This document shows positions 1-64,000 of a stretch of DNA of 64,000 nt, one piece after another. The notes beneath the pieces were generated by a model that saw only the letters and a program-made list of their open reading frames with translations, had not been told where the DNA came from and searched no databases. The translations under genes were made by a program, and so were the position numbers. Numbering within the stretch: the first letter of the stretch is position 1; the number at the start of each line of letters is the position of its first letter. The stretch comes from Giardia intestinalis (taxonomy: Eukaryota): assembly GCA_000002435.2 (NCBI GenBank), contig CM018790.1; one strand, written 5' to 3'.

Positions 1-3000
1 AAGCACACTGGATCAAGACAGATTTCGCTTTTGAGTATCTGCCCGCCTCTATTTCGCGGTCTGCAAGTAAATATGCGGTTCTAGCTGCGTCTCCATACTT
101 CTCCATAGCCATGTAAAACTTGAACACATATAGCGGGGGGCGCTTACAGCCATCCAATTCTCCGTTAAGATATTTGAGAATCAGCTCAATAATGGAAACA
201 GATTGCTTACATGATTTAAGCAGATCGAGAGCTTTGTCTATATCTGTCGATCCATCGCCGTAGTGAAGCAAGAGCTTGATAGCCGCCTCATGCTCCCCAA
301 GCAATTCCAGGAAGTGCGCCGCAGCCCTAATGTTTCTAGGAACTTGTAGTGGCTGGGAGGAGGTTTCTGGAGTTTCGTCAAGCGGGCTAATATCCGGGTT
401 ACTGCGTGTGACGGGTGCCGAAAAGTAACGCACCGCCTTTTTCAGAAACTCCTGGGGAGCACGCTCGTTAACAAGGCGAATTAGAATGTCTTCATTACTG
501 GTCTGAATTGCAAGGTCAAATGCCTCATCGAATGCTCCACTCAGCACTCCGAAAAATATAGCCTTCTTTATGTTACCAGCTGTCCGGTGATAGAGGGAAA
601 GGCTTGCTGAGGATCCTTTGAGCTCTGCCTCCAACTCATACACCGCCAAAGTAGTACGCTCCCCAGCGTGCGCCTTTTCGAGGAGAAGCTTTGTCTCTTT
701 AACGGCTGACTCTGCTTCGGAGATCTTTCCTAGTGCAATCAGACAATCCACAATTTCACGACTCTGACCAGCGCGCTTGAAAAGAACCAGAGCCTTATCC
801 GGATCGTCTTTCATGTAAACTCTCGCCAAGTCTGCGACAATATTCATATCGGTAACATTGTCTATAAGCCGCTCTGCCTCACCGTACTGCCGTGACTTGA
901 TATAGCAGCCGACTGCTCGAGATAAAAGCAGCGGTGGGTCTATTTCTTTCAGATCCTTTTCTTGCACGATGTCCTGTATGCTAGTGGGGAGAAGCTCTGA
1001 GAGAAGCTTCTTAGTTGCTTCTACGTTAAGCACCGCATCTATCTCTTTAACTATGGAGATATCAATACCTGAGCTATCACCAGAGGCTGTCTGTGAAAGC
1101 GCAGAGTTTGCTATCGTTGTTAGGAGAGATGGAATGAGAGCAAAGAGAAGGAGAGGCTTGGTCCCCCCAGTACCTTGGATACCAGATCCACCGCCCCTAT
1201 TCCCGCCAACACGAATCATGTTAGTGTCTGTAGAATTATATATGTATGCATAGATGTTTAGCTCGCCACTAAGAAGGCCTGCTATCTCCTTTCTGAGCCT
1301 TGAGTAACACGCCTCTGCTAAGTTAGAGGAGGCTTCCAAAAAGAGAGCAGCTTCCGCAAAGCGCTTCTGCAGACATAGAATGTTTCCGCATTCCATGCAA
1401 AGGCGAGACCGCTGAAGGATATTCAAAGGGTCCTTGACCCTAGGAACAAACCGATTCGTCGCTTCTTTGCGAGGAGGAAGAGCCATTTCCTTCAGGTCTG
1501 AAAGCTTCCCTAACTGCGCGTAACAGCGTGACATGAGGCCTATCAGAAAGGGAATTAGTTTGGGCGGAATGCTGCTCCACATGAAGCGTGCTTCGCCTGA
1601 CTCCTGTCCTTGCTTGCTGTCATCCTTTAGCAAGTTCATGCAGACGTCAAGGCACTCTGGATATTGAAGCCTGTTCTCCAATTCTCCCGCCCACTGTATC
1701 AAGATCTCGCTTCTGACAGCTGTGGACCCTATCCTCGTTGCTAGCATGCTCGCAGTATTCCAATCTAAGCTATCCATACGGAAGGAGAGGGCCACGTTTG
1801 GCTTTCGGGACTTAAGGAGAAACCGCTCCGCTGCACTAAGATAGACGTCTGCCTTGCTCTGTCCCATGGCAAATGCCACGTTGCTACTATTATCTCCAGA
1901 TGCTGGAAGATCAGGGCATGCCATCAGCAGGGAAAGAGCCATAGCTGTGTTATTGTCATATTCGTTGATGCAGATTCTGGATAGAAAAAGGGATAACGCA
2001 GCTGGGTCGTTGCTGTGTGTTGTATTCATTGTGGACAGATTGCGAAGCAGGTCATTAACACCCTGTGCACCCCTAGAATCTAGGAACGTCGTATCCTGAT
2101 AAGTCCCAAGGCTATGCATAACGTGCTCTTCAGTTGTCCCATACAAAGAGAGCTCTCTGTAAGCAGTAAGCGCAGTGCTAAAGTCTGTAATACGAACTGC
2201 CGAATCAGCTACGTACTTCATCACATCTGTGTTGCCAGAAACGGACGCAAGGATAAATGCTAGCTTCGTGTGGCCGATAGTTCCTAACTCCACTGCTGCT
2301 TTTTCGTATTCTTGCAACAGCCCTGCCGCTTTGAGCGATCGATACTTAGGGAAAAGACCAGATATTTTGAACGGAACGGAATTGAACTCCTGACCAGTGT
2401 ATTGAAGCAAGCTATCCTGCAGAGGTGCCAGGTAGCTATAATAAGACATAAATAAGTCATCTTTTTGTGAAGTGTTGTCCTCGATATCATCACCCTTCAG
2501 CAGGAGAGGACGTGGGGCTCCAAATGATGCCGAATTGTCGTAGAACGCTAGGCATGTTGCAAAGCTTTGAAGCCCACTAATATAGTCGCGCTGGCGAAGT
2601 TCTGCTCCGTCCAAAACAAATCCCATGCCCCCTGCAACTATCGTTGGTAACGTTGTACTGGAAGATGTAGCAACAGAGGCTTTTACAGCTAATATCCCAT
2701 AGCCTTCTTGCTCTGGTAGCGAATGGTGAAGCACGCAAACATAGGAATTAGCTGGCAGACAGTCGCTTCCAATCTTTGTACAAGTCGTTATAACGAACGT
2801 ATTTGCCAACAATGAGTCAAAGGTAATATCATAAATACACTCAGGCTCCTCTTTGAAAAGCAGTGAGACAGATTCAAAACTATCGTTCGAAGCTTCTTCA
2901 GATAGAATGCGTGAGTATCGCGCATCGTTTATCAAAATTCCTTCAGCAGGAAGATAAAAACACGGCCGAATTTTTGCACCAGTTCGATATATTGCGCAAA

Positions 3001-5083
3001 TTGTGCCACCAGGACTAAGCTTAATTGTTACGTTTGCATCCGTGCCTCTTCTTAAAACAACATTGTCTGTGAATTCATCTGGAAGCTGCTGGGCAGCAAC
3101 TTTAACAAAGTTTAGTTTCCCATCGTCTTCGTAAATGGAGTACACAACCAGCATCCCTCCGAAGGTAATGCCGTAAACAAAGGGAGAACAACAGGCGCAT
3201 ACTTGAAACTTGAGGCTCTCCACGTCAGAAAGTATTAGACTTGGACAGGAACCAACGATCACCTCCAACGTACCTTCCTGTGCAAGAGACACGATGCAAA
3301 TCGACCCTGTTTCCAGTGTCATAATGTCGAATCTGGTTGGCTTGGTTGTGGGTTCTGCCGTGTGCCAAGATAGTTCAGGATTGAGTTGTGCCGGGTCAGA
3401 GCCGATTAAAATAAGCTTTGAATACCTTATTTTGCTATTAGATAAATAGCCAATTGCCCCGTCAGAAACTGCAAATTGAGATGGTTCACCATTCAGGTCA
3501 ATAAGAGTCGAGAGCTTGTATGCCTTTGGAGGAGCCATGGGATTTGCCAACACAAAGCTGAGGGATGCCACACTAGGGCTGGCCAATGAGAGACAGAAGA
3601 CCACACCTTTTTTGTGATCAAACACGGAGGCCTCGCTAACAGATTGATCAAGGTAGCATACGTCTGGTGGGTTCAGTGGAACACTAACTTGCCAGAGTAC
3701 CACATTAGTTGTCAGCATTACAGTCACAACACCGTTGGAAAACGCAACGGCACAAAGACCTCTATTAAAAAGACTATGGGAAATATTAACAGGATAACCA
3801 GTTATGCCCGGAAATGTGGGGTTTTTGCCGAAAAGGAGGTAGGGGGTTTCCTGGGTAGGATTGTGGAGATTAACTACCGAGAAGCCTCGTTCCACCGGGA
3901 GAACAAGCTTGTCTCCCGTACCTAGGACGGAAAGAAATCCAATTCCGTGGCACGTGCTCACTCCCTTCATTATATATTCGGTGAGGCTGTTTATTCCATT
4001 TGCATTGTCCTGGAGCCCCACCTGATCGTTCATCTCTTCAATGTAACCATTGTACGTTCCAGTTGATCCTGAAACGGATAACTTAATAGCGTTTCGTTGC
4101 CACATGATGGCTCCAAACCTTGTCACGTGTGCATCTGTTGATAGATTAAATCCTACTTTAGATCTGTCTAGTGAAACGCGAAGTATCAACGCATTAGAAA
4201 ATAGTACAAAAATCGAGGGAGGAATAGAGGCAGTTCGTGGACAGTACACCATATCAATTAACGTGTCTGCCCCCACATCTGGTAGATTGAGAATCGCACA
4301 GCCATCTATGCCGTTGACTACCGCAGTGAATAAATTCTTGCTATCCAATGTCTCTGCAGACCACATCTCTGGCACGGTGGAGATAATGATGAGTTTGTAT
4401 CCGGGTTCATATGATACCTGCGAGTCTGAGTGACTTTTTTTCATGATAGAGGGATGGAAGAAGGCTGGGACTGCAACCGCATCTATGCACTCATTGGTAT
4501 CTATAAGAATTTCTATTGGAAGAAGCTTGCCCAGAAAGAGACAGCCAAGAGCCTTTTGCTTTAAGGTGGCCTGAGTGTTTCCATCACTGTCAGATACTAT
4601 CAGACTCTCTGCAGACAAGGAAATGATCCGGTGGGTAGAAATAGTATGACAAACGGAAACCAACCTGCGAACATGCTTGGTCATTTGGGGGACACGCTTG
4701 GTAGTGTGCGGGTCATACGTAAAAATATGCCCCTGGCCGGTACCAATTACCAGTTGTCGCTCTAGCGTATTCCATGATAAACACGTTGGATCTGTAACGT
4801 CTAGCATCAGCTTGATTAAGCTTTTCTGAGATGAGGACCATATTCTCACTAGCTGTGAGCCAGAGCATAGTACAGCGAAGTATGCTCCATTGGGTGACCA
4901 CATCACGTCCAGAATAGTGGAGTTTTCAGTCGGGATCTTGTCCACTAGAGCCCCATCCTTCGTATAAAAAGTAACTTGGGTCCGTGCGGCAACGGCCAGT
5001 ATGTCATCCCTTGGTGACCACGACAGCATCACTGGCCGATTACCATGTCTATCTCCTTTGATCTGAAATTTAAGATGCATCAC
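1..5083 (-). CDS. IFT172: Intraflagellar transport protein 172 (IFT172)-like WD40 + TPR/alpha-solenoid protein, partial. The ATG is at 5081-5083, and the C-terminus lies beyond the window start.
   Basis: The minus-strand frame is open from the ATG at 5083 to position 1, because no ORF ending at 5083 appears in the track. So at least 1694 aa are visible. The N-terminus reads MHLKFQIKGDRHGNRPVMLSWSPRDDILAVAARTQVTFYTKDGALVDK..., which aligns with the human IFT172 N-terminus as I remember it ([53 protein letters not shown]). WD-repeat beta-strand patterns are followed by helical TPR-like sequence. Only IFT172 among the IFT WD/TPR proteins reaches this size. Confidence 0.55.
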   Translation of the reverse strand, partial: MMHLKFQIKGDRHGNRPVMLSWSPRDDILAVAARTQVTFYTKDGALVDKIPTENSTILDVMWSPNGAYFAVLCSGSQLVRIWSSSQKSLIKLMLDVTDPTCLSWNTLERQLVIGTGQGHIFTYDPHTTKRVPQMTKHVRRLVSVCHTISTHRIISLSAESLIVSDSDGNTQATLKQKALGCLFLGKLLPIEILIDTNECIDAVAVPAFFHPSIMKKSHSDSQVSYEPGYKLIIISTVPEMWSAETLDSKNLFTAVVNGIDGCAILNLPDVGADTLIDMVYCPRTASIPPSIFVLFSNALILRVSLDRSKVGFNLSTDAHVTRFGAIMWQRNAIKLSVSGSTGTYNGYIEEMNDQVGLQDNANGINSLTEYIMKGVSTCHGIGFLSVLGTGDKLVLPVERGFSVVNLHNPTQETPYLLFGKNPTFPGITGYPVNISHSLFNRGLCAVAFSNGVVTVMLTTNVVLWQVSVPLNPPDVCYLDQSVSEASVFDHKKGVVFCLSLASPSVASLSFVLANPMAPPKAYKLSTLIDLNGEPSQFAVSDGAIGYLSNSKIRYSKLILIGSDPAQLNPELSWHTAEPTTKPTRFDIMTLETGSICIVSLAQEGTLEVIVGSCPSLILSDVESLKFQVCACCSPFVYGITFGGMLVVYSIYEDDGKLNFVKVAAQQLPDEFTDNVVLRRGTDANVTIKLSPGGTICAIYRTGAKIRPCFYLPAEGILINDARYSRILSEEASNDSFESVSLLFKEEPECIYDITFDSLLANTFVITTCTKIGSDCLPANSYVCVLHHSLPEQEGYGILAVKASVATSSSTTLPTIVAGGMGFVLDGAELRQRDYISGLQSFATCLAFYDNSASFGAPRPLLLKGDDIEDNTSQKDDLFMSYYSYLAPLQDSLLQYTGQEFNSVPFKISGLFPKYRSLKAAGLLQEYEKAAVELGTIGHTKLAFILASVSGNTDVMKYVADSAVRITDFSTALTAYRELSLYGTTEEHVMHSLGTYQDTTFLDSRGAQGVNDLLRNLSTMNTTHSNDPAALSLFLSRICINEYDNNTAMALSLLMACPDLPASGDNSSNVAFAMGQSKADVYLSAAERFLLKSRKPNVALSFRMDSLDWNTASMLATRIGSTAVRSEILIQWAGELENRLQYPECLDVCMNLLKDDSKQGQESGEARFMWSSIPPKLIPFLIGLMSRCYAQLGKLSDLKEMALPPRKEATNRFVPRVKDPLNILQRSRLCMECGNILCLQKRFAEAALFLEASSNLAEACYSRLRKEIAGLLSGELNIYAYIYNSTDTNMIRVGGNRGGGSGIQGTGGTKPLLLFALIPSLLTTIANSALSQTASGDSSGIDISIVKEIDAVLNVEATKKLLSELLPTSIQDIVQEKDLKEIDPPLLLSRAVGCYIKSRQYGEAERLIDNVTDMNIVADLARVYMKDDPDKALVLFKRAGQSREIVDCLIALGKISEAESAVKETKLLLEKAHAGERTTLAVYELEAELKGSSASLSLYHRTAGNIKKAIFFGVLSGAFDEAFDLAIQTSNEDILIRLVNERAPQEFLKKAVRYFSAPVTRSNPDISPLDETPETSSQPLQVPRNIRAAAHFLELLGEHEAAIKLLLHYGDGSTDIDKALDLLKSCKQSVSIIELILKYLNGELDGCKRPPLYVFKFYMAMEKYGDAARTAYLLADREIEAGRYSKAKSVLIQCA

Positions 5084-5187
5084 GAAGGGGCCAATTAATT
5101 TTTGGCCATTTACTCTGCTTCACCGAGGCTGGTTTGCCAGCTGCTATCCGAGCAAGTCTCACGCGAACTACCACTCCAAGCAAAGCC

Positions 5188-5212
5188 CAAGATCCAGAAT
5201 CTGAAAGTCGGA
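5188..5212 (+). repeat. 20-bp motif GATCCAGAATC(T/C)GAAA, copy 1.
   Basis: The sequence aagatccagaatctgaaagtcggattcc recurs at 22885-22906 in direct orientation and at 21775-21800 in reverse orientation (gatttcggattctggatctc). Confidence 0.6.
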
Positions 5213-5294
5213 TTCCATCCAGCTCTGGTGAGAAAAGAAGACTTTATTTTCATCTCCCTAGGAGCTGTTGCTATTCCTCCCAGCGCCTTCTAAG

Positions 5295-5445
5295 ACTTCC
5301 TCTTCCTCCGACCAGTTATGGGCAGCCAGGACTCAGTTCGCCTCTGCCAGCCAAGCACCCCAAGTCCTATTTCTTGTCGAGGGATTCACATGGGTCACGT
5401 GTGGGTCCGTCTGGACAGGCGGGGCGAGTGATTAGTGCCATCACT
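5295..5445 (-). repeat. Short dispersed repeat element of about 150 bp, copy A, in reverse orientation. The outer palindrome boundary falls inside it.
   Basis: The reverse complement of 5340-5445 reads ggcactaatcactcgccccgcctgtccagacggacccacacgtgacccatgtgaatccctcgacaag...ggctggcagaggcg, which is shared with 20925-21014 and 22997-23100. The outer 45 bp (5295-5340) is a diverged match to 23100-23140. Confidence 0.7.
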
Positions 5446-8400
5446 GGCTTCAAGCTCTCCGTTGCTCTGGGAGCTCCTTGAGACCGGCCAGGAAGGAGGC
5501 CTCCTGCCCCTCAGTGCTCTTACACCCAATGTTGACCGTCGAGCATAGCGCTTCGCTAGGTCTGTCGCCTCTGTGACTACCCTGTCGCGTCACTGTCATC
5601 GGCATGGGCAGTGAGTGGAGTATCTCCTTCAGCTCCTGGTGAGCAGGTTCTGTACCACGCAGTATGGGGGCATGCGCAGGGCCCCGAGGGACCGAGTCCA
5701 GGAGTGCAGCGCGTCCCAGCCGGAGGAAGGCCTCGACGCAGCTCCTCGGGACGGGGCACACTTGCCTGGGAGAGGCCGTCTGCTGTTGGGGCTCTCGTTA
5801 TGTCGAGCGAGGCCGCCGTGCCCATCAGCTTGTGTCTCCCTGTGCCATGCGAACACCACCCATGTGCAATCGGTGGAACGCAGTCTGCTCTGTCTCGAGG
5901 AAGGCCAGTGTCTGGGTCTCCAGGGGGCTCGGGACTGCCTTGTGGAGCGCATCATGATCGTCCCCTGATCGTGGTTGTCCTGTCTCGTTCTTGGGAAGAG
6001 GGCAGAACAAAAGTTCTTCTCCCGTCGGAGTCGCTTGGCACTTGAGTTCGAACTTTGGGTTTTGATCTTGGCCAATGCAGGGATGAGGGAGACCTGCTTC
6101 CCCAGAGCGGCGGTGGCTTGCATGGGAAGATCACTCAGATAGCAGGTGACAGCCCCACCCCGGCTAAAAAACTTGAGGCAGCCGTCGCGCCCGCCGCCCC
6201 CAGGACAGAGATTCTGCGTGCATGGCCAGCTGCCCTTGTCAGTTCGGTCTACTGGTCCGGTAGTCTGAGGACCTTCTGCGCCGCTTCTGATGTATGATGC
6301 ATCGCAACTGCTTATAGGGGTAAGCAGCATGAAAAGGCAATTGCATGTGTGGACATTGTACTATGACCGTCTCAGAGGGCCGAAGTCTCCAACTACAGAG
6401 CGCTGCACCGAGCAACACGCCCCACTGCCCTGCGCCGGTGGCTGCCTCCACCACCGTCTTCGTTGCACTTGGGCTGTGCCTGCCCAGCAGACTGAGCAGA
6501 GATTACAGAAGCTTCTCTAATAATGCACACACGCCGCATAAGGTCTGATGATGGAATGGACACCACCTGTCTGAGCTGTCTGCTATTGACGAGAGACAGC
6601 CCTTGGTTGCACTAGAGTGCTTTTGTTTAAGCATAAGGTCTTCGCACCTACTCCCCCATCAGCTATAGCGATAGCTGTATATCCAGAAGGGTCCTGCAGA
6701 GCGTTCCACCGTCTTTCAAGGTAAGGCATGGGCTCCATACCTATAGCTAAAAACAGAAATCCGTGCACCAAGTGTCACGAGTCTAGTATACTGACCGACC
6801 TGAATCGCAGTGCACTTGTCAAGGACCTGTGCACACGTTTGGATGCTCACTGCTAGTGGTAGACGGGCTTGTAAGGAAAATTGCTTCTGGTCGCGCTTGC
6901 CTTATAGTGTTTGATCCTGGGTGGCATGCCTCAGCAAAGGAAGATGCTATTTATATGCATAGAAGGCTATCCATGCACAGTGATTCCTGGAAAGCCGGTT
7001 CGCACGGAGAGGGTAGAGGCCATCAGCAAACCAGTGAGATACACCTGACGCTAGAGAGGCCAGCTACCGGCTCAGATTGCAGTGGTGACACTTGTAGTGC
7101 CCCTCTGACTTCTAAGCATGGAAACGTCACGGGGTCTGTGGGCAAACCGGACGCTCTTTTTGATTTTATACGTTTGTAGCAACGTAGTATTTATTGGGGT
7201 CTGCTTCGTCTGGAGTCGAGGAGGCTCGCTTTCTCTCCACATACAGATTAAGATCGATTGTAGGGGTATACTGTGCAGATCAGTACCAGTCAGTGTGGTC
7301 TCTGTCCACAGGTACCTCACTTGCGTCTTCCCGTGGCAGACATTCACCAACAACACCTCCGGCCTGTGTGGTGTTCTACAGTGTACCTTCACCTTCGACC
7401 AAGGGGCTGGTACACACGTTACGTAATTTAGATTGCTCATCAGTCAGGGTGGTATGGTCCGCTCTTGTTCTCCACTTGCATATCTCGTATAACCTGCTGA
7501 TAGCCTTTCCAGATTAGTATGCAGATGCTTCTATCGGTCCTGTAAGGCATGCGTCATGTAGGTAACCATTACAGGCCAGAGTCCTGTCTGCTAAGGAAAA
7601 GAACCACCAGTTTACCATGTGGACATCCGTTGTGCTCTCCAGTATCTCCTCGCCAGCCGCCATCTAGTTCTCCCTGCCGTTTGGAGCCCGTATGTATATT
7701 GTTACTGACAAGCACTTGGTTTCAATGGGCCCCTGGGACGTTAAGCACTTTACCCTGTGCAGTGGGTATGTTCAATGTGGGAGATACACAATCAGCATTG
7801 ACTTTCTCACTCATTGTTTGTGTAATTATTGTTGCTTCTTAGTCTAATTAGCAACCCAGATCATGGCCTCCAGTGTAGTGGTATTCTACCAACAGACAGC
7901 TGGCAGTGACTGTGGCACGTACTTTCATCAAGACACAGCCACCTGAGCAGGGGTATGAAATGGGTCCTTGTTATTCTACGATTCTGCTAATTCCTCAGAT
8001 AGCAGGGATCAGAGCAGCTTATTGTTAGTATTGACTATCTCCGTGTCTCCATTTATCTTCGTCGCTTGAGATACGCTTGACTCCAAAGACTCGAAAAGGT
8101 GCTATACTGTGCTCAGATCTGCGAGTCTCAATTAAGTAAGGCTACCATCTCGGTGGCTGCGCTGAGGTAGCTACACACCTTGTGGGCTCTGCAAGGTGCA
8201 TTACAGCCCAATGGAACCCTTACCTATCGAATGCAGGCCGCAATGCAGCCTCGCTGGTGCACGATTTCTTAAGATGACTGATCAATCCGCAGAGTCCACC
8301 CTACTCATGTAGAGCCAGCGATAGATGACGATATCAACCCTGTAGATAATCTACACTGTACATCAGTGGTCCTATAGGTAAGTAAGGGTCAGCCATCCCG

Positions 8401-9916
8401 CAGTAATGAGCATTAGCGGTGTCTTTCCCAAGAATAAATGGGCGAGTTGTCAGCAGTCACAACATCCGCTTTCTCAATGAAGACCGCCCTGCCACTGAGG
8501 CCCAGGCCAGTCTCCTATAAGATCCTTGACAAGATTGTATCCAAGATGTATATCTATGGTGCTCCCCGACTCAAGGTGTATGCTGCTGAACCTCCCATTT
8601 CTCGTATCAGCTTATGAATATCGATGTCCCTGCCTCTAGCAGAATTGTATTAGAAATAATATGAGATATGGCGCCTTCAGTCGGGTTGTTCGGATTCCCA
8701 GCTGCACAACGGGGGCCCACTTTCGTATTGTGCATCAGAAAGACATGTCATGCCGTAATGATGCAACCTTTCGTATGGTATAATTCTTGCGTCAAGAGAT
8801 AGGGCACTTGTATCGATCGGCATATCTACCCATGGCCAGTTATAGCTTGGACCAAAGGTCACAAACGAACGCTATCTAACTCCCTTATCAACAGACGGGA
8901 GATCTGACCATCCTTCTGCCTCACACAAAGCCACAAAGGATTCTAGATCAGGATTTCGGCCAGTAGCTGGCAAGTCATTATACTCTCCTGGATTTCTGCT
9001 CCCTCTACTATAGGTATCCACATGTAGGAAGCTCTGAGGGCCTAAAGTCCTACACCAATAGGCTCAGGGTACTGCAAACCCAGGTGTTTTCACTAGTGGT
9101 GGTAGTGATGGTCTCAAGATGATCCAGAAGGGATGACAGGAGTCCTGGTCAATCAACTTAGAAGGTGGCACGGCTTGGTCAGTGATTCTCCTTGTCCAGA
9201 TGCGGGACTGCTTGTCTGCGCCTTCTAAGCTTCACATGGCATCCCGTCATGCGATAGGATATCTTAATAATATTCATTAAAAAAGGCCAGAAATGACACA
9301 CTGTACATCCAACAGACTGCTGCACCTTATTATCTAATCTTTGCCGGTTCACACCTTCCACAAACCCCAGTGGTTGCTGCGATCTTCTCTTAGGATCTCG
9401 TAGGGGTCTTTCATTAAGGGAGGCTCCCCTGTGACGACCAGAGGTCGCAGACATAATCCAAAGGGATGCGAATGCTACGGAGGCGGAGAGAAGGTCATCG
9501 GCGCACGGGGGTCCGCAGGGGCCCGACCCGTCCAGGGAAAGCACAGGGAGCTGGCTTATCAGAGACGCAAAGACGCCAGGAGAAAAGCCAGCAACGAACC
9601 CACGGCACAGTGGAGGCACTCGAGCCGTCCTTTGATTGGCCGCAGGGCAGAGAGGCGGCAAGCGTGTGGAGAGGTCTCACCACTTATTTTTGGATTTTCT
9701 GTTTCCCTGCGTGTTGTGCAGGGAGCATGGGGTTCAGACCCAGGGAGCTCGCGTGGGCTGTATGCAGTAGATGTGCTTAGTATTCGATGAGCTTCTATGC
9801 CCTAAGCAGAGGTATCGTAGAAGACGAATCTCTTTGGATTAATTAGCATAGTGTAGTCAGGTCTTTAGTCTTAAGTATCTTATTCTTACTTATACGACAA
9901 GCTGAGAAGGACCTCA

Positions 9917-11803
9917 ATGTTGCTGGTAGTTTTCTACTTTGTGCTGAGTGCTCTTGCGGGAGCATGTACTGTTGAGGCTAACACACGAGATTGTACAGAG
10001 AATAAGTGCGAAATGGTTGGCGAAACAGAAATCTGTACACAATGCAAGACGGGCGGAAATGTTCCCATTGATGGAGTGTGTAAGGCGGTTGCTGAGGCCG
10101 CCAATAAGTGTACGAAGAGCGATGACAATCCGGTAGGCGCAGGAGATACGACTTGTGGAAAATGCGTAAACGCATACTTCATGTACAAAGGCGGATGTTA
10201 TCTGGCCGGTGCAGCTGGACCGGGTACTGGTACTAAAATGTGCAAGCAGGCTGCTGGTGGCAAGTGTACGCAAGCTGCTGATGCGAAGAACTACTTCATT
10301 CCACCAGCAAATACAGACGATACTCATGATTCTGTCGTTTGGTGCGGTGATGAAATAGGCGTAACACTTAGTAGTACTCAGTATAAGGGTGTTGCTAAGT
10401 GCCTAGTATGTGATGCTCCCGGTGGGGCTGGTGCTGCAACGTGCACAACCTGTGAAGACGGGTACTTTGGTGCTACTTGTAAAAAATGCCATGAAAGTTG
10501 TAGGACATGTGAAGCTGCAGAAGAGAATAAGTGCAAGTCGTGTACAGATGGCTACTTCCTTGGAGCAACCAATGGAGCCGCAGGTAAGTGCCTTAAGTGT
10601 AACTCTAAAACAGAGGAAGGCTGGCACGGAGTTGACAACTGTGCTAAGTGCACGTCATCTAATACGCAAAACACCCCTGCGACATGCACTGAATGCGTTG
10701 CAAATTTCTATCTAAAACCAGCCGCGGGTGCAACTCCTTCTAGTTGCGTCACAGAAACGGGGTGCGGTGACGGATACTTCCCAACTATTGTTGATGAGAT
10801 CAAGAAATGTATCGCTTGCGGTACAGCTGCAAATGGTGGCATAGATGACTGCAAAAAGTGTTCTCTCAAAACAACGTCTGCGAAGGCAGGAATAGAGATC
10901 GTATGCACTGAATGTAATACTAAATGGCTCAGTCCTCTAGGAGACGCATGTTTGGATAGCTGTCCTCCTGGAACACATGCTGATTCTGGCAATATTTGTC
11001 CTTTATGTCATAGCACATGTGCAGAGTGTGATGGCAATGCAGAAGCCACATCGTGCAGAGCATGTTATCCCGGATTTGTGCTGAGTTATGGCAGCGATAA
11101 AGTCAGAGGCACATGTATTCAAGAATGTACCGGCAAATACGCAGAAAATTGTGAAGAAAATATGTGTACGGCTGTCCTTGGAGGCTCCAAGTATTGTAGC
11201 AAGTGTAAGGCCGGATTCGTTCCAATAGATGGTGTCTGTGTATCGACAGCTTCACGAGCAGTAACCGGATGTACGCCAGGAAATGGAGTATGCATTGCAT
11301 GTACAGACTCATACTTCTTACAGTCTGGAGGATGCTATCAGTCGACAGTGTTTCCTGGTAATAAGCTGTGTACACTAGCTAGTAATGGAAAGTGTACAGC
11401 ATGCTCCAACGGGCAAACAGCAGATGGTCAAGGTTCGTGCCCAGCGTGTAATGCCATCTGTGCAACATGTGCGGCAGGAAATATAGACCAATGCCAAACT
11501 TGCTTCCCTGGATACTATAAATCCGGAACTAAGTGCGTAAAATGTAGCATTACTGACAACGGAATAACTGGTGTAGAGAACTGCATAAGCTGTGCCCCTC
11601 CAGCTGGTAATAGTGGTCCTGTCACTTGCTATATGAAGACAGATGACACTAACGATGGTGGTAACGACAACAACGGCGGAAGCACGAACAAGAGCGGGCT
11701 CTCCACAGGGGCCATCGCGGGGATCTCCGTGGCTGTGATTGTTGTTGTAGGTGGTCTCATAGGCTTCTTGTGTTGGTGGTTCATATGTAGAGGGAAGGCG
11801 TAA
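9917..11803 (+). CDS. vsp: Variant-specific surface protein (VSP), 628 aa, copy 1.
   Basis: The ATG is at 9917. The product has an N-terminal signal peptide (MLLVVFYFVLSALAGA), many CXXC motifs, GGCY motifs (KGGCYLAG, QSGGCYQS), and a single C-terminal transmembrane helix (AIAGISVAVIVVVGGLIGFLCWWFI). It ends in the invariant Giardia VSP tail CRGKA, and the stop codon TAA is embedded in ACTTAGGTAGTAAAC. Confidence 0.92.
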   Translation: MLLVVFYFVLSALAGACTVEANTRDCTENKCEMVGETEICTQCKTGGNVPIDGVCKAVAEAANKCTKSDDNPVGAGDTTCGKCVNAYFMYKGGCYLAGAAGPGTGTKMCKQAAGGKCTQAADAKNYFIPPANTDDTHDSVVWCGDEIGVTLSSTQYKGVAKCLVCDAPGGAGAATCTTCEDGYFGATCKKCHESCRTCEAAEENKCKSCTDGYFLGATNGAAGKCLKCNSKTEEGWHGVDNCAKCTSSNTQNTPATCTECVANFYLKPAAGATPSSCVTETGCGDGYFPTIVDEIKKCIACGTAANGGIDDCKKCSLKTTSAKAGIEIVCTECNTKWLSPLGDACLDSCPPGTHADSGNICPLCHSTCAECDGNAEATSCRACYPGFVLSYGSDKVRGTCIQECTGKYAENCEENMCTAVLGGSKYCSKCKAGFVPIDGVCVSTASRAVTGCTPGNGVCIACTDSYFLQSGGCYQSTVFPGNKLCTLASNGKCTACSNGQTADGQGSCPACNAICATCAAGNIDQCQTCFPGYYKSGTKCVKCSITDNGITGVENCISCAPPAGNSGPVTCYMKTDDTNDGGNDNNGGSTNKSGLSTGAIAGISVAVIVVVGGLIGFLCWWFICRGKA

Positions 11804-11817
11804 CTTAGGTAGTAAAC
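11803..11817 (+). promoter_or_regulatory. VSP-type extended polyadenylation signal ACTTAGGTAGTAAAC overlapping the stop codon.
   Basis: The sequence acttaggtagtaaac begins at the last base of the TAA stop. It matches the vsp extended poly(A) signal consensus as I recall it (ACTYAGRTAGTRAAY), and it contains the general Giardia AGTRAAY poly(A) motif. Confidence 0.6.
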
Positions 11818-14536
11818 GCGTTACTTTATGTAACCTATGTAGATGTGCTGCTGGGGCTATCTGAGCGCGGTCCAGAGATCGTGTGGGTAATCATCGCTCC
11901 TTCCTGACCAGTCCAGAGACGATGGCTGGTTGTGAATAATATAACGAGAGAATCCTCTCCAGTGATACCTCCAGAGCCTGGTGCATTCCTCAATCATTTC
12001 GTGGGCGTGTGCTCAGACCGAATGCGTACATCGGTCCTTTAGGGGTTCAGGCCCTCTTGCAGACTCTCTGATCCGCCGGCGCCTCTCCTTGGTCTGCCGC
12101 CTTGGTGGATGAGGCTTGGGTCGCTGTCTTTTTTAGATGCCCCCATCTGTCAGAGGGCTGCCCTCGGGCTCTCTTCTGGCCGCCCCTCGGTGTCCGTCCG
12201 GCTGTGGCCCGGGCAGTGCTTCTACAGTCGCGGTCACTTGGGTATCAGCGGGCCAGCTGGTGGGCGAGGCGGGGTTGGTGAGGCTGGAGGGGACTGGTGG
12301 GGGCTGAGGTGGGCGGTGTTGTATGCGCCCCTGACCTCTTGGTGAGTGGGGTGATCGCAGCTGTTATGACTGGGGGCTGTCCATCTGTGACTCATCCCTC
12401 TGTGTGCTCGTGGTCTGTGAGTGCCTCCACCCAGACAACCCTCAGGAGCCGGAGAGTGGTGCCAGCCTAGCTGTCCTCCCTCCTCGGTGCCTCCCAGTGC
12501 AGACTCACCGGAGGCCACTACCCTGTCAGCCACCCGAAGGAGCCGTGCACGCCGGGACAGAGAGAGTGACCAAGGGGAGTCAAGCAGCCCTGCCATGAGA
12601 GTGCACAGCAACCAGCCTGGACTGTATGGGCTGCTCGAACAGTGGTAGTGGCAGACGACTCCCTCTGACAGCAGCCCTGATGACGGCACTGGCCTGCTCT
12701 TGAGACTGAATGACAGTGAACACAGACGGACATGAGCGCAGGAGGACCATCCACACACGAACAGACTGTGTGGACCCAGAGAGGACTAGGGTCTGCTCAG
12801 ACACACGCTGACTGTGCCCCATACGAGAGTACCAGGCAACCACCCGAGCACCCGAGAGGCAGGTACAGCCACGGGCACTAGAGATCCCCAGCCAGACACA
12901 TTGCCATGCTCATCCACAGGGGCATCAGAGGGCCAGGTGGGGTCACTCTCACAATCAGGGGCCTGATAGGAAGCCAGAGGACCCGAGCAGCACAGCACAG
13001 CAGGCCCAAGGGAGGCACACTCCAGGCAGGTGAGCAGTGGCAGAGCCTTGACAGCTGCCAGCCCCCCATGACACCCAGGCAGGCACCAGACTCCGAAGAC
13101 TCGCTGGCCTCCACCTATGACCCGAGAGGGCAGCAACCAGAGGAGCGAGGAGGCCTTCGGATGACACAAGAGGCCGGCTGTCCAGCGGGCGATGGAGCAC
13201 AGGTGGCCTCTGAGCACCATAAGGCACAGGACTGACCATCAGAGTGATGCCCGGTCACAGAGACGACCACGAGCACCCTCCACCCACTCTGAGGGGCTGT
13301 CGATCATTCACTGCCTCTCATAGCAGACCTCCTTAAGGGCAGTGCAGTGGGTCCCAGCTCATGCAGGAGGGTGCACACCCCTCAGTATAGGACACCCCGA
13401 CTCTCCCCGAGGGGTCATCAGAGCCATGAGAGGTGTCAAGGTCCTGATAGATCACACCGGGAACCCCTCGAATGGGCACAGCAGGTGAGGTATGGGTGAC
13501 CCCAGCGTGCTCCTCTCTGCATGGTAGAGCATCCTGAGACCAAGGGGGTCACCTCTGCCTACGGATAATACACAGCACTCCATGACAAGGACCCACCAGG
13601 AGCAGCACAGCTGACCACGGGGACAGTGCAGTCACCAGTGCCCCACCGTGCCAGTCTTCTGGGCCATCACACTAGAGGCACGAGAGAACCCCATCCCATC
13701 CACCGGCTCATCTATGCCCCTGCTGGCCCGAGGTGAACTAACCTTGTCGAGGCACTGGACAGGGCATGCCAGGGGGCCCAGCAGACCCGCACAGAGCAAC
13801 AGGAGGGGCTGCGATGGCCTGCCTCACCCTTCACGCACCAGCCAGACAGAGCAGCAGTACTGCCTGAGACATGCAGGGGCTAAGGGAGGCGCTCAGTCGG
13901 GGGACACGACACGATCGTCGGTGCCTCTGTCTCGGGAGTGCAACGCAGGCTGGTGATCAGACACAACCACCTTAGCAAACAGAGCGGGGATCACCCACCA
14001 CCGCAATGACCCACCGGACCCAGGGGCGCATACAACACCGCCCACCTCAGCCCCCACCAGTCCCCTCCAGCCTCACCAACCCCGCCTCGCCCACCAGCTG
14101 GCCCGCTGATACCCAAGTGACCGCGACTGTAGAAGCACTGCCCGGGCCACAGCCGGACGGACACCGAGGGGCGGCCAGAAGAGAGCCCGAGGGCAGCCCT
14201 CTGACAGATGGGGGCATCTAAAAAAGACAGCGACCCAAGCCTCATCCACCAAGGCGGCAGACCAAGGAGAGGCGCCGGCGGATCAGAGAGTCTGCAAGAG
14301 GGCCTGAACCCCTAAAGGACCGATGTACGCATTCGGTCTGAGCACACGCCCACGAAATGATTGAGGAATGCACCAGGCTCTGGAGGTATCACTGGAGAGG
14401 ATTCTCTCGTTATATTATTCACAACCAGCCATCGTCTCTGGACTGGTCAGGAAGGAGCGATGATTACCCACACGATCTCTGGACCGCGCTCAGATAGCCC
14501 CAGCAGCACATCTACATAGGTTACATAAAGTAACGC

Positions 14537-14551
14537 GTTTACTACCTAAGT
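14537..14551 (-). promoter_or_regulatory. VSP-type extended polyadenylation signal of VSP copy 2, the mirror image of 11803-11817.
   Basis: It is the reverse complement of the same 15-mer, located at the 3' end of the minus-strand VSP. Confidence 0.6.
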
Positions 14552-16437
14552 TACGCCTTCCCTCTACATATGAACCACCAACACAAGAAGCCTATGAGAC
14601 CACCTACAACAACAATCACAGCCACGGAGATCCCCGCGATGGCCCCTGTGGAGAGCCCGCTCTTGTTCGTGCTTCCGCCGTTGTTGTCGTTACCACCATC
14701 GTTAGTGTCATCTGTCTTCATATAGCAAGTGACAGGACCACTATTACCAGCTGGAGGGGCACAGCTTATGCAGTTCTCTACACCAGTTATTCCGTTGTCA
14801 GTAATGCTACATTTTACGCACTTAGTTCCGGATTTATAGTATCCAGGGAAGCAAGTTTGGCATTGGTCTATATTTCCTGCCGCACATGTTGCACAGATGG
14901 CATTACACGCTGGGCACGAACCTTGACCATCTGCTGTTTGCCCGTTGGAGCATGCTGTACACTTTCCATTACTAGCTAGTGTACACAGCTTATTACCAGG
15001 AAACACTGTCGACTGATAGCATCCTCCAGACTGTAAGAAGTATGAGTCTGTACATGCAATGCATACTCCATTTCCTGGCGTACATCCGGTTACTGCTCGT
15101 GAAGCTGTCGATACACAGACACCATCTATTGGAACGAATCCGGCCTTACACTTGCTACAATACTTGGAGCCTCCAAGGACAGCCGTACACATATTTTCTT
15201 CACAATTTTCTGCGTATTTGCCGGTACATTCTTGAATACATGTGCCTCTGACTTTATCGCTGCCATAACTCAGCACAAATCCGGGATAACATGCTCTGCA
15301 CGATGTGGCTTCTGCATTGCCATCACACTCTGCACATGTGCTATGACATAAAGGACAAATATTGCCAGAATCAGCATGTGTTCCAGGAGGACAGCTATCC
15401 AAACATGCGTCTCCTAGAGGACTGAGCCATTTAGTATTACATTCAGTGCATACGATCTCTATTCCTGCCTTCGCAGACGTTGTTTTGAGAGAACACTTTT
15501 TGCAGTCATCTATGCCACCATTTGCAGCTGTACCGCAAGCGATACATTTCTTGATCTCATCAACAATAGTTGGGAAGTATCCGTCACCGCACCCCGTTTC
15601 TGTGACGCAACTAGAAGGAGTTGCACCCGCGGCTGGTTTTAGATAGAAATTTGCAACGCATTCAGTGCATGTCGCAGGGGTGTTTTGCGTATTAGATGAC
15701 GTGCACTTAGCACAGTTGTCAACTCCGTGCCAGCCTTCCTCTGTTTTAGAGTTACACTTAAGGCACTTACCTGCGGCTCCATTGGTTGCTCCAAGGAAGT
15801 AGCCATCTGTACACGACTTGCACTTATTCTCTTCTGCAGCTTCACATGTCCTACAACTTTCATGGCATTTTTTACAAGTAGCACCAAAGTACCCGTCTTC
15901 ACAGGTTGTGCACGTTGCAGCACCAGCCCCACCGGGAGCATCACATACTAGGCACTTAGCAACACCCTTATACTGAGTACTACTAAGTGTTACGCCTATT
16001 TCATCACCGCACCAAACGACAGAATCATGAGTATCGTCTGTATTTGCTGGTGGAATGAAGTAGTTCTTCGCATCAGCAGCTTGCGTACACTTGCCACCAG
16101 CAGCCTGCTTGCACATTTTAGTACCAGTACCCGGTCCAGCTGCACCGGCCAGATAACATCCGCCTTTGTACATGAAGTATGCGTTTACGCATTTTCCACA
16201 AGTCGTATCTCCTGCGCCTACCGGATTGTCATCGCTCTTCGTACACTTATTGGCGGCCTCAGCAACCGCCTTACACACTCCATCAATGGGAACATTTCCG
16301 CCCGTCTTGCATTGTGTACAGATTTCTGTTTCGCCAACCATTTCGCACTTATTCTCTGTACAATCTCGTGTGTTAGCCTCAACAGTACATGCTCCCGCAA
16401 GAGCACTCAGCACAAAGTAGAAAACTACCAGCAACAT
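14551..16437 (-). CDS. vsp: Variant-specific surface protein (VSP), 628 aa, copy 2. Its amino-acid sequence is identical to copy 1, and the two genes converge.
   Basis: It is the mirror image of 9917..11803 within the palindrome. The translation is 100% identical, including the CRGKA terminus. Confidence 0.92.
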   Translation of the reverse strand: MLLVVFYFVLSALAGACTVEANTRDCTENKCEMVGETEICTQCKTGGNVPIDGVCKAVAEAANKCTKSDDNPVGAGDTTCGKCVNAYFMYKGGCYLAGAAGPGTGTKMCKQAAGGKCTQAADAKNYFIPPANTDDTHDSVVWCGDEIGVTLSSTQYKGVAKCLVCDAPGGAGAATCTTCEDGYFGATCKKCHESCRTCEAAEENKCKSCTDGYFLGATNGAAGKCLKCNSKTEEGWHGVDNCAKCTSSNTQNTPATCTECVANFYLKPAAGATPSSCVTETGCGDGYFPTIVDEIKKCIACGTAANGGIDDCKKCSLKTTSAKAGIEIVCTECNTKWLSPLGDACLDSCPPGTHADSGNICPLCHSTCAECDGNAEATSCRACYPGFVLSYGSDKVRGTCIQECTGKYAENCEENMCTAVLGGSKYCSKCKAGFVPIDGVCVSTASRAVTGCTPGNGVCIACTDSYFLQSGGCYQSTVFPGNKLCTLASNGKCTACSNGQTADGQGSCPACNAICATCAAGNIDQCQTCFPGYYKSGTKCVKCSITDNGITGVENCISCAPPAGNSGPVTCYMKTDDTNDGGNDNNGGSTNKSGLSTGAIAGISVAVIVVVGGLIGFLCWWFICRGKA

Positions 16438-19400
16438 TGAGGTCCTTCTCAGCTTGTCGTATAAGTAAGAATAAGATACTTAAGACTAAAGACCTGACTA
16501 CACTATGCTAATTAATCCAAAGAGATTCGTCTTCTACGATACCTCTGCTTAGGGCATAGAAGCTCATCGAATACTAAGCACATCTACTGCATACAGCCCA
16601 CGCGAGCTCCCTGGGTCTGAACCCCATGCTCCCTGCACAACACGCAGGGAAACAGAAAATCCAAAAATAAGTGGTGAGACCTCTCCACACGCTTGCCGCC
16701 TCTCTGCCCTGCGGCCAATCAAAGGACGGCTCGAGTGCCTCCACTGTGCCGTGGGTTCGTTGCTGGCTTTTCTCCTGGCGTCTTTGCGTCTCTGATAAGC
16801 CAGCTCCCTGTGCTTTCCCTGGACGGGTCGGGCCCCTGCGGACCCCCGTGCGCCGATGACCTTCTCTCCGCCTCCGTAGCATTCGCATCCCTTTGGATTA
16901 TGTCTGCGACCTCTGGTCGTCACAGGGGAGCCTCCCTTAATGAAAGACCCCTACGAGATCCTAAGAGAAGATCGCAGCAACCACTGGGGTTTGTGGAAGG
17001 TGTGAACCGGCAAAGATTAGATAATAAGGTGCAGCAGTCTGTTGGATGTACAGTGTGTCATTTCTGGCCTTTTTTAATGAATATTATTAAGATATCCTAT
17101 CGCATGACGGGATGCCATGTGAAGCTTAGAAGGCGCAGACAAGCAGTCCCGCATCTGGACAAGGAGAATCACTGACCAAGCCGTGCCACCTTCTAAGTTG
17201 ATTGACCAGGACTCCTGTCATCCCTTCTGGATCATCTTGAGACCATCACTACCACCACTAGTGAAAACACCTGGGTTTGCAGTACCCTGAGCCTATTGGT
17301 GTAGGACTTTAGGCCCTCAGAGCTTCCTACATGTGGATACCTATAGTAGAGGGAGCAGAAATCCAGGAGAGTATAATGACTTGCCAGCTACTGGCCGAAA
17401 TCCTGATCTAGAATCCTTTGTGGCTTTGTGTGAGGCAGAAGGATGGTCAGATCTCCCGTCTGTTGATAAGGGAGTTAGATAGCGTTCGTTTGTGACCTTT
17501 GGTCCAAGCTATAACTGGCCATGGGTAGATATGCCGATCGATACAAGTGCCCTATCTCTTGACGCAAGAATTATACCATACGAAAGGTTGCATCATTACG
17601 GCATGACATGTCTTTCTGATGCACAATACGAAAGTGGGCCCCCGTTGTGCAGCTGGGAATCCGAACAACCCGACTGAAGGCGCCATATCTCATATTATTT
17701 CTAATACAATTCTGCTAGAGGCAGGGACATCGATATTCATAAGCTGATACGAGAAATGGGAGGTTCAGCAGCATACACCTTGAGTCGGGGAGCACCATAG
17801 ATATACATCTTGGATACAATCTTGTCAAGGATCTTATAGGAGACTGGCCTGGGCCTCAGTGGCAGGGCGGTCTTCATTGAGAAAGCGGATGTTGTGACTG
17901 CTGACAACTCGCCCATTTATTCTTGGGAAAGACACCGCTAATGCTCATTACTGCGGGATGGCTGACCCTTACTTACCTATAGGACCACTGATGTACAGTG
18001 TAGATTATCTACAGGGTTGATATCGTCATCTATCGCTGGCTCTACATGAGTAGGGTGGACTCTGCGGATTGATCAGTCATCTTAAGAAATCGTGCACCAG
18101 CGAGGCTGCATTGCGGCCTGCATTCGATAGGTAAGGGTTCCATTGGGCTGTAATGCACCTTGCAGAGCCCACAAGGTGTGTAGCTACCTCAGCGCAGCCA
18201 CCGAGATGGTAGCCTTACTTAATTGAGACTCGCAGATCTGAGCACAGTATAGCACCTTTTCGAGTCTTTGGAGTCAAGCGTATCTCAAGCGACGAAGATA
18301 AATGGAGACACGGAGATAGTCAATACTAACAATAAGCTGCTCTGATCCCTGCTATCTGAGGAATTAGCAGAATCGTAGAATAACAAGGACCCATTTCATA
18401 CCCCTGCTCAGGTGGCTGTGTCTTGATGAAAGTACGTGCCACAGTCACTGCCAGCTGTCTGTTGGTAGAATACCACTACACTGGAGGCCATGATCTGGGT
18501 TGCTAATTAGACTAAGAAGCAACAATAATTACACAAACAATGAGTGAGAAAGTCAATGCTGATTGTGTATCTCCCACATTGAACATACCCACTGCACAGG
18601 GTAAAGTGCTTAACGTCCCAGGGGCCCATTGAAACCAAGTGCTTGTCAGTAACAATATACATACGGGCTCCAAACGGCAGGGAGAACTAGATGGCGGCTG
18701 GCGAGGAGATACTGGAGAGCACAACGGATGTCCACATGGTAAACTGGTGGTTCTTTTCCTTAGCAGACAGGACTCTGGCCTGTAATGGTTACCTACATGA
18801 CGCATGCCTTACAGGACCGATAGAAGCATCTGCATACTAATCTGGAAAGGCTATCAGCAGGTTATACGAGATATGCAAGTGGAGAACAAGAGCGGACCAT
18901 ACCACCCTGACTGATGAGCAATCTAAATTACGTAACGTGTGTACCAGCCCCTTGGTCGAAGGTGAAGGTACACTGTAGAACACCACACAGGCCGGAGGTG
19001 TTGTTGGTGAATGTCTGCCACGGGAAGACGCAAGTGAGGTACCTGTGGACAGAGACCACACTGACTGGTACTGATCTGCACAGTATACCCCTACAATCGA
19101 TCTTAATCTGTATGTGGAGAGAAAGCGAGCCTCCTCGACTCCAGACGAAGCAGACCCCAATAAATACTACGTTGCTACAAACGTATAAAATCAAAAAGAG
19201 CGTCCGGTTTGCCCACAGACCCCGTGACGTTTCCATGCTTAGAAGTCAGAGGGGCACTACAAGTGTCACCACTGCAATCTGAGCCGGTAGCTGGCCTCTC
19301 TAGCGTCAGGTGTATCTCACTGGTTTGCTGATGGCCTCTACCCTCTCCGTGCGAACCGGCTTTCCAGGAATCACTGTGCATGGATAGCCTTCTATGCATA

Positions 19401-20924
19401 TAAATAGCATCTTCCTTTGCTGAGGCATGCCACCCAGGATCAAACACTATAAGGCAAGCGCGACCAGAAGCAATTTTCCTTACAAGCCCGTCTACCACTA
19501 GCAGTGAGCATCCAAACGTGTGCACAGGTCCTTGACAAGTGCACTGCGATTCAGGTCGGTCAGTATACTAGACTCGTGACACTTGGTGCACGGATTTCTG
19601 TTTTTAGCTATAGGTATGGAGCCCATGCCTTACCTTGAAAGACGGTGGAACGCTCTGCAGGACCCTTCTGGATATACAGCTATCGCTATAGCTGATGGGG
19701 GAGTAGGTGCGAAGACCTTATGCTTAAACAAAAGCACTCTAGTGCAACCAAGGGCTGTCTCTCGTCAATAGCAGACAGCTCAGACAGGTGGTGTCCATTC
19801 CATCATCAGACCTTATGCGGCGTGTGTGCATTATTAGAGAAGCTTCTGTAATCTCTGCTCAGTCTGCTGGGCAGGCACAGCCCAAGTGCAACGAAGACGG
19901 TGGTGGAGGCAGCCACCGGCGCAGGGCAGTGGGGCGTGTTGCTCGGTGCAGCGCTCTGTAGTTGGAGACTTCGGCCCTCTGAGACGGTCATAGTACAATG
20001 TCCACACATGCAATTGCCTTTTCATGCTGCTTACCCCTATAAGCAGTTGCGATGCATCATACATCAGAAGCGGCGCAGAAGGTCCTCAGACTACCGGACC
20101 AGTAGACCGAACTGACAAGGGCAGCTGGCCATGCACGCAGAATCTCTGTCCTGGGGGCGGCGGGCGCGACGGCTGCCTCAAGTTTTTTAGCCGGGGTGGG
20201 GCTGTCACCTGCTATCTGAGTGATCTTCCCATGCAAGCTACCGCCGCTCTGGGGAAGCAGGTCTCCCTCATCCCTGCATTGGCCAAGATCAAAACCCAAA
20301 GTTCGAACTCAAGTGCCAAGCGACTCCGACGGGAGAAGAACTTTTGTTCTGCCCTCTTCCCAAGAACGAGACAGGACAACCACGATCAGGGGACGATCAT
20401 GATGCGCTCCACAAGGCAGTCCCGAGCCCCCTGGAGACCCAGACACTGGCCTTCCTCGAGACAGAGCAGACTGCGTTCCACCGATTGCACATGGGTGGTG
20501 TTCGCATGGCACAGGGAGACACAAGCTGATGGGTACAGCGGTCTTGCTCGACATAACGAGAGCCCCAACAGCAGACGGCCTCTCCCAGGCAAGTGTGCCC
20601 CGTCCCGAGGAGCTGCGTCGAGGCCTTCCTCCGGCTGGGACGCGCTGCACTCCTGGACTCGGTCCCTCGGGGCCCTGCGCATGCCCCCATACTGCGTGGT
20701 ACAGAACCTGCTCACCAGGAGCTGAAGGAGATACTCCACTCACTGCCCATGCCGATGACAGTGACGCGACAGGGTAGTCACAGAGGCGACAGACCTAGCG
20801 AAGCGCTATGCTCGACGGTCAACATTGGGTGTAAGAGCACTGAGGGGCAGGAGGCCTCCTTCCTGGCCGGTCTCAAGGAGCTCCCAGAGCAACGGAGAGC
20901 TTGAAGCCAGTGATGGCACTAATC

Positions 20925-21063
20925 ACTCGCCCCGCCTGTCCAGACGGACCCACACGTGACCCATGTGAATCCCTCGACAAGAAATAGGACTTGGGGTGCT
21001 TGGCTGGCAGAGGCGGACTGATCCTAACCGCACCGAAGAGTGGAGGCCTGGACCACCTGCCGG
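20925..21063 (+). repeat. Short dispersed repeat element, copy B, at the right outer boundary of the palindrome.
   Basis: ggcactaatcactcgcc...ggcagaggcggactgatcctaaccgcaccgaagagtggaggcctggaccacctgccggg matches 22997-23150 along its whole length with scattered mismatches. The match continues about 50 bp beyond the point where palindrome identity ends at 21014. Confidence 0.75.
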
Positions 21064-21774
21064 GGGTCTGCCGCAGCAGCTGGCAGTGCCTGACACCCTC
21101 GAGTAGACGGGCGCCGGTTGTAGAGAGAGACGGCCTGACGGTGAACCGGTCCTGATCGCTCGTGATGCTTCGGATGACACCCTTCAGAGAGGTGGCCCTG
21201 GACCGACGCCTCAGCAGACCGAAGCATCACCCCAAGCGTGCTGTGCGGTGCAGATGGACCAGCTCATACGTCATTGAGCCAGACGCACTGCATAGAATGA
21301 TGCGCCGACACGATCTCGTACTGGGTGACTGGCCACCTGTAAGAGCGCACTGCGATCCATGAGCAGAGGGGTGGGCCTCCTCCCCCGACACCACCGCATG
21401 GGATTACTCCATCGGCATCCATGAACGCATACTATGACTCCAAGACAGAGGCGCAGGGGGAGCACACCCTTGATAATGGAACAGATGGTGCCCTCCACGA
21501 GGAGGCGAAGAGGCACCCGAGGAACGGGGCAGGCACCCGGGGTCGTGGCGTGGGATCTTCGTCATGGAGCACCAGCACCAGGGCCACGTGGAGGCCAGAT
21601 CGCCGCGACAGACGCAAGACCTGAGATAGCAGGTGCTCAATAGATGTCAGACGATGGTTGACCCCGACGGGCCAGAGGAAGGAAAGTCCTAGGGGGCACC
21701 GCGAGGAGCGGCAGGGACTCCCGAGAGGCAGAGCAAAGTTCCTTCTTCTTCTCCCATCGGAATCGCTACATCCG

Positions 21775-21800
21775 ATCTCAGATTTCGGATTCTGGATCTC
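21775..21800 (-). repeat. 20-bp motif GAGATCCAGAATCCGAAATC, copy 2, in reverse orientation, just 3' of the ankyrin gene.
   Basis: atctcagatttcggattctggatctc is the reverse complement of the motif at 22885-22906. Confidence 0.6.
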
Positions 21801-21832
21801 AACCGATGCAGGGACGGGAGGTACTTGTTTGT

Positions 21833-22591
21833 TCAGGGCGGCGACTCGCACGGGGGATTTACTTGGACAGCAACTAGCAAACTAATCTCAGTGAAACAGG
21901 GTAAACATTGTGATATGATCAGCAAGTAGGCGAGTTCACTCACAAGTTTCCTAGGCTGCATCTGTAAGTATGGATCTACAATACCCTCACTCTCGAGAAA
22001 AGATGCTACCTCGGAGTGATTCCATCTATTGGCCGTACGGATGGCATGTACGCCACCTATGTCCTTCTCCTTCTCCAGTAGCAACTTGACACACTCCAGA
22101 TGATCATGCCCTGCTGCAAGCACGAGGGCAGTAAAACCTCTGCCTTTCTGCATGCCTCCCTCAGCATCCAGGAGTAGTCTCACGACCTCGGTGCGGCCAA
22201 AATGTGCCGCCCACATGAGGGCTGTCCATCCATTACTGCTCCTCATACCGCTCTCGCACCTCATCAGCAGCTTCACCACTCTGGTGTGTCCGAGCACCGC
22301 AGCAACCATCAGGGCCGTCCCCCCACTTATGTCTTTCCTCCCTGCCTTGACAAGCTTCGCCACCATCCTTGCCTGATAAGGGATGTAGCGCTTCACCGCC
22401 TTCACGTCGTTTCGGTTGGCTGCCTTCATAAGCGTGGTGACCCCGTTCTCGTCCACGCTGCCTTCATCATCCATTTCTGAAGGCTCAGTTGGGTTTCCTG
22501 CGCCCTCTTCGCTCGTGTCCCTTTCGGGCATGAGGGGTGGGGCGCAGTCGCACTCCTGAAGGAGTTGACCTAAATCATCCGCAGACGACAT
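21833..22591 (-). CDS. Ankyrin-repeat protein of the Giardia Protein 21.1 type, 252 aa.
   Basis: The ATG is at 22589-22591. The product has at least four ankyrin repeats (GTALMVAAVLGHTRVVKLLM, GWTALMWAAHFGRTEVVRLLL, GFTALVLAAGHDHLECVKLLL and TTLMKAANRNDVKAVKRYI) and an acidic N-terminus. Confidence 0.75.
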   Translation of the reverse strand: MSSADDLGQLLQECDCAPPLMPERDTSEEGAGNPTEPSEMDDEGSVDENGVTTLMKAANRNDVKAVKRYIPYQARMVAKLVKAGRKDISGGTALMVAAVLGHTRVVKLLMRCESGMRSSNGWTALMWAAHFGRTEVVRLLLDAEGGMQKGRGFTALVLAAGHDHLECVKLLLEKEKDIGGVHAIRTANRWNHSEVASFLESEGIVDPYLQMQPRKLVSELAYLLIISQCLPCFTEISLLVAVQVNPPCESPP

Positions 22592-22884
22592 TTTTACTGC
22601 GGGTCACATAGAGCTCGTGTGTCAGTACGCCTGCAATTCCTGGGCCTCTTGCAGCGCATCCAGATGGCGCATCATACAAAGACTGCACCCCTTGAATTCC
22701 TTCCGTCGCCCCTGCTATGTGTAGCAAGGTGCAATGGAGTGACCTTCGGCCGTGGCGTCAGGCACGCTGTGAACAGAAGAGTTCATTCTGCTTCCTCTGG
22801 TTGGTTTGTCAGCTGTTGCCTGAACAGGTCCTCCATGCGAGCCGCCGCCGCCCCAGGCTGGCAGTCTCTCGCTCGCTCACCAGC

Positions 22885-22906
22885 CGAGATCCAGAATCCG
22901 AAATCA
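22885..22906 (+). repeat. 20-bp motif GAGATCCAGAATCCGAAATC, copy 3, lying 90 bp upstream of dispersed element C.
   Basis: gagatccagaatccgaaatcag is present here. Confidence 0.6.
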
Positions 22907-22994
22907 GAAGGTCAGATATCGTCCAGTTCTGACGGGGAAGATCTGTGCCTCCTCCCCGAGGCGGTAGCGAGTACAGATGAGCGTTCGAGGCTGG

Positions 22995-23150
22995 TAATGG
23001 CACTAATCACTCGCCACGCTGGTCGAGATGGACCCACACGTGACCCATATGAATCCCTCGACAAGAGATGGGGCCCCTGGGGTGTCTGGCTGGCAGAGGC
23101 GGACTGATCCTGACCGCACTGAAGAGTGGTGGCGGCCTGGGCCACCTACC
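22995..23150 (+). repeat. Short dispersed repeat element, copy C, in the intergenic region upstream of the ankyrin gene.
   Basis: It aligns directly with 20925-21063 (see copy B). Confidence 0.75.
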
Positions 23151-23282
23151 GGGCATCTATATTGGTGAAACAGGGTAAGTTCTCTTCGCTGAACACCAAA
23201 TATAAGACCCATGCGCAGTGTTCCTCAAAGCGAACAAGGTTTGCTGGCATCAAGAAGAATATCGTCATGAGTAATATGCAGT

Positions 23283-24242
23283 TTACTTTGGAGCTTCTGA
23301 AAAGACCTGAGGAGACGTCGACCATGTAAGTTTAGTGCCCTTTTCCTTGCCGTCGTCCTCTACCTCATCGGCCTTCCAGTCCCAGGTCCAGTTCGCCTTT
23401 CCATGACGAATAATAGATCCATCTTCGGTGGCCGAGTAGACGGGTGTAAAGTTAGCATTTGTCCTATCCCACATAGGATTCTTGCTCTTTGAAGGCTTTT
23501 TCCGCGGAGTCTTATTCCGTATAACAGGCTCTCCTGGTTTAGGATCCCATGGGTAGAGCATCTCGCTCTTGCGCATAATCTTGATGGAAGGCATATACTT
23601 CCGCTTGAAAAGCCAATCTACAAGGTCGTTTGCCATGTCAGGCATAGCCTCGACCTTAAGCTTAAGTCTGTTGAAGGTGGGGCTTTTTGTCTGCAGATTA
23701 GGGTGCACCCTGAAGCTTGGCGGGTCCTTCTTGAAGATTATCTGACCCCCCTTAATACATTGAACAACGTGCGGGACAAAGTCTGGTTTTACAATGACAT
23801 GAAGATTATCCGTAGAATCGAAGGGGTAATACTGACAAAACTCATCTAGAAGCGTTACGCAGTCAGTGGCCATGGTGCAGTCTGCCAAATGGTACATCAC
23901 TATCATGATCATGGCCTCACCGGGGTACTCGTCGGCAAACTTCTGAATTGCCTTCTTACCGGTGTCGTACTGATACTGACTGTTCCATAACATACTCTGG
24001 ACGTTGACTCGACCGACTGGGATAGAGGTTACGTTGAAATGGATGCATATCTTTGCTATCAGCTGCTCGTTGGTAGTTGTAACCAAAGCATATGCCTCGT
24101 TTCCATTATAATACACTAGGACGCGCTCGAGCATGAGGTTCTCGCACTGCTTATTGACAAAGTTGTGGAGCTGGTAAACGGAGGTCCTGGGGTCAAACCC
24201 TATGAATTTCGTCGTCGGAAGATAGTCTTCTTTCGTGGCCAT
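23283..24242 (-). CDS. Hypothetical protein, 319 aa.
   Basis: It is a clean ATG-initiated ORF (MATKEDYLPTTKFIGFDPRT...) with non-repetitive composition. It has a Lys/Pro-rich C-terminal tail. I could not recognise a domain by eye. Confidence 0.45.
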   Translation of the reverse strand: MATKEDYLPTTKFIGFDPRTSVYQLHNFVNKQCENLMLERVLVYYNGNEAYALVTTTNEQLIAKICIHFNVTSIPVGRVNVQSMLWNSQYQYDTGKKAIQKFADEYPGEAMIMIVMYHLADCTMATDCVTLLDEFCQYYPFDSTDNLHVIVKPDFVPHVVQCIKGGQIIFKKDPPSFRVHPNLQTKSPTFNRLKLKVEAMPDMANDLVDWLFKRKYMPSIKIMRKSEMLYPWDPKPGEPVIRNKTPRKKPSKSKNPMWDRTNANFTPVYSATEDGSIIRHGKANWTWDWKADEVEDDGKEKGTKLTWSTSPQVFSEAPK

Positions 24243-24439
24243 GAGCGAGGCAGGTTGTTAAAGTTAAAAAACAAGTGAGTGCATTTTTTGAATCAAAGGA
24301 CATGTTTATTCATCCAGACTGCAGATCACGATAACAACCAAGGCGAAGACACAGGATAACCGACAAGCGTAAATGTAGTAATACAGAAAGCATAGACCTA
24401 ACTATGCCGCGCCATCCAGGACTTAGGCGCACAATTGAC

Positions 24440-24838
24440 TTAGCGTCTAGCATACCGTTTACGCACAGAGGCGCCACGCTGTCTTAGAACAGGTTTCTGA
24501 GTGGATCCACTTACTCTGGTATCGGACGCGTGCTTAGAAATATTCTTTAAAGCGTTAAACTGATCTTCCAAAGACTTTTCTAACATGTTTCGGACAAGTT
24601 CTGGAATAAGAATCTGCAAGTAGAGCGGGCTAGTTTGAGAATTAGCGATGGACCTCACCGGGGTTGCATCTCCGGAGACGATCCGCCCGTTAATAAAAAG
24701 ACCGTAAAAGACCGGCTGAATGCCATATCTGTGAAGGACGACTTTTGCTATAGTGTAAAGGAACTTTACTGTTGCCATATCATCGACCAGCGCACTGACA
24801 GGGTATTTGAGAAGCTCCGATACAAAGATCACCTGCAT
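24440..24838 (-). CDS. Hypothetical small protein, 132 aa, possibly with a ubiquitin-like beta-grasp fold.
   Basis: The ORF is ATG-initiated (MQVIFVSELLKYPVSALVDD...). The hydrophobic pattern and the motif FYGLFINGRIV...SPLYLQI weakly resemble ATG12/UBL-type folds. It has a basic C-terminal tail. Confidence 0.35.
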   Translation of the reverse strand: MQVIFVSELLKYPVSALVDDMATVKFLYTIAKVVLHRYGIQPVFYGLFINGRIVSGDATPVRSIANSQTSPLYLQILIPELVRNMLEKSLEDQFNALKNISKHASDTRVSGSTQKPVLRQRGASVRKRYARR

Positions 24839-25197
24839 TTTTGCTTTGACTTTTTAATTTGATTGGCCTAGTTTATATTGTATGATTGTGCAATTGGGAT
24901 CAGCCACTCAACCTGTTGCTGCCTTTCTGCTGTCATCTGGTAAGCTCTAGGATGGCAGCGTTCCTGTCTCTCTGCCCTACCAGGCGCTTTTGACATGTAT
25001 CGCTCATGGGGTGTTTGCTCAATCTTCCTGATCTACAAAGTTGTCTAGTTACTTCTCATCGGGAAAGGACTTACCGTCTAGTTGAAAGGCTTGATTGAAA
25101 TACTATAAAAAAGTGCATGGGCTATGTAGCCACTCGTTTCTCGTTGTTCTAATCCTTTACTCCTCTGCCGTCTATCTTCAGCAACACCGGTGCTCTG

Positions 25198-25221
25198 ACC
25201 AATTAAAAAGTTAATTAAAAA
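25198..25221 (+). promoter_or_regulatory. AT-rich initiator/promoter tract immediately upstream of the AMPK-beta ATG.
   Basis: The sequence accaattaaaaagttaattaaaaaATG is present here. Short AT-rich elements abutting the start codon are the known form of Giardia core promoters. Confidence 0.4.
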
Positions 25222-25959
25222 ATGGGTCAAGCGGATTCCAGACTCGCTGATTCCCCGGCCGTCCCGAATGACCCCGCCACTGTGGAGGTCACCGTTACCT
25301 GGAACGATCCTAATGGATCGGCAGTTTACTGTATTGGCTCCTTCAACAACTGGACGGAGCGGTTGCCTCTTCAGCGCAACCACTCGGGAACATGGTTTGC
25401 AGTTCTTTATTTACCTCCAGGCATCTATCAGTATAAATTTATAGTGGATGGAAATTGGGTGTGTGCGCCTGATCAGCCCCAATGCCGCGACAACGACGGA
25501 AACCTGAACAATGTGATCCAGATTTCTGTCTCGGGCCACCTTACAGAGCCTGCGAATCAGGAAGATGCCCGTTGTGATTTTAGGCCCGGGGAGTCGCACC
25601 GAGAGATCGATGCGTGGTTCACTCTGTCGATTCCAGATAATCCCAGGGACGTGTGGAAGAGCTTTCCATCTGAGGTGCCGAAGCAGCTCCTGAAGACCAT
25701 TCTCAACGAGACCATCTCTAAGACAGACACATATGAGCCTACACTGCTCCTGCCAATCCCCGAACATGTCACGCTCACGCACTTCTTCCGCCAAAAGAGG
25801 CGGAAGATGATCACCGCGACCTCTGCGTCTATCAAGTATCGCAGCAAGTACCTTACTGTCGTGCTCTACTCGCCGTCCGACGAACCCGTCAACATCCCTG
25901 ACCTGAGCAGAGTTATACATGATTACGTAGCAACCAACAATATCAGACCAGATGTCTAA
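25222..25959 (+). CDS. AMP-activated protein kinase / SNF1 beta subunit, 245 aa.
   Basis: The N-terminus MGQ... is a candidate N-myristoylation site. A CBM48 glycogen-binding domain is present (VTWNDPNGSAVYCIGSFNNWTERLPLQRNHSGTWFAVLYLPPGIYQYKFIVDGNWVCAPDQP, compare AMPK-beta VYLSGSFNNWSKLPLTRS...GEHQYKFFVDGQW). A C-terminal ASC/interaction domain is also present (LLLPIPEHVTLTHF...KYRSKYLTVVLYSP). Confidence 0.85.
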   Translation: MGQADSRLADSPAVPNDPATVEVTVTWNDPNGSAVYCIGSFNNWTERLPLQRNHSGTWFAVLYLPPGIYQYKFIVDGNWVCAPDQPQCRDNDGNLNNVIQISVSGHLTEPANQEDARCDFRPGESHREIDAWFTLSIPDNPRDVWKSFPSEVPKQLLKTILNETISKTDTYEPTLLLPIPEHVTLTHFFRQKRRKMITATSASIKYRSKYLTVVLYSPSDEPVNIPDLSRVIHDYVATNNIRPDV

Positions 25960-26035
25960 CTAGGACACTAATCAGAAATTTACAACACACTGGTGACACA
26001 CGGACGTCCCTGCACACCGTCACCACTTCCTTTCC

Positions 26036-28576
26036 TTAAAGCTTCTTGCCATCTTTTTCTCCAAATAAACCAAGATTATATATGCATGTGTACTCTCCGC
26101 CGTTATTTGTGAATTGAACACGTACCTGTATGAGGTCGTGATTCTCCTGCAGTTGGAAGGCTTGCTGCTCTGGGCCATCGACGTCGAAAGTGAAGCTCCC
26201 CAGCTGAATCTCCTTTCCAGTGGTTGTGCGCCCGATGAACGTTAGATCACGTGGGACAGTAGTCCGGCCGGTAGAGAGCTTCGGCGCAGCTGGATGTGAG
26301 ATAGTGCCGTAGTACAACGTAACTGGGTCCTTAAAACGCAATACAACATGCCCGTTTTTCTTCGTCGGCCAACATGCTCCTGGTGACATGTTCTCGTTGA
26401 ACATGAGCCGTACACGCTCGTTCCCGGAGATGAGAGTTTTGAGGCTCTCTGCGATGTTCGTAATGTCATCAGATTTGCCTGCAATTCTTGTCCCAAAAGA
26501 CTGTTTCGTAAAATCCGTGTACTGTAACCGCAGATCGTCAACTACGCCTTGTGAGACAGTACTTGTGCTTTCGGAAGAGTAGCTCGTTTGCTTCAATAGA
26601 GCCTTCTTTATTATTCCTGCTAGTCCCATCTTCAGATGATCCACGCGCTCGTTAGCCTCCTGAATCATCTTGTTTTCTGAGGCATTTATCCTCTCCTGAA
26701 TAGCAAGAGTAACGTTCTGTGCCTGCTGTGTAATGTGTTGGGAAAGCTTATACCGTGCCTCTTCAAGGTCAGCTAATGTCAACAGTGAGGACTGAGAATC
26801 ACCATGGCTGCCAGTGCTACCAAAGCCAGAGCCCACCCGGTCTGAAAGCTCTCCAAGTACAACGATAATTCTATCTATGGCGTGCTGCATAGAGCTCAGG
26901 CTTTCAGATGCAAACATTACTGGGGCCGTACCATTGACAGATACCTCTGCATTGACAGCGGACTTTGCAGCAAGGTCAATAAGCACAGTGGATAAGCTCT
27001 CTGTCTGTGTACGGATGCTAGCTAGAGAGTCGCTAATTACCTGGTTTGTTATTGCGGCAGCATCCTTCAGCTGTGTCTGGATGTCAAGGAGGATCGATTG
27101 CTGCAAGGCCTGTAACTCTTTAGTGATGCTCTCGTTGCGATATGACGTCTCTAACCTACGTGACAGGCCCTCTATCATCGTAAATAGAGCAGTGAAGTCG
27201 GCAGATCCTGCGGTTACCACTGCATCTGTCGCATCAGATATCTTCCCAACAGCTGCTTTGATTTTCTCCGAGGCTTTCTTTGCTGGCGTTGAGGTCGCAT
27301 TGAAACTGTTGTTCCTGAGGAGATCCTTCATCAGATCGATGGTAGCAGACTGCGCATTCAGCATCTCCTTCTCAAACTTAGCAATAGCATCAGAGAGTGC
27401 AGAAGTGCGCTCCTTGGTCGCTGAAGTCACTTCGTCCCTAACTATCTTGGCTAGATCTTTTAGTTGGTTGGTCGTAATACTCTGATCAGTGGCCCGAGCC
27501 GTATGCTTATCAATTATCTCTGCAATCTTGAACTCCAACTTTTGATGCTGATCCGAAAGTTTGGACGCCACCTGAGTTGCAATGTTATGAATTTCTTTAT
27601 TATCTAGTGTAAATGCGCGAGCATTGCCCCACTCTTTGAGCAGGACCTTGTTGTTTAACTCAAGGAGAGATTGTATTTCTTTCAGTGACGGGCCTGTGCA
27701 GGACACGCCTGCAACACCGTCACCTGTATGTATAGGAACCAGTGGAGCACCAGCGCCAACGATGCCTAGCCCAGCACATCCCGTCCAGAGGCGCATCAGC
27801 AGGTAGCTGAAGATGAAGAGCACCATGAGAGCAAGTAATCCACATGCGCTAGCGTAAACATACTCAGCGCAACCCCATGCTTTCTTGTAGGCGTAGAGCA
27901 TACCGGGTTCGCCAGCTGTAACCACTCTCGTACTCGTTGATAGCCTCGAAGGTGGACGCGGTCTTCTCTTGACACGCTGCTTGACCATGACATACTCATC
28001 TGTGTACTCATCTTCTTGGGACGGTTGGATAGCTGGGGACGGCTTCTTGATAGGAGTGGCCGACTGTCTGAGTGGGGTTGGAGTGGCTGGCTTAGGCACA
28101 TCCTTGGGAGATTTCCGTGCAGGTGGAGGGCTTGGCGTGGGGCTAGATTCTGGAGGAGTTGACGTGCTGGATGTTTCGGAAAGGGAAGCCTGCTGGGGTT
28201 GACTAGAAGAAGAATCCTTATCCTCTGATGTTATTTCGTATTTGGGAGGCTCCTGGACACGGGATCTCTGAATCGGTGCAACTTGTAGAGCTGTCAAAGA
28301 CTTCTGCAATTTAAGCGCATCACTCTGATCCATGAGGGTGTCAATCTTCTTGGGAGGGCGTGCATCGACCTCAGCGGCCATAAGATACTCTTGAAGCCGG
28401 AGGGTCCCCTCGTCTTGATTTCTAAGATTCTGGGTTATCCGCTCAGACTTACCGGATGTTAGCTCCGCCCTAAACCCGTCGCTTGTCTTCCTAAGGACTT
28501 CCTTTGTGTAGGCCTCATCCTCGCGCGTGGGATTCATACGCACAAGGGCTCCCGAAGAGCGAGTGCGGGGCGGCAT
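26036..28576 (-). CDS. SUN-domain nuclear-envelope protein (Sad1/UNC-84 family), 846 aa.
   Basis: The true ATG is probably at 28574-28576 (MPPRTRSSG...), preceded by aaaaataaaaataaaaat. The product has a basic, S/P-rich N-terminal region, one transmembrane helix (AWGCAEYVYASACGLLALMVLFIFSYLLMRLW), a long coiled-coil region, and a C-terminal SUN domain. The SUN domain reads PGACWPTKKNGHVVLRFKDPVTLYYGTISHPAAPKLSTGRTTVPRDLTFIGR...LGSFTFDVDGPEQQAFQL, which compares with the SUN1/2 sequence PGNCWAF.G..G.VV.L...I.PT.VTLEH......P.....SAPKDF.I.G...LG.FTYD.DG...Q.F. Confidence 0.75.
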   Translation of the reverse strand: MPPRTRSSGALVRMNPTREDEAYTKEVLRKTSDGFRAELTSGKSERITQNLRNQDEGTLRLQEYLMAAEVDARPPKKIDTLMDQSDALKLQKSLTALQVAPIQRSRVQEPPKYEITSEDKDSSSSQPQQASLSETSSTSTPPESSPTPSPPPARKSPKDVPKPATPTPLRQSATPIKKPSPAIQPSQEDEYTDEYVMVKQRVKRRPRPPSRLSTSTRVVTAGEPGMLYAYKKAWGCAEYVYASACGLLALMVLFIFSYLLMRLWTGCAGLGIVGAGAPLVPIHTGDGVAGVSCTGPSLKEIQSLLELNNKVLLKEWGNARAFTLDNKEIHNIATQVASKLSDQHQKLEFKIAEIIDKHTARATDQSITTNQLKDLAKIVRDEVTSATKERTSALSDAIAKFEKEMLNAQSATIDLMKDLLRNNSFNATSTPAKKASEKIKAAVGKISDATDAVVTAGSADFTALFTMIEGLSRRLETSYRNESITKELQALQQSILLDIQTQLKDAAAITNQVISDSLASIRTQTESLSTVLIDLAAKSAVNAEVSVNGTAPVMFASESLSSMQHAIDRIIVVLGELSDRVGSGFGSTGSHGDSQSSLLTLADLEEARYKLSQHITQQAQNVTLAIQERINASENKMIQEANERVDHLKMGLAGIIKKALLKQTSYSSESTSTVSQGVVDDLRLQYTDFTKQSFGTRIAGKSDDITNIAESLKTLISGNERVRLMFNENMSPGACWPTKKNGHVVLRFKDPVTLYYGTISHPAAPKLSTGRTTVPRDLTFIGRTTTGKEIQLGSFTFDVDGPEQQAFQLQENHDLIQVRVQFTNNGGEYTCIYNLGLFGEKDGKKL

Positions 28577-28627
28577 TTTTATTTTTATTTTTAGCTTTGG
28601 CTTTGGCTTTAAACAGAAAGCATACAC

Positions 28628-30307
28628 TTAGTAGGATTTGCTACTGCAAGCTCGCCGTTTCGAACATTCGCATGTACACCGCGAAAGAGAATTGCATCCT
28701 GTTCCACAGCTACAGTGGTTGATAGCGTTTTGTTCTAACCTGCGATAGATATCCATTTGGTTAATCAGTAGCTTGCTTTTCTGTGCCAGATATGCTCTCT
28801 CTGTCTTTAGAATAGCTTCTTGAGACGCTAAAGCCTCTGCCTTTGTCCTCAAAACAGCCATATCAAGAGCGGACGCAGTGATAAACCGCTTAGATTCGTG
28901 CTTGAGACTATTCAATTCGGCCTCCAGTAGGTGAGCTCTATCAGCTGCTCGCCTGATCATTTGAAGTTCATCTGCATCAATTGTCACCGTCTTCTGTGCA
29001 GTGGTTGGCCCGGCCCAATTATTATTTCTGGCCACAAGCGATACCTTGTTAACAGTGCTAAGTATTTTACGAGTCCAACGATCTCGTCCAGCACTCTGAA
29101 ACACGAATCCGATGACGCATGTACAGACCCTCCCTGTAAACGTATCCTTTAGATCCAAGAGAAAAGGACATTTCAAGAGGGGAAGTTCTCTATTGCATAG
29201 AGCTGCGAATGCTGCGGAGATCTGTGTCATTATGCTTTCGTTGTTTGCGGATGGATGTATTATGGAAGAGGGCACCTCTACAGCGCTTCGCTCTGATTGG
29301 ACTCCATGACAACCCAAGACTTGGATGTCTCCTAGCCTCTCTGCTCTGCTACACTTTCCTTCCTTGATCCTATGCGCCAACGTCGGGCCACAGGATTGGG
29401 TGATTACAGATTTTCCACTGCTTCCAGATGGAGAAAGATGGTTGATGGATGTTGTCTCTATAAACTGCTGAGAGCCTACCCCTGGAGTGGTTCTTGGAAA
29501 GTGACCCCTTCCCGGAATAGCTTCCTCAAGCACTGGTATGGCAGTGGACCCAGAAGCTCCGCCGACAAAGGGAATTATGCCCAATTTCAACGTGGATGTC
29601 ACTATAAAGGATCCAGATTCGTCTGAAATGGTTATATTGAAGGTAGAGATAGTGGGCATGGTTCGACCTACGTCTATGAGCAGGCTGCAATATGTATTCA
29701 GCAGAGCATCAGGGGTTATATATTGTTGGGGCATGAGGCACACGACACTGTTGTTCTCACGATAGCCAAGTACTTGGCATGATAAGGTGAAGATTGCACC
29801 AGGACTTCTGGCCTTGAGCCTATGCAGTAAGCGAGCAATAAAGCACTGCTCAAGGCTGCTCATGCTGCAGAAGAAGAAGGAAATAGGTTCCGGCAGGGGG
29901 CCGGAAAGGTGCCCCACGTCGGTACCAGCAAACGCAAGAATATGTAGATCCTCTCCGTGGCATAGAAGATCCAGATACCAGTCCAGTACCTCCCCGTAAA
30001 GCCAATCGTTGGTTTCGTCCGGTCCCACAATGGCTTGACAGCTTAATAGGGATCTTCCCTCCCCAAAGCTTATGGGGCCCGCTTCCCTAGCTGCTCTGCC
30101 CCTTCCTCCTCCTCCATGATATGACAGTATCGAGGCGGAGCTCGGGCGTGTAACTCCTTGAGCAATAAACGGAATCGTCAATTGTGAAGTAGACTCCTTT
30201 CGGACTTCATAAAGAGCGGCATGCTTAGGGTTAAAGAAGCAACTGCGGGTAGCTTCTGGGACAGGGATAATGCGGATGTATCCTGAGATTTTGGGCCTTT
30301 GAGACAT
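28628..30307 (-). CDS. Hypothetical protein of about 559 aa with a C-terminal coiled coil and a Cys-rich tail.
   Basis: The track ORF starts at a TTG at 30364. The first ATG is at 30305-30307 (MSQRPKISGYIRIIP...). The C-terminal heptad-rich region ELQMIRRAADRAHLLEAELNSLKHESKRF... is followed by HCSCGTGCNSLSRCTCECS. I did not recognise a domain. Confidence 0.45.
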   Translation of the reverse strand: MSQRPKISGYIRIIPVPEATRSCFFNPKHAALYEVRKESTSQLTIPFIAQGVTRPSSASILSYHGGGGRGRAAREAGPISFGEGRSLLSCQAIVGPDETNDWLYGEVLDWYLDLLCHGEDLHILAFAGTDVGHLSGPLPEPISFFFCSMSSLEQCFIARLLHRLKARSPGAIFTLSCQVLGYRENNSVVCLMPQQYITPDALLNTYCSLLIDVGRTMPTISTFNITISDESGSFIVTSTLKLGIIPFVGGASGSTAIPVLEEAIPGRGHFPRTTPGVGSQQFIETTSINHLSPSGSSGKSVITQSCGPTLAHRIKEGKCSRAERLGDIQVLGCHGVQSERSAVEVPSSIIHPSANNESIMTQISAAFAALCNRELPLLKCPFLLDLKDTFTGRVCTCVIGFVFQSAGRDRWTRKILSTVNKVSLVARNNNWAGPTTAQKTVTIDADELQMIRRAADRAHLLEAELNSLKHESKRFITASALDMAVLRTKAEALASQEAILKTERAYLAQKSKLLINQMDIYRRLEQNAINHCSCGTGCNSLSRCTCECSKRRACSSKSY

Positions 30308-30327
30308 CAGTTTTGGCCAGTAAAAAA

Positions 30328-31002
30328 ATGGCTCTACCAACCTTATTCTCAGCAAATTCGTCAACCATCCTAGGTCGTATTGAGCGTTACCTTAAACATG
30401 CGTGCTGGAAGTGTGGAACCAAGCAGCCCGTGACTATTCTCTGTAGCGGCTGTGGAGCTCTTCAGCCCATCTCTCGGCCAACCAACTACTTCAAGCTTAT
30501 GGGCATTTCAGAGACATATGACATAGATCTGAAGAAGCTCAAACAGCGATACAATATGCTGCAGGCAAGAATACACCCAGATGTTATTGGCAAAGAGGTT
30601 AGGACACCTAACGCGCCGCCAGGGCTCCTCCAACTGGCTGAGAGCCTGTCATCGGAGGTGAACCATGCACATGACGTTCTCAAAGATGACATGCGGCGAG
30701 CGGAGTACCTGGCGTCTCTGTACAATGTCTCAGCGTCGGCGGCCTCCCCGGCCCTCTTGATTGACCAGATGGTTCTCCGAGACCAGATAGCCTCTTTCCA
30801 TCATAAGAAAAATGCTAAGAAACTATCTGAAATGCGCCACGCGCTGACCAAACGCTTTTCTGATTGCTCGGAGCTCTTCGGAAAGGCGCTAGCAGAAAAA
30901 GATTCGAACCAAATGGCGAGTTTACTATGTGAAATGAGATTCCTGACATCTACCTTAGATGAACTCAAGGGCCGTATGAACACCTTGGACATAGAAGAAT
31001 AG
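30328..31002 (+). CDS. hscB: Fe-S cluster co-chaperone HscB/Jac1/HSC20, the mitosomal ISC J-protein, 224 aa.
   Basis: The N-terminal tetracysteine zinc-finger CWKCGTKQPVTILCSGCGALQP is typical of eukaryotic HSC20. The J-domain has an HPD motif (YFKLMGISETYDIDLKKLKQRYNMLQARIHPDV), and a C-terminal helical HscB domain follows. The real ATG is at 30328, because the track start at 30313 is TTG. Confidence 0.75.
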   Translation: MALPTLFSANSSTILGRIERYLKHACWKCGTKQPVTILCSGCGALQPISRPTNYFKLMGISETYDIDLKKLKQRYNMLQARIHPDVIGKEVRTPNAPPGLLQLAESLSSEVNHAHDVLKDDMRRAEYLASLYNVSASAASPALLIDQMVLRDQIASFHHKKNAKKLSEMRHALTKRFSDCSELFGKALAEKDSNQMASLLCEMRFLTSTLDELKGRMNTLDIEE

Positions 31003-31026
31003 GCAGCATGCGATCTATCTAGCAAT

Positions 31027-34000
31027 TCAAGAAAGGGACCTAATCTTCTCTCGTTGGGCCGCAGTCAGGCGTGATTCATTAAGTGACGAGAGCGTAGTCT
31101 TAGGAACACGCGCCTTGGCCACTCCAATGACTAGTATATCAACTAACGCGTCCATAGCATATGCCTTGATAGACAGCTCGGAGGCTATCTGCACTAGCGT
31201 TTTACAGACAGCAATCCAGTTCTCCTTTTCCTTTAGTAGAGTATCCAGAATCCCCTTCTCTGCAGCAGTACACATGTTCTTGATAGCTGCTATTGACAAT
31301 TCAATGCACTGAATGTTCCCCTGGGTTTGCACATACTCTATCAGAGTAGCCAAGAACCCAAAGATCATAGGGCATCCCGTCCTTCCTACACCAGCAATCG
31401 TGACTTCGTTGCTCAACAATGTCTTGAGGAGGATGATGTAGGAATGTGCGAGAGTTAACACAATGGTGCACTTACTAACCATAATAGTCTTAAAGAGAGC
31501 AGAGTTCTTCGCCAGATATTGACATATGTTCTCAGAATCCTGCTCATCTGAGCACGACTCAGCAAATACAGTAACAATTTCCACAGGACGAATTATCTGG
31601 CCTGTGATTTTCTCGCTGTCCAACGAAATATCTATGGAAGTTCCTTGCTCCTGCCCTGCTTTCATCAGTTCTGTGAAAAAGCTCTTTATGGCCATGTCTA
31701 CCTTATTAATGTACACCCACAGGTGCTCATACACAAGGTCCTTGTCAGCCAGCGCGATGTACGGAGTTAGGGGGAGGAGTATAAAGAAGAGCCCCGGGTA
31801 GGGGCCACTTTTGTACAGGTCAATCAAAAGGTGCAGCATGGCAGCGCTCTCTAGCAGAACGTTGGAGAACTCTAGTGGAAAGCTTCCAAAGAATATTGTG
31901 AATACCCTTCCAAACAGCTGCAGCAGGTCGGGTTCATTGTTGTATGAAAAGGCTATCTCTTTAAAGCGGTTCATCAGGGGCTTCAGTGCTTGAATGTGAT
32001 AATTGCTTGAGGCCTCATTGAAAGGTTGTTGTGCTGAGGCGTCTTGTCCATCGTCAGCAGCCCCACTTTTGAGCTTAGCAGTATCGACACCGTCACCGTT
32101 AGATTCATCTGAGCTGCTGTCCTGCGGAAGCTTCAGATAGACTGTGTGGCCATCTGGTGGCTGAAGGGTGACAAGGTCGACTTTATTTCTATGAACGTTT
32201 AGAGGAGAAAAGGGATTGGAGAAAAGGATGCTGCTCTGTGTGCGCTTTGCAAATACTCGGAGCATGGCGACAAGCTGCTTCGGATCCGTTATATTGAGCT
32301 TTGATAGCAAAAGAATGTCTGCTCCTTCTAGTAGCTTCGCCAAGCCAAAGTCTTGGTAGTGTATAAGGACTGTCAGCAGTTGGCTGAGAAGAGATCTTTC
32401 GATTGAGATATTATTTATTTGGTACAGCTTCTTGAACAGGACAGTCACAGTATCACACACGTGCTGGAACGTCGTGCGTTGTAACGGCGCAACAAAGAGG
32501 CAGCGTGCGGAGGCCTGTGTTATCGTTGTATCCAGCTTTGTTTTCCCGAGTCTGTCATCTCCCGATGTGATTGCAATTCCCCCTGTTGCAGTGCCTTTTA
32601 TGTCTGCAAGAAGAAAGTCTATCTCCTCTATGGCTCCTTCCAGTACTGTCACCCAATAATAGGTTCGAATGCACGTGGAGGTGTCGCCGGAATTAAAGTC
32701 CAGCTCTCCCACTTTCAGCCCATTTAGTATCCTCCACAGCACAAAGTCAGGGAGTTTCTCTGCCTGTCTTAGTGCTGCCGTTTTGGAAACATAAGCATCC
32801 CGAAGAGCCTTCATGGCAAGGGTAATGTTCCGCTTGGAGTAGTTGCGATATAGTATGTCAAAATGCTTTAAGTGCATAGCTCGTGGGGAAAGCATGAAGT
32901 TCGTGGTTGGATTAAAGTCGGGGCCGATTTCATACGACATGTTTAGATATGCTACTACACTGTTAAGGTATCTCCACAAATCTTCGCTAATGTCGTTAAA
33001 TGAATCTATTAGCGACGTTGTCAAGCACAGACTATAGCTAAGTATACCATCTATCAGCACATTAACGGCATTAGCTTTATACACATCAGGAGGTAGTGTC
33101 ACATGTGTTGCCTCTCCAGACAGAGTGCAAGTCTTTTTCAATGCATCAACGTTCACGTCAGTGTCACATCCTGAGACTAGGATAAGATATTTTTGAACTA
33201 GCGCACACAAGCTAGTTACCATGACAATAAAGTTGTCTTTGGGCTCCTTCAAGTAAGGCTTCAACTTCTGAGACACTAAATCGTTGAATGAGTTCAGGTC
33301 TGGGCTTGCTACATTGCACGTAGAACAAAATATGCCACCTAACACGAATAGCAATTGGTGTAGAAGAACCATCATCCCCACGTGGATGAAATATCTGGAA
33401 TCGCCTTCATAGGTGCAAAGATACTTACACCGTGACGCATCTTTAGACGCGCAGACGTACGCGGAAGGAGGAGATGAGGAATAGAGCTCCTTGAAGAGAC
33501 TGTCAAAAGAGTCCAGAAGCTCTATGATACAGTTTCTGAAGTTGGTGCAGAATTCTGTTAGAGATCCAGCAGGAATGTCATCACATTTTAGGAATTCTGA
33601 TGTTGTTACTTTATTATGTAATCTTTCAGATGAGGACATTATCTTTCGAAGGGGGGCAGACGCTGGAAAGGTTTGTAGTAGGTCTGTTACAATAGAGCAG
33701 AACATTTTGAATTCAGACCAATTGACAGCAAGATTTACCTGTTCTGCTGCCCGCGCCTCCTCGTCTCTCCTGGCCTGTTCTGCTGCCCGCGCCTCCTCGT
33801 CTCTCCTGGCCTGTTCTGCTGCCCGTGCCTCCTCGTCTCTCCTGGCCTGTTCTGCTGCCCGTGCCTCCTCGTCTCTCCTGGCCTGTTCTGCTGCCCGTGC
33901 CTCCTCGTCTCTCCTGGCCTGTTCTGCTGCCCGTGCCTCCTCGTCTCTCCTGGCCTGTTCTGCTGCCCGCGCCTCCTCGTCTCTCCTGGCCTGTTCTGCT

Positions 34001-35442
34001 GCCCGTGCCTCCTCGTCTCTCCTGGCCTGTTCTGCTGCCCGTGCCTCCTCGTCTCTCCTGGCCTGTTCTGCTGCCCGTGCCTCCTCGTCTCTCCTGGCCT
34101 GTTCTGCTGCCCGTGCCTCCTCGTCTCTCCTGGCCTGTTCTGCTGCCCGCGCCTCCTCGTCTCTCCTGGCCTGTTCTGCTGCCCGCGCCTCCTCGTCTCT
34201 CCTGGCCTGTTCTGCTGCCCGTGCCTTCTTATCAGTATCTGCTTTAGCAGCAACACGCAGTGACCTCAAAGATTTAGCAGACAGCGCCCTGTCTCGATTG
34301 AATAATATTGGCTCATACATTTTTGCCTTTTGTGAAACCGTTATGCGCTTTGTTCTGATGAGTTTCTTAGTCATATCCCTTGCTCCAACCACGTATGCCA
34401 AGTCGTTACAGAAGTGGAAGAGCTCCGAGAATACTATTATGGTAGCTTCGGGATTATGAAATATGTCGTCATCGACCAGCAAAAGATCGTGAAACGGACA
34501 CTTAAAGGATGCAGTGAACACTAAAAAGTCGAGCAAACCATAGTCGTGCTTTTTCGAAAATGTCACTCTAAAAAAGCTATCGATGTTCCCCTTGGTCGCC
34601 AGGAAATAATCCTTTAGAGTAGGGTAAGGCTCCAAATTGATTGGGACGTTACCTTCATTGTTCATTAGTTTATACATACCGAATATGCAGTTGCCGAGGT
34701 CCCTGAGCTCATTGCCATCGAAGTCAAAGCCAGTATAATGCTGTGGTCCTGCTCTAGATAGGTTATTGAGTTTGGTATAAAGATAGTTCATCCAGCTGAT
34801 TAGTATGAGCGTTGCATGGTTGCGAATGGAAGAAAAATGCAATCTATGAGGATTTTGAGAATAAGATGCTGCGGACTTAGCTCTTCCTGCTGCTCTAGAA
34901 CACAGGTAGGAGCTACATAGATCCCCAGGTGCAAGGCTTACCGAAGTGAAGTCATCAAAAGTGTGTGTTTTTGCAAAAGCACTAAAACCAGCGTCCTCAA
35001 TGCAAGCAGAGCAAAATGGAACTGGAGTAAGAGTCTCCTGCTCGAGTCCTCTGACCATTGCGGTAGCCGTCAGGGTTGCTATAGTAATAAGTGCATCATA
35101 CAACTCTTGAGATCGATTATTGTGCAACAAAAGCCCGGCTATATCCGGGGAAATCCCTATGTCCCTCACAACTCCCGACGCTATGAAGAGAACGGACATC
35201 TGGTCTATCCCACTTGAAAGCGCGCTCTTGAGAGACCGAACAGATTTAAGGGAGAGTAATTTTAGCCGTGTAGCGCAAGCGAGGACCAGATAGCCGAGAC
35301 TCGTCCCTGCGGATAGCCGATGAACAAAGTCGGCACCGTCATCGCTAAATGGTTCGACAGGCAGCCTTTCAGCGGCAAGTACTCGATTGGCGTATCGCGC
35401 CAGAAAGCCTAGTGAGGGCCTCTGGAACCGTGGACGGTCCAT
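31027..35442 (-). CDS. Large hypothetical protein, 1471 aa, possibly alpha-solenoid, with an internal perfect 12-aa tandem repeat (RRDEEARAAEQA)n.
   Basis: It is one clean ATG-initiated ORF (MDRPRFQRPSLGFLARYANR...). It is helical/leucine-rich throughout. Between 33741 and 34228 about 14 copies of a 36-bp unit encode EARAAEQARRDE. Confidence 0.6.
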   Translation of the reverse strand: MDRPRFQRPSLGFLARYANRVLAAERLPVEPFSDDGADFVHRLSAGTSLGYLVLACATRLKLLSLKSVRSLKSALSSGIDQMSVLFIASGVVRDIGISPDIAGLLLHNNRSQELYDALITIATLTATAMVRGLEQETLTPVPFCSACIEDAGFSAFAKTHTFDDFTSVSLAPGDLCSSYLCSRAAGRAKSAASYSQNPHRLHFSSIRNHATLILISWMNYLYTKLNNLSRAGPQHYTGFDFDGNELRDLGNCIFGMYKLMNNEGNVPINLEPYPTLKDYFLATKGNIDSFFRVTFSKKHDYGLLDFLVFTASFKCPFHDLLLVDDDIFHNPEATIIVFSELFHFCNDLAYVVGARDMTKKLIRTKRITVSQKAKMYEPILFNRDRALSAKSLRSLRVAAKADTDKKARAAEQARRDEEARAAEQARRDEEARAAEQARRDEEARAAEQARRDEEARAAEQARRDEEARAAEQARRDEEARAAEQARRDEEARAAEQARRDEEARAAEQARRDEEARAAEQARRDEEARAAEQARRDEEARAAEQARRDEEARAAEQARRDEEARAAEQVNLAVNWSEFKMFCSIVTDLLQTFPASAPLRKIMSSSERLHNKVTTSEFLKCDDIPAGSLTEFCTNFRNCIIELLDSFDSLFKELYSSSPPSAYVCASKDASRCKYLCTYEGDSRYFIHVGMMVLLHQLLFVLGGIFCSTCNVASPDLNSFNDLVSQKLKPYLKEPKDNFIVMVTSLCALVQKYLILVSGCDTDVNVDALKKTCTLSGEATHVTLPPDVYKANAVNVLIDGILSYSLCLTTSLIDSFNDISEDLWRYLNSVVAYLNMSYEIGPDFNPTTNFMLSPRAMHLKHFDILYRNYSKRNITLAMKALRDAYVSKTAALRQAEKLPDFVLWRILNGLKVGELDFNSGDTSTCIRTYYWVTVLEGAIEEIDFLLADIKGTATGGIAITSGDDRLGKTKLDTTITQASARCLFVAPLQRTTFQHVCDTVTVLFKKLYQINNISIERSLLSQLLTVLIHYQDFGLAKLLEGADILLLSKLNITDPKQLVAMLRVFAKRTQSSILFSNPFSPLNVHRNKVDLVTLQPPDGHTVYLKLPQDSSSDESNGDGVDTAKLKSGAADDGQDASAQQPFNEASSNYHIQALKPLMNRFKEIAFSYNNEPDLLQLFGRVFTIFFGSFPLEFSNVLLESAAMLHLLIDLYKSGPYPGLFFILLPLTPYIALADKDLVYEHLWVYINKVDMAIKSFFTELMKAGQEQGTSIDISLDSEKITGQIIRPVEIVTVFAESCSDEQDSENICQYLAKNSALFKTIMVSKCTIVLTLAHSYIILLKTLLSNEVTIAGVGRTGCPMIFGFLATLIEYVQTQGNIQCIELSIAAIKNMCTAAEKGILDTLLKEKENWIAVCKTLVQIASELSIKAYAMDALVDILVIGVAKARVPKTTLSSLNESRLTAAQREKIRSLS
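33741..34228. repeat. 36-bp coding minisatellite of about 13.5 copies. Copies differ only at one synonymous C/T site.
   Basis: On the plus strand the unit gttctgctgcccg(c/t)gcctcctcgtctctcctggcct repeats head-to-tail. It produces long artefactual ORFs in three frames (33491..34459+, 33825..34247+, 33735..34256-). Confidence 0.9.
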
Positions 35443-35520
35443 AGTTTTTTAATTTACTTCACCATACGTTTTTAGAGTCAAACTTCAACGAAATGCTTTT
35501 TGGAAAATGTACTAGATTGC

Positions 35521-36438
35521 TTAGTCCTCTACGCTACATATACTTCCCTGAGCGCTCCCCCTGTTGCTTAAGACGTCGTTCCGTTGGTCCAGAAGGGAGT
35601 GGTAATATGTCCCGGGCCACTGGGCGTCTATGATCTCAAGGACAGTCAACCCATATGCATTTTCTATGTGAGTAGATGCATTGAGCTCCCTTACTAGATA
35701 TGTGAAGCATTGGACGCTCCCCTTCTCATCATGTAGACAGTAATGCAAAGGAGTCTGCTTACCCCGCTCCTGTGAGGACTGCATGCTGATGTTCATACCT
35801 GCAGAGAAAAGAAGCCTAAGCATGTCGACCCTGTCAAAGGAACAGACGACGTGTATAGAGGACATTCCATATGTCCCCTGGTCCGATAGGCAATTGAAGA
35901 GAGTTGTGTAGGTCTTGGGAGCCGAGTCTAAAAAGATACTGCGCTGTTCTGGAGTTAATCTAGGGGATTGTTGGGGAGATAGATGCTTTGGTGACTTTGA
36001 AGAGTGGACGGATCCCGACCCCGAGAGAGCCATCCCGGGATCATCTGAAAAGATTGAAATGAGATACTCAAGGCACACTGTACCGTTAAAGATGATGTCT
36101 CCAAAACATGCCAAAACTGCTGTAGGGATCCCAGCAGCAAAAAAATTCCTAAACTTAGGGTTCGTGGCTACAGTGAGAATGGCGAACATGATTCGTTGAT
36201 CCAATATCTTTGTGAAAGTAAACGTAGCGGACGTTTCACCTGTCGAAACCGTAACAAGGTGTGCCTCTCCGTTTTGCGTGTGTTCAAGGGACGTTATGCT
36301 CGAGAGGCGAAACACTGGTCCAGAGTGAATCTTGAGCTGATCAAGTGTCAAAACAACGTCTTTGGTTTCATTTTTCTTTTTCCGCGGGCAGAGAATAGGA
36401 AGCTTTGCCTTGAAAATAAGACTCTGATCGGATTTCAT
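35521..36438 (-). CDS. PH-like N-terminal domain plus C-terminal ankyrin-repeat protein, 305 aa.
   Basis: The ATG is at 36436-36438. The N-terminus has a beta-rich PH/GRAM-like pattern (LTLDQLKIHSGPVFRLSSITSLEHTQNGEAHLVTVSTGETSATFTF). The C-terminus has ankyrin repeats (GMSSIHVVCSFDRVDMLRLLFSAGMNI and TPLHYCLHDEKGSVQCFTYLVRELNASTHIENAYGLTVLEII). Confidence 0.55.
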   Translation of the reverse strand: MKSDQSLIFKAKLPILCPRKKKNETKDVVLTLDQLKIHSGPVFRLSSITSLEHTQNGEAHLVTVSTGETSATFTFTKILDQRIMFAILTVATNPKFRNFFAAGIPTAVLACFGDIIFNGTVCLEYLISIFSDDPGMALSGSGSVHSSKSPKHLSPQQSPRLTPEQRSIFLDSAPKTYTTLFNCLSDQGTYGMSSIHVVCSFDRVDMLRLLFSAGMNISMQSSQERGKQTPLHYCLHDEKGSVQCFTYLVRELNASTHIENAYGLTVLEIIDAQWPGTYYHSLLDQRNDVLSNRGSAQGSICSVED

Positions 36439-36471
36439 TACGATGGCACCTAAAATTTATTTTTCCCGATT

Positions 36472-37866
36472 ATGGAAACTTGCACGCTGGAAAACTTAAA
36501 GAACTACGAAGAAATCCTTGCGGAGAACGCCGATAAGTACCAGGCCCTTATAAACAAGGCCAAACAAGAGTTTTCAAATCTCTTGCCACGGTTTAGTGAA
36601 ATATTGAATCTTAAAGAAACCATACGAGCCCAAGCTTCAGAAGTCGAGCGGTTGAATATTGAGAATAATGTACTGCTGACAAAGCTGACAGCTGCGTCTC
36701 TAGAGCGCAACGAGGCAATTTATACAGCACAACAAGCCCAACTGCAGGTCGCTGCATTCCAGAACAAGAATGAGAAACTCTTGGAAATTGTTCACTTGCT
36801 CAGAAATAATGGGGGAAATATGGAAGATCTTTTCGTAGCCTCTTTTGAGTTACCCCACAACGGATCTAAAAAGGGAGCAATCGGGATGCTTGGTCGCATG
36901 GAGATGATAAAAGAAGATAGGATGTTGAGCCGCCCTAACAGTGCTATCAGATGCACAAATTGCAGAGCATCTGCAACGCCTCGGGACACGCACTCTGGAA
37001 GAGAGGATGAGTGGATAGCAGCTGTTAGCGGTACTAACTCTGGATTGCCTGAGGACTTACGTCACGCACCGTACGAGGCACGAATATCATCATTAGAGGC
37101 GGAGCGCGACGGCATTCTCGATCTCTACACAGCCCGGATCTCTGAACTTCAGGGCTCGCTTGAGCGGGTGCGCGCAACCCTATCCGAGCGTGCAGAGAAA
37201 GCGGAGAATGAGCTTGATGCCACATCGAAGGAGCTTGTGCGCAATCTTCGACGTGCAGGGGATTTGGAGGCCCGCGTCCTTCACTTGGAAAGCAATCTAG
37301 CCACGCTTGCTGCCAAGGGCACACTTACCGCCAACCGTGTGCGTGAGGAGGCAGAGCAGGCCATTCGAGACGCAAGAAGAGAGCTCAAAGTCTTTGAACT
37401 AAACAAGCAGAAAGAAATAAAGACCGTTGAAAAGAAAGCAAAGCAGACCATTTCGTTCGACAACAGCAAGCTCAAGGAACGGATTGCAGAGTTAGAGACT
37501 ATAAATGCCGAGTTATCTAATAAGGTAATATTGACAGAGGACAGACTTCATCGCTGCGAGAAAAAGCTGAGAGAGATCACTACAGAGAACGCCCTTGTGC
37601 GCGAGTCTCTTCGCAACCTCCATTCCTCGGGTTTGCCAAGCCTGGCGCTGACAGGAATCACGAAGAGCTCCGGGACACAGAGCTCGCTAAAGCAGGAGTC
37701 CACCACAAATGCACCATCCATCGATTTACTTAGTATCTGCAGTGGGGGAGATGATTGGGTGACCATGTACGAAGCATACAATGATAACAGTAGTAGTGTG
37801 AGTGCGGCCGGTTTCCAGAACATTTCCAGGCGGGACCCAAAAAGGAAGTCAACCACGGATGGGTAG
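36472..37866 (+). CDS. Coiled-coil protein, 464 aa, hypothetical.
   Basis: It is ATG-initiated. Heptad-rich stretches are present (EILNLKETIRAQASEVERLNIENNVLLTKLTAASLERNE... and LERVRATLSERAEKAENELDATSKELVRNLRRAGDLEARVLHLESNLATLAAKG). The C-terminus is Ser-rich. Confidence 0.5.
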   Translation: METCTLENLKNYEEILAENADKYQALINKAKQEFSNLLPRFSEILNLKETIRAQASEVERLNIENNVLLTKLTAASLERNEAIYTAQQAQLQVAAFQNKNEKLLEIVHLLRNNGGNMEDLFVASFELPHNGSKKGAIGMLGRMEMIKEDRMLSRPNSAIRCTNCRASATPRDTHSGREDEWIAAVSGTNSGLPEDLRHAPYEARISSLEAERDGILDLYTARISELQGSLERVRATLSERAEKAENELDATSKELVRNLRRAGDLEARVLHLESNLATLAAKGTLTANRVREEAEQAIRDARRELKVFELNKQKEIKTVEKKAKQTISFDNSKLKERIAELETINAELSNKVILTEDRLHRCEKKLREITTENALVRESLRNLHSSGLPSLALTGITKSSGTQSSLKQESTTNAPSIDLLSICSGGDDWVTMYEAYNDNSSSVSAAGFQNISRRDPKRKSTTDG

Positions 37867-37872
37867 ACTGTA

Positions 37873-38358
37873 TCATTCCAGTTGGAGGGTGGTGTGATCT
37901 GCTCCGCATGCGCTGCACGTAAAAGTCCTGCTATCACTTGCATATTGCTTTGCAGCGATCTTGTCCACGTTCTTAATAAGCCCTATGCCACCCTCTGCTT
38001 CATCGCTGAATAGGCTCGTAAATCCCACAATGATGTCGGTGAACGTAATAATGGGAGACCAGCTTTCTGGATGGAAAGATGTGTAAGAAAAGCAAATGTT
38101 TCTATTTGTTTCGAACCGGCCGCTGGGGGTGATCATCTGGATGTTGGGTGGCTTCGTGGGATGTGCCATATCCAGGAGAATTCGGCCGTGGTAGATACCA
38201 TTATCATAAATAGTGTCCTTTGGCCCCGCGACTGAGAAATGCAACTCTAGAAGGTCGTTGTTCTTAAGCATGAACAAGCGCACCCCAGGGGTTGTCTTCC
38301 TGAGCTCCTTTAGTATGTGGCGTTGGATTATTTGTGGATGCTGTGGACGTACGCTCAT
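37873..38358 (-). CDS. Ubiquitin-conjugating enzyme E2 of the Ubc6/UBE2J type, 161 aa, without a C-terminal membrane anchor.
   Basis: A UBC fold is present: ...HFSVAGPKDTIYDNGIYHGRILLDMAHPTKPPNIQMITPSGRFETNRNICFSYTSFHPESWSPIITFTDIIVGFTSLF. This closely parallels Ubc6 ([65 protein letters not shown]). The catalytic Cys is in NICFS, and the HPxxWxP motif is present. Confidence 0.8.
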   Translation of the reverse strand: MSVRPQHPQIIQRHILKELRKTTPGVRLFMLKNNDLLELHFSVAGPKDTIYDNGIYHGRILLDMAHPTKPPNIQMITPSGRFETNRNICFSYTSFHPESWSPIITFTDIIVGFTSLFSDEAEGGIGLIKNVDKIAAKQYASDSRTFTCSACGADHTTLQLE

Positions 38359-38373
38359 TTTGAATTAGTTTTA

Positions 38374-39507
38374 ATGTCGGTCAGAGCACTTTCAGACGGA
38401 GTGCAAGAATTGCTGAGCTCACCACTTCTCACAGAAAGGCGTGTTGCTGAGCTTCTGGATCCCATTCTACGCAAGCGCCCCTCCTTGGTCCTTCTTGTAT
38501 TTTCTCTTCTTATCCGTAGACTGTTGCTACCAGATATTGGGCCAGATGCCCACAACATCGCACTTTTATACAGCTTCTGTCTTGACCGCACACACGTTGG
38601 GACTTTTGAAGGGCTTTCGCTGGCTCTAGAAACTCACGCAACACTCTTGCTCCAATGTGTGATCGTGGAGGGCAACTTGCGCTTTGAAGATCAGCCTCAT
38701 TCTGTGTGTGCACTAGTGCGACATAAGGGAGCTCTCTCGATAATATTCAAAACTCTGGCACTCACCCCCTGGCTCTCCAAAGAGGATGTCGCTGCTTTAG
38801 TTCAGGCGCCAATTATTCAGCGCCTCCGTGCCAGCGAGCAATATTCTCGCCGGCAGGAGCACTTTACAAAACAGACCAACTTTGTAACAGCGTCTAAGCT
38901 TATCGTCAATATCACACGGCAGAAGTACCCTTTGTTACACAGCAGATACTCCGCGATCCTTTATTCGATTGTGCAAAACTATGATACCCTTTTTAACTCC
39001 ATTGAATCTGCTGATAATGCTCCTCTGTTTCGGGAGTACTTGCACGCCTTACAAGCAGAAAGATCCAGTGCTGCCGGGAATTTTGCTCAGCTAGGCCCCT
39101 ACTTTAAGTGGCGACATTATCGAGACCAGATATTAGCTGCTGCTGCCAGAGAACGCTCACAGGATCAGCCGACTGTCATCAAAACTGTAATGATCAATAT
39201 ACGTGGGTTTGCCGAACACTCAAGAGCACGTAGCTCCAATTTTACTCTAACATACAATGCATTCCTGCGAGAGATGCTAAGGATAACCTCTAATACTATC
39301 CCTTTGGAAAATGAACTAAAGAAACAGGAAGAGATCATAGAAACCCTTTTGTCCAACAACATACGTGCCGCAGCCATAGCTCTTCCAACTAACACCCTTA
39401 AACAGTGCCATGATATGCTGATATTGGCGGGCCTAATACGGCAAGATGTTTTAAACTGCTCTGGAACGACGCTCTTTCTCTTGGGGGTGTCCTATGGTAC
39501 AGACTAA
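38374..39507 (+). CDS. Hypothetical protein of about 377 aa.
   Basis: The track ORF starts at a GTG at 38317 and overlaps the E2 gene. The likely ATG is at 38374 (MSVRALSDGVQELL...), directly after an AT-rich tract (tttgaattagttttaATG). The product looks helical, and I recognised no domain. Confidence 0.45.
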   Translation: MSVRALSDGVQELLSSPLLTERRVAELLDPILRKRPSLVLLVFSLLIRRLLLPDIGPDAHNIALLYSFCLDRTHVGTFEGLSLALETHATLLLQCVIVEGNLRFEDQPHSVCALVRHKGALSIIFKTLALTPWLSKEDVAALVQAPIIQRLRASEQYSRRQEHFTKQTNFVTASKLIVNITRQKYPLLHSRYSAILYSIVQNYDTLFNSIESADNAPLFREYLHALQAERSSAAGNFAQLGPYFKWRHYRDQILAAAARERSQDQPTVIKTVMINIRGFAEHSRARSSNFTLTYNAFLREMLRITSNTIPLENELKKQEEIIETLLSNNIRAAAIALPTNTLKQCHDMLILAGLIRQDVLNCSGTTLFLLGVSYGTD

Positions 39508-39520
39508 AAGACTAGAGGTT

Positions 39521-42500
39521 TCATGATACTATGCGTTTTATCCTTTCCTTATCAAAGTCTATGTACTCTTCTAGCTCCTCTAGCGTCTTTAAGAACGTTT
39601 CTCGAGCCAGTAGGTAAAGACCCTCATAGTCCCTATATTTTCCCATGAGCTGATTCGCAAGTACGATCTTTTCTGCTTGCAGGTTCATCAACCTGATAAT
39701 GAGCTTCCCCAATCTTTCGCGACAGAGCTCTATCTCAGTGTGTGTTAGGGAATTTGGTTCCTTACAATATACTGGCAGTTCATTGCGCAGAATGTCTATT
39801 TTTTCCGCTATGTGTGGTGGAAGCATCTCATTATTAGCCTGAACATAGTCAGAATTAGACATGAACCCAGTTATATTGAACCGACCGTGGTATCCAGACT
39901 CACGGCATGTACCATAGGGACCCATGAAGTATACATCTGAATCCGATTGAGGAATGTATGCTTTGTCTACATGTCGAAGCCTGTTTTGCTTTGATTCCTG
40001 GCTTGATCCGTGATAGGTGCTATCACCCGTAAGATAGCTCCCTTGGCGTAAAGCGTGAGTCGCCTTGCTATCGGGATACTTATATAAGTTGCGATAATGC
40101 TTCATCGAAACGTCTGTCTTGACCACCAACTTGGGGTATATTAAGTCAGACAAGAATACCTTTATCAGTCTGGGACATAGTGCGAAATAGCTTGAAGACG
40201 TAGTACCAGTGATGGTCTCTAGCTCTTCAGGTTCTTCCGGGTTCGTGGCTTCAGAAAAATCATCCACAGGGGTACTGAGTGGGGCCATCGCAAGGGATTG
40301 ATGGTATGGCATATTAAGCTTTAAGCTTGCTCTGATTGTTGCTAGTCGCTCGGTTGGAGTAAAGAGCTCTTTAATATCATAGCCTTCATCAGAGTTCAGC
40401 TCCGGGCTTCCTCCCGATTTACGTTTGTCGATAAGAGAATCTTCCAGACTGGTGGAGGGAGCCGTTTTTGTCACACTGTGTGCGCCTGAATAGAGGGAGC
40501 TAGACACGTCATCCATCATGTGTGCGTCTGTCAATTCTTTAGAGTGTACCTTTTGTTCTGGTCGATCTGTGGCTATCCCTACTGTTGGTGACGAAATGCT
40601 TTCTCTGTTTTGGTCATCAAATGGCATGATCTTTTCTGGGAATATCCTAAGCGAATCATCTGCTTCTACGCTACTCTCCAAACATCTTACGGATCGATTG
40701 CTTTGATCTCTAACTATTACATCCGTATTCATGGTTTGGTTTTCTAGAAGGCCGTCATTTGACTTCGTGGCAATGAACGTGTCGTGGTTGTCATTGAGTT
40801 GCTTCTCAGTAAGTGCCACAGTAGTCGATGAGACAAGGTCATCGAAGTTAACCACCTGGATTGTAGTCTCCTGCTCTTCGGAAAATTCATTTCGCTTATT
40901 CAGGAACATTCTAACAATGTCCATAGTTCCGCTGTTCACGCTGGGGGTCACGATACCTGTTAAGTTTTGAAAGACTTTATTAAGCTCATCTGGAAGCCTT
41001 TCAGTATCATAGATTGCTTTTTCAACTATCCTGATGGCCTCTTGGATTGGATTGCTGTATTCCTCATAGACGTATATGACTCTTTGGCGCGAATTTGTGT
41101 GAGGAAATGGGTGTGCAGTGTAGTAGTAAACATTTAGACATCCGGCTAATTTGATTGATGAATCACCAGAGTACACCTGCTGTTGTATCCGTCGCCGAAA
41201 GATTTGTCGCGAGGTGTAGGAATGAATCGTGTTGCAAGACGATCCAGTATCAACTGAGGTTTCGTCGGATGCTAAAACAAACGGATAGTAATTATAAATG
41301 ATATTGGAGTAATACGTTATTGGATAGCCATCTTTCTCATCGGTAGCTCTATGTGCAGATACATGGTCGGCGTGCGTCCGTAGTAGCACTTCCCCAGGGA
41401 TGTGTAAGTTCGGTTCTGTGTGTACAGGCACTAAGTGAGGATTAGAGTATGGCCCCCCAAGGAACGATAAGCTGTCTTCGGGGTGCCCAGCCTTACTGTC
41501 TGCTCCCATGTCATAAGAAAGTAGTTGAGCCAAGATCTTCTGTTTTATCTGCTCCTCCTTTTCTGTGAGAAGTGCAGCCGATTGAACTATCTTGTACGGC
41601 TCCACCTTCTGAACAATTATCTTGGGCGTGCCGTCAGGTTTCCGCAAATCAGGTGGGTCGTAGAACCGCTTCAACCTCTCAGTGAACTCTCGAATTGTCT
41701 CTGAGTGAGGACAGCAATAGATATATTCTGTAGTCGATTCCTTACCGTTGTTTTCCGTCGTGATAGACACCCAATAGTAGTGCACATTCTCATGTAGTTT
41801 GTAAGCGTCCTCGTGGCTCTTCTTTTCGGCCAGGAGTGCGTCACTATAGCACTGGATCATAGAAAGCGGGTCGAAATAGCTAGGTAGCTTATCTTGTGTG
41901 GGTGTAGCCAGAGAGCTAGAATACAGCTCCGTCAGTGTCATAAGAAGCTTGTAGATATGCTTGGTATATAAATAGAACTTGGCAGTCTGGAACTCGGTGG
42001 CAGCGCTCTGCAGTGCAAGTAGTAATTTGAAAAACTGACCACCGTCCAGAGATGAGTATATGTTTTCGCTTTTCCCCATTAGATGCTGTGCCTTTGCAAT
42101 GTACGCGAACCATACATCCAAATCGTTCTGCACAGTAATGTCGGGAATAATCTTGCGCAGCTCCGGGATAACTATCTTACTGAGAGAGTAGACTGAAGGG
42201 AGACTGGAGTAATCAATAACCTTGTCGTCAAATTGTGACCTGACAATTAAGTACTCGCTAATAAGCCCCGCAATCAATATAGACACCATTCCGGCTTCAA
42301 CGTGCCGTCTGTTTTCCCTTAAAAAGTTAAAGAGCGACTGCAGACTAAATAGGCGCAGGTCCACTTGACCAACGTAGCAATCTGCCTGTGACAGCTTGAG
42401 CTCTGCATACAGATCCAAGTCGGTAACGGTGCTCCCCATCGATTGGATCTTGGAGCGCTCCTTTATCATGTACTCGCTTTCTATTACTATGAGCAATCTA

Positions 42501-45500
42501 TCATAGAAGAGACATACAGTTGAATAGAAGTGCTTGCAGATAAAGCTAACCTTGCCTGAGACGGGAGTCATCTCATGCAACCCAGAACCGTCGTCACAGC
42601 CTCCGTTTATCCAGGCCTCGTCGTTAGAGCATATCTCGTTGACACCAGCACGTACGTAATCAAAGAATGAAATTATTGCCTTCTTCTTCTTGGCTGTAAG
42701 ATCCATAGTGACCAAGGAGTAATTGATCATCGAAAATAGAATGGACGTGTTGGCATGATAGTCAAATTCTATTTTGAGCAATATCGCGATTATCGTTGCT
42801 GCTAGACTGTACAGACTGAACTGTTCTAGGTCTATTTTATCAAGCAATGCCTTAATAACCATAGAGATTCCATGATCAAAATCAGATTTTTTATTTTCTA
42901 AACCATTGAATAAGATTGAGGCAATAGACGGAAAATAGTTGACAAGGGCGTTCAGCACAATCTCATTATACACAGCAAACTTGTGATCCTTAACTAGAAA
43001 GTATGCAAATGTATGAATTAATTCGGCGTGAACGTCACAGAAGCTTGAAGATGACGTTGACCCAGAATCCAGTACTCGAGTCTCGTCTGAATTGACAATA
43101 AGGTGTTGTGTGTATGAGAGTAATTGATACATAGCTGATTCATAAATAAGTGTCGAAAGCAGTGATGCAACCACGTCACAGGACGAATCAGGACCCTTTA
43201 TTAGCTTCAGATAAAGCAGGTCTGCTGATGTGGAATGGGCTCGTTGCGGGTTGCTTACATTATCCACGGTAGTTTGAGAAGCTAAAGAAATAGGCTTTTC
43301 AACGTGTGCTTCGGTTGAGTCAAGGACCGACAACTTATTACTTTTAATTTGGGCTGCTAGGTAGGTGATAACCTCCTCCACACTGGAGGGCTTCGTCCGA
43401 TGACTCAAGTGATGGCGAGGCGGGGATAGAGCTGGGGGGTGTGGCTCTACAGCAGGTATCTGCTTAATGCAGCTGTCAGTAAAAGTGAAGGTGCCTGTTA
43501 ATCTATGGACGCTCGAGCCTTTGTCGCGATGTCGAGCAGAAACGCTGTGAGATATTTCCTTCTCATCTCCGGTCATGTCCTCTTCTGCCGTGGGGTCGTC
43601 GATAGAGCCCACAACCGAATGTGTCAACTTATGCCAGGTGTGCTGAGACTCCTGAATATCTACAGAGTCCTCAAGCGCTCGATAGATGCTGGCATCGTCA
43701 GTATCATCAGAAGTAGTAAGAGTCGCCTGGCTGATCTGTGTGGAGATCTTAAATCCTTGGCGTGCAGATTGTTTAGAGGTAGGTTTCTTCATAGCGCGAT
43801 GCCCGCCTCTGGAGGTCGTAGACTCGCGCTGCTCCTTTATGATCCTCCTGGGGATGTATGGGATGTTGGGGCATGTCTGTTGTCCAAACGATGCTCCCGA
43901 AGGTATTGTTCCATGAGCATTATGATAGGCAGTTGCAGTGTGAAATAACTGGCTTGAAGTAACCCAAGTAGTAGAGGCATTTCTATCCGTTTTGGAGTAT
44001 GGGTCATAGGTCGACGTATGCTGAAGAGATAGCACCGGATTTTGGGTTGTATTGCTAGATAGTTTACCATCATCGTTATATTTGAGCACCCTCCCCATAA
44101 ACATATCCGTAATCGTTTCAGAAAACAAGAGTAGGTCATCACTCACCGAAGAACCAGATTTAAAAGAGTCAAAAAATGGACCGAGCCTCTGATGAGCGTG
44201 AACTTGCTGATTAGATGAATCACTATAGAATGGAGAAACAAACAGAAAAGGCGTGGGCTTAACAGAGCCATTATTTGGAGGAAGGAAGATGTTGTCGACA
44301 AGCTTGGAGTCACCAGACAGCAGAAAATTCAAATAACGCATGCTCTGAACACGGTAGGATGAAGATGTCAGAATAGTGGCCCTCTTTCTAAGAGAATCCT
44401 CGTCAAAGAGAAACGGTACATGGCGATAGATCTTAAGCATGCTCTGTGCTTGCTCCACAGTTAAGTTGCGCAAAAACTCAATGCAGTAATTTGTTAATCT
44501 TTGAAGAAAGGTAATAAGAAAGAGGAACATTTCTGCCATAAGAAGTTCCAACGAAAAGTCAGTGCATTGCGCCTGAACGTCCGATGTGTGTGAATACGGA
44601 GATCCCCGGACTGTCTTAGGTGTAGACGAATCTTCAAGATCTGATTGCTTCACAGTTGTCCTTGGAGTGGACAAGGATGCAACCGCCACTCCTGCATTGT
44701 CTGTAACATTACACTTCCTACCCTGGTCGCCAGGCACCGTGTGCACATCAGTCTCAGGTGTGCTTGCCCTATTACTGGTGTCAGTCTGCTTGTTGACTGA
44801 ATTGAAGAACTTGTCATAATTATCAAGAATTAATAGGAGCAGTGGGACACACGACACGTAGAGAAATGACGGGGTTTGTCTAGCTATGTCCCCCGAGCAA
44901 ACCTCCCAAAGAAATATAAAGATATTTGTGCAGATTGATCGGAAAGCCGTGTGGTCTTCTACGGAATGGGACAGCTCAGAATTATAGTTAAACAGCAGAC
45001 AATGCAATGCCTTGAGATACAAATGCGGAAGAATGCACCCCACTGGAATCAAGTTGAATGGTGGTAACGTGTAGTCGACGGAACCATCAGAGGTGTCGGA
45101 AGCGCCCCCTTGGAAAGTAAACGACTCCTTAGCGTGAATGTCTGTGAATGAGTATGAATAGAGAAGAGCCCGTTCCCTCATCAATTGGTGCAAAAAGTCA
45201 AAGAAGATCTGCCACCTGGTAAACCAATGACCACCCTTGAAGGTGTCATTTTTGTCAATCAGAGACTCGAGAAACGAGAACAACTTAGTCTTCTTGGGGC
45301 TAGTAACAACAAGAAGAATAAAAAGCTTTGCAGTCGAGGTAATAATAACAAAGGACTTATTGTACGAGGTTAGTGAATAACAGGAATCGATAAGATTATA
45401 AAGAATTGCGTTGATCAAATGGCCTATTGAGTTGATGAAAGCAATGAGGTCGGCTTCAAACTCAGCTCGCTCTACACTGTCATGAGAGACGGTCGCACTC

Positions 45501-48500
45501 GATGAGTGCGTGCCCTCCAAACTGTCGGAGTTTCCGGAGACATCCAGCACTGCGTTGTCAAAAAGAAAGCAGGACATACTAGCATTGTACAAATGCTTAT
45601 ACCTGGTCAAGATAATCATAAAGCTTTTGGCGATAAGGAGAAAGTTGTGGGGTATGATTGCAAAAAGACGGTCAACTAAAGAGGATTTCTGAATGATGTA
45701 CTTTATTACGCTGTTGTGTAAGTAAGAAACATAATTCTGAAGCGCTTGGAAGGTTGTTATAGAGCATATGTGGTGGGCAACCATGGCGTACACGGCCAGA
45801 TTGGCAAGTACGAAAGAGTCTTGCTTAAATGGCTCGGACAGGGAGGTATCTGATGAACTGTCTTGATGGTAGAACGAGATGTGATTGCCGATACCGCCGA
45901 GAGCCCGGTATATGTCTGATAGTGCCGCGAACTCGCCATCTAACGGATTCTGTATCGCGCTCGTAGAGCCAAACAACGGCGCTAGCATGGCCCCGAGAAG
46001 CGGAGTGTAGATGAAGTTCTGTAGCATCATAAGCCAGGAGTTGCGCCTCCCAAAAGTTTTGTGTGCTTTAAACGCGGCTGCCACTTCTTCGTTAATACAA
46101 TGGCGATATAAATTGTTGACAATCGCCATGCTCTCGTTTGAAATGGTGGTAAAGGGGGCAAGAACGTGCTCCAGGCAATTGAAAATAAGGTCCCTAGAAA
46201 CAACGTGTTCAAATAGCTCTTGGTGCATGAGCAGGGAGGCCAGTGCAACTGCAATATTATAGGTGGGCCCATATTGCTCCAATAGAATGCTCTCTCCATA
46301 AAATGGAATGGACTTACGCTTAGAAGCTGCTAGCTGGGCCTGAAGCTGGGCTTGAGTCGCTGCAAAGCTTGCACCTGCCGGTGCCAGCGGTCCACGTAGT
46401 TCGTCGCTCACAATGCTACTGGTAGCGTTTCCTAAGTATGCATCCCGGGATATCTTAAAACTGACCGCGTAGAGATTGACCTTGTCGCAAAATCTACGCA
46501 GGGTCTTCACGCTTTTATCCAGATCAATGCAGCTGTGGAGAACTATGTTCTTAGCGCATGTATATGCATAGTAAATTGCGTTCAAAAAGTGAGAATGTGT
46601 GTAAAGGGAAGATTCATAGCGTAGTGTGCAAAGCATATATCCTACCTGTTTAGTCTGCTTGCTGATGCCATCTGTTAGACCCTGTAAAGGCCTTTCCTTG
46701 TCAGCTTGAGACGACAAATAGCCTGCAGAAATTTGGCTCTGAAACGGGATAGAAATAGATCTATCATAGTTTTCGACAAACTCGCTATTTGTCATCATAG
46801 GAGGAGACAAGGCATCGACCCCGAGAGTGTTCTGCAGCACCGGTACTCCCAGCTCGTCGACACCCTTGACAAGAGGAAGGTATGCATAACCAAGTAGTGA
46901 AAGCTGAGTGCGTGCCTCAACGATGTGCTGAATGCTCGCTGGGTCTATTGAGTCTTGCATACCCGATCCCAGTATTTCAGTATATTGCGAGGATCTCACG
47001 GGAATGGAGTCAGCAGGATGCGACACGACGGAACTAGTGGTGGACATCTTACCTGAAGCAAGAGCATAGGTGGGGAATGTATGCTCCTTGTTATCAGTGG
47101 TACTACAGAATGCAGGTGTTGCATATAACTGTGTCAACTTGGTGAGATTCATGATCTCAGTGGCTGTTTTCTCTTGAGGTACAAAGACAGTATCGTCAAC
47201 ACCTACAATTGTCGAGAGATCACATTTATCTGCATGAGCCCTTTCTTTTGCAGAAAGCCCAGGAACCCCATAGAGCGTAAACAGGAAATGTGTCTTCGGA
47301 GTGATGTACAGCGGTAGCTCAAACTTAACCTCATCATGGAGTCGTACCACACGCGTATTGACAGCTGCAGAGGTCAAATACGAACTTCGAAAGGCTATTC
47401 GACCCTTAGTCATGTCATCCGGTGTCATGGAGCCGTGAAGCCTTGGATAAATGGCCCACATTATATCTTTATCGTCTAATGCATCATCAGAGCGCATCTC
47501 CACCTTCAGGAAGAAAGCATTGTAACGTGCATTCGGTAGAGTTACGATAAAAGACTGCGGATATAGGTAGACCCGATTCCTGAAGGGAGCGGCAGGAGTA
47601 CCGACCTCTCGGCGGAAGAAGCAGTCTAGCTGCTTAACGTAGATGTGGTTGGGATGAAGCTTATTTCCTCTAATGCGATCGAAGAAATAATGGGACTGAA
47701 GCGAAGAAAACGCCTTTTTATGCTCTAGTGTGGTCTCGGCGTCACGTAGCGTCAGATATATGCGTTGACTAGATATCCCTTGTGCGCTCATGAGGGCAAA
47801 TAATAAAAGATGACTCAGTGTGTCTGTAGTCAAATATCCGTGCTTCAAAAGCAACAATAAATCACTATGTTCTCCTCTCTCGAGAAGATGCAGACTATAG
47901 GACCAAACCATTAGCTCTAGTTCATGTGCAAAATCCGGAAGGTGATTTGGCTGCAGAGTGCGGTAACTTGGGGCGTCCTTTATAGCTCTGAACACCCCTG
48001 AACTTGAATCATAGACACCGAACGTATTGACAGAAGTATTGACATACAATTGAACGTAGTTTAAAGCCCGTTTCTTTGATACGCGATCATTGTATGTGTT
48101 TAAAAGAACAGAGGCCAGAGGCTCTGTTTGTGAAATATTTTTAGGAAGGCGAACAAAGGTGTTAAGCTTATGCGAAACGGGTCGCAAGGGGTGCACAAAG
48201 GAAAGCCCCTTCTCATTTAGAACACTAGAAAAACGAGGATCCTTTTTGAGCTTGCTTACAGAGTAAATGCCGCGCCTTTTCTGCTCATTGAAGTATCCAC
48301 ACATGCGGCCAATAAGCTCCCTGCGTTCAGGATCAGTGTCGGACTCCTGTAGATGCACAAATGAATCGGCGTCAGAGTTGGAATTGCAATCTGCCTCCAA
48401 TAGATCTTGCAGCCTGACCTGTTGCTCCATCCCATCTCTACGCTTGATGCTTGAAGTTCTAGAATAAATAATTTTGGTGAGCAAAAGAAAGTTTTCCAAT

Positions 48501-50503
48501 TGCTGAATAGAGACCTTGCTATCACAAACTGTAGTACTGATTTTTCCACGCGAAGAAGCTGTCTGTGCTAGTGTTGCAACTGGAACAGATTCGTCCGAGC
48601 GCACTACGCTCCGCGGTACTCCCATGATGCTAATATTATGAGCAAAAGCGTGGGGCTGAGAGTCTGGGTTAGAAGTACTTGGGCAAGCATCGTAAAAGTT
48701 AGAGTCGGGCAGGACACTGGCCACTTGGTCAAAGGTTGCTCGTGCACTACTTGTGTCTGCAGGGTCTAGAGACAGTGCTCCCTGAACATGGCTAGATGAG
48801 TCGTGCGGGTGGGCTACCCGCTTCAAAGATGCACTACCTTGCATAGAGAACGCCGATAAAGGAAAGATGGGAGAAATGCTCACGGCAAACGTCTCCCTGA
48901 GCCCACCAGTCTGTCTGATAGCTGCCCTAACCTTAGGGAGATACTTGTTACACTCTGCCAAGATCTGCTCACCATACTTTCCATAGGCTGCGAAGATACT
49001 AGTTGGAACTTTGGACTCAGTACTTAGGCTGCTAGTGCAGGTATAATCAATACCTGGATACTTAAAGAAAGGCATGTCACCTTTGGACTTCTTAGCTTCA
49101 AGTTTCCTCTTCGTGTGGCCCTGAACTGAGGGTGCACCAGATTGCTTGCTTTGGCTATCACTGGTCAGAGTGTGGGAAAGAGAACTGACTATCGCTTCAT
49201 TGATGCTACTGTCATGTCTTGTCTGGGAAAACTTGTTGCTTAGTACACCCGAGATTACTCTGATGTCATGGGATGCAACACCGTCTGCCAGTCTCTGCAA
49301 GTAAAGGCTGTAGCGGTCGACTTCCGACCTGATCTTTTCATCTGCAAGGGCAAGGTCTTCTAGCTCTTTGATCCTGGAGTAGAATGCGTGCGATTCATCA
49401 GACGAGACACCTATGGTCTTTTCTAGAAACACAACCAAGAAAATACGTCTGAAGCACGTCTGCGATGAAATGGGAATGGTAAACTCCACGAGCTTCGACC
49501 TTTCGATCGTATCCAAGATAGTCATGAGTCTGCTATAAAGGGGCTTAGAATCAAGTGATGTTTTATCACACGCGAAGCTCCGAAGTGTCGAAAAACAGTT
49601 CATATCTATATACTGGCTCTCAGACACCCTATAGAGCCCATGTTGACCGTTGTCAGTGGAGCTATAGTAATACAATGCAATTGAGCCGTAAAACGGCTCC
49701 ATGACCTCTCTGTTCACCATCCCTACCACCAAATTTTCAATGCTGAGACTCATTCTGAGCACAGGCGGCTTAATAAAAGGCGGTATTGATATCTTCTCAA
49801 AGAGAAAGTCGCTGGACGTGATCTTCCCGATGTTCATTAACTCCAAGAGCAACCGGGGCTCAGTAAAGAGTCTCTCCAAAAGGATGTTGATAGGTGGTAC
49901 GTTATTGACGGTTTTTTGGGTGGTAAAGGTCTTGCTCTTTTGGCTTCTGACACCACCTGTGTAACGGTCTAGAAGGACCGGCACATTACGCATAAGTTTG
50001 CTGGCATTTTCCAGCACACTTAGAGCCGACGACGTTCGAAATATGGGGTCCACATCGGCGTAGATGGTACACGGATGGGTCAGAAAAAACCGGATAATGT
50101 CCAGTGTGGCATGCGGATACTCTACCGCCTTAAGGAACGGAGCATCTATCTGAAGCCTTATGGAGCTTATAGGGCTGGAGGAAGTGGTACGATGGGTGGA
50201 GATAGATTCTTGTCCGTATCGTACACTGCCGCTCCTGTTAGAGTCTGGCTCCAAACGGCTATCCTCAGAAACCTGCATATCACAGAACTGTGGGCCTGCT
50301 CTACCACTAGGAGCGCTTTCACGGAGAGTCCTAAAATCATCAAGTACGTGCGGTGCCACGCGCCAGTACGTAAATGGCACTCTGGGGGAGCGCTGGATGC
50401 CAAATCCGGCCGCCTCCTTTAGGACATTGAAGTACTCCACGTCTGAGGCCTTCAAACCGAAGACAAATTGGTCCCAATTATACTGTGCTGAACTGTTTGA
50501 CAT
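39521..50503 (-). CDS. Giant hypothetical protein, 3660 aa.
   Basis: It is a single uninterrupted ATG-initiated ORF of 10,983 bp (MSNSSAQYNWDQFVFGLKASDVEYF...). The composition is non-repetitive with long predicted helical stretches. I saw no P-loop or other recognisable catalytic motif. The antisense ORFs are all short. Confidence 0.6.
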   Translation of the reverse strand: MSNSSAQYNWDQFVFGLKASDVEYFNVLKEAAGFGIQRSPRVPFTYWRVAPHVLDDFRTLRESAPSGRAGPQFCDMQVSEDSRLEPDSNRSGSVRYGQESISTHRTTSSSPISSIRLQIDAPFLKAVEYPHATLDIIRFFLTHPCTIYADVDPIFRTSSALSVLENASKLMRNVPVLLDRYTGGVRSQKSKTFTTQKTVNNVPPINILLERLFTEPRLLLELMNIGKITSSDFLFEKISIPPFIKPPVLRMSLSIENLVVGMVNREVMEPFYGSIALYYYSSTDNGQHGLYRVSESQYIDMNCFSTLRSFACDKTSLDSKPLYSRLMTILDTIERSKLVEFTIPISSQTCFRRIFLVVFLEKTIGVSSDESHAFYSRIKELEDLALADEKIRSEVDRYSLYLQRLADGVASHDIRVISGVLSNKFSQTRHDSSINEAIVSSLSHTLTSDSQSKQSGAPSVQGHTKRKLEAKKSKGDMPFFKYPGIDYTCTSSLSTESKVPTSIFAAYGKYGEQILAECNKYLPKVRAAIRQTGGLRETFAVSISPIFPLSAFSMQGSASLKRVAHPHDSSSHVQGALSLDPADTSSARATFDQVASVLPDSNFYDACPSTSNPDSQPHAFAHNISIMGVPRSVVRSDESVPVATLAQTASSRGKISTTVCDSKVSIQQLENFLLLTKIIYSRTSSIKRRDGMEQQVRLQDLLEADCNSNSDADSFVHLQESDTDPERRELIGRMCGYFNEQKRRGIYSVSKLKKDPRFSSVLNEKGLSFVHPLRPVSHKLNTFVRLPKNISQTEPLASVLLNTYNDRVSKKRALNYVQLYVNTSVNTFGVYDSSSGVFRAIKDAPSYRTLQPNHLPDFAHELELMVWSYSLHLLERGEHSDLLLLLKHGYLTTDTLSHLLLFALMSAQGISSQRIYLTLRDAETTLEHKKAFSSLQSHYFFDRIRGNKLHPNHIYVKQLDCFFRREVGTPAAPFRNRVYLYPQSFIVTLPNARYNAFFLKVEMRSDDALDDKDIMWAIYPRLHGSMTPDDMTKGRIAFRSSYLTSAAVNTRVVRLHDEVKFELPLYITPKTHFLFTLYGVPGLSAKERAHADKCDLSTIVGVDDTVFVPQEKTATEIMNLTKLTQLYATPAFCSTTDNKEHTFPTYALASGKMSTTSSVVSHPADSIPVRSSQYTEILGSGMQDSIDPASIQHIVEARTQLSLLGYAYLPLVKGVDELGVPVLQNTLGVDALSPPMMTNSEFVENYDRSISIPFQSQISAGYLSSQADKERPLQGLTDGISKQTKQVGYMLCTLRYESSLYTHSHFLNAIYYAYTCAKNIVLHSCIDLDKSVKTLRRFCDKVNLYAVSFKISRDAYLGNATSSIVSDELRGPLAPAGASFAATQAQLQAQLAASKRKSIPFYGESILLEQYGPTYNIAVALASLLMHQELFEHVVSRDLIFNCLEHVLAPFTTISNESMAIVNNLYRHCINEEVAAAFKAHKTFGRRNSWLMMLQNFIYTPLLGAMLAPLFGSTSAIQNPLDGEFAALSDIYRALGGIGNHISFYHQDSSSDTSLSEPFKQDSFVLANLAVYAMVAHHICSITTFQALQNYVSYLHNSVIKYIIQKSSLVDRLFAIIPHNFLLIAKSFMIILTRYKHLYNASMSCFLFDNAVLDVSGNSDSLEGTHSSSATVSHDSVERAEFEADLIAFINSIGHLINAILYNLIDSCYSLTSYNKSFVIITSTAKLFILLVVTSPKKTKLFSFLESLIDKNDTFKGGHWFTRWQIFFDFLHQLMRERALLYSYSFTDIHAKESFTFQGGASDTSDGSVDYTLPPFNLIPVGCILPHLYLKALHCLLFNYNSELSHSVEDHTAFRSICTNIFIFLWEVCSGDIARQTPSFLYVSCVPLLLLILDNYDKFFNSVNKQTDTSNRASTPETDVHTVPGDQGRKCNVTDNAGVAVASLSTPRTTVKQSDLEDSSTPKTVRGSPYSHTSDVQAQCTDFSLELLMAEMFLFLITFLQRLTNYCIEFLRNLTVEQAQSMLKIYRHVPFLFDEDSLRKRATILTSSSYRVQSMRYLNFLLSGDSKLVDNIFLPPNNGSVKPTPFLFVSPFYSDSSNQQVHAHQRLGPFFDSFKSGSSVSDDLLLFSETITDMFMGRVLKYNDDGKLSSNTTQNPVLSLQHTSTYDPYSKTDRNASTTWVTSSQLFHTATAYHNAHGTIPSGASFGQQTCPNIPYIPRRIIKEQRESTTSRGGHRAMKKPTSKQSARQGFKISTQISQATLTTSDDTDDASIYRALEDSVDIQESQHTWHKLTHSVVGSIDDPTAEEDMTGDEKEISHSVSARHRDKGSSVHRLTGTFTFTDSCIKQIPAVEPHPPALSPPRHHLSHRTKPSSVEEVITYLAAQIKSNKLSVLDSTEAHVEKPISLASQTTVDNVSNPQRAHSTSADLLYLKLIKGPDSSCDVVASLLSTLIYESAMYQLLSYTQHLIVNSDETRVLDSGSTSSSSFCDVHAELIHTFAYFLVKDHKFAVYNEIVLNALVNYFPSIASILFNGLENKKSDFDHGISMVIKALLDKIDLEQFSLYSLAATIIAILLKIEFDYHANTSILFSMINYSLVTMDLTAKKKKAIISFFDYVRAGVNEICSNDEAWINGGCDDGSGLHEMTPVSGKVSFICKHFYSTVCLFYDRLLIVIESEYMIKERSKIQSMGSTVTDLDLYAELKLSQADCYVGQVDLRLFSLQSLFNFLRENRRHVEAGMVSILIAGLISEYLIVRSQFDDKVIDYSSLPSVYSLSKIVIPELRKIIPDITVQNDLDVWFAYIAKAQHLMGKSENIYSSLDGGQFFKLLLALQSAATEFQTAKFYLYTKHIYKLLMTLTELYSSSLATPTQDKLPSYFDPLSMIQCYSDALLAEKKSHEDAYKLHENVHYYWVSITTENNGKESTTEYIYCCPHSETIREFTERLKRFYDPPDLRKPDGTPKIIVQKVEPYKIVQSAALLTEKEEQIKQKILAQLLSYDMGADSKAGHPEDSLSFLGGPYSNPHLVPVHTEPNLHIPGEVLLRTHADHVSAHRATDEKDGYPITYYSNIIYNYYPFVLASDETSVDTGSSCNTIHSYTSRQIFRRRIQQQVYSGDSSIKLAGCLNVYYYTAHPFPHTNSRQRVIYVYEEYSNPIQEAIRIVEKAIYDTERLPDELNKVFQNLTGIVTPSVNSGTMDIVRMFLNKRNEFSEEQETTIQVVNFDDLVSSTTVALTEKQLNDNHDTFIATKSNDGLLENQTMNTDVIVRDQSNRSVRCLESSVEADDSLRIFPEKIMPFDDQNRESISSPTVGIATDRPEQKVHSKELTDAHMMDDVSSSLYSGAHSVTKTAPSTSLEDSLIDKRKSGGSPELNSDEGYDIKELFTPTERLATIRASLKLNMPYHQSLAMAPLSTPVDDFSEATNPEEPEELETITGTTSSSYFALCPRLIKVFLSDLIYPKLVVKTDVSMKHYRNLYKYPDSKATHALRQGSYLTGDSTYHGSSQESKQNRLRHVDKAYIPQSDSDVYFMGPYGTCRESGYHGRFNITGFMSNSDYVQANNEMLPPHIAEKIDILRNELPVYCKEPNSLTHTEIELCRERLGKLIIRLMNLQAEKIVLANQLMGKYRDYEGLYLLARETFLKTLEELEEYIDFDKERIKRIVS

Positions 50504-50645
50504 TGGTCAAAAGCCACAGGAGGATCGCAGCCCAACTAAAGCTCCAAGAGGACAAGTGCAATTAAATCTGTCCACAGTTTCCATACACTTTCCATATCTT
50601 TATTGCCAAATATCCAATCACATTAAAATTTTATCGGATTCTAAA

Positions 50646-51059
50646 ATGGCGGAAGCTGAACTGACGCAGGACGTGGCCGAGGCCTTCATGCATTTTTACT
50701 ATGATTCTCTATTAACAGACCTGTTGAGAATACAATCTGTGGTTGACCAAAGCTGCAAGTTTGTCTACCGCACGTGCAAGCCCCACGGGAAGGAATCCCA
50801 ATATGATTCTAAAAAAGATCCCCAGGCCATTATGAAGGCACTCGAGGTCATCTATAAAGATATAGATAAAGTAGACATATTGATGTGGACCCCTGTTCTT
50901 TTGGAGGACAGTATTACCCTTGTGGTGTCTGCTAAGTACCAGCAGAAAAATAAGCAAGAGCCTTTGCTTACTAGTGAAGTGTTAGTCATAGGAAGGAGCA
51001 AGCAAAAACAGAAGCGGGGATTCTCCCTATTAGCAATCACTACGCACATCATAGAATGA
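50646..51059 (+). CDS. NTF2-like small protein, 137 aa. It could be nuclear transport factor 2 or an NXT/Mtr2 relative.
   Basis: The likely start is MAEAELTQDVAEAFMHFYYDSLL..., preceded by a 142-bp gap after the giant gene. Against human NTF2 it aligns as F.QHYY..F ... SC..W.G..F.GK.AI..KL..LPF......+ ... DS IIS+VVG. The track ORF starting at 50160 would overlap 344 bp of the giant gene. Confidence 0.45.
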   Translation: MAEAELTQDVAEAFMHFYYDSLLTDLLRIQSVVDQSCKFVYRTCKPHGKESQYDSKKDPQAIMKALEVIYKDIDKVDILMWTPVLLEDSITLVVSAKYQQKNKQEPLLTSEVLVIGRSKQKQKRGFSLLAITTHIIE

Positions 51060-51104
51060 TAGCGGGGTGGCTAAAAAATAAATCAGGTGACGGTGAGAGT
51101 AAAC

Positions 51105-53717
51105 ATGTGTCTCACGCATGCAGTGGAGACAATTGTGCATCGTCTAGAGGCCGAGCTAGACACCCCCTTGGGCAAGCTGCTGGAGGTTCATGAAAGCTAC
51201 CACGCCAAGGCATTTCCATTCAATGGGAGCTATAAGCAGCTACTCAAGCAACAGCACAGTATACCGTTCACAGAATATGATGCTATACTTATGTACAGGA
51301 TTCTATTTTATATCTACGATGCTATCAATCCAATTAATATATTACCAGAGCAGCTAAATGAAACAGTAGCTCCATGCGTCCTGTCCTTGCTCTCTCTGAT
51401 GCTTGGCAGGCACGTCTCCCCAGTGTTATGTGCCCTCAAAACCTTCATTTTATCAACCACACATGATACATTCTTTAAACCCATATACCGGAGTAGAGGT
51501 TGTGCATTTCCACATCTATTTCATGCATCGCTCAGCTCTGTCATCCAGGCTCATGCCGTAGGCTTCCTCACTGAAGCTTTGCAGGAGACGCCGTATGCAA
51601 AGTATATCAAATTGTACTGTAGACGATCGCGGCACGCCATATGCTGCCCTGTGATCTCCACGTCCTTTATCGACCAAGTACTTATGCAGTTTCTATCAAC
51701 ATCAAGCCCATTTTTGTCGAAAACACTGGCCAGTGAGTGCTGCAGCTGCGATCGATCAATAGTGCACGCTTTAAAGATAGTAGAAAAAAGGTGCAAGTTT
51801 CGGTACCTAGATAAGACTCGGCTCTACCTTCCAGACATCTCCTGTGGGTCCTCTTTCGGCCCGCCTGTGTCTTGCTTCAGTGACCAGAGCAGACCAGGAC
51901 CTGTTCGACTGACGTGGCTTCCAGTATCCAGGACCGTCATGAGTAGGGACGATCCTCTGTATCCTATTACTAAGTCCCCGGTGCCGTGTGCATGCTGTAG
52001 CTCTTCCACGACTTCGCCACAGACTTCCACCTGCACTCTAGGCATCACGGGGCGTGTTACCCAGCTCTTCCTAGACTTCCTGTCTCTCTCCTGTAAAACC
52101 GCAAAGGACTCGGGCAAGCCAGCCGACACACTTTCGTTTTTAAGATACTTAGAGACAACAGACACTAAGGATCTATGTTCCTGCATCAAACGGGATCTTA
52201 TTGCTGCTGCACAGCTTGATATGCTGCACGAACTTGATAAGCTCCTGCAGGAGGGCAGCCTGGCGTCTTGCCCTAGCCCAGCTGTGAGAAAGAAGCTTGC
52301 TGAGGTTGCTCATGTCTTTTCTATGCTGTATTATGATGTCCTAACATTGGAATGTCGAAGCACTGGACAATATACCACACTTTTGGCGTCCCACAATTAC
52401 ACTCCTGACAGGGCTCTCAGACTGTCCACTGGTGTCGGCAAGGTCCGAAAGACTAACAGCAATAACGAGGATCTTAGCAGCGACGGTGACTGGGTGCAGG
52501 AGCCAGCTAATGTACCTAAGAAAAAGCAATCATATCGGGTGTTCACCAGAGCCTTCGAAGCGAAAAATCTAGCACTGAACCTGTTCATCAAAGAGTGCAG
52601 TAGCTTCAAAGACCTGGATGCTTCGGGTATCTCTAAAGCGTCAGCGCTTTTCAGAATTATGACCTCTATGTGTCCAGAGAACAAAGATGAGGCCTTCTCA
52701 TCTACCTCCAAGGAGAAACGCGTCTCACTGCCATCTTCATATACTCACTCTGGCACCAGTAGCCATGAGGGAGACTCCCTCAGATACATTTTGGCTGTAA
52801 TGACCTCTTCTCTCTACAGTCCTGTCTCTCCCCCGCCCACGTCACACCCCTTCTACTTTTCCACAAGACAATTGTATAGGTTTATTCTGCTGAACAATTC
52901 TGCAAGTCCATGGATTCTTAATTTGGTAGAGCAGATCAGAACAAAAGACATCCAGATTGTGCGACACCGTGTACTGCCGACCAGAAGGATGTCCGTCTAT
53001 GAGTGTTCCAGACAGTGCTCGTGCCCCCTCTCATGCTTACGCCGGTGCGTTCAGTTTGGCAAGCGGTATAGGCTTCAAATCTTCCGGCAGCGGTATGGAT
53101 ATTGGGGTCTCAGGACACTGGATTATATACCAAAAGGAGCGCCGGTGTGTGAGTACACCGGAGATCTGATTGGAGAGAACCTAGCAGAGCGACGGGGTGT
53201 AATAGCTGACATGCAGCGCTGCTCATATCTCTATGACATCGTTTGTGTCTTCAAGTATTGCTTCTCATCTTCTGAAAAGCCAGCTCACAGAGACGCCCGC
53301 GGTGCATCCTCTGGAGGAATGCGGCTTGGACTTTCTAGCCATGGGATACGGGGTGCACACGTTTCTCAAGAAACCGCTGACTCCGATGATTCTTATAACC
53401 GCAGCGCATCAGACTTGGAGGCCAGCACCATATATGTTATAGACGCCACTAGAGCAGGCAATGAAGGCCGATATGCTAACCATCGCACAAGGGATAATAT
53501 AGTAGCCAAGCGAATAATATGGGACGACGACCCGATCACTAGTCACTTTGCCCACCCTCATCTTTACTTCTTTGCCACCACTGACATCAAACCAATGGAA
53601 GAGCTGTTCCTCAACTACATGTACAAGGACAACGGCGACGGCCTCATAAGGCTGAAGTACCCCTGGGCTTTCGACAATGAAGCAGTGACGAAGGAAGCCA
53701 ATGAGGAGATTCACTAA
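51105..53717 (+). CDS. Histone-lysine N-methyltransferase with a C-terminal AWS/pre-SET + SET domain, about 870 aa.
   Basis: The C-terminus holds the Cys cluster CSRQCSCPLSCLRRCVQFGKRYRLQIFRQRYGYWGLRTLDYIPKGAPVCEYTGDLIGE. This is followed by ...RYANHRTRDNIV... (NHSC-like) and ...MEELFLNYMY (ELxxDY-like), the SET2/SUV39-type order. The long N-terminal region is unassigned. The track start at 51087 is GTG, and the first ATG is at 51105. Confidence 0.65.
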   Translation: MCLTHAVETIVHRLEAELDTPLGKLLEVHESYHAKAFPFNGSYKQLLKQQHSIPFTEYDAILMYRILFYIYDAINPINILPEQLNETVAPCVLSLLSLMLGRHVSPVLCALKTFILSTTHDTFFKPIYRSRGCAFPHLFHASLSSVIQAHAVGFLTEALQETPYAKYIKLYCRRSRHAICCPVISTSFIDQVLMQFLSTSSPFLSKTLASECCSCDRSIVHALKIVEKRCKFRYLDKTRLYLPDISCGSSFGPPVSCFSDQSRPGPVRLTWLPVSRTVMSRDDPLYPITKSPVPCACCSSSTTSPQTSTCTLGITGRVTQLFLDFLSLSCKTAKDSGKPADTLSFLRYLETTDTKDLCSCIKRDLIAAAQLDMLHELDKLLQEGSLASCPSPAVRKKLAEVAHVFSMLYYDVLTLECRSTGQYTTLLASHNYTPDRALRLSTGVGKVRKTNSNNEDLSSDGDWVQEPANVPKKKQSYRVFTRAFEAKNLALNLFIKECSSFKDLDASGISKASALFRIMTSMCPENKDEAFSSTSKEKRVSLPSSYTHSGTSSHEGDSLRYILAVMTSSLYSPVSPPPTSHPFYFSTRQLYRFILLNNSASPWILNLVEQIRTKDIQIVRHRVLPTRRMSVYECSRQCSCPLSCLRRCVQFGKRYRLQIFRQRYGYWGLRTLDYIPKGAPVCEYTGDLIGENLAERRGVIADMQRCSYLYDIVCVFKYCFSSSEKPAHRDARGASSGGMRLGLSSHGIRGAHVSQETADSDDSYNRSASDLEASTIYVIDATRAGNEGRYANHRTRDNIVAKRIIWDDDPITSHFAHPHLYFFATTDIKPMEELFLNYMYKDNGDGLIRLKYPWAFDNEAVTKEANEEIH

Positions 53718-53811
53718 CGCGTCAATTGTGTAACCAACTCTGCGCTTCTGTGAACAGGCACCTTGATGCCTCACAGGCGACAATCTAAGTCCGACGAGCC
53801 GACAGCTTGCT

Positions 53812-54294
53812 CTACTTACGGCTCACTTGAGAACTCAAGTCCCCGACGCGCCCGCCAACGGTTCCGGAACCCTTTGCAACAGAGTCTCTGCCAGCCAGAC
53901 CACGCCCGGTACCGTCCGCGTTGAAGCGCTCCTTGTGGGTTCCATGGTAAGTGCTCGGGTCCGTCAACCTATCAAATATAGACCCGCCCTTGACCTGGGA
54001 CGCAGCCTTTGGCTTGTCTCTACTGGAGGTCGGGTGTTCCGTGTGTGCTGCCTCGGTACCTGCAGGCTTACGGTTGACAGTCGGTGCAACGGGATCGTGC
54101 TTTTTGTTAATGTTGGATGCCTCCTGGAGCTTGATGTGGTCGTGCTTCACATCAGGGCGATCGTTGAAGCGAGCGCGGTGGGACGCCTGATAGGTGCTCG
54201 GATCCGTCAGCCTGTCGAATATGGAGCCGCCCTTGATCTGGGAGGCGGCTTTGGGCTTTTCCGTCATGTCTTGTTTCGCGTAATGGTCCGGCAT
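53812..54294 (-). CDS. p25-alpha / TPPP family protein, 160 aa, with an internally duplicated C-terminal motif.
   Basis: Two copies of KAASQ(I/V)KGGSIFDRLTDPSTY(Q/H)..H(R/K)(A/E)RFN are present. The second matches the TPPP C-terminus ([28 protein letters not shown]) as RLTDPSTYHGTHKERFNADGTGRGLAGR. Confidence 0.7.
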   Translation of the reverse strand: MPDHYAKQDMTEKPKAASQIKGGSIFDRLTDPSTYQASHRARFNDRPDVKHDHIKLQEASNINKKHDPVAPTVNRKPAGTEAAHTEHPTSSRDKPKAASQVKGGSIFDRLTDPSTYHGTHKERFNADGTGRGLAGRDSVAKGSGTVGGRVGDLSSQVSRK

Positions 54295-54346
54295 GAGCTT
54301 AGCTTTTTAATTGGGGACACGAAAAACCTGTAATTTTATATTTAGA

Positions 54347-57300
54347 TTATCCTACCCATTCCCCTTCGAAGACTGTGCCATTTGCATATGTCATGACACC
54401 CTTACCGCATATCTTATTTGCCAGAAAGTGCCCCACATAAACATCTCCATTTGCATACCTCAGAGTTCCCTTTCCGTGGTACTTACCATAGCTAAACTCT
54501 CCTGTATACACGTCTCCACTCTTCTGCCGACGCACTCCTTCACCGTGCGGCATCCCAGCAGCAACGTTTCCTTCGTAGTAGTCTCCATTACTGTATGTTA
54601 TCTTGCAGTCGCTTCCTTCCATAACGTCATGGGCGAACGTTCCCTCCAGGACATCTCCGTTGATAAGGCGCATGATGCCCTGGCCGTGCTTCATGTTGTT
54701 AGCAAACTCCCCCTCATATCTGTCGCCGTCTCTGTAGACCAAAGTTCCTGCACCCCACATTTCGTTTTCTCTCCACATTCCCTCGTAGACACTGCCATCT
54801 GGAAAGGTCATTTTACCGAGTCCGCTACGAAGATCTTCCTTGTACGGTCCAGTGTATGTACTGCCGTTAGGATAATTCATCGTGCCGTGTCCATGCCGAA
54901 GGTCGTTAAGAAACTCACCTACATAAATCTTCTCTTCTTTGTATATTAGAGTGCCACTTCCACAGCGCTTATCCTCTTTATACTCGCCTTTGTACTTTAG
55001 CGCTCCAGTAGACAGGTAGAATGCACCACTCCCATGCCTCATGCAATCAAGTACGTCGCCCTCATAGTAGTCTGAGTTTGGATATACCATCCTGCACTTG
55101 TGGGCAGAAGGGGTTATGCTGGGGTTTGTCAGGGCAGAAGCATCGGCGTCTACCTCGTCTAGGGCCAAATTGTATTGAGCACATAAGTTCTCGGACGGGT
55201 CTGTGTGTCCTTTGTTGAGCAGCTCTATCCTGGCAGAGCACAGCGTAGAGTAGTGCTTCTTAAACTGCTCTGGTAATCTCTTAAGCTGCCAATGGATTGT
55301 AAGAAACGTGGTAGTTGATGAAAGAAACGCCTTTCCGGCTCCATAGAACACTCCGTAGACATATTCTCCTATATATCTAATATCGGAGCTTTTGAACACA
55401 ATCTCCACAGTATCTTTCTCGTTACCATTCTCATATGTGTTTTCCATTATTATTGGCTGGAGAGGTTGTATGGTTTTTTCTAGCACACCATCATCACTTT
55501 TACCGTCCTTGTCGCGTCGCTCTAACACCCGAAACCGGTTAGATGTGCCGTTGATGAATTTGACAAGCTTTCCGGATGGGACTCCTTTGACGTATCTTCC
55601 TGTTTCAATCTCTCCCTGGGAACTCAGAATAGTCTGATCACCGCACAGGTTGTCGTTCCTGAAAGCCCCAATGACTAGCAACCCGGATCCTGCTGAAAAT
55701 GCCTTCCCGGCCCCGTGTCGTCTATCTGCGTAGAAGCCTCCACGATATATGTCTCCGTTGACATAATGCACGACTGCAATGTTAGACGATGTAAGTGTAA
55801 ACTCATAGGGATCCTCACTACACCCAAGAGTCAGACAATAGCTAGGCTCCGCACTCTCTGGACCATGATCTTTCGAGGATGCAAACCTCATTGGGCCGGC
55901 GTATGTTCTTATGTGACTGTGTGGGCCATAAGGCCTTGTCTCGCTATGAGCGTAGATCAAAAGATTGTACCCCCCGTGGGAGATGTCTCCCTCATAAAAG
56001 CTAGCTGTCAGCACATAGTTATACATAGGGTTTGTCAGCTTCCCAAGCCCAGAAAACTTCCCTCTAGAAAATCTCCCTTTGTAGCTGATTCCATTAGAAT
56101 ATTCTAGGAGGCCTTCTCCGTGGAAGAGGCCGTCCTTTAAAGGGCCTCTATAATGGTAGGTATTATCTGAAACAGTGTATACTGTACATGCACCAGCCTG
56201 AGCTTGCTGTATCCCTTTAACTACCCGCCTGTTTTGCGGGTCTGAATATTTAAATATCACCGTGCAGTGCTCTTGTGCCTTTCCATCCTCAAACTCACCT
56301 TCTGTTAGAGTGTCTTCTGCGCTGCTATAATATGTGCCCACACCCGTTTGCTTTCCTGCGATAAACTGACCCTTGTACCATGAGCCATCACCGAATGAGA
56401 GTGTTCCATCTCCATGGGGAAGCCCATTTGCAAATTCTCCTACATAGCTAGCATCACCCATCCTACCATTGTTTCCATAGGTGATCTTGCCTGCACCCTC
56501 CAGACGCCCTTCAACGAAATTCCCTTCGTAGATGTCTCCCGTCGTGGTCAACAGCAACCGCCCGGGGCCATGTCTAACATTATTGTAAAATGCTCCCACA
56601 TATTCTTCTCCTTCACTGGGAAGTTCTTGGCGGGATTCTGGGCCATCACGGCGAGACTGCACAAAAATCCCCTCGTACCGCTCCTGCAGTGTTGGTCGGC
56701 CATTGTGATCTCTTTTATAAAGAGACAGAACTCCGTGACCCGAAAGGACATTATCACTGATTGGCCCCTGGTAATTGAAAAGTTCCGATGATATAACAAT
56801 GCTTTTTCCACAGAGCGTTAATTCAGGACTAATATATCCTTTGTAGTTCGCTAGAACTGGTTCCTCGTAATCAATCCCTAGTGCTTGGAAAAAGTTTTCT
56901 TCCACAAATGAGGCCTCCAAAGCTATCTCTACTTCCCCTTGAAAAGAGCATACACAAGACAAGAGCTGTTTAGAGCCTAGTAGTTCTAAAAGCCTGTAGT
57001 ACCTAGAGAGATTGAAGTAGTTACATAGCTTGTACAGGTCTGGCTTCTGAGGCGAGGTCACAACTCCTGAAACAACCCCTAGACCTGGAGCAGTTACTTT
57101 GCCTTCTAGCAAGGGAAGATCGGCGTCAAATTGGCCGGAGTATTCTACTAAGAGCTTGTCATTGCATTTCAGAGCAAACTCTCCTTGTCCCCTGCGTCTG
57201 CCGTTACGGTACGTCCCCGAGTAGAGGAGACGTAACTGCGAAGATCCTGTGTCAGACGAGTGAACAGAGATGTCCATGGTGGCCTCTCCGTCTAGTATGG

Positions 57301-59677
57301 AACTATTGTAGGTCCCAGTAATTGTTGCAGTGCATACTAAATAAGGAGCTTCTGCCTGAGAAAGCGTAGCATACTCTGATTCCACTTTATCCTGAGTAAG
57401 AACGGATAGCTCAAGCGATCCATCTAAGTAGCCATCTGCGAAAGACCCGGTTGCTAAAACAGCAAGCCTGGTGTCAGGAAATTGATAGAACATAGCTCCA
57501 GTCCCTGTCAGGCGCATATCCTCCAGTGTTCCAGCGTAGAACTGTGGAACGAGGCTAGTCAAGTTGCTAGGATCTAGGGTAACCGACTTCAAGTTACACG
57601 TTTGCACATCTGTCAAAACAGCTTGCTCGCTATTGAGGTCCTCTCCGGCTAAGATCTTGGCCACGACAGTTTCAAGATTATCTGCCGAAGCGTTGAAGAA
57701 AGATACGAAATAGGAGGGTGAAAACCTAGAAGGATTGGCCCTTTTGATTGGCTGAAGCTGACTAACAGTCATGAGGTCTGACGGATCATCAACCGTATCT
57801 CTGGCAGCTCTGGAAACAGAAAGGGATGTCTTAAGGCAGAGCTTCCGCATCGCACTCGTCACTAGCGATGGGAAGGCATTCGGTGCACTGCAATACACAC
57901 GATAGCGAAACGTATCCACCTCAACTAGGACAGGGCATTGTGGCACATTGTGCTTGAAAGAACCAATGGTTCTGCGGGCTATGTGTTCATTGGTTACTTT
58001 GTCTAAACACATGTAATCCGTGAGGACGCCAGATAAGAACGTATCATCCTCAAATTTTCCAACGAAATGATACAGATTTCCAGCCTGTTGTGTCCCCCGT
58101 CCTGATCGGAGGCCACGAACAAAGGTCCCCTTGTAAACTACCGCCAATCCTTTTCCCGGGAGTGTAGATCTTCCAAGGCGAGAAACACCTGTTGTTTGAA
58201 GGAATGATTCTATCACGGAAGCCTCCACTGTTGAAGATTGACAGACAGAGCTATGTTGAGGACGGAGCGCCGGATTGAAGCCCATCGAAAGGGTGCCCTC
58301 CCCCGTTATCTGATCATCCTGTGCAGTACCACTAAAATAGAGGTTATTGCAGATTATGTCAAGGTCTCCCTGTCGCTGGCACATAGTATCCAGTGTAAAC
58401 TTAGACTTATATGTAAGCGCGTTATTGGCCCTATCCTTAAACTCAATAGAGATACTACATGCGCCATGGAACACATTGCTTGAATATTTGGAAAATGTGA
58501 TCGCAAGTTTGAAGTACTGAATTAGGTCGACTTCACTTGATTCCAAAATAGCTAGGTCCCCTGTATAGCTGAAAGCAACGGTCCCAGTAGATGGGATCCC
58601 AGCTACATAATCTCCCGAAAAGGTGAACTGGTTATCGTACTCCACCTCACAGCTACCGTCCAATACCCCGGCCTTAATAGACCCTGTATAGCTTACTATT
58701 AATCGAGGAGAGATACATGAAGAGAGAAAGCGCATAAGCGGCTCCACTCTAGCGTTCCAGACACTCGTGTAGAGACCATCTTCATAGCAAAGGAGGTAGT
58801 CACTGAACACAGACACGCTATCGGGTTCTAGCAGCCCCAGAATAGTGTTAATGGTGTGTCTGGATGGGTACTTATTGGATCCCTTTATCACGTAGTGAGC
58901 TGCTCTGTCCTCTATCTTGCCAGAATTGAACTGTGCCTCATAGATGCCTCCGTCTGGAAGTAGAAGCCTTCCTGCACCGCTATATAGGCCATCCAGAAAG
59001 CCTCCTACGTAAATTGTCCCATCCTTATATTCTATTCTGCCCTGTCCTGTCTGTTGTCCATCCGAAAACTCTCCTTTGTACGTGTACTCTTCGGTTTGCA
59101 GCTCGCCACTGCCATGAAATACCCCCTTAGTGAACGCACCTACGTAGTAGAAGGCAGGGGTTTTAAGGGTTCCAGAGCCATGGTAATCCCCACATTCAAA
59201 GGCACCCTCATAGTGTGCCTCACCCACGATATCCAGAACCCCTTTGCCATGGCGAAGGTTGCTTTTCCATTCACCTTCGTAGTAGCTCCCGTCTTTATAC
59301 GTCAAGATGCCTCTACCCTCACGAACATCATTGGCCCATGTACCCTCATAGACTGAGCCATCGGGATAATGGCACGTCCCTGTGCCGTCACGCTTCTCTT
59401 GCCTGTATGTTCCTTCGTATACCGTACCGTCCTTATAGCGTGTGCGGCCCTTTTTAAACATCTGAAGAGACAATCCTTTGGTTTTATAGAGGTTTATGTC
59501 TTGGTCCTTAAGTATCGTTCCATTGGATGGTGGCAGATCATAGTACATCCAAAGATAAACTGTGACTATAGCTATAGGCAGGAGATGCGATTTATGAAAA
59601 CGGTGCTTGACGGTAAGCAAAGTCAATCTTATAGCACCTTGGTCGCCAGAAGGGTGTATGGATATTACACTACGCAT
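54347..59677 (-). CDS. MORN-repeat protein, 1776 aa.
   Basis: Dozens of MORN units (Y.G....G..HG.G.....+G..Y.G.W) are present. Examples are YEGTYRQEKRDGTGTCHYPDGSVYEGTWANDVREGRGILTYKDGSYYEGEWKSNLRHGKGVL and the C-terminal run YEGDVLDCMRHGSGAFY...YVGHFLANKICGKGVMTYANGTVFEGEWVG. The ATG at 59675-59677 overlaps the Dicer stop by 8 bp, so the true start may be a downstream Met. Confidence 0.75.
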   Translation of the reverse strand: MRSVISIHPSGDQGAIRLTLLTVKHRFHKSHLLPIAIVTVYLWMYYDLPPSNGTILKDQDINLYKTKGLSLQMFKKGRTRYKDGTVYEGTYRQEKRDGTGTCHYPDGSVYEGTWANDVREGRGILTYKDGSYYEGEWKSNLRHGKGVLDIVGEAHYEGAFECGDYHGSGTLKTPAFYYVGAFTKGVFHGSGELQTEEYTYKGEFSDGQQTGQGRIEYKDGTIYVGGFLDGLYSGAGRLLLPDGGIYEAQFNSGKIEDRAAHYVIKGSNKYPSRHTINTILGLLEPDSVSVFSDYLLCYEDGLYTSVWNARVEPLMRFLSSCISPRLIVSYTGSIKAGVLDGSCEVEYDNQFTFSGDYVAGIPSTGTVAFSYTGDLAILESSEVDLIQYFKLAITFSKYSSNVFHGACSISIEFKDRANNALTYKSKFTLDTMCQRQGDLDIICNNLYFSGTAQDDQITGEGTLSMGFNPALRPQHSSVCQSSTVEASVIESFLQTTGVSRLGRSTLPGKGLAVVYKGTFVRGLRSGRGTQQAGNLYHFVGKFEDDTFLSGVLTDYMCLDKVTNEHIARRTIGSFKHNVPQCPVLVEVDTFRYRVYCSAPNAFPSLVTSAMRKLCLKTSLSVSRAARDTVDDPSDLMTVSQLQPIKRANPSRFSPSYFVSFFNASADNLETVVAKILAGEDLNSEQAVLTDVQTCNLKSVTLDPSNLTSLVPQFYAGTLEDMRLTGTGAMFYQFPDTRLAVLATGSFADGYLDGSLELSVLTQDKVESEYATLSQAEAPYLVCTATITGTYNSSILDGEATMDISVHSSDTGSSQLRLLYSGTYRNGRRRGQGEFALKCNDKLLVEYSGQFDADLPLLEGKVTAPGLGVVSGVVTSPQKPDLYKLCNYFNLSRYYRLLELLGSKQLLSCVCSFQGEVEIALEASFVEENFFQALGIDYEEPVLANYKGYISPELTLCGKSIVISSELFNYQGPISDNVLSGHGVLSLYKRDHNGRPTLQERYEGIFVQSRRDGPESRQELPSEGEEYVGAFYNNVRHGPGRLLLTTTGDIYEGNFVEGRLEGAGKITYGNNGRMGDASYVGEFANGLPHGDGTLSFGDGSWYKGQFIAGKQTGVGTYYSSAEDTLTEGEFEDGKAQEHCTVIFKYSDPQNRRVVKGIQQAQAGACTVYTVSDNTYHYRGPLKDGLFHGEGLLEYSNGISYKGRFSRGKFSGLGKLTNPMYNYVLTASFYEGDISHGGYNLLIYAHSETRPYGPHSHIRTYAGPMRFASSKDHGPESAEPSYCLTLGCSEDPYEFTLTSSNIAVVHYVNGDIYRGGFYADRRHGAGKAFSAGSGLLVIGAFRNDNLCGDQTILSSQGEIETGRYVKGVPSGKLVKFINGTSNRFRVLERRDKDGKSDDGVLEKTIQPLQPIIMENTYENGNEKDTVEIVFKSSDIRYIGEYVYGVFYGAGKAFLSSTTTFLTIHWQLKRLPEQFKKHYSTLCSARIELLNKGHTDPSENLCAQYNLALDEVDADASALTNPSITPSAHKCRMVYPNSDYYEGDVLDCMRHGSGAFYLSTGALKYKGEYKEDKRCGSGTLIYKEEKIYVGEFLNDLRHGHGTMNYPNGSTYTGPYKEDLRSGLGKMTFPDGSVYEGMWRENEMWGAGTLVYRDGDRYEGEFANNMKHGQGIMRLINGDVLEGTFAHDVMEGSDCKITYSNGDYYEGNVAAGMPHGEGVRRQKSGDVYTGEFSYGKYHGKGTLRYANGDVYVGHFLANKICGKGVMTYANGTVFEGEWVG

Positions 59678-61934
59678 CAGCTACTACTTGTGGGAGAACA
59701 TGCTCTCGAACAAAAGCACCTGCTGCCTCTTCCCCGCACGCAAGAAGAATTGCTGCCAAAATGGCTTCAAATGTATCGCCATAAACCTTGCTGTCAGGCT
59801 GTATTTTCGGATGGGATTCTATAATAACCTCAGAAACTACAGAAGGAAACCTTTTTGTCAATCTTCCCAGTACAGAATTTGTTTCTGCAGATTGCCGCAT
59901 GCGTGTAAGAGCGCCCTCTGTGAGCGTGGGGTGGAGAGCGTGGAGATGGAGAGCAAGGCTGCACTTCAGGAATGCGTCTCCAAGAAGCTCAAGTTTTTGG
60001 TACACGTGAGGAGTTAGTGCTATTTGCAATAACCGAATCAGGAAGGGGATAGTGCCACTAGGAATGGGTACGGCCAGAGATCTGCTAACTGTCTGAGCTG
60101 CTATATGCTTACTACCTCCTGATGACTCATATGCCAGAATCTTCTCATAGAGAGCGAGAACCTTAGAAGCAACGGGCCCTGTAGGGGTTTCTGTGAGCGA
60201 CCCATATAAAACAGGACACTGCACAGAGCGATGATAGATATATAAAACAGGTATAGTGGGCGGACAAGCCGACTCATTCTTATCAGTTTGCTGTTCAACA
60301 TAGAAGCCTGGAGAGCCCAGCCATAGGCCTCGAGCCAAATGTGTCATTATGTCTATAACTGATACGACGCCGCCAGGTCCTGATAGGCCTGAACGATGCG
60401 AAAACTGGATACCAAGTCGGTACCAATCTAGCATGTCCTCTGCTGGAATGTCTCTGAGACGCTCGAGAAACATAGTTGACACCCGCGAAGAACAGAAGAC
60501 ACTAATGCCTTGCTCACAAGCATAGTCCACAAGGCTTCTGAATTCATGCGCCCCCGCTTCTCCCATGCAAACACGCTTTGATGCCTTGGTGACTGCATCT
60601 GGACAGGCAGATCCTACTGTCTTGGAGTGTTCGGGACTCATAAGCGTCTTCGCAAGAAATTCCTCACAGCCATAGATTCCATTAGGTCCCGTAAAGATTG
60701 ATCCAACGATCTCCTCATACATATCTGCCCATGTTTTGCTCTTCGCCACAAGGTTGTTGGAAAACTCCGCCAACTGAGGAAGTCCAAGCGTTTGTACAAG
60801 ATAGTTTAGAGCCTCATTGCGAACAAGCTCCATCTTTAGCTCAACAAGTGTTCCCACAGACGCATCTGGAAAAAGGCAAAGGAGGCGGGCAGTCACGATA
60901 AAGCCTAACACAGCATCTCCTAGCAATTCGAGTCGCTGGAAAACATCGGTGTGACTTACACCAAAAGGCCCAAAGGGTGTTCTCCAACCGGCAAGCCCTC
61001 GTCCACGCCCCTGATCGAGCCGAAGTCCGGCAGTGATTGCAAAGTATCGCTCGCCACCGATCCGCCCACAGTCAGGAAAGCTTTTATCCAGGGCACAGAT
61101 TGTATTCTGTATGTCACATATGTGCTTAGCAATCTCTGGTAGAAATTGAAGCGCCTGGACCCTGATTAGATCAAATTCATCTGGCAGCAGTAGGCAGAGC
61201 TCAGGCGGCAGGAAGCGAAGCTTGGGAGCCAAATCATCCCAGGATCCAGGCGCGGGAATCTGGTGGTCTTTTAGATCGTCTAATCTGACTGCTGCCACAA
61301 GCGGAAGATCTGCAGCACGCAGGTGAATATTGTGGGCTGTTGCATAGTATCTCATGTATGTTATTGATTCATTTGCTCTGGTAAAGTAAGAAAGGCTAGT
61401 TTGGGTAGAATCGATCCCAAGAACGACATAAAGAGACCAGCTTATTTCGGGAGTTGCAACCATACGCCCATGGAGGGATGCAGATAAAGTGGAATAGTCT
61501 GTATATTCATCTGACAAGCGCTTTGCATCACACATGAGTTGTGCAGTGACCATTAATGCACGCAAGTCCAGAGGGCTGGTAGGAGATAGTAAGGGTAAAA
61601 ATGCCAGGGTGGCGAATTGTGGTGGATTGGATATAAATCGAGGGAAAGTGTATTCATTGTGAGGCATTGTTGCTCCAATCTCAGTCCATGAAGCAGGAAA
61701 TGTGGGTCCCAGCAGCTGAAAGAGAATGGACTGATACACGGCTACTATAGTTGCATCAGTTCGAGAGAGAGACACCCTCGGACCCGCTTCAAAGTACACC
61801 TCTGCGGCGGGAAGCCCTCGGCCTGCACTAACCTTAAACCCTGGCAAGGTGCCCAGGTGAGTGTCTAGAAGTAGCAACCAGTGGGATGGTCCTCTAGTAG
61901 TCACAACTGTGCAACAGTGTCCCAAAGCATGCAT
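59670..61934 (-). CDS. DCR: Dicer (Giardia-type: PAZ plus tandem RNase III domains, no helicase, no dsRBD), 754 aa.
   Basis: Two RNase III signatures are present: FQRLELLGDAVLGFIVTARLLCLFPDASVGTLVELKMELVRNEALNY and YQKLELLGDAFLKCSLALHLHALHPTLTEGALTRMRQSAETNSVLGRL. The final catalytic-type motif is GDTFEAILAAILLACGE. The length and architecture match the crystallised Giardia Dicer of roughly 750 aa. The N-terminal third, of about 330 aa, precedes RNase IIIa and is consistent with the platform/PAZ region. Confidence 0.85.
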   Translation of the reverse strand: MHALGHCCTVVTTRGPSHWLLLLDTHLGTLPGFKVSAGRGLPAAEVYFEAGPRVSLSRTDATIVAVYQSILFQLLGPTFPASWTEIGATMPHNEYTFPRFISNPPQFATLAFLPLLSPTSPLDLRALMVTAQLMCDAKRLSDEYTDYSTLSASLHGRMVATPEISWSLYVVLGIDSTQTSLSYFTRANESITYMRYYATAHNIHLRAADLPLVAAVRLDDLKDHQIPAPGSWDDLAPKLRFLPPELCLLLPDEFDLIRVQALQFLPEIAKHICDIQNTICALDKSFPDCGRIGGERYFAITAGLRLDQGRGRGLAGWRTPFGPFGVSHTDVFQRLELLGDAVLGFIVTARLLCLFPDASVGTLVELKMELVRNEALNYLVQTLGLPQLAEFSNNLVAKSKTWADMYEEIVGSIFTGPNGIYGCEEFLAKTLMSPEHSKTVGSACPDAVTKASKRVCMGEAGAHEFRSLVDYACEQGISVFCSSRVSTMFLERLRDIPAEDMLDWYRLGIQFSHRSGLSGPGGVVSVIDIMTHLARGLWLGSPGFYVEQQTDKNESACPPTIPVLYIYHRSVQCPVLYGSLTETPTGPVASKVLALYEKILAYESSGGSKHIAAQTVSRSLAVPIPSGTIPFLIRLLQIALTPHVYQKLELLGDAFLKCSLALHLHALHPTLTEGALTRMRQSAETNSVLGRLTKRFPSVVSEVIIESHPKIQPDSKVYGDTFEAILAAILLACGEEAAGAFVREHVLPQVVADA

Positions 61935-61948
61935 TCCTACTAAAAATC
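61935..61948. promoter_or_regulatory. 14-bp AT-rich bidirectional intergenic region/promoter between the Dicer gene (minus strand) and gene 61949 (plus strand).
   Basis: The sequence runs catgcattcCTACTAAAAATCatgaag, and the two ATGs are 14 bp apart. Confidence 0.45.
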
Positions 61949-62935
61949 ATGAAGGCCAAGCCCTTTTCAATTGACTTGCTCCCACGCTTTATAGCACGCC
62001 TGGACGCGCATGGGGAGATGGCTAGGATTGTCGTGGGTAACTCTACCCCCCATGGCCCCATCGCTGCGACAGTGACTGTCTCTGAGTCTTCTGTCTCTCT
62101 CGTGCGACAGGTTGCGCGGCCGCTTTCGTATGGCCCAAATATGAGTGTAACGACACAGAAGCTTACGTTCATGCTGATTCATCGGCTTGGATCCCCACGG
62201 CAGCACTTACTTCTAGGATTCGAAGATGGAACTCTGGTCATTCTCTGTGCTGAGAGCGGGGTGCTCGTGGCTGCTGCACGGCTGCCTTGTGAGAATCCAG
62301 TCCACTCAATTGCATTTGATGACATGGGTGGGATTTTCGTGGTTATGACTGCAGTTGGAGGTGTTTACAGACTCGATGGTATGGCAGGAATCCTTGCAAG
62401 TGAGCGCCCTCCACTGCTGGATCTACAGCGCTGCAGCACTCTTAGTGCCGGAAGCGAGGTCTTCACATGTGGTTTTATCCCCGGCTCAGGAGGGGAGTCA
62501 CGGCTTCTGATCCTTTATTCCTCTGGGCGGATTGACCTCTTTAGTACTGCAGCAGACACATTTCTTCAGCCAGAAACAAACAGATCTGTCACTCTTCCAG
62601 TCCTTGGCGCAATGAACATTATCACTGCAGCGCATCTATGCCAACAATCCAGAGTCCTCTACGTTGGCACTTTCAATGGGTCTGTGCTTACGGTGCCACT
62701 GGACACTCTCACTCCCGACACCCATTTGCCAGATTGCGGCGGGCCTGTCAGCGCCATTTCCCCCGTTGAAGACGGGATTTGCGTGGGAACTCTTGGTGGC
62801 CGGGTGCTTTTCAAGGACACTACGATCTATGAAGACACGCACTGCTCCATATATTGCTTGGAGGCTCTAAATTCTCGGCTTCCCATAGTCTTGGCAGGAA
62901 CCAGTGTATGGTCCCTCATATTAGTAATGCTTTAA
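61949..62935 (+). CDS. Hypothetical protein, 328 aa, with beta-propeller-like composition.
   Basis: The ORF is ATG-initiated. Recurrent beta-strand/turn patterns are present (GTLVILCAESG, GGVYRLDG, GRIDLFS, GSVLTVPL, GGRVLFKD). It is convergent with the SMYD gene, with the two stops 5 bp apart. Confidence 0.45.
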   Translation: MKAKPFSIDLLPRFIARLDAHGEMARIVVGNSTPHGPIAATVTVSESSVSLVRQVARPLSYGPNMSVTTQKLTFMLIHRLGSPRQHLLLGFEDGTLVILCAESGVLVAAARLPCENPVHSIAFDDMGGIFVVMTAVGGVYRLDGMAGILASERPPLLDLQRCSTLSAGSEVFTCGFIPGSGGESRLLILYSSGRIDLFSTAADTFLQPETNRSVTLPVLGAMNIITAAHLCQQSRVLYVGTFNGSVLTVPLDTLTPDTHLPDCGGPVSAISPVEDGICVGTLGGRVLFKDTTIYEDTHCSIYCLEALNSRLPIVLAGTSVWSLILVML

Positions 62936-62940
62936 ATATT

Positions 62941-64000
62941 TTATTCCAAAGATAACTCGGCAAGACAGCGCGTGCATTGACAGGTAAAGCACCACTGCGC
63001 AAGCTCACGCCGACGCTCGACCACCGAGCGACCCAGGTCCGTAATATATGAGATATAAAGTTCCTCTTTTTGGGCACACGGCCGCAATAGAACAAGCGTG
63101 GCTTCGCGCGCATTTTCGCTATCTCCAAAAATAACTTGAGCATTAGGTGTGCAGCTGTGGTTGCAGCAAGATATTAGAGAATAGAGGCCTGCGCCTATCT
63201 CCTGTCCGGTCTTATCCTCTATGCTATAGCTATTTGTTAATAATATGCACACAAAATAGTTAAACATTTGAGCTCCCAAAAGTGTTGCCCTCGTTAATAG
63301 AAAATAATGCTCCGCAAATGATACGTCTGGGATAAGTTTCTCGAAAACACGACCTATATCTGGAAAAACCACATTGGGGAGGTTTTGTGAAGAACTCAGC
63401 TTTGTCTTCCGGGCCTGATTTCCAGGCTCCAGATATGCATAGTACATAAATGCGTATTGGAGGCTCAGTGCTTCGTCCTCTATCTCCATTAGATACGCGG
63501 CCTCTTTGCACATAATTTGGGCCATAATCTCCAGGACGTTATATGCAGAGAAGGGGGCACATAGCTCTGGGCAGTCGTGGATGGTATGCAGAATATCTTC
63601 GGCGATGTCTGGCCAGAGGGAAACACATAGGGCTACATGACCAAGAATGTAATGCCGTTCACGACAATTCTCTGAGCAGTATTCATGCCGACACGAAAAC
63701 GCATTTTCCTTGCGGTGCTTACATGGAACGGGCTGGCCTTTGATTGAAGAAAGACAACAAAAACAGTAACGCTTCTCATTGGTGGGCTGAATGACGTACT
63801 TTGATAGTGAATTGCGAGCCGTTAAGTCCAGGCGTTCGCGTGGAGTCTGGACCGCGGGGCTGATCTGTTCCCGAGGCGAATCAAACTCATCGTGGGTACG
63901 GCCGTGTTGACTGCTTGTTTGCTTATCGGTATAGACCTCCTTGACATAGGATGGGTGAAGCCAGCAGATTAGGGGGTTTTCAACAATAACCTGTGTGCCC
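62941..64000 (-). CDS. SET and MYND domain (SMYD-like) lysine methyltransferase, partial. It continues upstream of the track ORF and runs to the window edge.
   Basis: The track ORF (62941..63525) contains the core/post-SET region: ...CNHSCTPNAQVIFGDSENAREATLVLLRPCAQKEELYISY...WCFTCQCTRC. The same minus frame stays open from 63526 to 64000 by hand translation, and there it encodes a MYND zinc finger, YCFCCLSSIKGQPVPCKHRKENAFSCRHEYCSENCRERHYILGHVALC. So the gene extends upstream of the ATG at 63525, and its N-terminus is off-window. Confidence 0.7.
   Translation of the reverse strand, partial: GTQVIVENPLICWLHPSYVKEVYTDKQTSSQHGRTHDEFDSPREQISPAVQTPRERLDLTARNSLSKYVIQPTNEKRYCFCCLSSIKGQPVPCKHRKENAFSCRHEYCSENCRERHYILGHVALCVSLWPDIAEDILHTIHDCPELCAPFSAYNVLEIMAQIMCKEAAYLMEIEDEALSLQYAFMYYAYLEPGNQARKTKLSSSQNLPNVVFPDIGRVFEKLIPDVSFAEHYFLLTRATLLGAQMFNYFVCILLTNSYSIEDKTGQEIGAGLYSLISCCNHSCTPNAQVIFGDSENAREATLVLLRPCAQKEELYISYITDLGRSVVERRRELAQWCFTCQCTRCLAELSLE

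Follow-up and report, generated by a model that had tools for sequence, protein, structure and literature searches.

The stretch of Giardia intestinalis DNA considered here (64,000 nucleotides, hereafter the window) holds two identical, oppositely oriented VSP genes in the arms of a near-perfect palindrome, which raises the question of what lies at the outer ends of such a structure and how its arms are kept alike. Identical inverted vsp pairs of WB, such as the vsp1267 pair, have been described (Adam et al. 2010, PMC2996952; Xu et al. 2020, PMC7000408), and those arranged tail to tail have abrupt divergence points (PMC2996952; PMC7000408); identical pairs also caused premature contig ends (PMC2996952). 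The locus in the window is the tail-to-tail VSP pair GL50803_0011521/d11521 on WB chromosome 2, given as d11521/11521, chromosome 2, 628 aa and 2747 bp in Table 2 of Xu 2020 (PMC7000408). The pair itself is thus already known, and Table 5 of Adam et al. lists 5' divergence points for none of the tail-to-tail pairs (PMC2996952); here, the 5' divergence point falls in a repeat unit, at an indel. The palindrome is composed as follows.

5333..12333: left palindrome arm, 7,001 nt, mismatched with the right arm at 5338, 5809, 5812, 5817, 5820 and 6115
9917..11803, plus strand: VSP gene of the left arm, 628 aa, Pfam VSP at 1.8e-91, CRGKA tail
12334..14020: unique spacer between the arms, 1,687 nt, GC 62% in the 2-kb interval 12001-14000
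14551..16437, minus strand: VSP gene of the right arm, identical copy (100% over 628 aa)
14021..21021: right palindrome arm, 7,001 nt

The two inverted VSP ORFs lie tail to tail with 2,747 bp between them. Their inner divergence occurs 530 nt past the stop codon, where identity also ends for vsp126, the entry of Adam's Table 5 that this locus matches (PMC2996952); the outer (5') divergence occurs at 5333/21021, which is inside the repeat unit, at an indel and 4,584 nt upstream of the start codon. An identical inverted vsp pair of Giardia was defined by ORFs with a signal peptide, a CXXC-rich ectodomain, a transmembrane segment and a CRGKA tail that are identical, inverted and 2.4-3.2 kb apart, and the locus presents all the features tested, from the VSP ORFs and the inverted identity to the abrupt divergence of the flanks. 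The arms differ at 6 positions in 7,001 nt (99.9% identity), and over 6,155 nt they agree at 100%. All six mismatches fall in the outermost 846 nt, the part of the arm made of the repeat unit, a clustering with a probability of about 3e-6 for six independent events and of 1.8e-3 if they are counted as three.

An earlier note on this DNA had placed the outer ends of the palindrome inside a 150-bp element, which is confirmed for the arms delimited above, and had set beside it a separate 20-bp motif. In fact, the two are blocks, here E and M, of one composite non-coding repeat unit, U, with the layout M> (x) E (y) <M, in which the M blocks form imperfect inverted ends that are about 65-75% alike. 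E measures about 140-190 nt and M about 200-245 nt, and the unit ranges from 0.4 to 1.75 kb. A search with nhmmer found five copies of M and three of E in the 64-kb window, and none beyond these.

5110-6178, minus strand: U1, mirror partner of U2 at the outer arm end
5107..5329, plus strand: M_A, outer M of U1 (nhmmer E=2.8e-51), with a degenerate motif at 5189-5208 (16/20)
5333..5467, minus strand: E_L, left-arm element, truncated at the arm boundary and directly abutting M_A (compact E/M' junction)
5986..6172, minus strand: M_L, inner M of U1, within the arm (nhmmer E=6.8e-39)
20176-21910: U2, mirror partner of U1 at the outer arm end, in opposite orientation
20182..20368, plus strand: M_R, inner M of U2, within the arm (nhmmer E=7.8e-39)
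20369..20885, plus strand: segment x, from M to E, in U1 and U2, missing from U3 and from contigs L003 and L006
20886..21075, plus strand: E_R, full-length element (nhmmer E=5e-58), with the arm boundary 21021 inside it
21026..21654, plus strand: segment y, about 630 bp, present right and missing left, its left end being the end of arm identity
21654..21907, minus strand: M_B, outer M of U2 (nhmmer E=2.5e-59), with the exact 20-mer at 21781-21800
22762-23199: U3, third copy, internally deleted, 0.85 kb beyond U2
22780..22980, plus strand: M_C, M of U3 (nhmmer E=2.8e-43), with the exact 20-mer at 22886-22905
22970..23161, plus strand: E_C, third element copy (nhmmer E=5e-60), directly abutting M_C
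23165..23178, minus strand: GTGAAACAGGGTAA, outer terminus left over from an inverted M, closing U3

The three copies of the element recorded earlier were recovered, at 5322-5459 (minus strand), 20895-21069 and 22979-23158. The second and third share 83% identity over 180 nt (E=1e-42), and the first, read from 5459 to 5322, is the palindromic twin of the second, so that the independent copies of E are only two. The 20-mer is exact at 21781-21800 (minus strand) and 22886-22905 (plus strand), with a chance expectation of 0, but the left copy agrees at only 16 of 20 positions; moreover, the motif is not a separate 20-mer but the core of M, a block with five copies, including two within the arms that had been overlooked. 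As for GTGAAACAGGGTAA, its sole other copy in the window, at 21891, is the outer end of M_B, and a match of at least 14 nt arose in 0 of 2000 shuffles. None of the papers found describes U.

The presence of related blocks at several sites could reflect a function of the sequence itself. It is conceivable, but in our view very improbable, that E or M functions as a non-coding RNA or regulates in cis, for instance as a small-RNA precursor acting on vsp expression, and that this function explains the conservation. The core of E is recognizable in seven copies, and its minus strand can form an 11-bp hairpin, GGAUUCACAUG-GGUCA-CGUGUGGGUCC, which is 98.7% paired across copies, two substitutions retaining the pairing through G-U. 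However, no compensatory pair occurs among the seven sequences, shuffled controls equal the observed values, and the folding z-score is -2.07 for the minus strand of the right copy against -0.50 to +0.88 for the other five folds. Conservation in E does not exceed that of the remainder of U. Rfam covariance models gave no match at the gathering score in the whole window and nothing on E or M at E values up to 10.

Even less credit, close to none, is given to the reading of U as a decayed family of protein-coding genes, with a 233-aa ORF (20024-20725) and ORFs of 162, 139 and 115 aa as candidates. Gene callers do place ORFs across the U blocks in several contigs (P0001-P0007), but all seven related ORF clusters (3 + 4) are translations of the same DNA, indels are frequent and the open frame varies between copies; a short ORF beginning MALITR is broken in the arm copy, its changes being mostly at second codon positions. 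Substitutions in U between WB and the contigs show no 3-periodicity (p=0.14-0.73, compared with 5e-32 and 4e-59 in the neighbouring genes), and Pfam, applied to 10 ORFs from arm, spacer and U at E values up to 0.1 and to 9 ORFs at E values up to 0.01, gave no match.

Returning to the boundary, the identity of the arms ends where U1 is without the 630-bp segment y, which in U2 stands between E and the outer M. The sequence immediately past the left boundary is block M and not E; the earlier suggestion that the diverged outer 45 bp of the left copy still belong to the same element was not borne out (local alignment score of 6, null 6.6 +/- 1.1). Homology nevertheless continues in mirror fashion on the far side of the indel: the reverse complement of the left flank (5328 to 5109) aligns, from the boundary itself, with the right flank at 21655-21905, with a score of 36 versus a null of 11.4 +/- 1.3, and the symmetry reaches 5110/21910 at about 66% identity, interrupted by the 630-bp indel, which begins at the boundary of the arms. 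Arms of 99.9% identity adjoin mirror-homologous sequence of about 66%, and the motif copies on the two sides are, as the earlier note had observed, mirror-symmetric with unequal spacing.

Relatives of U were found in short metagenomic contigs (L001-L006), which were assigned to Giardia by similarity alone and may be orthologues or paralogues of the WB copies. Four of them, from four metagenome samples (L002, L004, L005 and L006), are collinear with WB across the right boundary, from E into y; the collinearity extends through y in the first three and over its first 250 nt or so in L006. Another contig, L003, crosses a junction of the left type, where E runs directly into M', and since it is without segment x it is no simple orthologue of U1. 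Both outer junctions therefore occur in diverged contigs, and neither is a novel breakpoint produced by the formation of the palindrome.

With moderate confidence, we read U as low-copy inverted repeats that limit the arm-to-arm homogenization of the vsp palindrome. According to the mechanism that we propose, the oppositely oriented U1 and U2 would bound the palindrome at its outer ends, and arm-to-arm homologous exchange (gene conversion) would hold the arms near-identical from the spacer outwards. Exchange would halt where U1 and U2 lose collinearity, with y in U2 and a direct E-M join in U1, and past that point the outer M blocks would drift to about 66% identity; the inverted M blocks may also act as substrates for inversion. 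We infer that conversion, and not one recent event, maintains the identity of the arms, and that the heterology stops the conversion.

One recent event of inverted re-duplication, primed in U, would be expected to leave a nearly identical picture. The palindrome would then be young, with U only as the donor of homology, which we regard as rather unlikely; the route would be equally so, namely that an inverted U already stood on the left and that a replication end, once broken or stalled, changed template within E/x/M and copied the right vsp region as an inverted repeat. Consistent with such an event, 6,155 nt per arm are free of differences and the mismatches all lie in U, as in a zone of heteroduplex or patchy repair at a recombination joint, both outer junctions pre-exist in other genomes, and the M copies are roughly equidistant, as expected of U copies older than the palindrome. 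On the other hand, WB has at least 19 identical inverted vsp pairs, the tail-to-tail ones being alike in geometry with 2.5-2.8 kb between the ORFs, which argues for a maintained state over many coincidentally recent events, and a recent duplication leaves unexplained the former content between U1 and the spacer.

The earlier note had offered two alternatives, a homogenized core of an older, larger inverted structure and a repeat that supplied the homology for the duplication, the latter being the recent duplication just discussed, and these are mutually compatible. The first is supported by the mirror homology past the boundary, the clustering of the mismatches and the pre-existing outer junctions. 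As to the age of the structure, M_A and M_B are no closer to each other than either is to the other M copies (64-75%), and because of this an older palindrome is indistinguishable from two independently placed copies of U.

The homogenization that we favor has a parallel in the palindromes of primate sex chromosomes, whose arms are kept identical through arm-to-arm gene conversion. The locus shares with them arms more than 99.9% identical, a unique spacer, differences concentrated towards the outer edge and, further out, mirror homology that has diverged; it differs in organism and in scale (7 kb here versus 10 kb to Mb), and conversion is here deduced from the pattern. A second parallel is with low-copy inverted repeats through which non-allelic homologous recombination produces inversions, as inverted M blocks here flank a 1.4-kb segment. 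In contig L001, the first half of a hybrid M is 93% identical to M_R and 60% to M_B, the second half 62% and 77%, respectively, and the block then runs into the reverse complement of the right flank, joining the 1.4-kb segment, flipped, to the same left flank. Judging from these identities, the hybrid fits the product expected from recombination between inverted M copies. Different from such repeats, M copies share only about 65% identity, which is little for homologous recombination to be efficient, and the putative inversion is read from one 1.2-kb metagenomic contig.

The flanks of duplicated vsp pairs have been reported to be alike genome-wide and have been called relics of transposable elements (bioRxiv 10.1101/2022.03.07.483299). 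Different from that retrotransposon-relic account, in which E and M are not named, the ORFs of the arm, spacer and U hold no reverse-transcriptase or other Pfam domain. The candidate of a non-LTR retrotransposon relic (GilM/GilT/GilD) found no support at the protein level, no remnant of a reverse-transcriptase or endonuclease ORF being detected by Pfam.

U1, the palindrome, U2, a copy of an ankyrin gene and U3 all belong to one block. Another lineage (contigs L007 and L008) is without this block at the orthologous site, and there the ORF319 orthologue and the WD-repeat gene adjoin. L007 matches the window at 24314-23352 with its positions 8968-9935 and at 5109-3 with its positions 10044-15156. 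The junctions were aligned base by base.

2..5080, minus strand: WD-repeat (IFT122/WDR19-like) gene, conserved, left neighbour of the insertion, extending beyond the window
5106..5109, plus strand: CCAT, left 4-bp direct repeat (empty site TTTTTGCCATGCACATCGCAG; WB left junction TTTTTGGCCAT/TTACTCTG)
5110..23207: lineage-specific insertion, 18,098 bp
21833..22591, minus strand: ankyrin repeat protein 1 (XP_001705551.1), 252 aa
23208..23211, plus strand: CCAT, right 4-bp direct repeat (WB right junction ATAAGAC/CCATGCGCAGTG)
23283..24242, minus strand: ORF319, conserved, right neighbour of the insertion, with strong codon periodicity (p=5e-32)

The claim that the element forms a short dispersed repeat family is only partly right: its blocks are parts of one unit and, in the window, are confined to this single 18-kb insertion, and one further M appears to lie elsewhere. 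The last 24 codons of the ankyrin ORF lie in M_B, homology of this ORF to the canonical 221-aa paralogues covers 21918-22702, and the protein tail of the paralogue XP_001708476.1 suggests a further copy of M beside its gene on another WB chromosome (chromosome 5). That putative copy includes the ankyrin 3' end and shares the ankyrin flank.

It could also be hypothesized that U belongs among the non-autonomous mobile DNA elements resembling foldbacks or MITEs, M being its terminal inverted repeats, and that such elements delivered or nucleated the 18-kb block as a composite insertion, a reading to which we attach little probability. The likeness lies in the long imperfect inverted ends, the variable interior, the lack of coding capacity and the sharp common terminus beside unrelated flanks. 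M is inverted at both ends of U1 and U2, the right-hand M of U3 being a 14-nt terminal remnant, and the presence of the internal segments x and y varies. At a minimum of four places, the outer terminus of M, TTTAC[C/T]CTG[T/C]TTCAC, borders on unrelated DNA, namely the WD-gene promoter, the ankyrin 3' end, the region upstream of the ankyrin gene and that downstream of ORF319; the CCAT-flanked block that the other lineage is missing has exactly an M terminus as its left end, and the putative M on chromosome 5 adds a further site. However, the right M remnant lies 29 nt inside CCAT, and microhomology-mediated joining also leaves a 4-bp repeat. U has neither a consistent target-site duplication, none being seen around U2 or U3 singly, nor a known autonomous partner, and no transposase, reverse-transcriptase or endonuclease remnant was found as a Pfam domain in the ORFs of the arm, spacer and U. 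The blocks are limited to this one island in the 64 kb, and the chromosome 5 copy carries the ankyrin 3' end and thus resembles a segmental duplication and not a transposition. To our knowledge, no DNA transposon has been described in Giardia. Were M, as we doubt, the terminal inverted repeat of a previously unrecognized foldback-type mobile or recombinogenic element of Giardia, and the 18-kb island a composite insertion, elements of this kind would serve to deliver, bound and rearrange vsp cassettes, and other identical vsp pairs would likewise have their outer ends within copies of U.

The window carries two VSP genes arranged tail to tail, with 2,747 bp between them and with the arm identity ending, on the inner side, 530 nt beyond the VSP stop codon.

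9917-11803, plus strand: VSP ORF (Pfam VSP, 1.8e-91), with a signal peptide and a CRGKA tail in its translation
14551-16437, minus strand: twin VSP ORF, 100% identical to 9917-11803 (+)

These values agree with those that Adam et al. 2010 (PMC2996952) give for vsp126 in their Table 5 (530 nt and 2,748 bp) and that Xu et al. 2020 (PMC7000408) give in their Table 2 for d11521/11521, a pair on chromosome 2 (628 aa and 2,747 bp). Therefore, the palindrome itself is a documented kind of structure, and the point to judge at this locus is the short repeats at the palindrome ends. In the same table of Xu et al. 2020 (PMC7000408), 2.5-2.8 kb separate the ORFs of tail-to-tail vsp pairs, a spacing which suggests that a spacer and 3' flank family is common to the pairs. 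Here, the spacer (12334-14020) lies within a GC-rich stretch (62% over 12001-14000) with a positive AT skew.

We confirmed the presence of three copies of the 150-bp element described in the earlier note (hereafter E), at 5459-5322 (-), 20895-21069 (+) and 22979-23158 (+). Since the first two (L and R) belong to opposite arms of one palindrome, there are only two independent copies; R and the third copy (C) are 83% identical over 180 nt. As for the separate 20-bp motif, the copies at 21781-21800 (-) and 22886-22905 (+) are exact, with none expected by chance, while the left copy, at 5189-5208, matches at only 16 of 20 positions. This 20-mer is the most conserved part of a homology block of about 200-245 nt (M), every pair of whose copies is significantly similar (z = 6 to 21, identity 64-75%). 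Profile searches of the 64-kb window returned exactly three copies of E and five of M, the latter on both strands.

5107-5329, plus strand: M
6172-5986, minus strand: M
20182-20368, plus strand: M (M_R, the inner M of U2)
21907-21654, minus strand: M (M_B, the outer M of U2)
22780-22980, plus strand: M

These blocks are arranged as three copies of a composite unit, U, with the layout M, x, E, y and inverted M.

5110-6178, opposite orientation to U2: U1, consisting of M, x, E and inverted M, without y
20176-21910: U2, consisting of M, then x of about 0.5 kb, E, y of about 0.63 kb and inverted M
22762-23199: U3, consisting of M followed directly by E, the first 50 nt of y and only the terminal 14 nt of the inverted M

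The terminal 14-mer of U3, GTGAAACAGGGTAA, has its sole other occurrence in the window at the outer end of M_B, and a match of that length was found in 0 of 2,000 shuffles. A full-text literature search for sequence strings drawn from E and M returned no papers, and a scan for the E core, at 25 specified bases, through JGI metagenome contigs gave 0 matches, which is uninformative for copy number.

U1 and U2 are mirror partners at the outer ends of the palindrome arms.

5333-12333: left arm, 7,001 nt
12334-14020: spacer, unique, 1,687 nt
14021-21021: right arm, 7,001 nt
21026-21654: segment y, 630 bp, present on the right side only

The arms differ at six positions (5338, 5809, 5812, 5817, 5820 and 6115 of the left arm), all of which fall within the part of the arm belonging to U (846 of 7,001 nt), the other 6,155 nt being identical; the probability of this clustering is about 3e-6 if the differences represent six independent events and 1.8e-3 if they represent three. 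At five of the six, the left arm has C/G where the right arm has T/A, and four (5809-5820) lie within 12 nt, resembling a single short patch. The start of the y indel is the exact end of the 99.9% arm identity, so that the outer palindrome boundary is resolved to the base; by this indel the two inverted copies of U, a non-coding repeat that none of the papers examined describes, differ from each other. Furthermore, the reverse complement of the left flank, from 5328 down to 5109, aligns with 21655-21905 (score 36 versus a null of 11.4 +/- 1.3, identity about 66%), so the mirror symmetry extends to 5110 on the left and 21910 on the right, at the outer M termini. The earlier note's claim that, left of the boundary, the outer 45 bp of E can be recognised did not survive alignment (score 6 versus a null of 6.6 +/- 1.1); in the comparison of R with C the outer stretch scored 29.

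The earlier note had proposed either that the palindrome is the homogenised core of an older, larger inverted structure or that the repeat supplied the homology for the inverted duplication. The evidence favours the former: the perfect palindrome would be that part of a larger mirror structure which has been homogenised, with inverted copies of U as the ends of the whole, and homogenisation between the arms would halt where segment y makes the two sides heterologous. The less probable alternative is one recent re-duplication that was primed in an inverted U copy already in place; it accounts equally well for the mismatches being confined to U.

Sequences related to U lie on six short contigs (L001 to L006), which come from six ENA metagenome samples and are attributed to Giardia only on the basis of similarity. 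Over their longest matches, these contigs share 69-86% identity with the window, and short blocks reach 93%. At the protein level, searches with the ORFs overlapping U returned only seven ORF clusters (3 + 4), all translations of the same DNA. The right-hand boundary is crossed collinearly, from E into y, in L002, L004, L005 and L006, and in L003 M, E and inverted M touch directly, with the same E/inverted M junction as at the left-hand boundary; therefore, neither outer junction of the palindrome is a new breakpoint. The segments x and y occur in all four combinations (both in U2, x alone in U1, y alone in L006, neither in L003), which implies exchange among U copies or recurrent deletion. 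From 19307 as far as the middle of M_R, L001 matches the right arm; beyond that point it corresponds to the right flank in reverse complement. Its M is a hybrid, with a first half 93% identical to M_R and 60% to M_B and a second half 62% identical to M_R and 77% to M_B, as would be expected if the two M blocks of U2, which are inverted relative to each other, had recombined. Comparison of L001 868-1199 with window positions 20185-20368 and 21907-21555 suggests that another lineage carries the 1.4-kb interior of U2 in inverted orientation. About 340 nt of the window (19900-20240, mirrored at 6114-6454) are roughly 97-99% identical to L001 580-925, with flanks at about 75-80%; this block, which has no Rfam match and takes in both the beginning of a 233-aa ORF and M_R's first half, may be an element under constraint or may mark a recent tract of conversion or introgression.

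The most fitting view of U is that of non-coding DNA, with no sign of a function of its own in these comparisons. Substitutions between WB and the contigs show no three-base periodicity in U (p = 0.14-0.73), compared with p = 5e-32 and 4e-59 for two conserved flanking genes, ORF319 on the right and a WD-repeat gene on the left. Open reading frames differ between U copies, no Pfam domain was found in ORFs of U, the arm and the spacer, and between WB and the contigs E is no more conserved than its surroundings, with frequent indels. A 36-aa ORF within E (MALITR...) was discarded, being broken in the arm copy and in L006 and with changes mainly at second positions. The whole window gave no Rfam match at the gathering threshold and nothing on E or M at E-values up to 10. 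The minus-strand hairpin of E is nearly always pairable, with no compensatory change and a level not above shuffled controls; in a candidate extended outer stem, the 3' side varies against an invariant 5' side, so there is no covariation. A box C/D snoRNA (GUGAUGG ... CUGA) was likewise rejected, without Rfam support and with GUAAUGG in copy C. The RNA hypothesis for E and M would come back into play if GGAUUCACAUGGGUCACGUGUGGGUCC were found to yield a discrete small RNA.

The left flank is occupied by the large WD-repeat gene, whose AT-rich promoter directly abuts the outer end of M.

2-5080, minus strand: WD-repeat gene, IFT122/WDR19-like, running off the left end of the window

Orthologues of this gene were found on Logan assemblies of Giardia sequencing runs. 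In two of these contigs, L007 and L008 (78-81% nucleotide identity), whose assemblage is deduced from divergence only, the ORF319 orthologue lies immediately beside it, and base-level alignment showed that window positions 5110-23207 (18,098 bp, comprising U1, the palindrome, U2, an ankyrin gene and U3) are absent. The empty site, at L007 9936-10043, reads TTTTTGCCATGCACATCGCAG and contains CCAT once, versus a copy on both sides of the block in WB, forming a 4-bp direct repeat. The left end of the block is exactly an M terminus, and at the right end an M remnant lies 29 nt inside CCAT. As judged from these alignments, the whole vsp island is a clean 18.1-kb insertion between two conserved genes. 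The empty site of L007 was also considered as a relative of the M terminus, but after re-alignment this apparent similarity is better explained by orthology with WB native intergenic DNA. In a third lineage, contig L009 ends 74 nt upstream of the WD-gene start codon (L009 1-74), the position of the WB island boundary, which is consistent with a repeat or island there too. A tblastn search of the flanks found no ankyrin or VSP pseudogenes.

A mobile-element origin of U or of the island is suggested by the inverted M ends, by the sharp terminus that the copies have in common where they adjoin unrelated DNA, and by the 4-bp repeat at the clean insertion; however, there are no consistent target-site duplications and no coding capacity, and the copy counts of U cover the 64-kb window. 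A preprint (10.1101/2022.03.07.483299) describes the flanks of duplicated vsp pairs as alike genome-wide and terms them transposon relics; no reverse-transcriptase signal was found at this locus. The Giardia literature examined (including PMC2996952 and PMC7000408) catalogues identical inverted vsp pairs and does not account for the determinants of the arm ends or the entry of the cassette. If U, or the rule of a boundary at a heterology, held at the other 19-20 pairs, it would provide a testable account of vsp duplication, identity upkeep and rearrangement; if limited to this locus, U would be an ordinary local low-copy repeat.

The ankyrin ORF in the island corresponds to XP_001705551.1 of G. 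intestinalis WB, whose contig is 1,539,535 bp long. Contig L010 has a gene 91.5% identical to the segment 21918-22702; its neighbourhood is different, and neither M nor E occurs within 12 kb of it. In XP_001705551.1 the canonical stop position (TAA in L010) is TAC, and readthrough into M_B (21833-21925, minus strand) adds about 30 residues, giving 252 aa versus the canonical 221-223 aa. We rejected M as the native 3' end of an ankyrin subfamily, as canonical paralogues end at 221 aa, L010 lacks M within 12 kb and the P15 paralogues have long tails that match the DNA downstream in L010 itself, not M. The WB paralogue XP_001708476.1, from a contig 4,018,654 bp in length, has a still longer M-encoded tail, which over 88 aa shares 92% identity with the translated stretch 21955-21692; therefore, at least one further ankyrin-plus-M copy is present on another WB chromosome.

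Follow-up and report, generated by a model that had tools for sequence, protein, structure and literature searches.

Introduction

VSP genes drive antigenic variation in Giardia intestinalis, a major human gut parasite, and in the WB genome identical inverted pairs account for about 30% of the intact VSP genes. Successive surveys of WB list 14 (Adam et al. 2010, PMC2996952), 19 (Xu et al. 2020, PMC7000408) and 20 (10.1101/2022.03.07.483299) such pairs, and the 12 tail-to-tail pairs in the table of Xu et al. are separated by 2526–2813 nt. Adam et al. described the identical pairs as “an interesting, but cryptic observation”, and their table gives no 5' divergence point for tail-to-tail pairs. 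Giardia muris carries seven identical VSP pairs, five of them tail-to-tail (PMC7641422), and, sharing the same arrangement, these place identical pairs across the genus.

Here we analyse a stretch of 64,000 nucleotides of G. intestinalis (hereafter the window), for which an original prediction, made from the letters of the DNA, had proposed a 15.7-kb near-perfect palindrome carrying two convergent, identical VSP genes. Palindromes of comparable architecture occur on the human Y chromosome, where P1–P8 are large, near-identical, and kept so by arm-to-arm gene conversion. We characterise the locus base by base, compare it with catalogued VSP pairs and with other Giardia isolates and lineages, and ask how its two arms came to be so alike.

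Results

A catalogued VSP pair within a 15.7-kb inverted duplication

The locus is the published pair GL50803_00d11521/GL50803_0011521 on chromosome 2 of G. intestinalis WB. Xu et al. (2020; Table 2, PMC7000408) list d11521/11521 on chromosome 2 in the orientation -> <-, with 628 aa and 2747 bp, and Adam et al. (2010; Table 5, PMC2996952), working from the Sanger assembly, list it as gene 126 with a 3' divergence of 530 nt and a distance of 2748 bp; the window coordinates fit these values (11803 + 530 = 12333; 2747 nt between the stops). Two consecutively numbered accessions from the 1,539,535-bp WB contig, KAE8301981.1 and KAE8301982.1, match the VSP protein exactly, and the pair is neighboured by KAE8301983.1 and GL50803_00101918. 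The very same pair has thus been on record since 2010, and the feature is already described; the premise that identical tail-to-tail VSP pairs are established in Giardia is correct, and extends to the present pair itself. In the 2007 annotation, a 56-aa fragment corresponding to the C-terminal end of the second VSP copy stands beside the full gene, which also speaks for a real duplication.

The pair shares with other WB identical pairs its tail-to-tail orientation, its identical ORFs, a distance between ORFs (2747 nt) within the usual 2–4 kb, flanks whose identity ends abruptly 530 nt beyond the stop, and gene-poor, G+C-rich surroundings, and does not differ from them in kind. What our analysis adds is the polarity of the arms, an 18.2-kb lineage-specific segment, a boundary break in another isolate, and the description of upstream DNA without a recognisable domain.

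A repeat search recovered a single inverted pair in the 64-kb window (5333–12333 and 14021–21021, 7001 nt per arm), and sensitive self-BLAST detected no second long repeat within it; a 7-kb inverted repeat is impossible by chance. On the 5' side the arms diverge 4584 nt before the ATG, which brings each arm to 7.0 kb. The original prediction, in which reverse-complementary arms enclose a unique spacer of 1687 nt, was borne out as a real 15.7-kb inverted duplication, and the arms it drew (5340–12333 and 14021–21014, 6994 nt) are essentially right, corresponding to the stretch inside the first mismatch. The arms were also held to be essentially identical; base-by-base comparison of one with the reverse complement of the other agrees, at 99.914% identity, though they are not perfect, with 6 mismatches in 7001 nt. 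All six (5338/21016, 5809/20545, 5812/20542, 5817/20537, 5820/20534 and 6115/20239) are transitions and all fall within the outermost 783 nt, leaving the inner 6218 nt of the arm (6116–12333) with no difference from its partner. Such clustering in the outer 11% of the arm has a probability of ~2e-6 if the mismatches are counted as six events, or ~1e-3 if counted as three.

Table 1. Features of the VSP palindrome and its surroundings (positions in the window).
Feature	Position	Strand	Description
Left flanking gene	1–5080	-	IFT122/WDR19-like WD40 protein, 1945 aa in full, ATG at 5080, runs off the window
Segment (palindrome and ankyrin gene)	5110–23275		18.2 kb; in assemblage A, absent at this position in assemblage B
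Left arm	5333–12333		7001 nt; reverse complement of 14021–21021; putative derived copy
Upstream part of arm	5333–9916		4584 nt, no recognisable coding content; mirrored at 16438–21021
VSP initiator CAATGTT	9915–9921	+	Spans the ATG; mirror at 16433–16439 on the - strand
VSP gene copy 1	9917–11803	+	628 aa; tag GL50803_00d11521 or GL50803_0011521
Extended VSP poly(A) signal ACTTAGGTAGTAAAC	11803–11817	+	Begins at the last stop-codon base; mirrored in the right arm
Shared 3' flank	11804–12333	+	530 nt to abrupt divergence; mirrored at 14021–14550
Spacer	12334–14020		Unique, asymmetric; 1687 nt, 62% G+C, T-poor on the + strand
Right arm	14021–21021		7001 nt; putative parental copy in native context
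VSP gene copy 2	14551–16437	-	628 aa; nucleotide-identical to copy 1
Right flanking gene	21833–22591	-	Ankyrin repeat protein 1, KAE8301983.1
Third, diverged partial copy	22994–23153	+	~86%; outer arm end and 43 nt of right flank

Contents of the arms and the spacer

As expected from the original prediction, each arm carries one complete 628-aa VSP, the two converging with stop codons 2.7 kb apart (2747 nt); their ORFs show no differences over 1887 nt. The protein scores 307.4 bits against Pfam PF03302 (cut-off 31.4, E = 1.8e-91) and contains 72 cysteines (11.5%), 24 CXXC motifs and two GGCY motifs, ending in a transmembrane tail followed by CRGKA. Its N-terminus (MLLVVFYFVLSALAGAC) is hydrophobic by eye and represents a putative signal peptide. 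The sequence around the start codon (Table 1) corresponds to the VSP initiator motif (PyAATGTT) described in 10.1101/2022.03.07.483299.

The duplicated unit is, as had been claimed, far larger than the gene: the ~4.5 kb of non-coding DNA proposed upstream of each VSP amounts to 4.58 kb without a Pfam domain. No credible domain was found in six frames of 5333–9916, and the sole hit, a sub-threshold match to Crystallin N (17.2 bits, cut-off 23.2, E = 0.0056), was dismissed. Between the VSP pair and the ankyrin gene the protein accessions are numbered without a gap, which leaves no annotated protein in the upstream 4.6 kb. The G+C-rich outer part of the arm (5629–6330) has at least five diverged paralogous copies in WB, and the last 740 nt before the VSP are 79% identical to the DNA upstream of a paralogous VSP. 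We rejected a 233-aa ORF at 5629–6330 (mirrored at 20024–20725) as a real gene; its only relatives are short, frame-shifting ORFs belonging to a withdrawn 2007 over-annotation, and it therefore points to a dispersed repeat, not to a protein. For this ORF, two residues of which differ between the arms, the earlier statement that mirrored ORFs share the same translation also fails.

On the other side of the gene, the 530-nt 3' flank is partly conserved (~74%) at a paralogous VSP locus of another isolate. We considered a single-copy VSP as a test of whether the spacer is the natural 3' continuation of such a gene; it lies in compact DNA and is homologous only to 16 nt past the stop, too short a match to be informative. 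Scans of positions 1–24500 for Rfam families, tRNAs and tandem repeats returned no match.

The spacer matches only itself in a BLAST search of the window, and its composition (A.24, C.32, G.30, T.145) equals that of the inner end of the right arm. Local alignment reveals only a faint remnant of inverted symmetry within ~60 nt of either end, at a score that 3–8 of 500 shuffles also reach, and sensitive BLAST detected no internal symmetry. Homologues of spacer ORFs were found neither by exact look-ups nor by a homology search with a 174-aa ORF at the junction, the spacer has no Rfam or tRNA match, and nothing indicates that it is coding. The intervening DNA of G. muris pairs, in contrast, contains NEK, ankyrin or zinc-finger genes or their remnants, of which the present spacer has no recognisable coding counterpart. 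The cruciform extrusion envisaged in the original prediction is doubtful, as inverted repeats separated by a spacer of 1.7 kb would be unlikely to undergo it.

Agreement between independent assemblies

Assemblers are known to fail on palindromes, identical VSP pairs have ended contigs prematurely (Adam et al. 2010, PMC2996952), and such pairs were once questioned as artefacts (10.1101/2022.03.07.483299), which raises the prospect of a collapsed or falsely mirrored contig, or of a PacBio missed-adapter chimera. Against this, the Sanger and PacBio assemblies concur on both the 530-nt divergence point and the spacing of the genes (2747/2748 nt), and in an independent assembly of Illumina data the break falls exactly on the arm boundary. 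A missed-adapter chimera would generate a perfect palindrome, without the 1687-nt unique and asymmetric spacer. The arms carry six copy-specific differences. Each arm moreover joins a different, syntenic flanking gene, and both ends of the spacer join arm sequence. The inverted vsp1267 pair, furthermore, was known from a separate study predating the genome assemblies (cited in Adam et al. 2010, PMC2996952). We consider an assembly artefact very unlikely.

The right arm appears to be the parental copy

Left of the palindrome the DNA is not empty: a long minus-strand WD40 gene has its start at 5080 and continues beyond the window. To the right, beyond the ankyrin gene, lies a third, diverged partial copy of the outer arm end (22994–23153), which is also present in an assemblage-A contig diverged by ~1.3% (L001). 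WB-like short-read contigs begin inside this third copy.

The relationship of this third copy to the two arms is asymmetric: its alignment continues through the outer boundary of the right arm to ~21064, and stops at the boundary of the left arm. At mismatch 5338/21016 the right arm carries the same base as the third copy. Base composition is likewise continuous on the right, where the T-poor composition of the arm (T 14.5%) extends into the spacer at its inner end and into the right flank at its outer end; the spacer is the mirror image in composition of the inner end of the left arm, and both left-arm junctions are sharp breaks in homology and base composition. Taken together, the third-copy alignment, the base at 5338/21016 and the composition of the spacer point to the right arm as the original, in its native context, and to the left arm as a derived copy. 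Right arm, spacer and right flank would then represent the original continuous sequence, beside which a 7.0-kb unit was presumably copied in reverse orientation; that unit comprises the VSP gene together with 530 nt of 3' flank and 4.6 kb of upstream DNA that is non-coding and in part derived from repeats.

A lineage-specific segment and an older repeat junction

In two assemblage B contigs the orthologues of the flanking genes are only 5 nt apart by their gene calls, or 77 nt when measured to the conserved ATG, and the 18.2-kb segment is absent from this position. In two other lineages the contigs break off 74 and 206 nt before the WD40 gene begins; as a means of deciding between insertion in assemblage A and loss in assemblage B these contigs were discarded, the DNA before the gene matching neither arrangement.

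A mobile element with terminal inverted repeats that brought the VSP to this site could account for the segment missing from assemblage B, for the ~120-nt imperfect inverted repeats near the segment ends (5327–5444 and 22994–23112), and for the transposon relics reported around VSP pairs (10.1101/2022.03.07.483299). We nevertheless regard it as exceedingly improbable: six frames of 5333–9916 contain no transposase, reverse transcriptase or other Pfam domain, the sequences flanking the arm ends, AGGAC on the left and TCCTA on the right, are not a direct repeat and show no target-site duplication, the short inverted repeats sit 120–220 nt inside the edges of the segment, and the arms themselves, at 7 kb, include a host gene.

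Within assemblage A, Logan contig L010 aligns with the window over 5360 nt at 99.09% identity and ends at position 5362, 30 nt into the left arm. Logan assemblies are, we assume, built with k = 31, and a graph of that order must break 30 nt inside the boundary at 5332/5333 if the isolate has a repeat boundary there too, so the end of L010 fits. The repeat junction would accordingly be older than the ~0.9% split between this isolate and WB, and this single contig end, which leaves the orientation and length of the partner copy aside, suggests that the palindrome predates the split. In the L001 assembly the right-hand contig terminates at 21654 instead of the arm boundary, and the right junction in that isolate may differ from that in WB. 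The proposed check against other isolates, a comparison of flanking sequence and contig ends, yielded the absence of the segment from assemblage B and the L010 break at the arm boundary.

Arm identity appears to exceed divergence between isolates

A repeat older than a ~0.9% split should have accumulated ~64 arm-to-arm differences, against the six observed and none in the inner 6218 nt. Put differently, the arms are 99.914% alike and WB and L010 99.09%, the palindrome being taken as shared by L010 only from a contig end 30 nt inside the boundary. The original prediction had offered “very recent duplication or ongoing gene conversion”, and the comparison with other isolates favours the second of these.

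One rival reading is that the WB/AI lineage underwent one very recent inverted duplication, with too little time for divergence and no ongoing homogenisation. Relatively recent duplication and transposition was proposed for the identical pairs by Adam et al. (2010, PMC2996952); arms that are 99.914% identical have the look of a young duplication, and the locus is absent in assemblage B. We think it unlikely here on three grounds. L010, diverged by ~0.9%, breaks exactly k-1 nt inside the left-arm boundary, which argues for an older junction; the differences between the arms are limited to the outer 783 nt and not evenly spread; and with ~20 WB pairs all identical, and seven more in G. muris, coincident recent events are hard to credit.

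We consider it highly likely that the locus is a genuine inverted segmental duplication, the published VSP pair itself, in which the left arm is the copy and the arms have been homogenised by arm-to-arm gene conversion. The structure and identity of the locus, its absence from assemblage B and the polarity of its arms follow from the sequences compared here, and the mechanism that keeps the arms alike is inferred. Recurrent intrachromosomal conversion would hold the arms near-identical while being least effective at their outer edge, and the near-identity of the arms probably reflects its continuing action, not youth. The direct consequence is two identical copies of one antigen gene, and nothing points to a further function.

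Discussion

The locus resembles the human Y palindromes P1–P8 in having arms that are >99.9% identical, a unique spacer, members of a multi-copy gene family, and an arm identity that appears to exceed divergence between lineages. It differs in size, its arms measuring 7 kb where P1–P8 range from 9 kb to 1.45 Mb, and in the nature of the evidence: conversion on the human Y was read from arm sequences across species, whereas in Giardia it is suggested by a single boundary observation. A further difference is that meiosis is not known in Giardia; if conversion is indeed at work, the parasite preserves selected antigen genes by intrachromosomal recombination. The locus adds no new kind of feature to those catalogued in WB, but is a clean case of them, with a 7-kb unit, an identifiable parent arm and lineage-specific DNA.

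Three observations hint at a broader reading: the distances of 2526–2813 nt between tail-to-tail genes; spacers of 1677–1698 nt in four pairs including the present one, computed from Table 5 of Adam et al. (2010, PMC2996952); and P0001, the nearest paralogue of the present VSP, which forms a tail-to-tail pair of its own on chromosome 5. Instead of having arisen independently, tail-to-tail VSP palindromes might be copies of a single spreading cassette whose centre is fixed and possibly functional, an idea that we regard as decidedly doubtful. Such a centre could consist of a ~515–560-nt 3' flank and a ~1.6–1.7-kb asymmetric, G+C-rich and strand-biased spacer. One possibility is that reading through the poly(A) signal would generate a long hairpin RNA of perfect complementarity, with VSP sense and antisense strands joined by a loop, as a substrate for the Dicer/Argonaute pathway that has been implicated in silencing VSPs; among the titles and abstracts returned by a literature search, none links inverted VSP pairs to hairpin RNA. 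Alternatively, the centre might stimulate the conversion by which pairs would stay identical. The near-identity of the arms also bears on VSP read mapping, expression counts and copy-number estimates.

Structure and identity of the locus

Exactly one long inverted repeat was found across the whole 64-kb window, and sensitive self-BLAST found no further long repeats in it. The arms, separated by a spacer of 1687 nt, differ base by base at 6 positions (99.914% identity; left-arm coordinates 5338, 5809, 5812, 5817, 5820 and 6115), all of them transitions and all confined to the outer 783 nt of the arm, which leaves the inner 6218 nt without a difference. The original prediction of a palindrome with essentially identical arms, each carrying a complete VSP convergent on the other, is thus confirmed and its interpretation supported, its coordinates and description being right except in details: the VSP copies have no nucleotide differences and their stop codons lie 2747 nt apart. 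That every ORF has a mirror partner with the same translation holds for the VSP ORFs but not for a pair of 233-aa mirror ORFs, which differ at two residues, and the DNA left of the palindrome is not empty, a WD40 gene lying there.

Features of the palindrome and its surroundings (window coordinates)
Feature	Position	Strand	Length	Accession or basis
WD40 gene, IFT122/WDR19-like, left of palindrome	ATG at 5080	-	1945 aa
Left arm	5333-12333		7001 nt	inverted-repeat search and base-by-base comparison
VSP ORF copy 1	9917-11803	+	628 aa
VSP ORF copy 2	14551-16437	-	628 aa
Right arm	14021-21021		7001 nt	inverted-repeat search and base-by-base comparison
Ankyrin protein	21833-22591			KAE8301983.1, next accession after VSP pair
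GL50803_00101918	23283-24242			next after ankyrin protein

The 628-aa ORF is a canonical Giardia VSP; its protein matches Pfam PF03302 (E=1.8e-91), contains 72 cysteines, 24 CXXC motifs and 2 GGCY motifs, and has a hydrophobic anchor ending in CRGKA. The ATG lies within the VSP initiator CAATGTT, and at the stop codon begins the extended poly(A) signal ACTTAGGTAGTAAAC. The closest paralogue, P0001 (81% aa identity), is the tail-to-tail pair 137714/11470 on chromosome 5. Compared with it the VSP has a mosaic structure, with about 98% identity at residues ~86-375 and only ~55-65% in the N- and C-terminal parts, a pattern that points to exchange, by recombination or conversion, between palindromic VSP loci on two chromosomes.

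The VSP is an exact match to KAE8301981.1 and KAE8301982.1, two consecutive accessions on a contig of 1,539,535 bp from Giardia intestinalis WB C6. Together with the agreement of the window with Table 2 of Xu et al. 2020 (PMC7000408; chr 2, d11521 / 11521, -> <-, 628 aa, 2747 bp) and Table 5 of Adam et al. 2010 (PMC2996952; tail-to-tail gene 126, 3' divergence 530 nt, distance between ORFs 2748), whose figures come from an independent Sanger assembly, this identifies the pair as a published locus of a published class. The published 3' divergence point is exactly the inner arm boundary (11803+530=12333), and in the 2007 annotation the full VSP gene is adjoined by a 56-aa fragment equal to its C-terminal end. 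As had been anticipated, such pairs are an established feature of Giardia that appears in several catalogues, identical pairs numbering 14 (Adam et al. 2010, PMC2996952), 19 (Xu et al. 2020, PMC7000408), 20 (10.1101/2022.03.07.483299) and, in G. muris, 7 (PMC7641422). What we add is modest refinement: how far the arms extend, how their differences are graded, which arm is parental, that assemblage B lacks the locus, and a hint of concerted evolution.

An assembly artefact that generated the palindrome is very unlikely. Its centre agrees between two assemblies from different technologies, its spacer is unique and asymmetric, unlike the product of a missed-adapter chimera, six differences are specific to one or other arm, the arms adjoin two different genes, each of them syntenic in other isolates, and an independent Illumina assembly breaks exactly at the arm start.

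All 12 tail-to-tail pairs in the table of Xu et al. 2020 (PMC7000408) lie 2526-2813 nt apart, and Table 5 of Adam et al. 2010 (PMC2996952) implies spacers of 1677-1698 nt in four pairs, the present one being 1688 nt by those numbers. As the paralogue P0001 is also paired tail-to-tail (2669 nt apart), these spacings and lengths hint at a common cassette rather than independent events, which, if true, leaves room for a hypothetical functional centre in VSP pairs.

Origin and maintenance of the arms

Three independent observations indicate that the right arm is the parent and the left arm the copy. First, a partial third copy of the arm's outer end (22994-23153, ~160 nt, ~86% identical) can be aligned with the outer end of the right arm and on into 43 nt of the right flank, to about 21064; against the left arm, the match halts at the boundary. 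Second, at mismatch 5338/21016 the right-arm base is that of the third copy. Third, the spacer shares the unusual composition of the right-arm end next to it, T on the + strand being 14.5% in both, and the left arm is the compositional mirror at its inner end (A 14.5%), so that composition flips abruptly at 12333/12334 and not at 14020/14021; the right arm's outer end likewise grades smoothly into the right flank, and the left flank is unlike the left arm. It follows that the ancestral order was left flank, spacer, arm, right flank, with an inverted arm copy then placed between left flank and spacer. At the arm junctions there is offset microhomology of at most 4 nt (TCCT) and no target-site duplication. 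The spacer's first and last ~60 nt show weak inverted similarity, with a score reached by 3-8 of 500 shuffles.

The third copy and 20910-21064 form a direct repeat, 2084 nt apart, that brackets the ankyrin gene. Among WB-like short-read contigs, two (L005 and L006) begin within the third copy, at 23060, which suggests further exact copies of this element elsewhere in the genome.

The original prediction left two explanations for the likeness of the arms, very recent duplication or ongoing gene conversion. One short-read Logan contig, L010 (SRR18693200), has 99.09% identity to the window across 5360 nt and so comes from a different assemblage-A isolate; it ends at 5362, exactly 30 nt into the left arm. 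Logan contigs were presumably built with a k=31 de Bruijn graph, and in such graphs a unique flank entering a repeat ends k-1 nt beyond the repeat boundary. By implication from this single contig end, that isolate too has the 5332/5333 junction and a duplicated arm end. If the repeat is older than the ~0.9% split, ~64 arm differences would be expected without conversion, against 6 seen and 0 in the inner 6.2 kb. That every difference falls in the arm's outer 11% (P of about 2e-6, or of about 1e-3 with the four clustered changes counted as a single event) fits conversion tracts that seldom reach the outer edge. Very recent duplication is less favoured on both counts, the junction apparently shared with a ~0.9%-diverged isolate and the outer-edge bias; ongoing arm-to-arm conversion, with too few differences for the age of the repeat, is likely rather than shown, the age resting on one contig end.

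Arm DNA upstream of the VSP genes

The duplicated unit had been described as far larger than the gene, and indeed each arm includes 4584 nt upstream of its VSP in which we found no Pfam domains (six frames), Rfam families, tRNA or tandem repeats and no annotated proteins, accessions running consecutively from the VSP pair to the ankyrin protein. A G+C-rich outer part, 5629-6330 (mirror 20024-20725), is one member of a dispersed family of repeats; WB carries at least 5 diverged paralogues of it, which correspond to short, withdrawn 2007 ORFs (GL50803_4520, _35155, _39017, _29761 and _115525). Four of the six arm mismatches are packed within 12 nt (5809-5820 / 20534-20545), which makes a polishing error, or a short patch copied from a repeat paralogue, look likelier than four separate mutations.

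Over its last 740 nt, the upstream DNA shows 79% identity to the sequence preceding a VSP paralogue (64% aa identity) in another assemblage-A isolate (L015, L016). The 3' flank of this paralogue also aligns, over at least 370 nt, with that of the present VSP. A VSP that is single-copy and lies in compact DNA (L017), by contrast, shows no homology beyond 16 nt past the stop. Long flanks are thus a property of a subset of VSP loci, which fits the remark that upstream regions of VSP pairs resemble each other (10.1101/2022.03.07.483299).

Flanking genes and other isolates

The WD40 gene's ATG lies 252 nt from the left arm. In two assemblage-B-like contigs (L011 and L012, 75-79% identical to the window) this gene is directly adjoined by the GL50803_00101918 orthologue, with a gap of 5 nt by gene calls or 77 nt to the conserved ATG, against 18,166 nt in WB (5110-23275). 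Judged by this near-adjacency, the palindrome and ankyrin gene are lineage-specific DNA. Contigs from two more distant lineages, L013 (ERR3333380, 1-74) and L014 (ERR3333382, 1-206), end just upstream of the WD40 gene in short sequence matching neither the WB nor the assemblage-B arrangement; these ends are compatible with both gain of the 18-kb segment in A and loss in B, and the site may be a recurrent synteny break.

The palindrome thus places two identical copies of one antigen gene in a gene-poor, lineage-specific island, and nothing in the window or the isolate comparisons demonstrates a further function. Cruciform extrusion is improbable across a 1.7-kb spacer; spacer inversion through arm-to-arm recombination is plausible, if hypothetical.

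In the ankyrin gene region (21654-22995), WB and contig L001 of assemblage A share only 93.9% identity, compared with 98.6% over the adjoining 10.8 kb, and the ankyrin protein has a paralogue on chromosome 5 (KAE8306054.1, at least 90% identity). A Sad1/UNC-domain protein (26036-28627) is called as 846 aa in WB-like contigs and 862 aa in ~1.3%-diverged assemblage-A contigs. Within a 1471-aa ORF (31027-35442) lies a 36-nt tandem repeat (33738-34226; 13.6 copies, 98% identity), of which the ~1.3%-diverged contigs skip about 375 nt, so that copy number varies between isolates.

Follow-up and report, generated by a model that had tools for sequence, protein, structure and literature searches.

Differences between the arms of a 15.7-kb VSP palindrome in Giardia intestinalis WB lie at its outer ends: a possible case of position-dependent gene conversion

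VSP switching underlies antigenic variation in Giardia intestinalis, a major human parasite. The first identical inverted VSP pair described in G. intestinalis WB was vsp1267. Fourteen identical inverted pairs have been listed in WB, and the other five inverted pairs consist of unrelated genes, not of decayed duplicates (Adam et al., 2010; PMC2996952). Nineteen duplicated WB VSP pairs have been tabulated by Xu et al. (2020; PMC7000408), and seven identical pairs are known from G. muris (PMC7641422). No identical VSP genes occur in WB outside the inverted arrangement (PMC2996952; PMC7000408), and in 12 of 12 convergent WB pairs the ORFs stand 2,526-2,813 nt apart. Published accounts treat the WB pairs at the level of the gene, attribute them to recent duplication and label identical inverted pairs 'cryptic'. 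In mammals, the sex-chromosome palindromes (human Y P1-P8 and the X palindromes) are kept by gene conversion between their arms, and no outer-edge gradient is described in the sections of those accounts that were searched (PMC3723533; PMC8600007; PMC8981503).

The window analyzed here is a 64,000-nt stretch of the WB genome (contig CM018790.1), in which the vsp126 region was found, by ungapped mirror comparison (position i paired with 26354-i), to form a 15.7-kb palindrome. Arm 1 (5333-12333, plus strand) and arm 2 (14021-21021, minus strand) are each 7,001 nt long and enclose a unique spacer of 1,687 nt (12334-14020; 59-64% G+C). Arm 1 consists of a 4.6-kb upstream region, VSP copy 1 and 530 nt of 3' flank. 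The arms are 99.914% identical, with six mismatches in 7,001 nt (0.086% divergence). Both inner boundaries and the outer boundary are sharp; no convincing decayed homology was detected beyond the arm boundaries, the ends of the spacer included. The spacer had no match in Pfam or Rfam, and an Rfam scan of the whole window returned no families. Repeats internal to the spacer are short and unremarkable. Relative to earlier descriptions, the 7,001-nt arm length (with 4.6 kb upstream of the gene), the mismatch map, the distinction of parental and derived arms and the cross-assemblage comparison are new.

The palindrome belongs to an 18-kb block that has been inserted with a conserved housekeeping gene on either side. 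The left flank holds a conserved WD40/IFT-like gene (1-5080, minus strand) that runs off the window; it showed 85% amino acid identity to a 1,971-aa assemblage B protein by tblastn, and its first in-frame ATG and the outer edge of arm 1 are about 250 nt apart. The right flank holds the gene for ankyrin repeat protein 1 (21833-22591, minus strand), of which a paralogue with 91% amino acid identity is present on the 4.0-Mb WB chromosome. A third, diverged copy of the outermost 120-160 nt of the arm (22994-23153, plus strand; about 85% identity) extends 43 nt beyond the arm 2 boundary. The outer junction at 5333 is novel: homology is lost there in arm 1, and the junction with the left flank carries microhomology of a few bases. 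Arm 2 is joined to the right flank in outgroups too, and its homology runs on past 21021 into sequence common to the third copy and to another locus (L008). Because this outgroup sequence aligns across 21021, arm 2 is the original and arm 1 its inverted copy.

VSP copy 1 (vsp126; GL50803_d11521 or GL50803_11521) occupies 9917-11803 on the plus strand and encodes 628 aa with a match to Pfam PF03302 (E = 1.8e-91); its C-terminal end, ...FICRGKA, carries the VSP hallmark CRGKA. VSP copy 2 (14551-16437, minus strand) has an identical 628-aa translation and is convergent with copy 1 (tail-to-tail). The protein matches KAE8301981/KAE8301982 and XP_001705557 exactly. The ORFs are separated by 2,747-2,748 nt and identity stops 530 nt past the stop codon. 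This is the published tail-to-tail identical pair vsp126.1/126.2 (GL50803_d11521/11521), and its spacing and divergence point agree with the tabulated values (Table 5 in Adam et al., 2010, PMC2996952; Table 2 in Xu et al., 2020, PMC7000408). Another pair, of 627 aa, is located on the 4.0-Mb chromosome, and its VSP shows 81% identity to vsp126. The mismatches are spanned by a 233-aa ORF (5629-6330, minus strand; mirror 20024-20725), which probably is not a gene. It has no Pfam match, its only homologues in a protein search were two metagenomic ORFs, and its sole record is an old UniParc entry of the arm 1 version; the arm 2 version was found nowhere else. The two VSPs and the ankyrin gene have consecutive accession numbers, which implies that no gene stands between them in the 2020 annotation. 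A protein search with 13 concatenated arm ORFs found no relatives, and exact look-up of both versions of the ORFs overlapping the mismatches gave no match.

Exactly six positions differ between the arms (5338, 5809, 5812, 5817, 5820, and 6115), all by transitions. They lie 6, 477, 480, 485, 488, and 783 nt from the outer edge, so that every difference falls in the outer 783 nt, or 11% of the arm length. Over the inner 6,218 nt (6116-12333), both 628-aa VSP genes included, the arms are 100% identical. An earlier note, made from the same DNA, had placed the differences at the distal arm ends and had taken all mirror ORFs inward of about 6300, the VSPs among them, to be identical, and the mirror comparison bears out both statements. 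The differences it had quoted for four ORF pairs were reproduced (H171Y/G172S, E67K/A68T, R49Q/G50D/R52C/A53T, and P7L). Its interval for the differing positions, 5577-6297, holds for the ORFs and misses the mismatch at 5338/21016, which lies outside the ORFs compared. Counting non-ORF positions did not spread the differences evenly along the arms; no further mismatches exist.

The direction of each change was assigned from related sequences (bases are given as arm 1/reverse-complemented arm 2). The outermost site, 5338 (T/C; paired with 21016), lies 6 nt away from where the duplication is joined; both L008 and the third copy carry the arm 2 state there, and T is derived. Four substitutions fall within 12 nt at 5809-5820 (paired with 20534-20545): 5809 G/A, 5812 G/A, 5817 C/T, and 5820 G/A. 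At each of them L008 agrees with arm 1, which makes the bases of arm 2 the derived ones, by GC-to-AT change. At the innermost site, 6115 (G/A; paired with 20239), L007 has G and A is derived. Arm 2 thus carries five derived GC-to-AT changes within 307 nt, four of them C-to-T on one strand, and arm 1 carries one derived change. Compensatory changes in a hairpin were considered by sequence inspection and rejected: 5812 and 5817 could pair, 5809 and 5820 cannot. The sites can serve to tell the arms apart: the outer junction offers one such marker (5338/21016) and 5809-6115 another five (mirror 20239-20545), which could be used for phasing reads and for following conversion in culture.

The strength of the clustering depends on how many events the sites represent. 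Treated as independent, the six sites give p = 2e-6. With four of them in one 12-nt cluster and another 6 nt from the junction, only two or three independent events are represented, and the appropriate p is about 0.001-0.03 and not 2e-6. With the junction site, the 12-nt cluster and the single site counted as three events, p is 1.4e-3 one-sided and 2.8e-3 two-sided; two events, with the junction-adjacent site left out, give 0.0125 and 0.025. Weighting by G+C targets or removing the VSP coding sequence shifts p less than threefold. The clustering is moreover a post hoc observation. The profile is a step (six mismatches in 783 nt vs. none in 6,218 nt) that rests on two or three events, and at this locus a slope, a step, an edge effect, a single long conversion tract, a single local mutation burst and a younger outer repeat layer are indistinguishable.

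The explanation we tentatively place first, and which could well be wrong, is that arm-to-arm conversion keeps the arms identical while the outermost several hundred bases are converted less often. Arm 1 is an inverted copy of arm 2, joined to the left flank at 5333 via microhomology. Intrachromosomal recombination between the arms (gene conversion) would then hold them identical, as in other large palindromes, with the outermost several hundred bases falling in conversion tracts less often, either because tracts require homology on both sides or because they begin further in and fade outwards. New mutations would persist longest near the outer edge, and the survivors would be the C-to-T change at the junction in arm 1 and, in arm 2, the four-base cluster and the single base, all GC-to-AT. 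Beyond the observed anatomy, mismatch map, polarity of the changes and parental arm, we infer from the sequences that conversion operates at this locus and that its efficiency depends on position. The earlier note had proposed gene conversion between the arms, with a gradient produced by initiation near the center. The first part is plausible and has indirect comparative support; the second is not borne out by a step resting on two or three events, and the spacer has no notable internal repeats, Rfam family or Pfam domain that would mark an initiation site at the center.

Several observations count against position-dependent conversion. There are only two or three events, and the five changes that share an arm and a 307-nt stretch may go back to one or two local events. 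From a symmetric edge effect some differences would be expected at the inner edge also; there are none, an asymmetry that is not significant with so few events. The sharp boundaries and the surviving junction microhomology fit a young duplication. Under simple tract truncation, calculated from the standard model, conversion would fall no more than about twofold at an edge, whereas the observed ratio is above 8-16. Past the outermost ~1.5 kb, the arms have a G+C content of 45-53%, below the 59-64% of the spacer, and GC-biased conversion has left no visible mark. That all surviving differences are GC-to-AT would fit new mutations that escaped correction and is no demonstration of bias.

Other Giardia lineages provide evidence for homogenization that is suggestive, not decisive. 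The many identical inverted VSP pairs of WB, where no other arrangement yields an identical pair, and the seven pairs of G. muris likewise lend it indirect support. Assemblage E (P15) has, at the syntenic site beside the 101918 gene, homologous sequence that forms a near-perfect inverted repeat of its own. Of each arm, 1,753 nt or more are visible, with three mismatches, and the outer end is cut by the contig end. The P15 arms share only 64% identity with the interior of the WB arm, and the repeat has a different center, with a single VSP in the spacer. Identity that is high within a genome and low between genomes was counted for homogenization. A P15 VSP entered twice in UniRef was considered as an identical pair and set aside, the copies not being on one contig. 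In assemblage B there is no insertion at the palindrome site, and the WD40/IFT-like gene adjoins the 101918 gene. Two contigs from two metagenomes (L019 and L020), representing another Giardia lineage, are homologous to WB 7166-12139; they share a start base and end 511 and 555 nt past the VSP stop codon, compared with 530 nt for the WB inner boundary. Coverage in the same assembly was 60 for L019 and 28 for L008, about a twofold ratio, and the counterpart of WB 5375-6003 lies on a half-coverage contig that continues into the flank. The outer boundary in that lineage seems to differ from the one in WB. L007 is more likely collinear with the arm than inverted. Its outer part is closer to a segment downstream of the ankyrin gene than the WB arm is. 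Flank divergence is 0-0.02% among WB-like isolates and 1.1-2.2% between WB and assemblage AII-like sequences; the arm divergence of 0.086% is above the former range and far under the latter. The short-read contigs of other isolates end at about 23060-23170 and the assemblage AII (DH) contig at 21710, all 0.4-2 kb outside arm 2.

A possible though somewhat unlikely alternative is that the location of the differences is due to chance, the arm 2 changes reflecting one or two local mutation events, with or without conversion. Cytosines deaminated in a burst while the DNA was exposed as a single strand would be one example and a polymerase error affecting several bases another, and the change at 5338 would have been introduced by mistake as the junction formed. 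If effectively just one or two events postdate the duplication, their position is uninformative about a gradient. This agrees with the makeup of the arm 2 changes, four of which fall in 12 nt while the fifth is 295 nt off, every one being GC-to-AT and four of five C-to-T on one strand, and with a sixth change 6 nt from a microhomology junction; the two-event p is just 0.0125-0.03 for a post hoc observation. It is nevertheless somewhat unlikely that two events would both fall in the outer 11%, and the cluster combines G-to-A and C-to-T on one strand, which is not the pattern of a clean strand-coordinated burst.

We consider it unlikely that the palindrome is simply a young inverted duplication without ongoing conversion, possibly built in two layers. 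In the two-layer version, the outer ~1.8 kb (5333-7166) would be older or separately copied, and the remainder would have been copied or re-copied later in one long event such as break-induced replication. Recent duplication is how Adam et al. (2010; PMC2996952) explain the pairs, and the sharp boundaries and the junction microhomology agree with it. The layers would account for the start of the two-copy contig of the other lineage at the equivalent of WB 7166 and for the half coverage of the equivalent of WB 5375-6003, and every WB mismatch is inside the proposed outer layer; 6116-7166, however, belongs to that layer and has no differences. A young duplication would also require independent inverted duplications of one sequence in WB, P15 and the third lineage. 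Given the different center in P15 and the apparently different outer boundary in the other lineage, the duplications may be independent. It would further leave unexplained why divergence of intermediate degree is absent from Adam's 19 inverted pairs (14 identical, five unrelated).

Rather doubtful is a broader proposal, in which Giardia VSP palindromes are old, conserved structures kept identical by conversion from a shared central module of ~2.5-2.8 kb and fading outwards. The module could consist of 3' flank, spacer and 3' flank; the spacing of convergent pairs in 12 of 12 cases and the inner boundary common to another lineage could be cited for it. Such a module would set two identical antigen genes in convergent orientation, which could provide input to the double-stranded-RNA pathway by which VSPs have been proposed to be silenced.

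Ectopic conversion from a third paralogue is improbable. Here the outer end of arm 2, contiguous with the repeated ankyrin-gene flank, would have been patched from a copy elsewhere in the genome, which would leave arm 1 untouched and change arm 2 near its outer end only. The neighboring ankyrin gene does have a paralogue with 91% amino acid identity on another chromosome, the distal block has short diverged repeats in common with the right flank, and four changes packed into 12 nt are what a short patch from a diverged donor typically leaves. Against this, no donor for the arm 2 cluster, GAGCAAGACCGCTGTACCC, was found within the window when up to three mismatches were allowed, and the diverged paralogous segment at 21430-21930 was rejected as donor, since it shares the arm 2 base at just one cluster site out of four. 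Scanning the JGI metagenome collection with a degenerate pattern that spans the cluster gave no match. A consensus artefact or allelic variation, with tetraploid VSP-region variants split unevenly between the arms by long-read consensus, is highly improbable: more allelic variation around VSPs and polishing with Quiver only have been reported (Xu et al., 2020; PMC7000408) and the 233-aa ORF is present in older records in its arm 1 version only, but reads assigned to the wrong copy tend to blur differences between near-identical repeats, the sites 477-783 nt from unique flank are within long-read reach, and the arm 2 changes form a coherent haplotype on one arm.

If identical pairs are actively homogenized, the VSP repertoire would contain units evolving in concert, pair identity would be useless for dating duplications and the conserved center would become a candidate recombination or regulatory element. 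The yield from this single locus is smaller: the differences are real but few.

In comparison with the mammalian sex-chromosome palindromes, vsp126 likewise has inverted arms of >99.9% identity, a unique spacer and members of a multigene family; the far greater identity within a genome than between lineages that marks those palindromes may hold for vsp126 as well. The vsp126 arms are 10-1000 times smaller and lack GC enrichment, palindrome orthology across lineages is only partly established, and conversion at vsp126 is putative. A position effect of the kind considered here is reportedly expected from the 2004 model of Teshima and Innan, in which divergence between copies is higher near the ends of a duplicated block, which fewer tracts cover; that effect concerns both ends and is modest, whereas at vsp126 only the outer end is affected, with a large contrast on two or three events. 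Point mutations close to the breakpoints are a trace of error-prone replicative duplication, whether by template switching or by break-induced replication. The site at 5333 resembles such a product, in that the junction has microhomology and the new copy bears a derived substitution 6 nt off; the five other changes, at 477-783 nt from the edge, belong to the parental arm and so are not errors from copying the new arm. To the identical inverted pairs of Giardia itself vsp126 belongs outright, and it fits all their hallmarks: convergent identical ORFs, the VSP domain with CRGKA, a spacing of 2-4 kb and a divergence point at ~0.5 kb. The vsp126 palindrome is a known structure with a plausible known mechanism.

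Inverted-repeat comparison defined two palindrome arms of 7,001 nt each, arm 1 at 5333-12333 (+) and arm 2 at 14021-21021 (-), with a spacer of 1,687 nt between them. Each arm carries one copy of a variant surface antigen (VSP) gene encoding 628 aa (copy 1, 9917-11803, +; copy 2, 14551-16437, -; Pfam VSP family match, E = 1.8e-91 for both). Both ORFs match exactly the G. intestinalis WB proteins KAE8301981/KAE8301982, encoded on the 1.54-Mb chromosome. Two measurements, the 2,747 nt separating the ORFs and the 530 nt from the stop codon to the parting of the 3′ flanks, identified the pair as vsp126.1/126.2 (Adam et al., 2010, Table 5 and Additional file 1, PMC2996952); it is listed as d11521/11521 by Xu et al., 2020 (Table 2, PMC7000408). 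The inverted pair itself is thus already known. It has been reported that the ORFs of all 12 convergent VSP pairs of WB are 2,526-2,813 nt apart (Xu et al., 2020, Table 2, PMC7000408), the interval here being 11804-14550, and that 3′ divergence points mostly lie at 486-559 nt (Adam et al., 2010, PMC2996952). The uniform spacing suggests a central module common to all tail-to-tail pairs.

Base-by-base comparison of the arms over 7,001 nt revealed six mismatches (0.086% divergence), all of them transitions: 5338 (T in arm 1, C in arm 2), 5809 (G/A), 5812 (G/A), 5817 (C/T), 5820 (G/A), and 6115 (G/A). Measured from the outer edge, these lie at 6, 477, 480, 485, 488, and 783 nt, respectively. No mismatch was detected in the inner 6,218 nt, which include the VSP genes. 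The earlier claim that differences are confined to the distal arm ends was therefore borne out, and every amino-acid difference cited for it was reproduced; 5338 was the only site overlooked. The 233-aa ORF that bears most of these differences matched no family, has next to no homologues, and is probably not a gene.

When the six sites are taken as independent, their clustering at the outer end gives p = 2e-6; that assumption fails, since four sites lie within 12 nt and one is only 6 nt from the junction. Treating the sites as three events gives p = 1.4e-3 one-sided (2.8e-3 two-sided), and treating them as two gives 0.0125 (0.025-0.03); neither weighting by G+C nor leaving out the VSP coding sequence altered these values much. 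The clustering is genuine but built on very few events, and the pattern is a step, with no measurable slope. The earlier note had read it as a polar gradient of conversion initiated near the centre, which a step made by so few events does not establish.

The adjoining sequence indicates which arm came first. On the left is a conserved WD40/IFT-like gene (-) with its first in-frame ATG at 5080, about 250 nt short of arm 1; on the right are a GC-rich block, the gene for an ankyrin-repeat protein (21833-22591), a third, short copy of the end of the arm (22994-23153; about 85% identical, 2,084 nt further out), and gene 101918. In genomes and metagenomes of assemblage B, about 42 nt (from the end of one alignment to the start of the other) separate 101918 from the WD40 gene, so the 18 kb that part these two genes in WB are an insertion. 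By comparison with the flank-gene set (L013-L018, L021, L022), the inserted block is 5110-23275, comprising the palindrome, the GC-rich block and the ankyrin gene; assemblage E has this insertion too, at least in part. Alignments of the third copy and of the metagenomic locus L008 continue beyond arm 2 into the flank on its right, and arm 1 homology ends, following a few microhomologous bases, at 5333; this makes arm 2 the parental and arm 1 the inverted copy. Past the inner boundaries, both abrupt, no convincing decayed homology was found.

At each of the four cluster sites L008 agrees with arm 1, as does a second metagenomic contig (L007) at 6115; arm 2 thus holds five derived GC-to-AT changes within 307 nt. 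At 5338, L008 and the third copy have the arm 2 base. Arm 1 holds one derived C-to-T change, 6 nt from the new junction, which may be an error of junction formation.

Four lines of evidence, each indecisive alone, jointly favour ongoing arm-to-arm conversion as judged from sequence comparison. First, an inverted repeat is present at the syntenic position of P15 (assemblage E), adjoining 101918, with arms of at least 1,753 nt each up to the contig end (L012 14528-16280 and 17346-19098). These arms differ from each other at three positions, one of them 4 nt from the inner edge and the other two close to the contig end; their identity to the homologous WB arm interior (16636-19655) is only 64%. 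The P15 centre is unlike that of WB, with one 235-aa VSP (L012 16552-17259) inside a 1,065-nt spacer; it could derive from a single deletion in a WB-like ancestor or from an independent duplication. In the P15 repeat as a whole (L012 14528-19098) the arms are VSP upstream region, and the layout could permit the VSP segment to invert or could represent a WB-like palindrome minus one VSP copy. Second, two independent human-gut metagenome assemblies (ENA ERZ28528424, ERZ28660572) contain 5.2-kb contigs (L019, L020) of another Giardia lineage, unlike every sequenced isolate compared. Identical to each other in sequence, they are homologous to WB 7166-12139 at 68-69% identity (VSP protein identity 56%), have a common starting base, and run to 511 and 555 nt past the VSP stop, the position of the WB inner boundary. 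Coverage of L019 was 60 vs. 28 for L008, a single control contig from the same assembly. A collapsed two-copy unit with WB's inner boundary would look like this. Third, WB has 14 identical inverted VSP pairs (Adam et al., 2010, PMC2996952) or 19 duplicated pairs (Xu et al., 2020, PMC7000408), and identical VSP genes in no other arrangement (PMC2996952, PMC7000408); Adam's inverted pairs are identical or unrelated, with none of intermediate divergence (PMC2996952), and G. muris has seven identical pairs (PMC7641422). It has been proposed instead that the pairs originate from recent duplication (Adam et al., 2010, PMC2996952). Fourth, the arm divergence falls between flank divergence among WB-like isolates (0-0.02%) and that between WB and assemblage AII-like sequences (1.1-2.2%). 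Homogenisation of the arms by conversion, as the earlier note proposed, is thus plausible with some comparative support; its gradient is not demonstrated.

Four readings are compatible with the outer-end location of the differences. We tentatively prefer, at somewhat below even chances, conversion that would act less well near the outer edge or fade with distance from the centre. In our own calculation with a standard model, simple tract truncation gives an edge effect of only about twofold, expected at both edges, so this reading needs either true polarity or conversion that demands several hundred bases of homology. Rather unlikely is that one or two local events, located there by chance, account for the arm 2 changes. 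A young or layered duplication without conversion, its outer layer having a separate history, is doubtful; in its favour, the two-copy unit of the other lineage begins at the equivalent of 7166, and the equivalent of 5375-6003 is on a half-coverage contig extending into the flank. Improbable is a patch from a third paralogue: the adjoining ankyrin gene has a paralogue of 91% aa identity on another chromosome, but no donor for the arm 2 cluster is present within the window. A consensus or allelic artefact is very improbable, even though older records show the arm 1 haplotype only.

Short diverged repeats connect the arm's distal block with the ankyrin-gene flank, including a 100-nt segment of 68% identity (21746-21843 vs. 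6014-6112) close to the ankyrin stop codon; the region resembles a mosaic of small duplications of older date. L007 (1-1207) first tracks the arm, over the stretch that corresponds to 7042-6075, and then fits the segment downstream of the ankyrin gene (21712-21555) better than the WB arm, which suggests that the WB distal block diverged from, or replaced, ankyrin-flank-like sequence. G+C is 56-64% in 12000-14400 (spacer and inner 3′ flanks), 5200-6400, and 20000-21600 (distal arm block and right flank), and about 47-53% in the non-coding arm DNA beside them; the spacer-side and distal blocks have no detectable mutual similarity and no protein or RNA family match. About 3 kb upstream of the VSP (6699-9718; mirror 16636-19655) contains neither an ORF above 160 aa nor, in the current annotation, a gene, an unusually long non-coding stretch for the compact Giardia genome, still alignable with P15 (64%) and the metagenomic lineage (69%). 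A tandem array of a 36-nt unit (33630-34337; about 20 copies, mostly 98-100% identical) falls within a 1,471-aa ORF (31027-35442, -).

The locus belongs to the identical inverted VSP pairs, a class already described: every defining feature was checked and found here. Sex-chromosome palindromes are kept by arm-to-arm conversion (PMC3723533, PMC8600007, PMC8981503), and the vsp126 palindrome would be similar in mechanism. Like them, it has near-identical arms; unlike palindromes so kept, it has no visible signature of GC-biased conversion, since arm G+C is not above spacer G+C. Its place in the class maintained by arm-to-arm conversion is only partly established.

What the first reader, a model, noticed from the sequence alone, without database searches (positions are those of the whole stretch)
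33741..34228. Highly homogenised 36-bp coding minisatellite, (RRDEEARAAEQA) repeated about 14 times, inside a 1471-aa protein
About 13.5 tandem copies of a 36-bp unit differ only at a single synonymous position (GCG versus GCA for Ala). The C/T pattern across copies is non-random: c,c,t,t,t,t,c,t,t,t,t,c,c,t. Such perfection implies recent expansion or continual unequal exchange. The repeat should be length-polymorphic between isolates. It encodes a charged helical Glu/Arg/Ala segment, which could form a single alpha-helix or spacer domain. It also explains three long spurious ORFs in other frames.
Basis: seen in the sequence. Interest (0 to 1): 0.5.

Follow-up and report, generated by a model that had tools for sequence, protein, structure and literature searches.

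The report
Length-variable helical-spacer repeat in Giardia
A near-perfect 36-base repeat inside an uncharacterised Giardia intestinalis gene encodes a long charged alpha-helix linking two conserved domains; its copy number runs from about 1 to 13 between isolates, which makes it a real but fairly ordinary variable coding repeat.

Summary
Window 33739-34224 (minus strand) holds 13.5 in-frame copies of a 36-bp unit. They differ only at one synonymous GCA/GCG site. The array lies in a 1471-aa ORF identical to Giardia intestinalis WB hypothetical protein GL50803_004883.

The array is length-polymorphic in public assemblies:
- WB: 13 full units in the PacBio assembly, 12 in the older Sanger-based gene model.
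- DHA2: 7.
- P15: 5.
- GS: 4, the same in two independent assemblies.
- Other assemblage B samples: 5 and 1.
- An assemblage A-like lineage: 1.

Units within an array are 96-99% identical. A and B units differ by about 20%, roughly as much as the flanking gene. This is concerted evolution by slippage or unequal exchange. G. muris has a non-repetitive Pro/Glu-rich linker of similar length (174 versus 178 aa) at the same site.

The peptide (ARAAEQARRDEE)n has no hydrophobic residues and dense i/i+3 and i/i+4 Glu-Arg pairing. AlphaFold2 models it as one continuous helix. It links a Giardia-only N-domain to an ARM/HEAT-like C-domain. The most likely role is a single-alpha-helix-type spacer. Whether it is monomeric is untested. 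Verdict: a new member of known kinds, of modest interest.

The parts
33739..34206 (-). 13 full 36-bp units (GCC AGG AGA GAC GAG GAG GCR CGG GCA GCA GAA CAG = ARRDEEARAAEQ), head to tail and in frame.
   Evidence: 13 matches with at most 1 mismatch, 0 expected by chance..
34207..34224 (-). Leading half-unit (GCA CGG GCA GCA GAA CAG = ARAAEQ). The array therefore begins and ends on the same half-unit, giving 13.5 copies in total.
31027..35442 (-). Gene for the 1471-aa protein, identical to Giardia intestinalis WB GL50803_004883 (hypothetical protein, KAE8301990.1 / XP_001705547.2).
   Evidence: One search shows an exact match to P0012.
34258..35442 (-). N-terminal conserved domain (aa 1-395), 47% identical to G. 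muris. No homologue outside Giardia, no Pfam or PDB match, fold not resolved.
33724..34257 (-). Linker (aa 396-573, 178 aa) that holds the repeat. AlphaFold2 models residues 410-585 as one continuous helix.
31030..33723 (-). C-terminal all-alpha domain (aa 574-1471), ARM/HEAT-like alpha-solenoid by fold comparison.
33491..34459 (+). Spurious 322-aa ORF on the opposite strand, kept open by the stop-free repeat.
33735..34256 (-). Spurious 173-aa ORF in another frame of the coding strand.
33825..34247 (+). Spurious 140-aa ORF on the opposite strand.

Best explanation
This is an in-frame coding minisatellite (a variable-number tandem repeat) in a Giardia-specific gene.

DNA level. The 36-bp unit gains and loses whole copies by replication slippage and/or unequal sister-chromatid or allelic exchange. 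That keeps the copies within one array almost identical while arrays in different lineages drift apart (concerted evolution). Because the unit is 12 codons, every change preserves the reading frame.

Protein level. The array encodes (ARAAEQARRDEE)n, an Ala/Arg/Glu helix with no hydrophobic seam that is stabilised by i/i+3 and i/i+4 Glu-Arg salt bridges. It most likely acts as a semi-rigid single-alpha-helix-type spacer between the conserved N-terminal domain and the ARM/HEAT-like C-terminal scaffold. At 0.15 nm per residue the repeat would span about 24 nm in WB, about 13 nm in DHA2, 8-10 nm in GS and P15, and about 3 nm in the one-unit alleles.

Shown here: the repeat, its frame, copy-number differences between assemblies, homogenisation within arrays, the predicted helix, and the domain layout. 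Inferred: the mutational mechanism, the monomeric state of the helix, and the spacer role.
For: - Array anatomy.
- Identity of the gene and organism. Neighbouring genes are Giardia VSP and Giardia Dicer.
- Copy number by lineage: 13 in WB; 12 in the older WB gene model (P0013, 1459 aa); 7 in DHA2; 5 in P15; 4 in GS in two independent assemblies (L003, L004); 5 and 1 in assemblage B metagenome assemblies; 1 in an A-like lineage found on 14 contigs from two kinds of assembler.
- A Logan contig from a WB-like sample starts inside the last unit, as expected when short k-mers meet a real long array.
- The WB assembly behind this window used 200x PacBio with read N50 of 12.7 kb (PMC7000408), so a 486-bp array is easily spanned.
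- Concerted evolution: within-array identity is 0.956-0.989, A versus B units 0.80, and the flank 0.74. Unit consensus pS is 0.58 and pN 0.07 for A versus B, against 0.70 and 0.13 for the N-domain.
- Block patterns in the variants (lag 5 in WB, lag 4 in DHA2) hint at multi-unit events.
- No hairpin propensity, so plain slippage or exchange suffices.
- Helix: AlphaFold2 gives a continuous helix over residues 410-585 at pLDDT 70-77. The segment has 0% ILVMFWY, 57% charged residues and 8 favourable pairs per unit. A home-made normalised salt-bridge score of 0.37 lies between the designed (EAAAK)n linker (0.17) and the human Myo10 single alpha-helix (0.48).
- The 12-residue period advances 120 degrees per unit, so no seam can persist along one face.
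- Predicted single alpha-helices of diplomonads are reported to be unusually rich in Arg and Ala (PMC5812594).
- Spacer logic: the site is a linker in every orthologue. G. muris has a non-repetitive Pro/Glu-rich 174-aa segment there. Known single alpha-helices bridge two functional domains (abstracts of PMC4183817 and PMC10335832).
Against: - Copy numbers come from assemblies. Short-read and 454 assemblies can collapse arrays, so individual low counts could be underestimates.
- Charged-residue content (57%) is below the roughly 80% reported for typical predicted single alpha-helices (PMC5812594).
- Perfectly repetitive Arg-only designs (AEEERRR) and Ala-enriched designs were helical but aggregated or oligomerised (PMC5347031). 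A monomeric state is therefore not assured.
- A 1-to-13-unit range, together with a chemically unrelated linker in G. muris, suggests that neither a precise length nor a helix is essential.
- The fold of the N-domain is unknown (pLDDT below 50) and nothing is known about localisation or partners. 'Spacer between what and what' remains open.
Confidence: 0.6

Rival explanations
1. The repeat is a functionally neutral expansion tolerated in a linker. The cell does not use its helix or its length; slippage simply inflates and deflates a permissive region.
For: - Copy number ranges from 1 to 13 among closely related lineages. The A-like, WB and DHA2 flanks are 99.1-99.2% identical.
- G. muris has a completely different, non-repetitive Pro/Glu-rich linker.
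- There is no published phenotype or literature for the gene.
Against: - The 12-aa unit is conserved 11/12 between assemblages A and B, although synonymous sites are near saturation in the gene (unit pN 0.07 versus pS 0.58). The peptide sequence is therefore under purifying selection.
- All within-array variants in WB and DHA2 are synonymous. The replacements seen elsewhere keep helix-forming residues and, apart from Ala to Leu in assemblage B, the charged character: Arg to Lys, Ala to Glu, Gln to Arg.
- Every G. intestinalis lineage keeps at least 1.5 units.
Confidence: 0.2
2. The segment is helical but self-associates, as a dimeric or oligomeric coiled-coil-like rod or through Arg-mediated bundling. 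It would then be an oligomerisation module whose strength scales with copy number.
For: - Highly helical, perfectly repetitive Arg-rich de novo polypeptides oligomerised or aggregated (PMC5347031).
- Four Ala per 12 residues, plus one Leu per unit in assemblage B, give small apolar patches.
Against: - WB has no Ile, Leu, Val, Met, Phe, Trp or Tyr in 162 residues.
- The 12-residue period is out of phase with heptad (154 degrees per unit) and hendecad (98 degrees per unit) packing.
- A net charge of about -1 per unit (-13 over the array) opposes self-association.
- Charged helices of this kind are classic false positives for coiled coil, for example INCENP (abstract of PMC4571873).
Confidence: 0.12
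3. The charged helix is a binding surface for nucleic acid or microtubules, like the INCENP single alpha-helix or the CAF-1 KER helix, or it is an immunodominant repeat epitope as in other parasites. On this view it is not a passive spacer.
For: Precedents exist: the INCENP single alpha-helix binds microtubules, the CAF-1 KER single alpha-helix binds DNA (abstracts), and VSP repeats in Giardia are immunodominant (PMC2996952).
Against: - The repeat is net acidic (3 Arg versus 4 Asp/Glu per unit), which is unfavourable for DNA or tubulin tails.
- The protein gave no hit to Pfam's VSP model, unlike the neighbouring VSP gene. By eye its N-terminus (MDRPRFQRPSLGFLARYANR...) does not look like a signal peptide and the sequence lacks the VSP CXXC richness; no signal-peptide predictor was run. 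It is therefore probably not surface exposed.
Confidence: 0.05
4. The array, or its length, is an assembly artefact.
For: - Two WB gene models differ by one unit (1471 versus 1459 aa).
- Tandem repeats are a known source of assembly error (PMC6868369, title and abstract; PMC2996952).
Against: - The array appears in independent Sanger, 454, Illumina and PacBio assemblies of different isolates, with lineage-specific unit sequences that collapse or expansion cannot create.
- 200x PacBio with 12.7-kb read N50 spans the 486 bp many times over.
- The GS count is reproduced in two assemblies.
Confidence: 0.03

Closest known systems
Single alpha-helix (SAH / ER/K / charged single alpha-helix) linkers, for example in myosin-6, myosin-10, INCENP and the CAF-1 KER region
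   Same: It is a long uninterrupted helix rich in Glu and Arg, with i/i+3 and i/i+4 opposite-charge pairs and no hydrophobic seam. It sits between two structured domains. Arg- and Ala-rich composition is reported for predicted single alpha-helices of diplomonads (PMC5812594).
   Different: Natural single alpha-helices are usually non-repetitive and about 80% charged or polar. This one is a perfect 12-residue repeat with 33% Ala, Arg only and no Lys (in WB), and 57% charged residues. Its monomeric state is untested. Its length varies several-fold within a species complex.
Designed Ala-based helical linkers such as (EAAAK)n, and Ala/Glu/Lys model helix peptides (from general knowledge; alanine-based peptides with E-K or E-R pairs are discussed in PMC5347031 and PMC5812594)
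   Same: It has an Ala-rich backbone of high helix propensity pinned by spaced Glu/Arg salt bridges, and behaves as a rigid spacer whose length is set by repeat number.
   Different: It is natural, with a 12-residue rather than a 5-residue period, a higher charge density and a net negative charge.
Tandem repeats in Giardia VSP genes (vspA6 195-bp, vspC5 105-bp), which show allelic and isolate copy-number variation (PMC2996952)
   Same: Same organism. The arrays are in frame and near identical, and copy number differs between alleles, paralogues and isolates, from about 1 to more than 20.
   Different: VSP repeats are 105-516 bp, lie in Cys-rich surface antigens and are immunodominant. This 36-bp repeat lies in a non-VSP protein that is probably intracellular, and it encodes a simple charged helix.
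Coding minisatellites / VNTRs with concerted evolution, such as the loci used for MLVA typing of Cryptosporidium parvum (PMC10665698)
   Same: Unit of 10-100 bp, length a multiple of three, homogenised copies, and copy number polymorphic between isolates.
   Different: No VNTR typing scheme for Giardia appeared among the top-ranked results of the library search. The mutation rate of this locus is unknown.
A/E/R/K-rich helical segments in unrelated proteins retrieved by the repeat itself: an OmpA-family protein P0006, proteins P0008 and P0009 that carry Pfam PF09397, and a kinase P0011
   Same: They share near-identical short motifs (EEARAAEQA, AEQARRD) in long low-complexity helical stretches.
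   Different: There is no homology outside the low-complexity stretch, so this is convergent composition and not a family.

Membership tests
Coding minisatellite / VNTR | Head-to-tail tandem array of a 10-100 bp unit, far beyond chance | tested here: met
   TRF: period 36, 13.6 copies, 98% matches. 13 unit matches against 0 in shuffles.
Coding minisatellite / VNTR | Unit length a multiple of 3 and translated in frame within a real gene | tested here: met
   36 bp equals 12 codons inside ORF 31027-35442 (-). The ORF is conserved end to end in G. intestinalis assemblages A, B and E and in G. muris.
Coding minisatellite / VNTR | Copy number polymorphic between individuals or isolates | tested here: met
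   13, 12, 7, 5, 5, 4, 1 and 1 full units in different assemblies. This is at assembly level only; no reads or PCR were available.
Coding minisatellite / VNTR | Homogenisation of copies within an array relative to other lineages (concerted evolution) | tested here: met
   Identity 0.956-0.989 within arrays against 0.73-0.81 between A/E and B units. The flank is 0.74.
Single alpha-helix (SAH / ER/K) domain | Dense i/i+3 and i/i+4 pairing of Glu/Asp with Arg/Lys along a long stretch | tested here: met
   8 favourable pairs per 12 residues. The window score is 0.42 against a maximum of 0.09 elsewhere in the protein. The normalised score of 0.37 compares with 0.48 for the Myo10 single alpha-helix. 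Both scores are home-made, not Waggawagga or SCAN4CSAH.
Single alpha-helix (SAH / ER/K) domain | No hydrophobic heptad seam | tested here: met
   0% ILVMFWY in 162 residues. The 12-residue period is out of phase with heptad and hendecad packing.
Single alpha-helix (SAH / ER/K) domain | Continuous alpha-helix | tested here: met
   AlphaFold2 helix over residues 410-585, pLDDT 70-77. This is a prediction only.
Single alpha-helix (SAH / ER/K) domain | Very high charged or polar content (about 80%) with mixed Lys and Arg | tested here: not met
   57% charged, 33% Ala, Arg only in WB. Typical values are taken from PMC5812594. Arg-only repetitive designs aggregated (PMC5347031).
Single alpha-helix (SAH / ER/K) domain | Monomeric, stable and non-cooperatively unfolding in solution | not testable with these tools
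   Needs CD, AUC or SEC-MALS on recombinant fragments.
Canonical coiled coil | Heptad (or hendecad) periodicity with hydrophobic a/d positions | tested here: not met
   There are no hydrophobic residues, and the period of 12 gives a phase drift of 154 or 98 degrees per unit.
Giardia VSP tandem-repeat genes | VSP domain (CXXC-rich ectodomain, conserved C-terminal tail) | tested here: not met
   The 1471-aa protein has no Pfam match at E<=0.01, and neither do its three parts at E<=1. The neighbouring 628-aa ORF hits Pfam VSP at 1.8e-91.
ARM/HEAT alpha-solenoid (C-terminal domain only) | Stacked helical-hairpin repeats that superpose on known ARM/HEAT proteins | tested here: inconclusive

The most novel reading that the evidence does not exclude
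The array could be a fast-mutating, selectable 'length dial' on a molecular ruler. Copy number would change on culture or outbreak timescales (12 versus 13 units in two WB C6 assemblies). Lineages or hosts would select different reaches (about 3 to 24 nm) between the Giardia-specific N-domain and its ARM/HEAT scaffold. That would make it a eukaryotic contingency-type locus that tunes protein geometry rather than expression. It would also give a natural allelic series for testing how the length of a single alpha-helix sets function, and a first high-resolution VNTR marker for Giardia typing.
Probability: 0.1. Interest if true: 0.55.

Novelty: new member of a known kind. Interest (0 to 1): 0.3.

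Why it matters
- Typing. The locus is a candidate VNTR marker for sub-assemblage typing of Giardia. Within assemblage A, alleles of 1, 7 and 12-13 units sit on flanks that are more than 99% identical.
- Biophysics. It provides a natural allelic series, 1.5 to 13.5 copies of one 12-residue module, for testing whether perfectly repetitive Arg/Ala-rich helices behave as single alpha-helices. The published design work leaves that question open.
- Annotation. The T-free unit is stop-free in all six frames. It generates three spurious ORFs, breaks short-read contigs, and has already produced two different lengths for the same WB gene model.

It does not reveal a new kind of system.

Tried and rejected
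- Phage or mobile-element origin: megablast of the gene against the phage collection found nothing. The window is Giardia chromosomal DNA.
- Family assignment for the protein failed throughout.
  - Pfam gave no match on the whole protein (E<=0.01) or on its three parts (E<=1).
  - PDB sequence profiles gave nothing for the N-domain and one insignificant hit for the C-domain.
  - An exhaustive HMMER profile search of the N-domain against 1.84 billion representatives returned only Giardia.
  - The first homology search returned only Giardia orthologues plus low-complexity look-alikes.
- The AlphaFold2 model of the N-domain was too poor (pLDDT below 50) to use for fold search. The afdb50 fold library was unavailable.
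- Literature: no paper in the searchable library mentions GL50803_4883 or 004883 or the orthologue locus tags. The one Giardia-focused paper among 20 holding both 'Giardia' and '4883' was opened, and there 4883 is a page number; the other 19 were judged by title only.
- Hairpin-driven instability: neither strand of three units folds better than shuffles as DNA (z = 0.3 and 0.8).
- Non-random order of the synonymous variants: not significant.
- More alleles from JGI metagenomes: an exact-pattern scan found none.
- RNA element: the Rfam gathering-threshold scan of the whole window found nothing.
- A repeat in the G. muris orthologue: none in the linker; the only TRF hit in that gene is a 23-bp, 1.9-copy match near its 3' end.

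Full report
**Observation**

Tandem Repeats Finder finds a single strong array in the 64-kb window: 33738-34226, period 36, 13.6 copies, 98% matches, score 943. Searching the unit GCCAGGAGAGACGAGGAGGCACGGGCAGCAGAACAG with up to 3 mismatches gives 13 contiguous hits on the minus strand at 33739-34206. None of 100 dinucleotide-preserving shuffles gave a hit. A leading half-unit at 34207-34224 completes 13.5 copies.

The only variable base is the third position of one Ala codon (GCA or GCG). The array is in frame in ORF 31027-35442 (-), 1471 aa, and encodes ARAAEQ(ARRDEEARAAEQ)x13.

The coding strand of the unit contains no T (G16 A12 C8). No stop codon can therefore occur in any of the six frames. 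That explains the three overlapping ORFs of 322, 173 and 140 aa.

Permutation does not support this: runs p = 0.29, best periodic structure p = 0.09. Two G-A-A-A-A blocks in WB and a lag-4 pattern in DHA2 are still suggestive of multi-unit duplications.

**Where the window comes from**

The window is Giardia intestinalis WB. The ORF is identical to GL50803_004883, a hypothetical protein. Its neighbours include:
- two identical VSP genes in a 7-kb perfect inverted repeat;
- Giardia Dicer;
- DOCK-like, MORN, SUN and SET proteins.

The inverted VSP pair (628 aa, tail to tail, 2747 bp apart) matches the pair d11521/11521 on chromosome 2 listed in the paper describing the PacBio WB assembly (PMC7000408).

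**Copy number in other isolates**

Orthologues were recovered from other Giardia assemblies, and their DNA was read unit by unit.

| Source | Full units |
|---|---|
| WB, PacBio assembly | 13 |
| WB, older gene model XP_001705547.1 (1459 aa) | 12 |
| DHA2 (assemblage AII) | 7 |
| P15 (assemblage E) | 5 |
| GS (assemblage B), two independent assemblies | 4 |
| Assemblage B metagenome scaffold | 5 |
| Assemblage B MEGAHIT contig | 1 |
| A-like lineage, 14 contigs, Logan and ENA assemblers | 1 |

A Logan contig from a WB-like sample begins inside the last unit. This is what a k-mer graph does at a real long array. The 81-kb contigs that run straight through the one-unit allele therefore probably do carry a short allele.

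The WB reference rests on 200x PacBio with read N50 of 12.7 kb. The array is therefore not an assembly expansion.

**Concerted evolution**

Mean identity between units within one array is 0.956-0.989. Between A and B arrays it is 0.80, and between E and B 0.73-0.76. The 5' flank of the gene is 0.74 identical between A and B.

Each lineage has its own fixed unit:
- A: AGG AGA ... CGG GCA GCA GAA.
- E: AAG (Lys) in four of five units, and GCG.
- B: CGG CGA ... CGC TTG GCA GAG, with Ala replaced by Leu.

One B sample carries Ala-to-Glu and Gln-to-Arg variants spread over adjacent units.

The unit consensus diverges between assemblages about like the rest of the gene: pS 0.58 and pN 0.07, against 0.70 and 0.13 for the N-domain. 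With only 12 codons these numbers are rough. The unit thus predates the split of assemblages A, B and E and is under purifying selection as a peptide. The copies are continually homogenised or re-expanded.

Neither strand has hairpin propensity. Plain replication slippage or unequal exchange is the economical mechanism. This step is inferred, not shown.

G. muris has no repeat at this site. It has a 174-aa Pro/Glu-rich, non-repetitive linker, compared with 178 aa in WB. The upstream ankyrin-repeat neighbour is conserved.

**What the repeat encodes**

The 162-residue repetitive stretch is 34% Ala, 25% Arg, 25% Glu, 9% Gln and 8% Asp. It has no Ile, Leu, Val, Met, Phe, Trp or Tyr, and a net charge of -13. 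There are eight opposite-charge i+3/i+4 pairs per unit.

The 12-residue period advances 120 degrees per unit on an ideal helix. It is out of phase with heptad and hendecad packing, so a conventional coiled coil is unlikely.

AlphaFold2, run on a six-sequence alignment, models residues 410-585 as one unbroken helix at pLDDT 70-77.

A home-made normalised salt-bridge score puts the unit at 0.37. That lies between the designed (EAAAK)n linker at 0.17 and the human Myo10 single alpha-helix at 0.48. The G. muris linker scores 0.03.

Published surveys predict 17-47 single-alpha-helix domains in Giardia, depending on parameters. They note that such domains in diplomonads are unusually rich in Arg and Ala (PMC5812594).

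There is a caution. De novo, perfectly repetitive Arg-rich or Ala-enriched designs were helical but oligomerised or aggregated (PMC5347031). Monomeric behaviour must be measured.

**The host protein**

The N-terminal domain (aa 1-395) is 47% identical between G. intestinalis and G. muris. It has no detectable relative outside Giardia among 1.84 billion representative proteins. It has no Pfam or PDB match, and its model is unreliable.

The repeat is thus the linker between a conserved lineage-specific domain and a solenoid scaffold. This is the architectural position in which single alpha-helices act as spacers or springs in myosins, INCENP and CAF-1 (abstracts). At 0.15 nm per residue the repeat would span about 24 nm in WB, 13 nm in DHA2, 8-10 nm in GS and P15, and 3 nm in one-unit alleles.

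**Rival explanations**

- Neutral, tolerated expansion. Support comes from the wide range of lengths and the unrelated G. muris linker. Against it are the conservation of the peptide unit and the retention of at least 1.5 units in every lineage.
- Self-associating helix. Support comes from the aggregation of Arg-only designs. Against it are the lack of hydrophobic residues, the phase drift and the net negative charge.
- Binding surface or antigen. Against it are the acidic net charge and the absence of VSP features.
- Assembly artefact. Excluded by independent technologies and by lineage-specific unit sequences.

**Comparison with known systems and verdict**

The locus meets every testable criterion of a coding VNTR under concerted evolution. 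It meets most sequence criteria of a single-alpha-helix domain.

In-frame tandem repeats with allelic and isolate copy-number variation are already documented in Giardia VSP genes (PMC2996952). This repeat is shorter, sits in a non-VSP protein and encodes a charged helix.

No paper in the searchable library mentions the gene. No Giardia VNTR typing scheme appeared among the top-ranked results.

I rate it a new member of known kinds. It could be useful as a typing marker and as a natural series of helix lengths, and it is a practical warning for annotation and assembly. It is not a new kind of system. Interest 0.3.

Noticed in passing
window 5333-12333 and 14021-21021: A 7001-nt, 100% identical inverted repeat carries two identical 628-aa VSP genes (9917-11803 + and 14551-16437 -; Pfam VSP 1.8e-91). 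They lie tail to tail, 2747 bp apart. This matches the known pair d11521/11521 on chromosome 2 listed in PMC7000408. The 1687-bp centre lies in the window's most G+C-rich stretch (62% over 12001-14000).
   Followed up: yes
window 39521-50503 (-): A 3660-aa intron-less ORF has a DOCK C2 domain and DHR-2 lobes A and C. It looks like a giant DOCK-family GEF-like protein in Giardia.
   Followed up: no
window 59670-61934 (-): Giardia Dicer: Dicer_N 1e-100, PAZ, and two RNase III domains.
   Followed up: no
window 54347-59677 (-), 26036-28627 (-), 51087-53717 (+): A 1776-aa MORN-repeat protein, an 863-aa SUN-domain (Sad1/UNC) protein and an 876-aa SET-domain protein.
   Followed up: no
window 33739-34224: The coding strand of the unit has no T at all and is 78% purine, with GC skew +0.33. 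This is why all six frames are open. Such a strand asymmetry could favour R-loops or triplex DNA; this was not tested.
   Followed up: partly
proteins P0012 and P0013 (WB gene models): The same WB gene is 1471 aa in the current model and 1459 aa in the older model XP_001705547.1, exactly one unit fewer. This reflects either an assembly difference or a real change between laboratory stocks.
   Followed up: partly
L010 1-13 (Logan SRR10662886 contig): The contig starts with GCTCTTCCGATCT, which I recognise as the end of an Illumina adapter, about 100 bp downstream of the array. Adapter read-through was left in a public contig.
   Followed up: no
proteins P0006-P0011: Unrelated proteins contain long A/E/R/K-rich stretches with the same short motifs (EEARAAEQA, AEQARRD). 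Their precomputed Pfam domains include OmpA family (P0006), PF09397 (P0008, P0009), DUF6600 (P0010) and protein kinase (P0011). This is convergent low-complexity helical composition, not homology.
   Followed up: partly
L013 (G. muris CM016925.1) 3001-7197: The G. muris orthologue keeps the upstream ankyrin-repeat neighbour, but downstream it has Cluap1 and a proteasome subunit instead of HscB. Its linker is Pro/Glu-rich, 174 aa and non-repetitive.
   Followed up: partly
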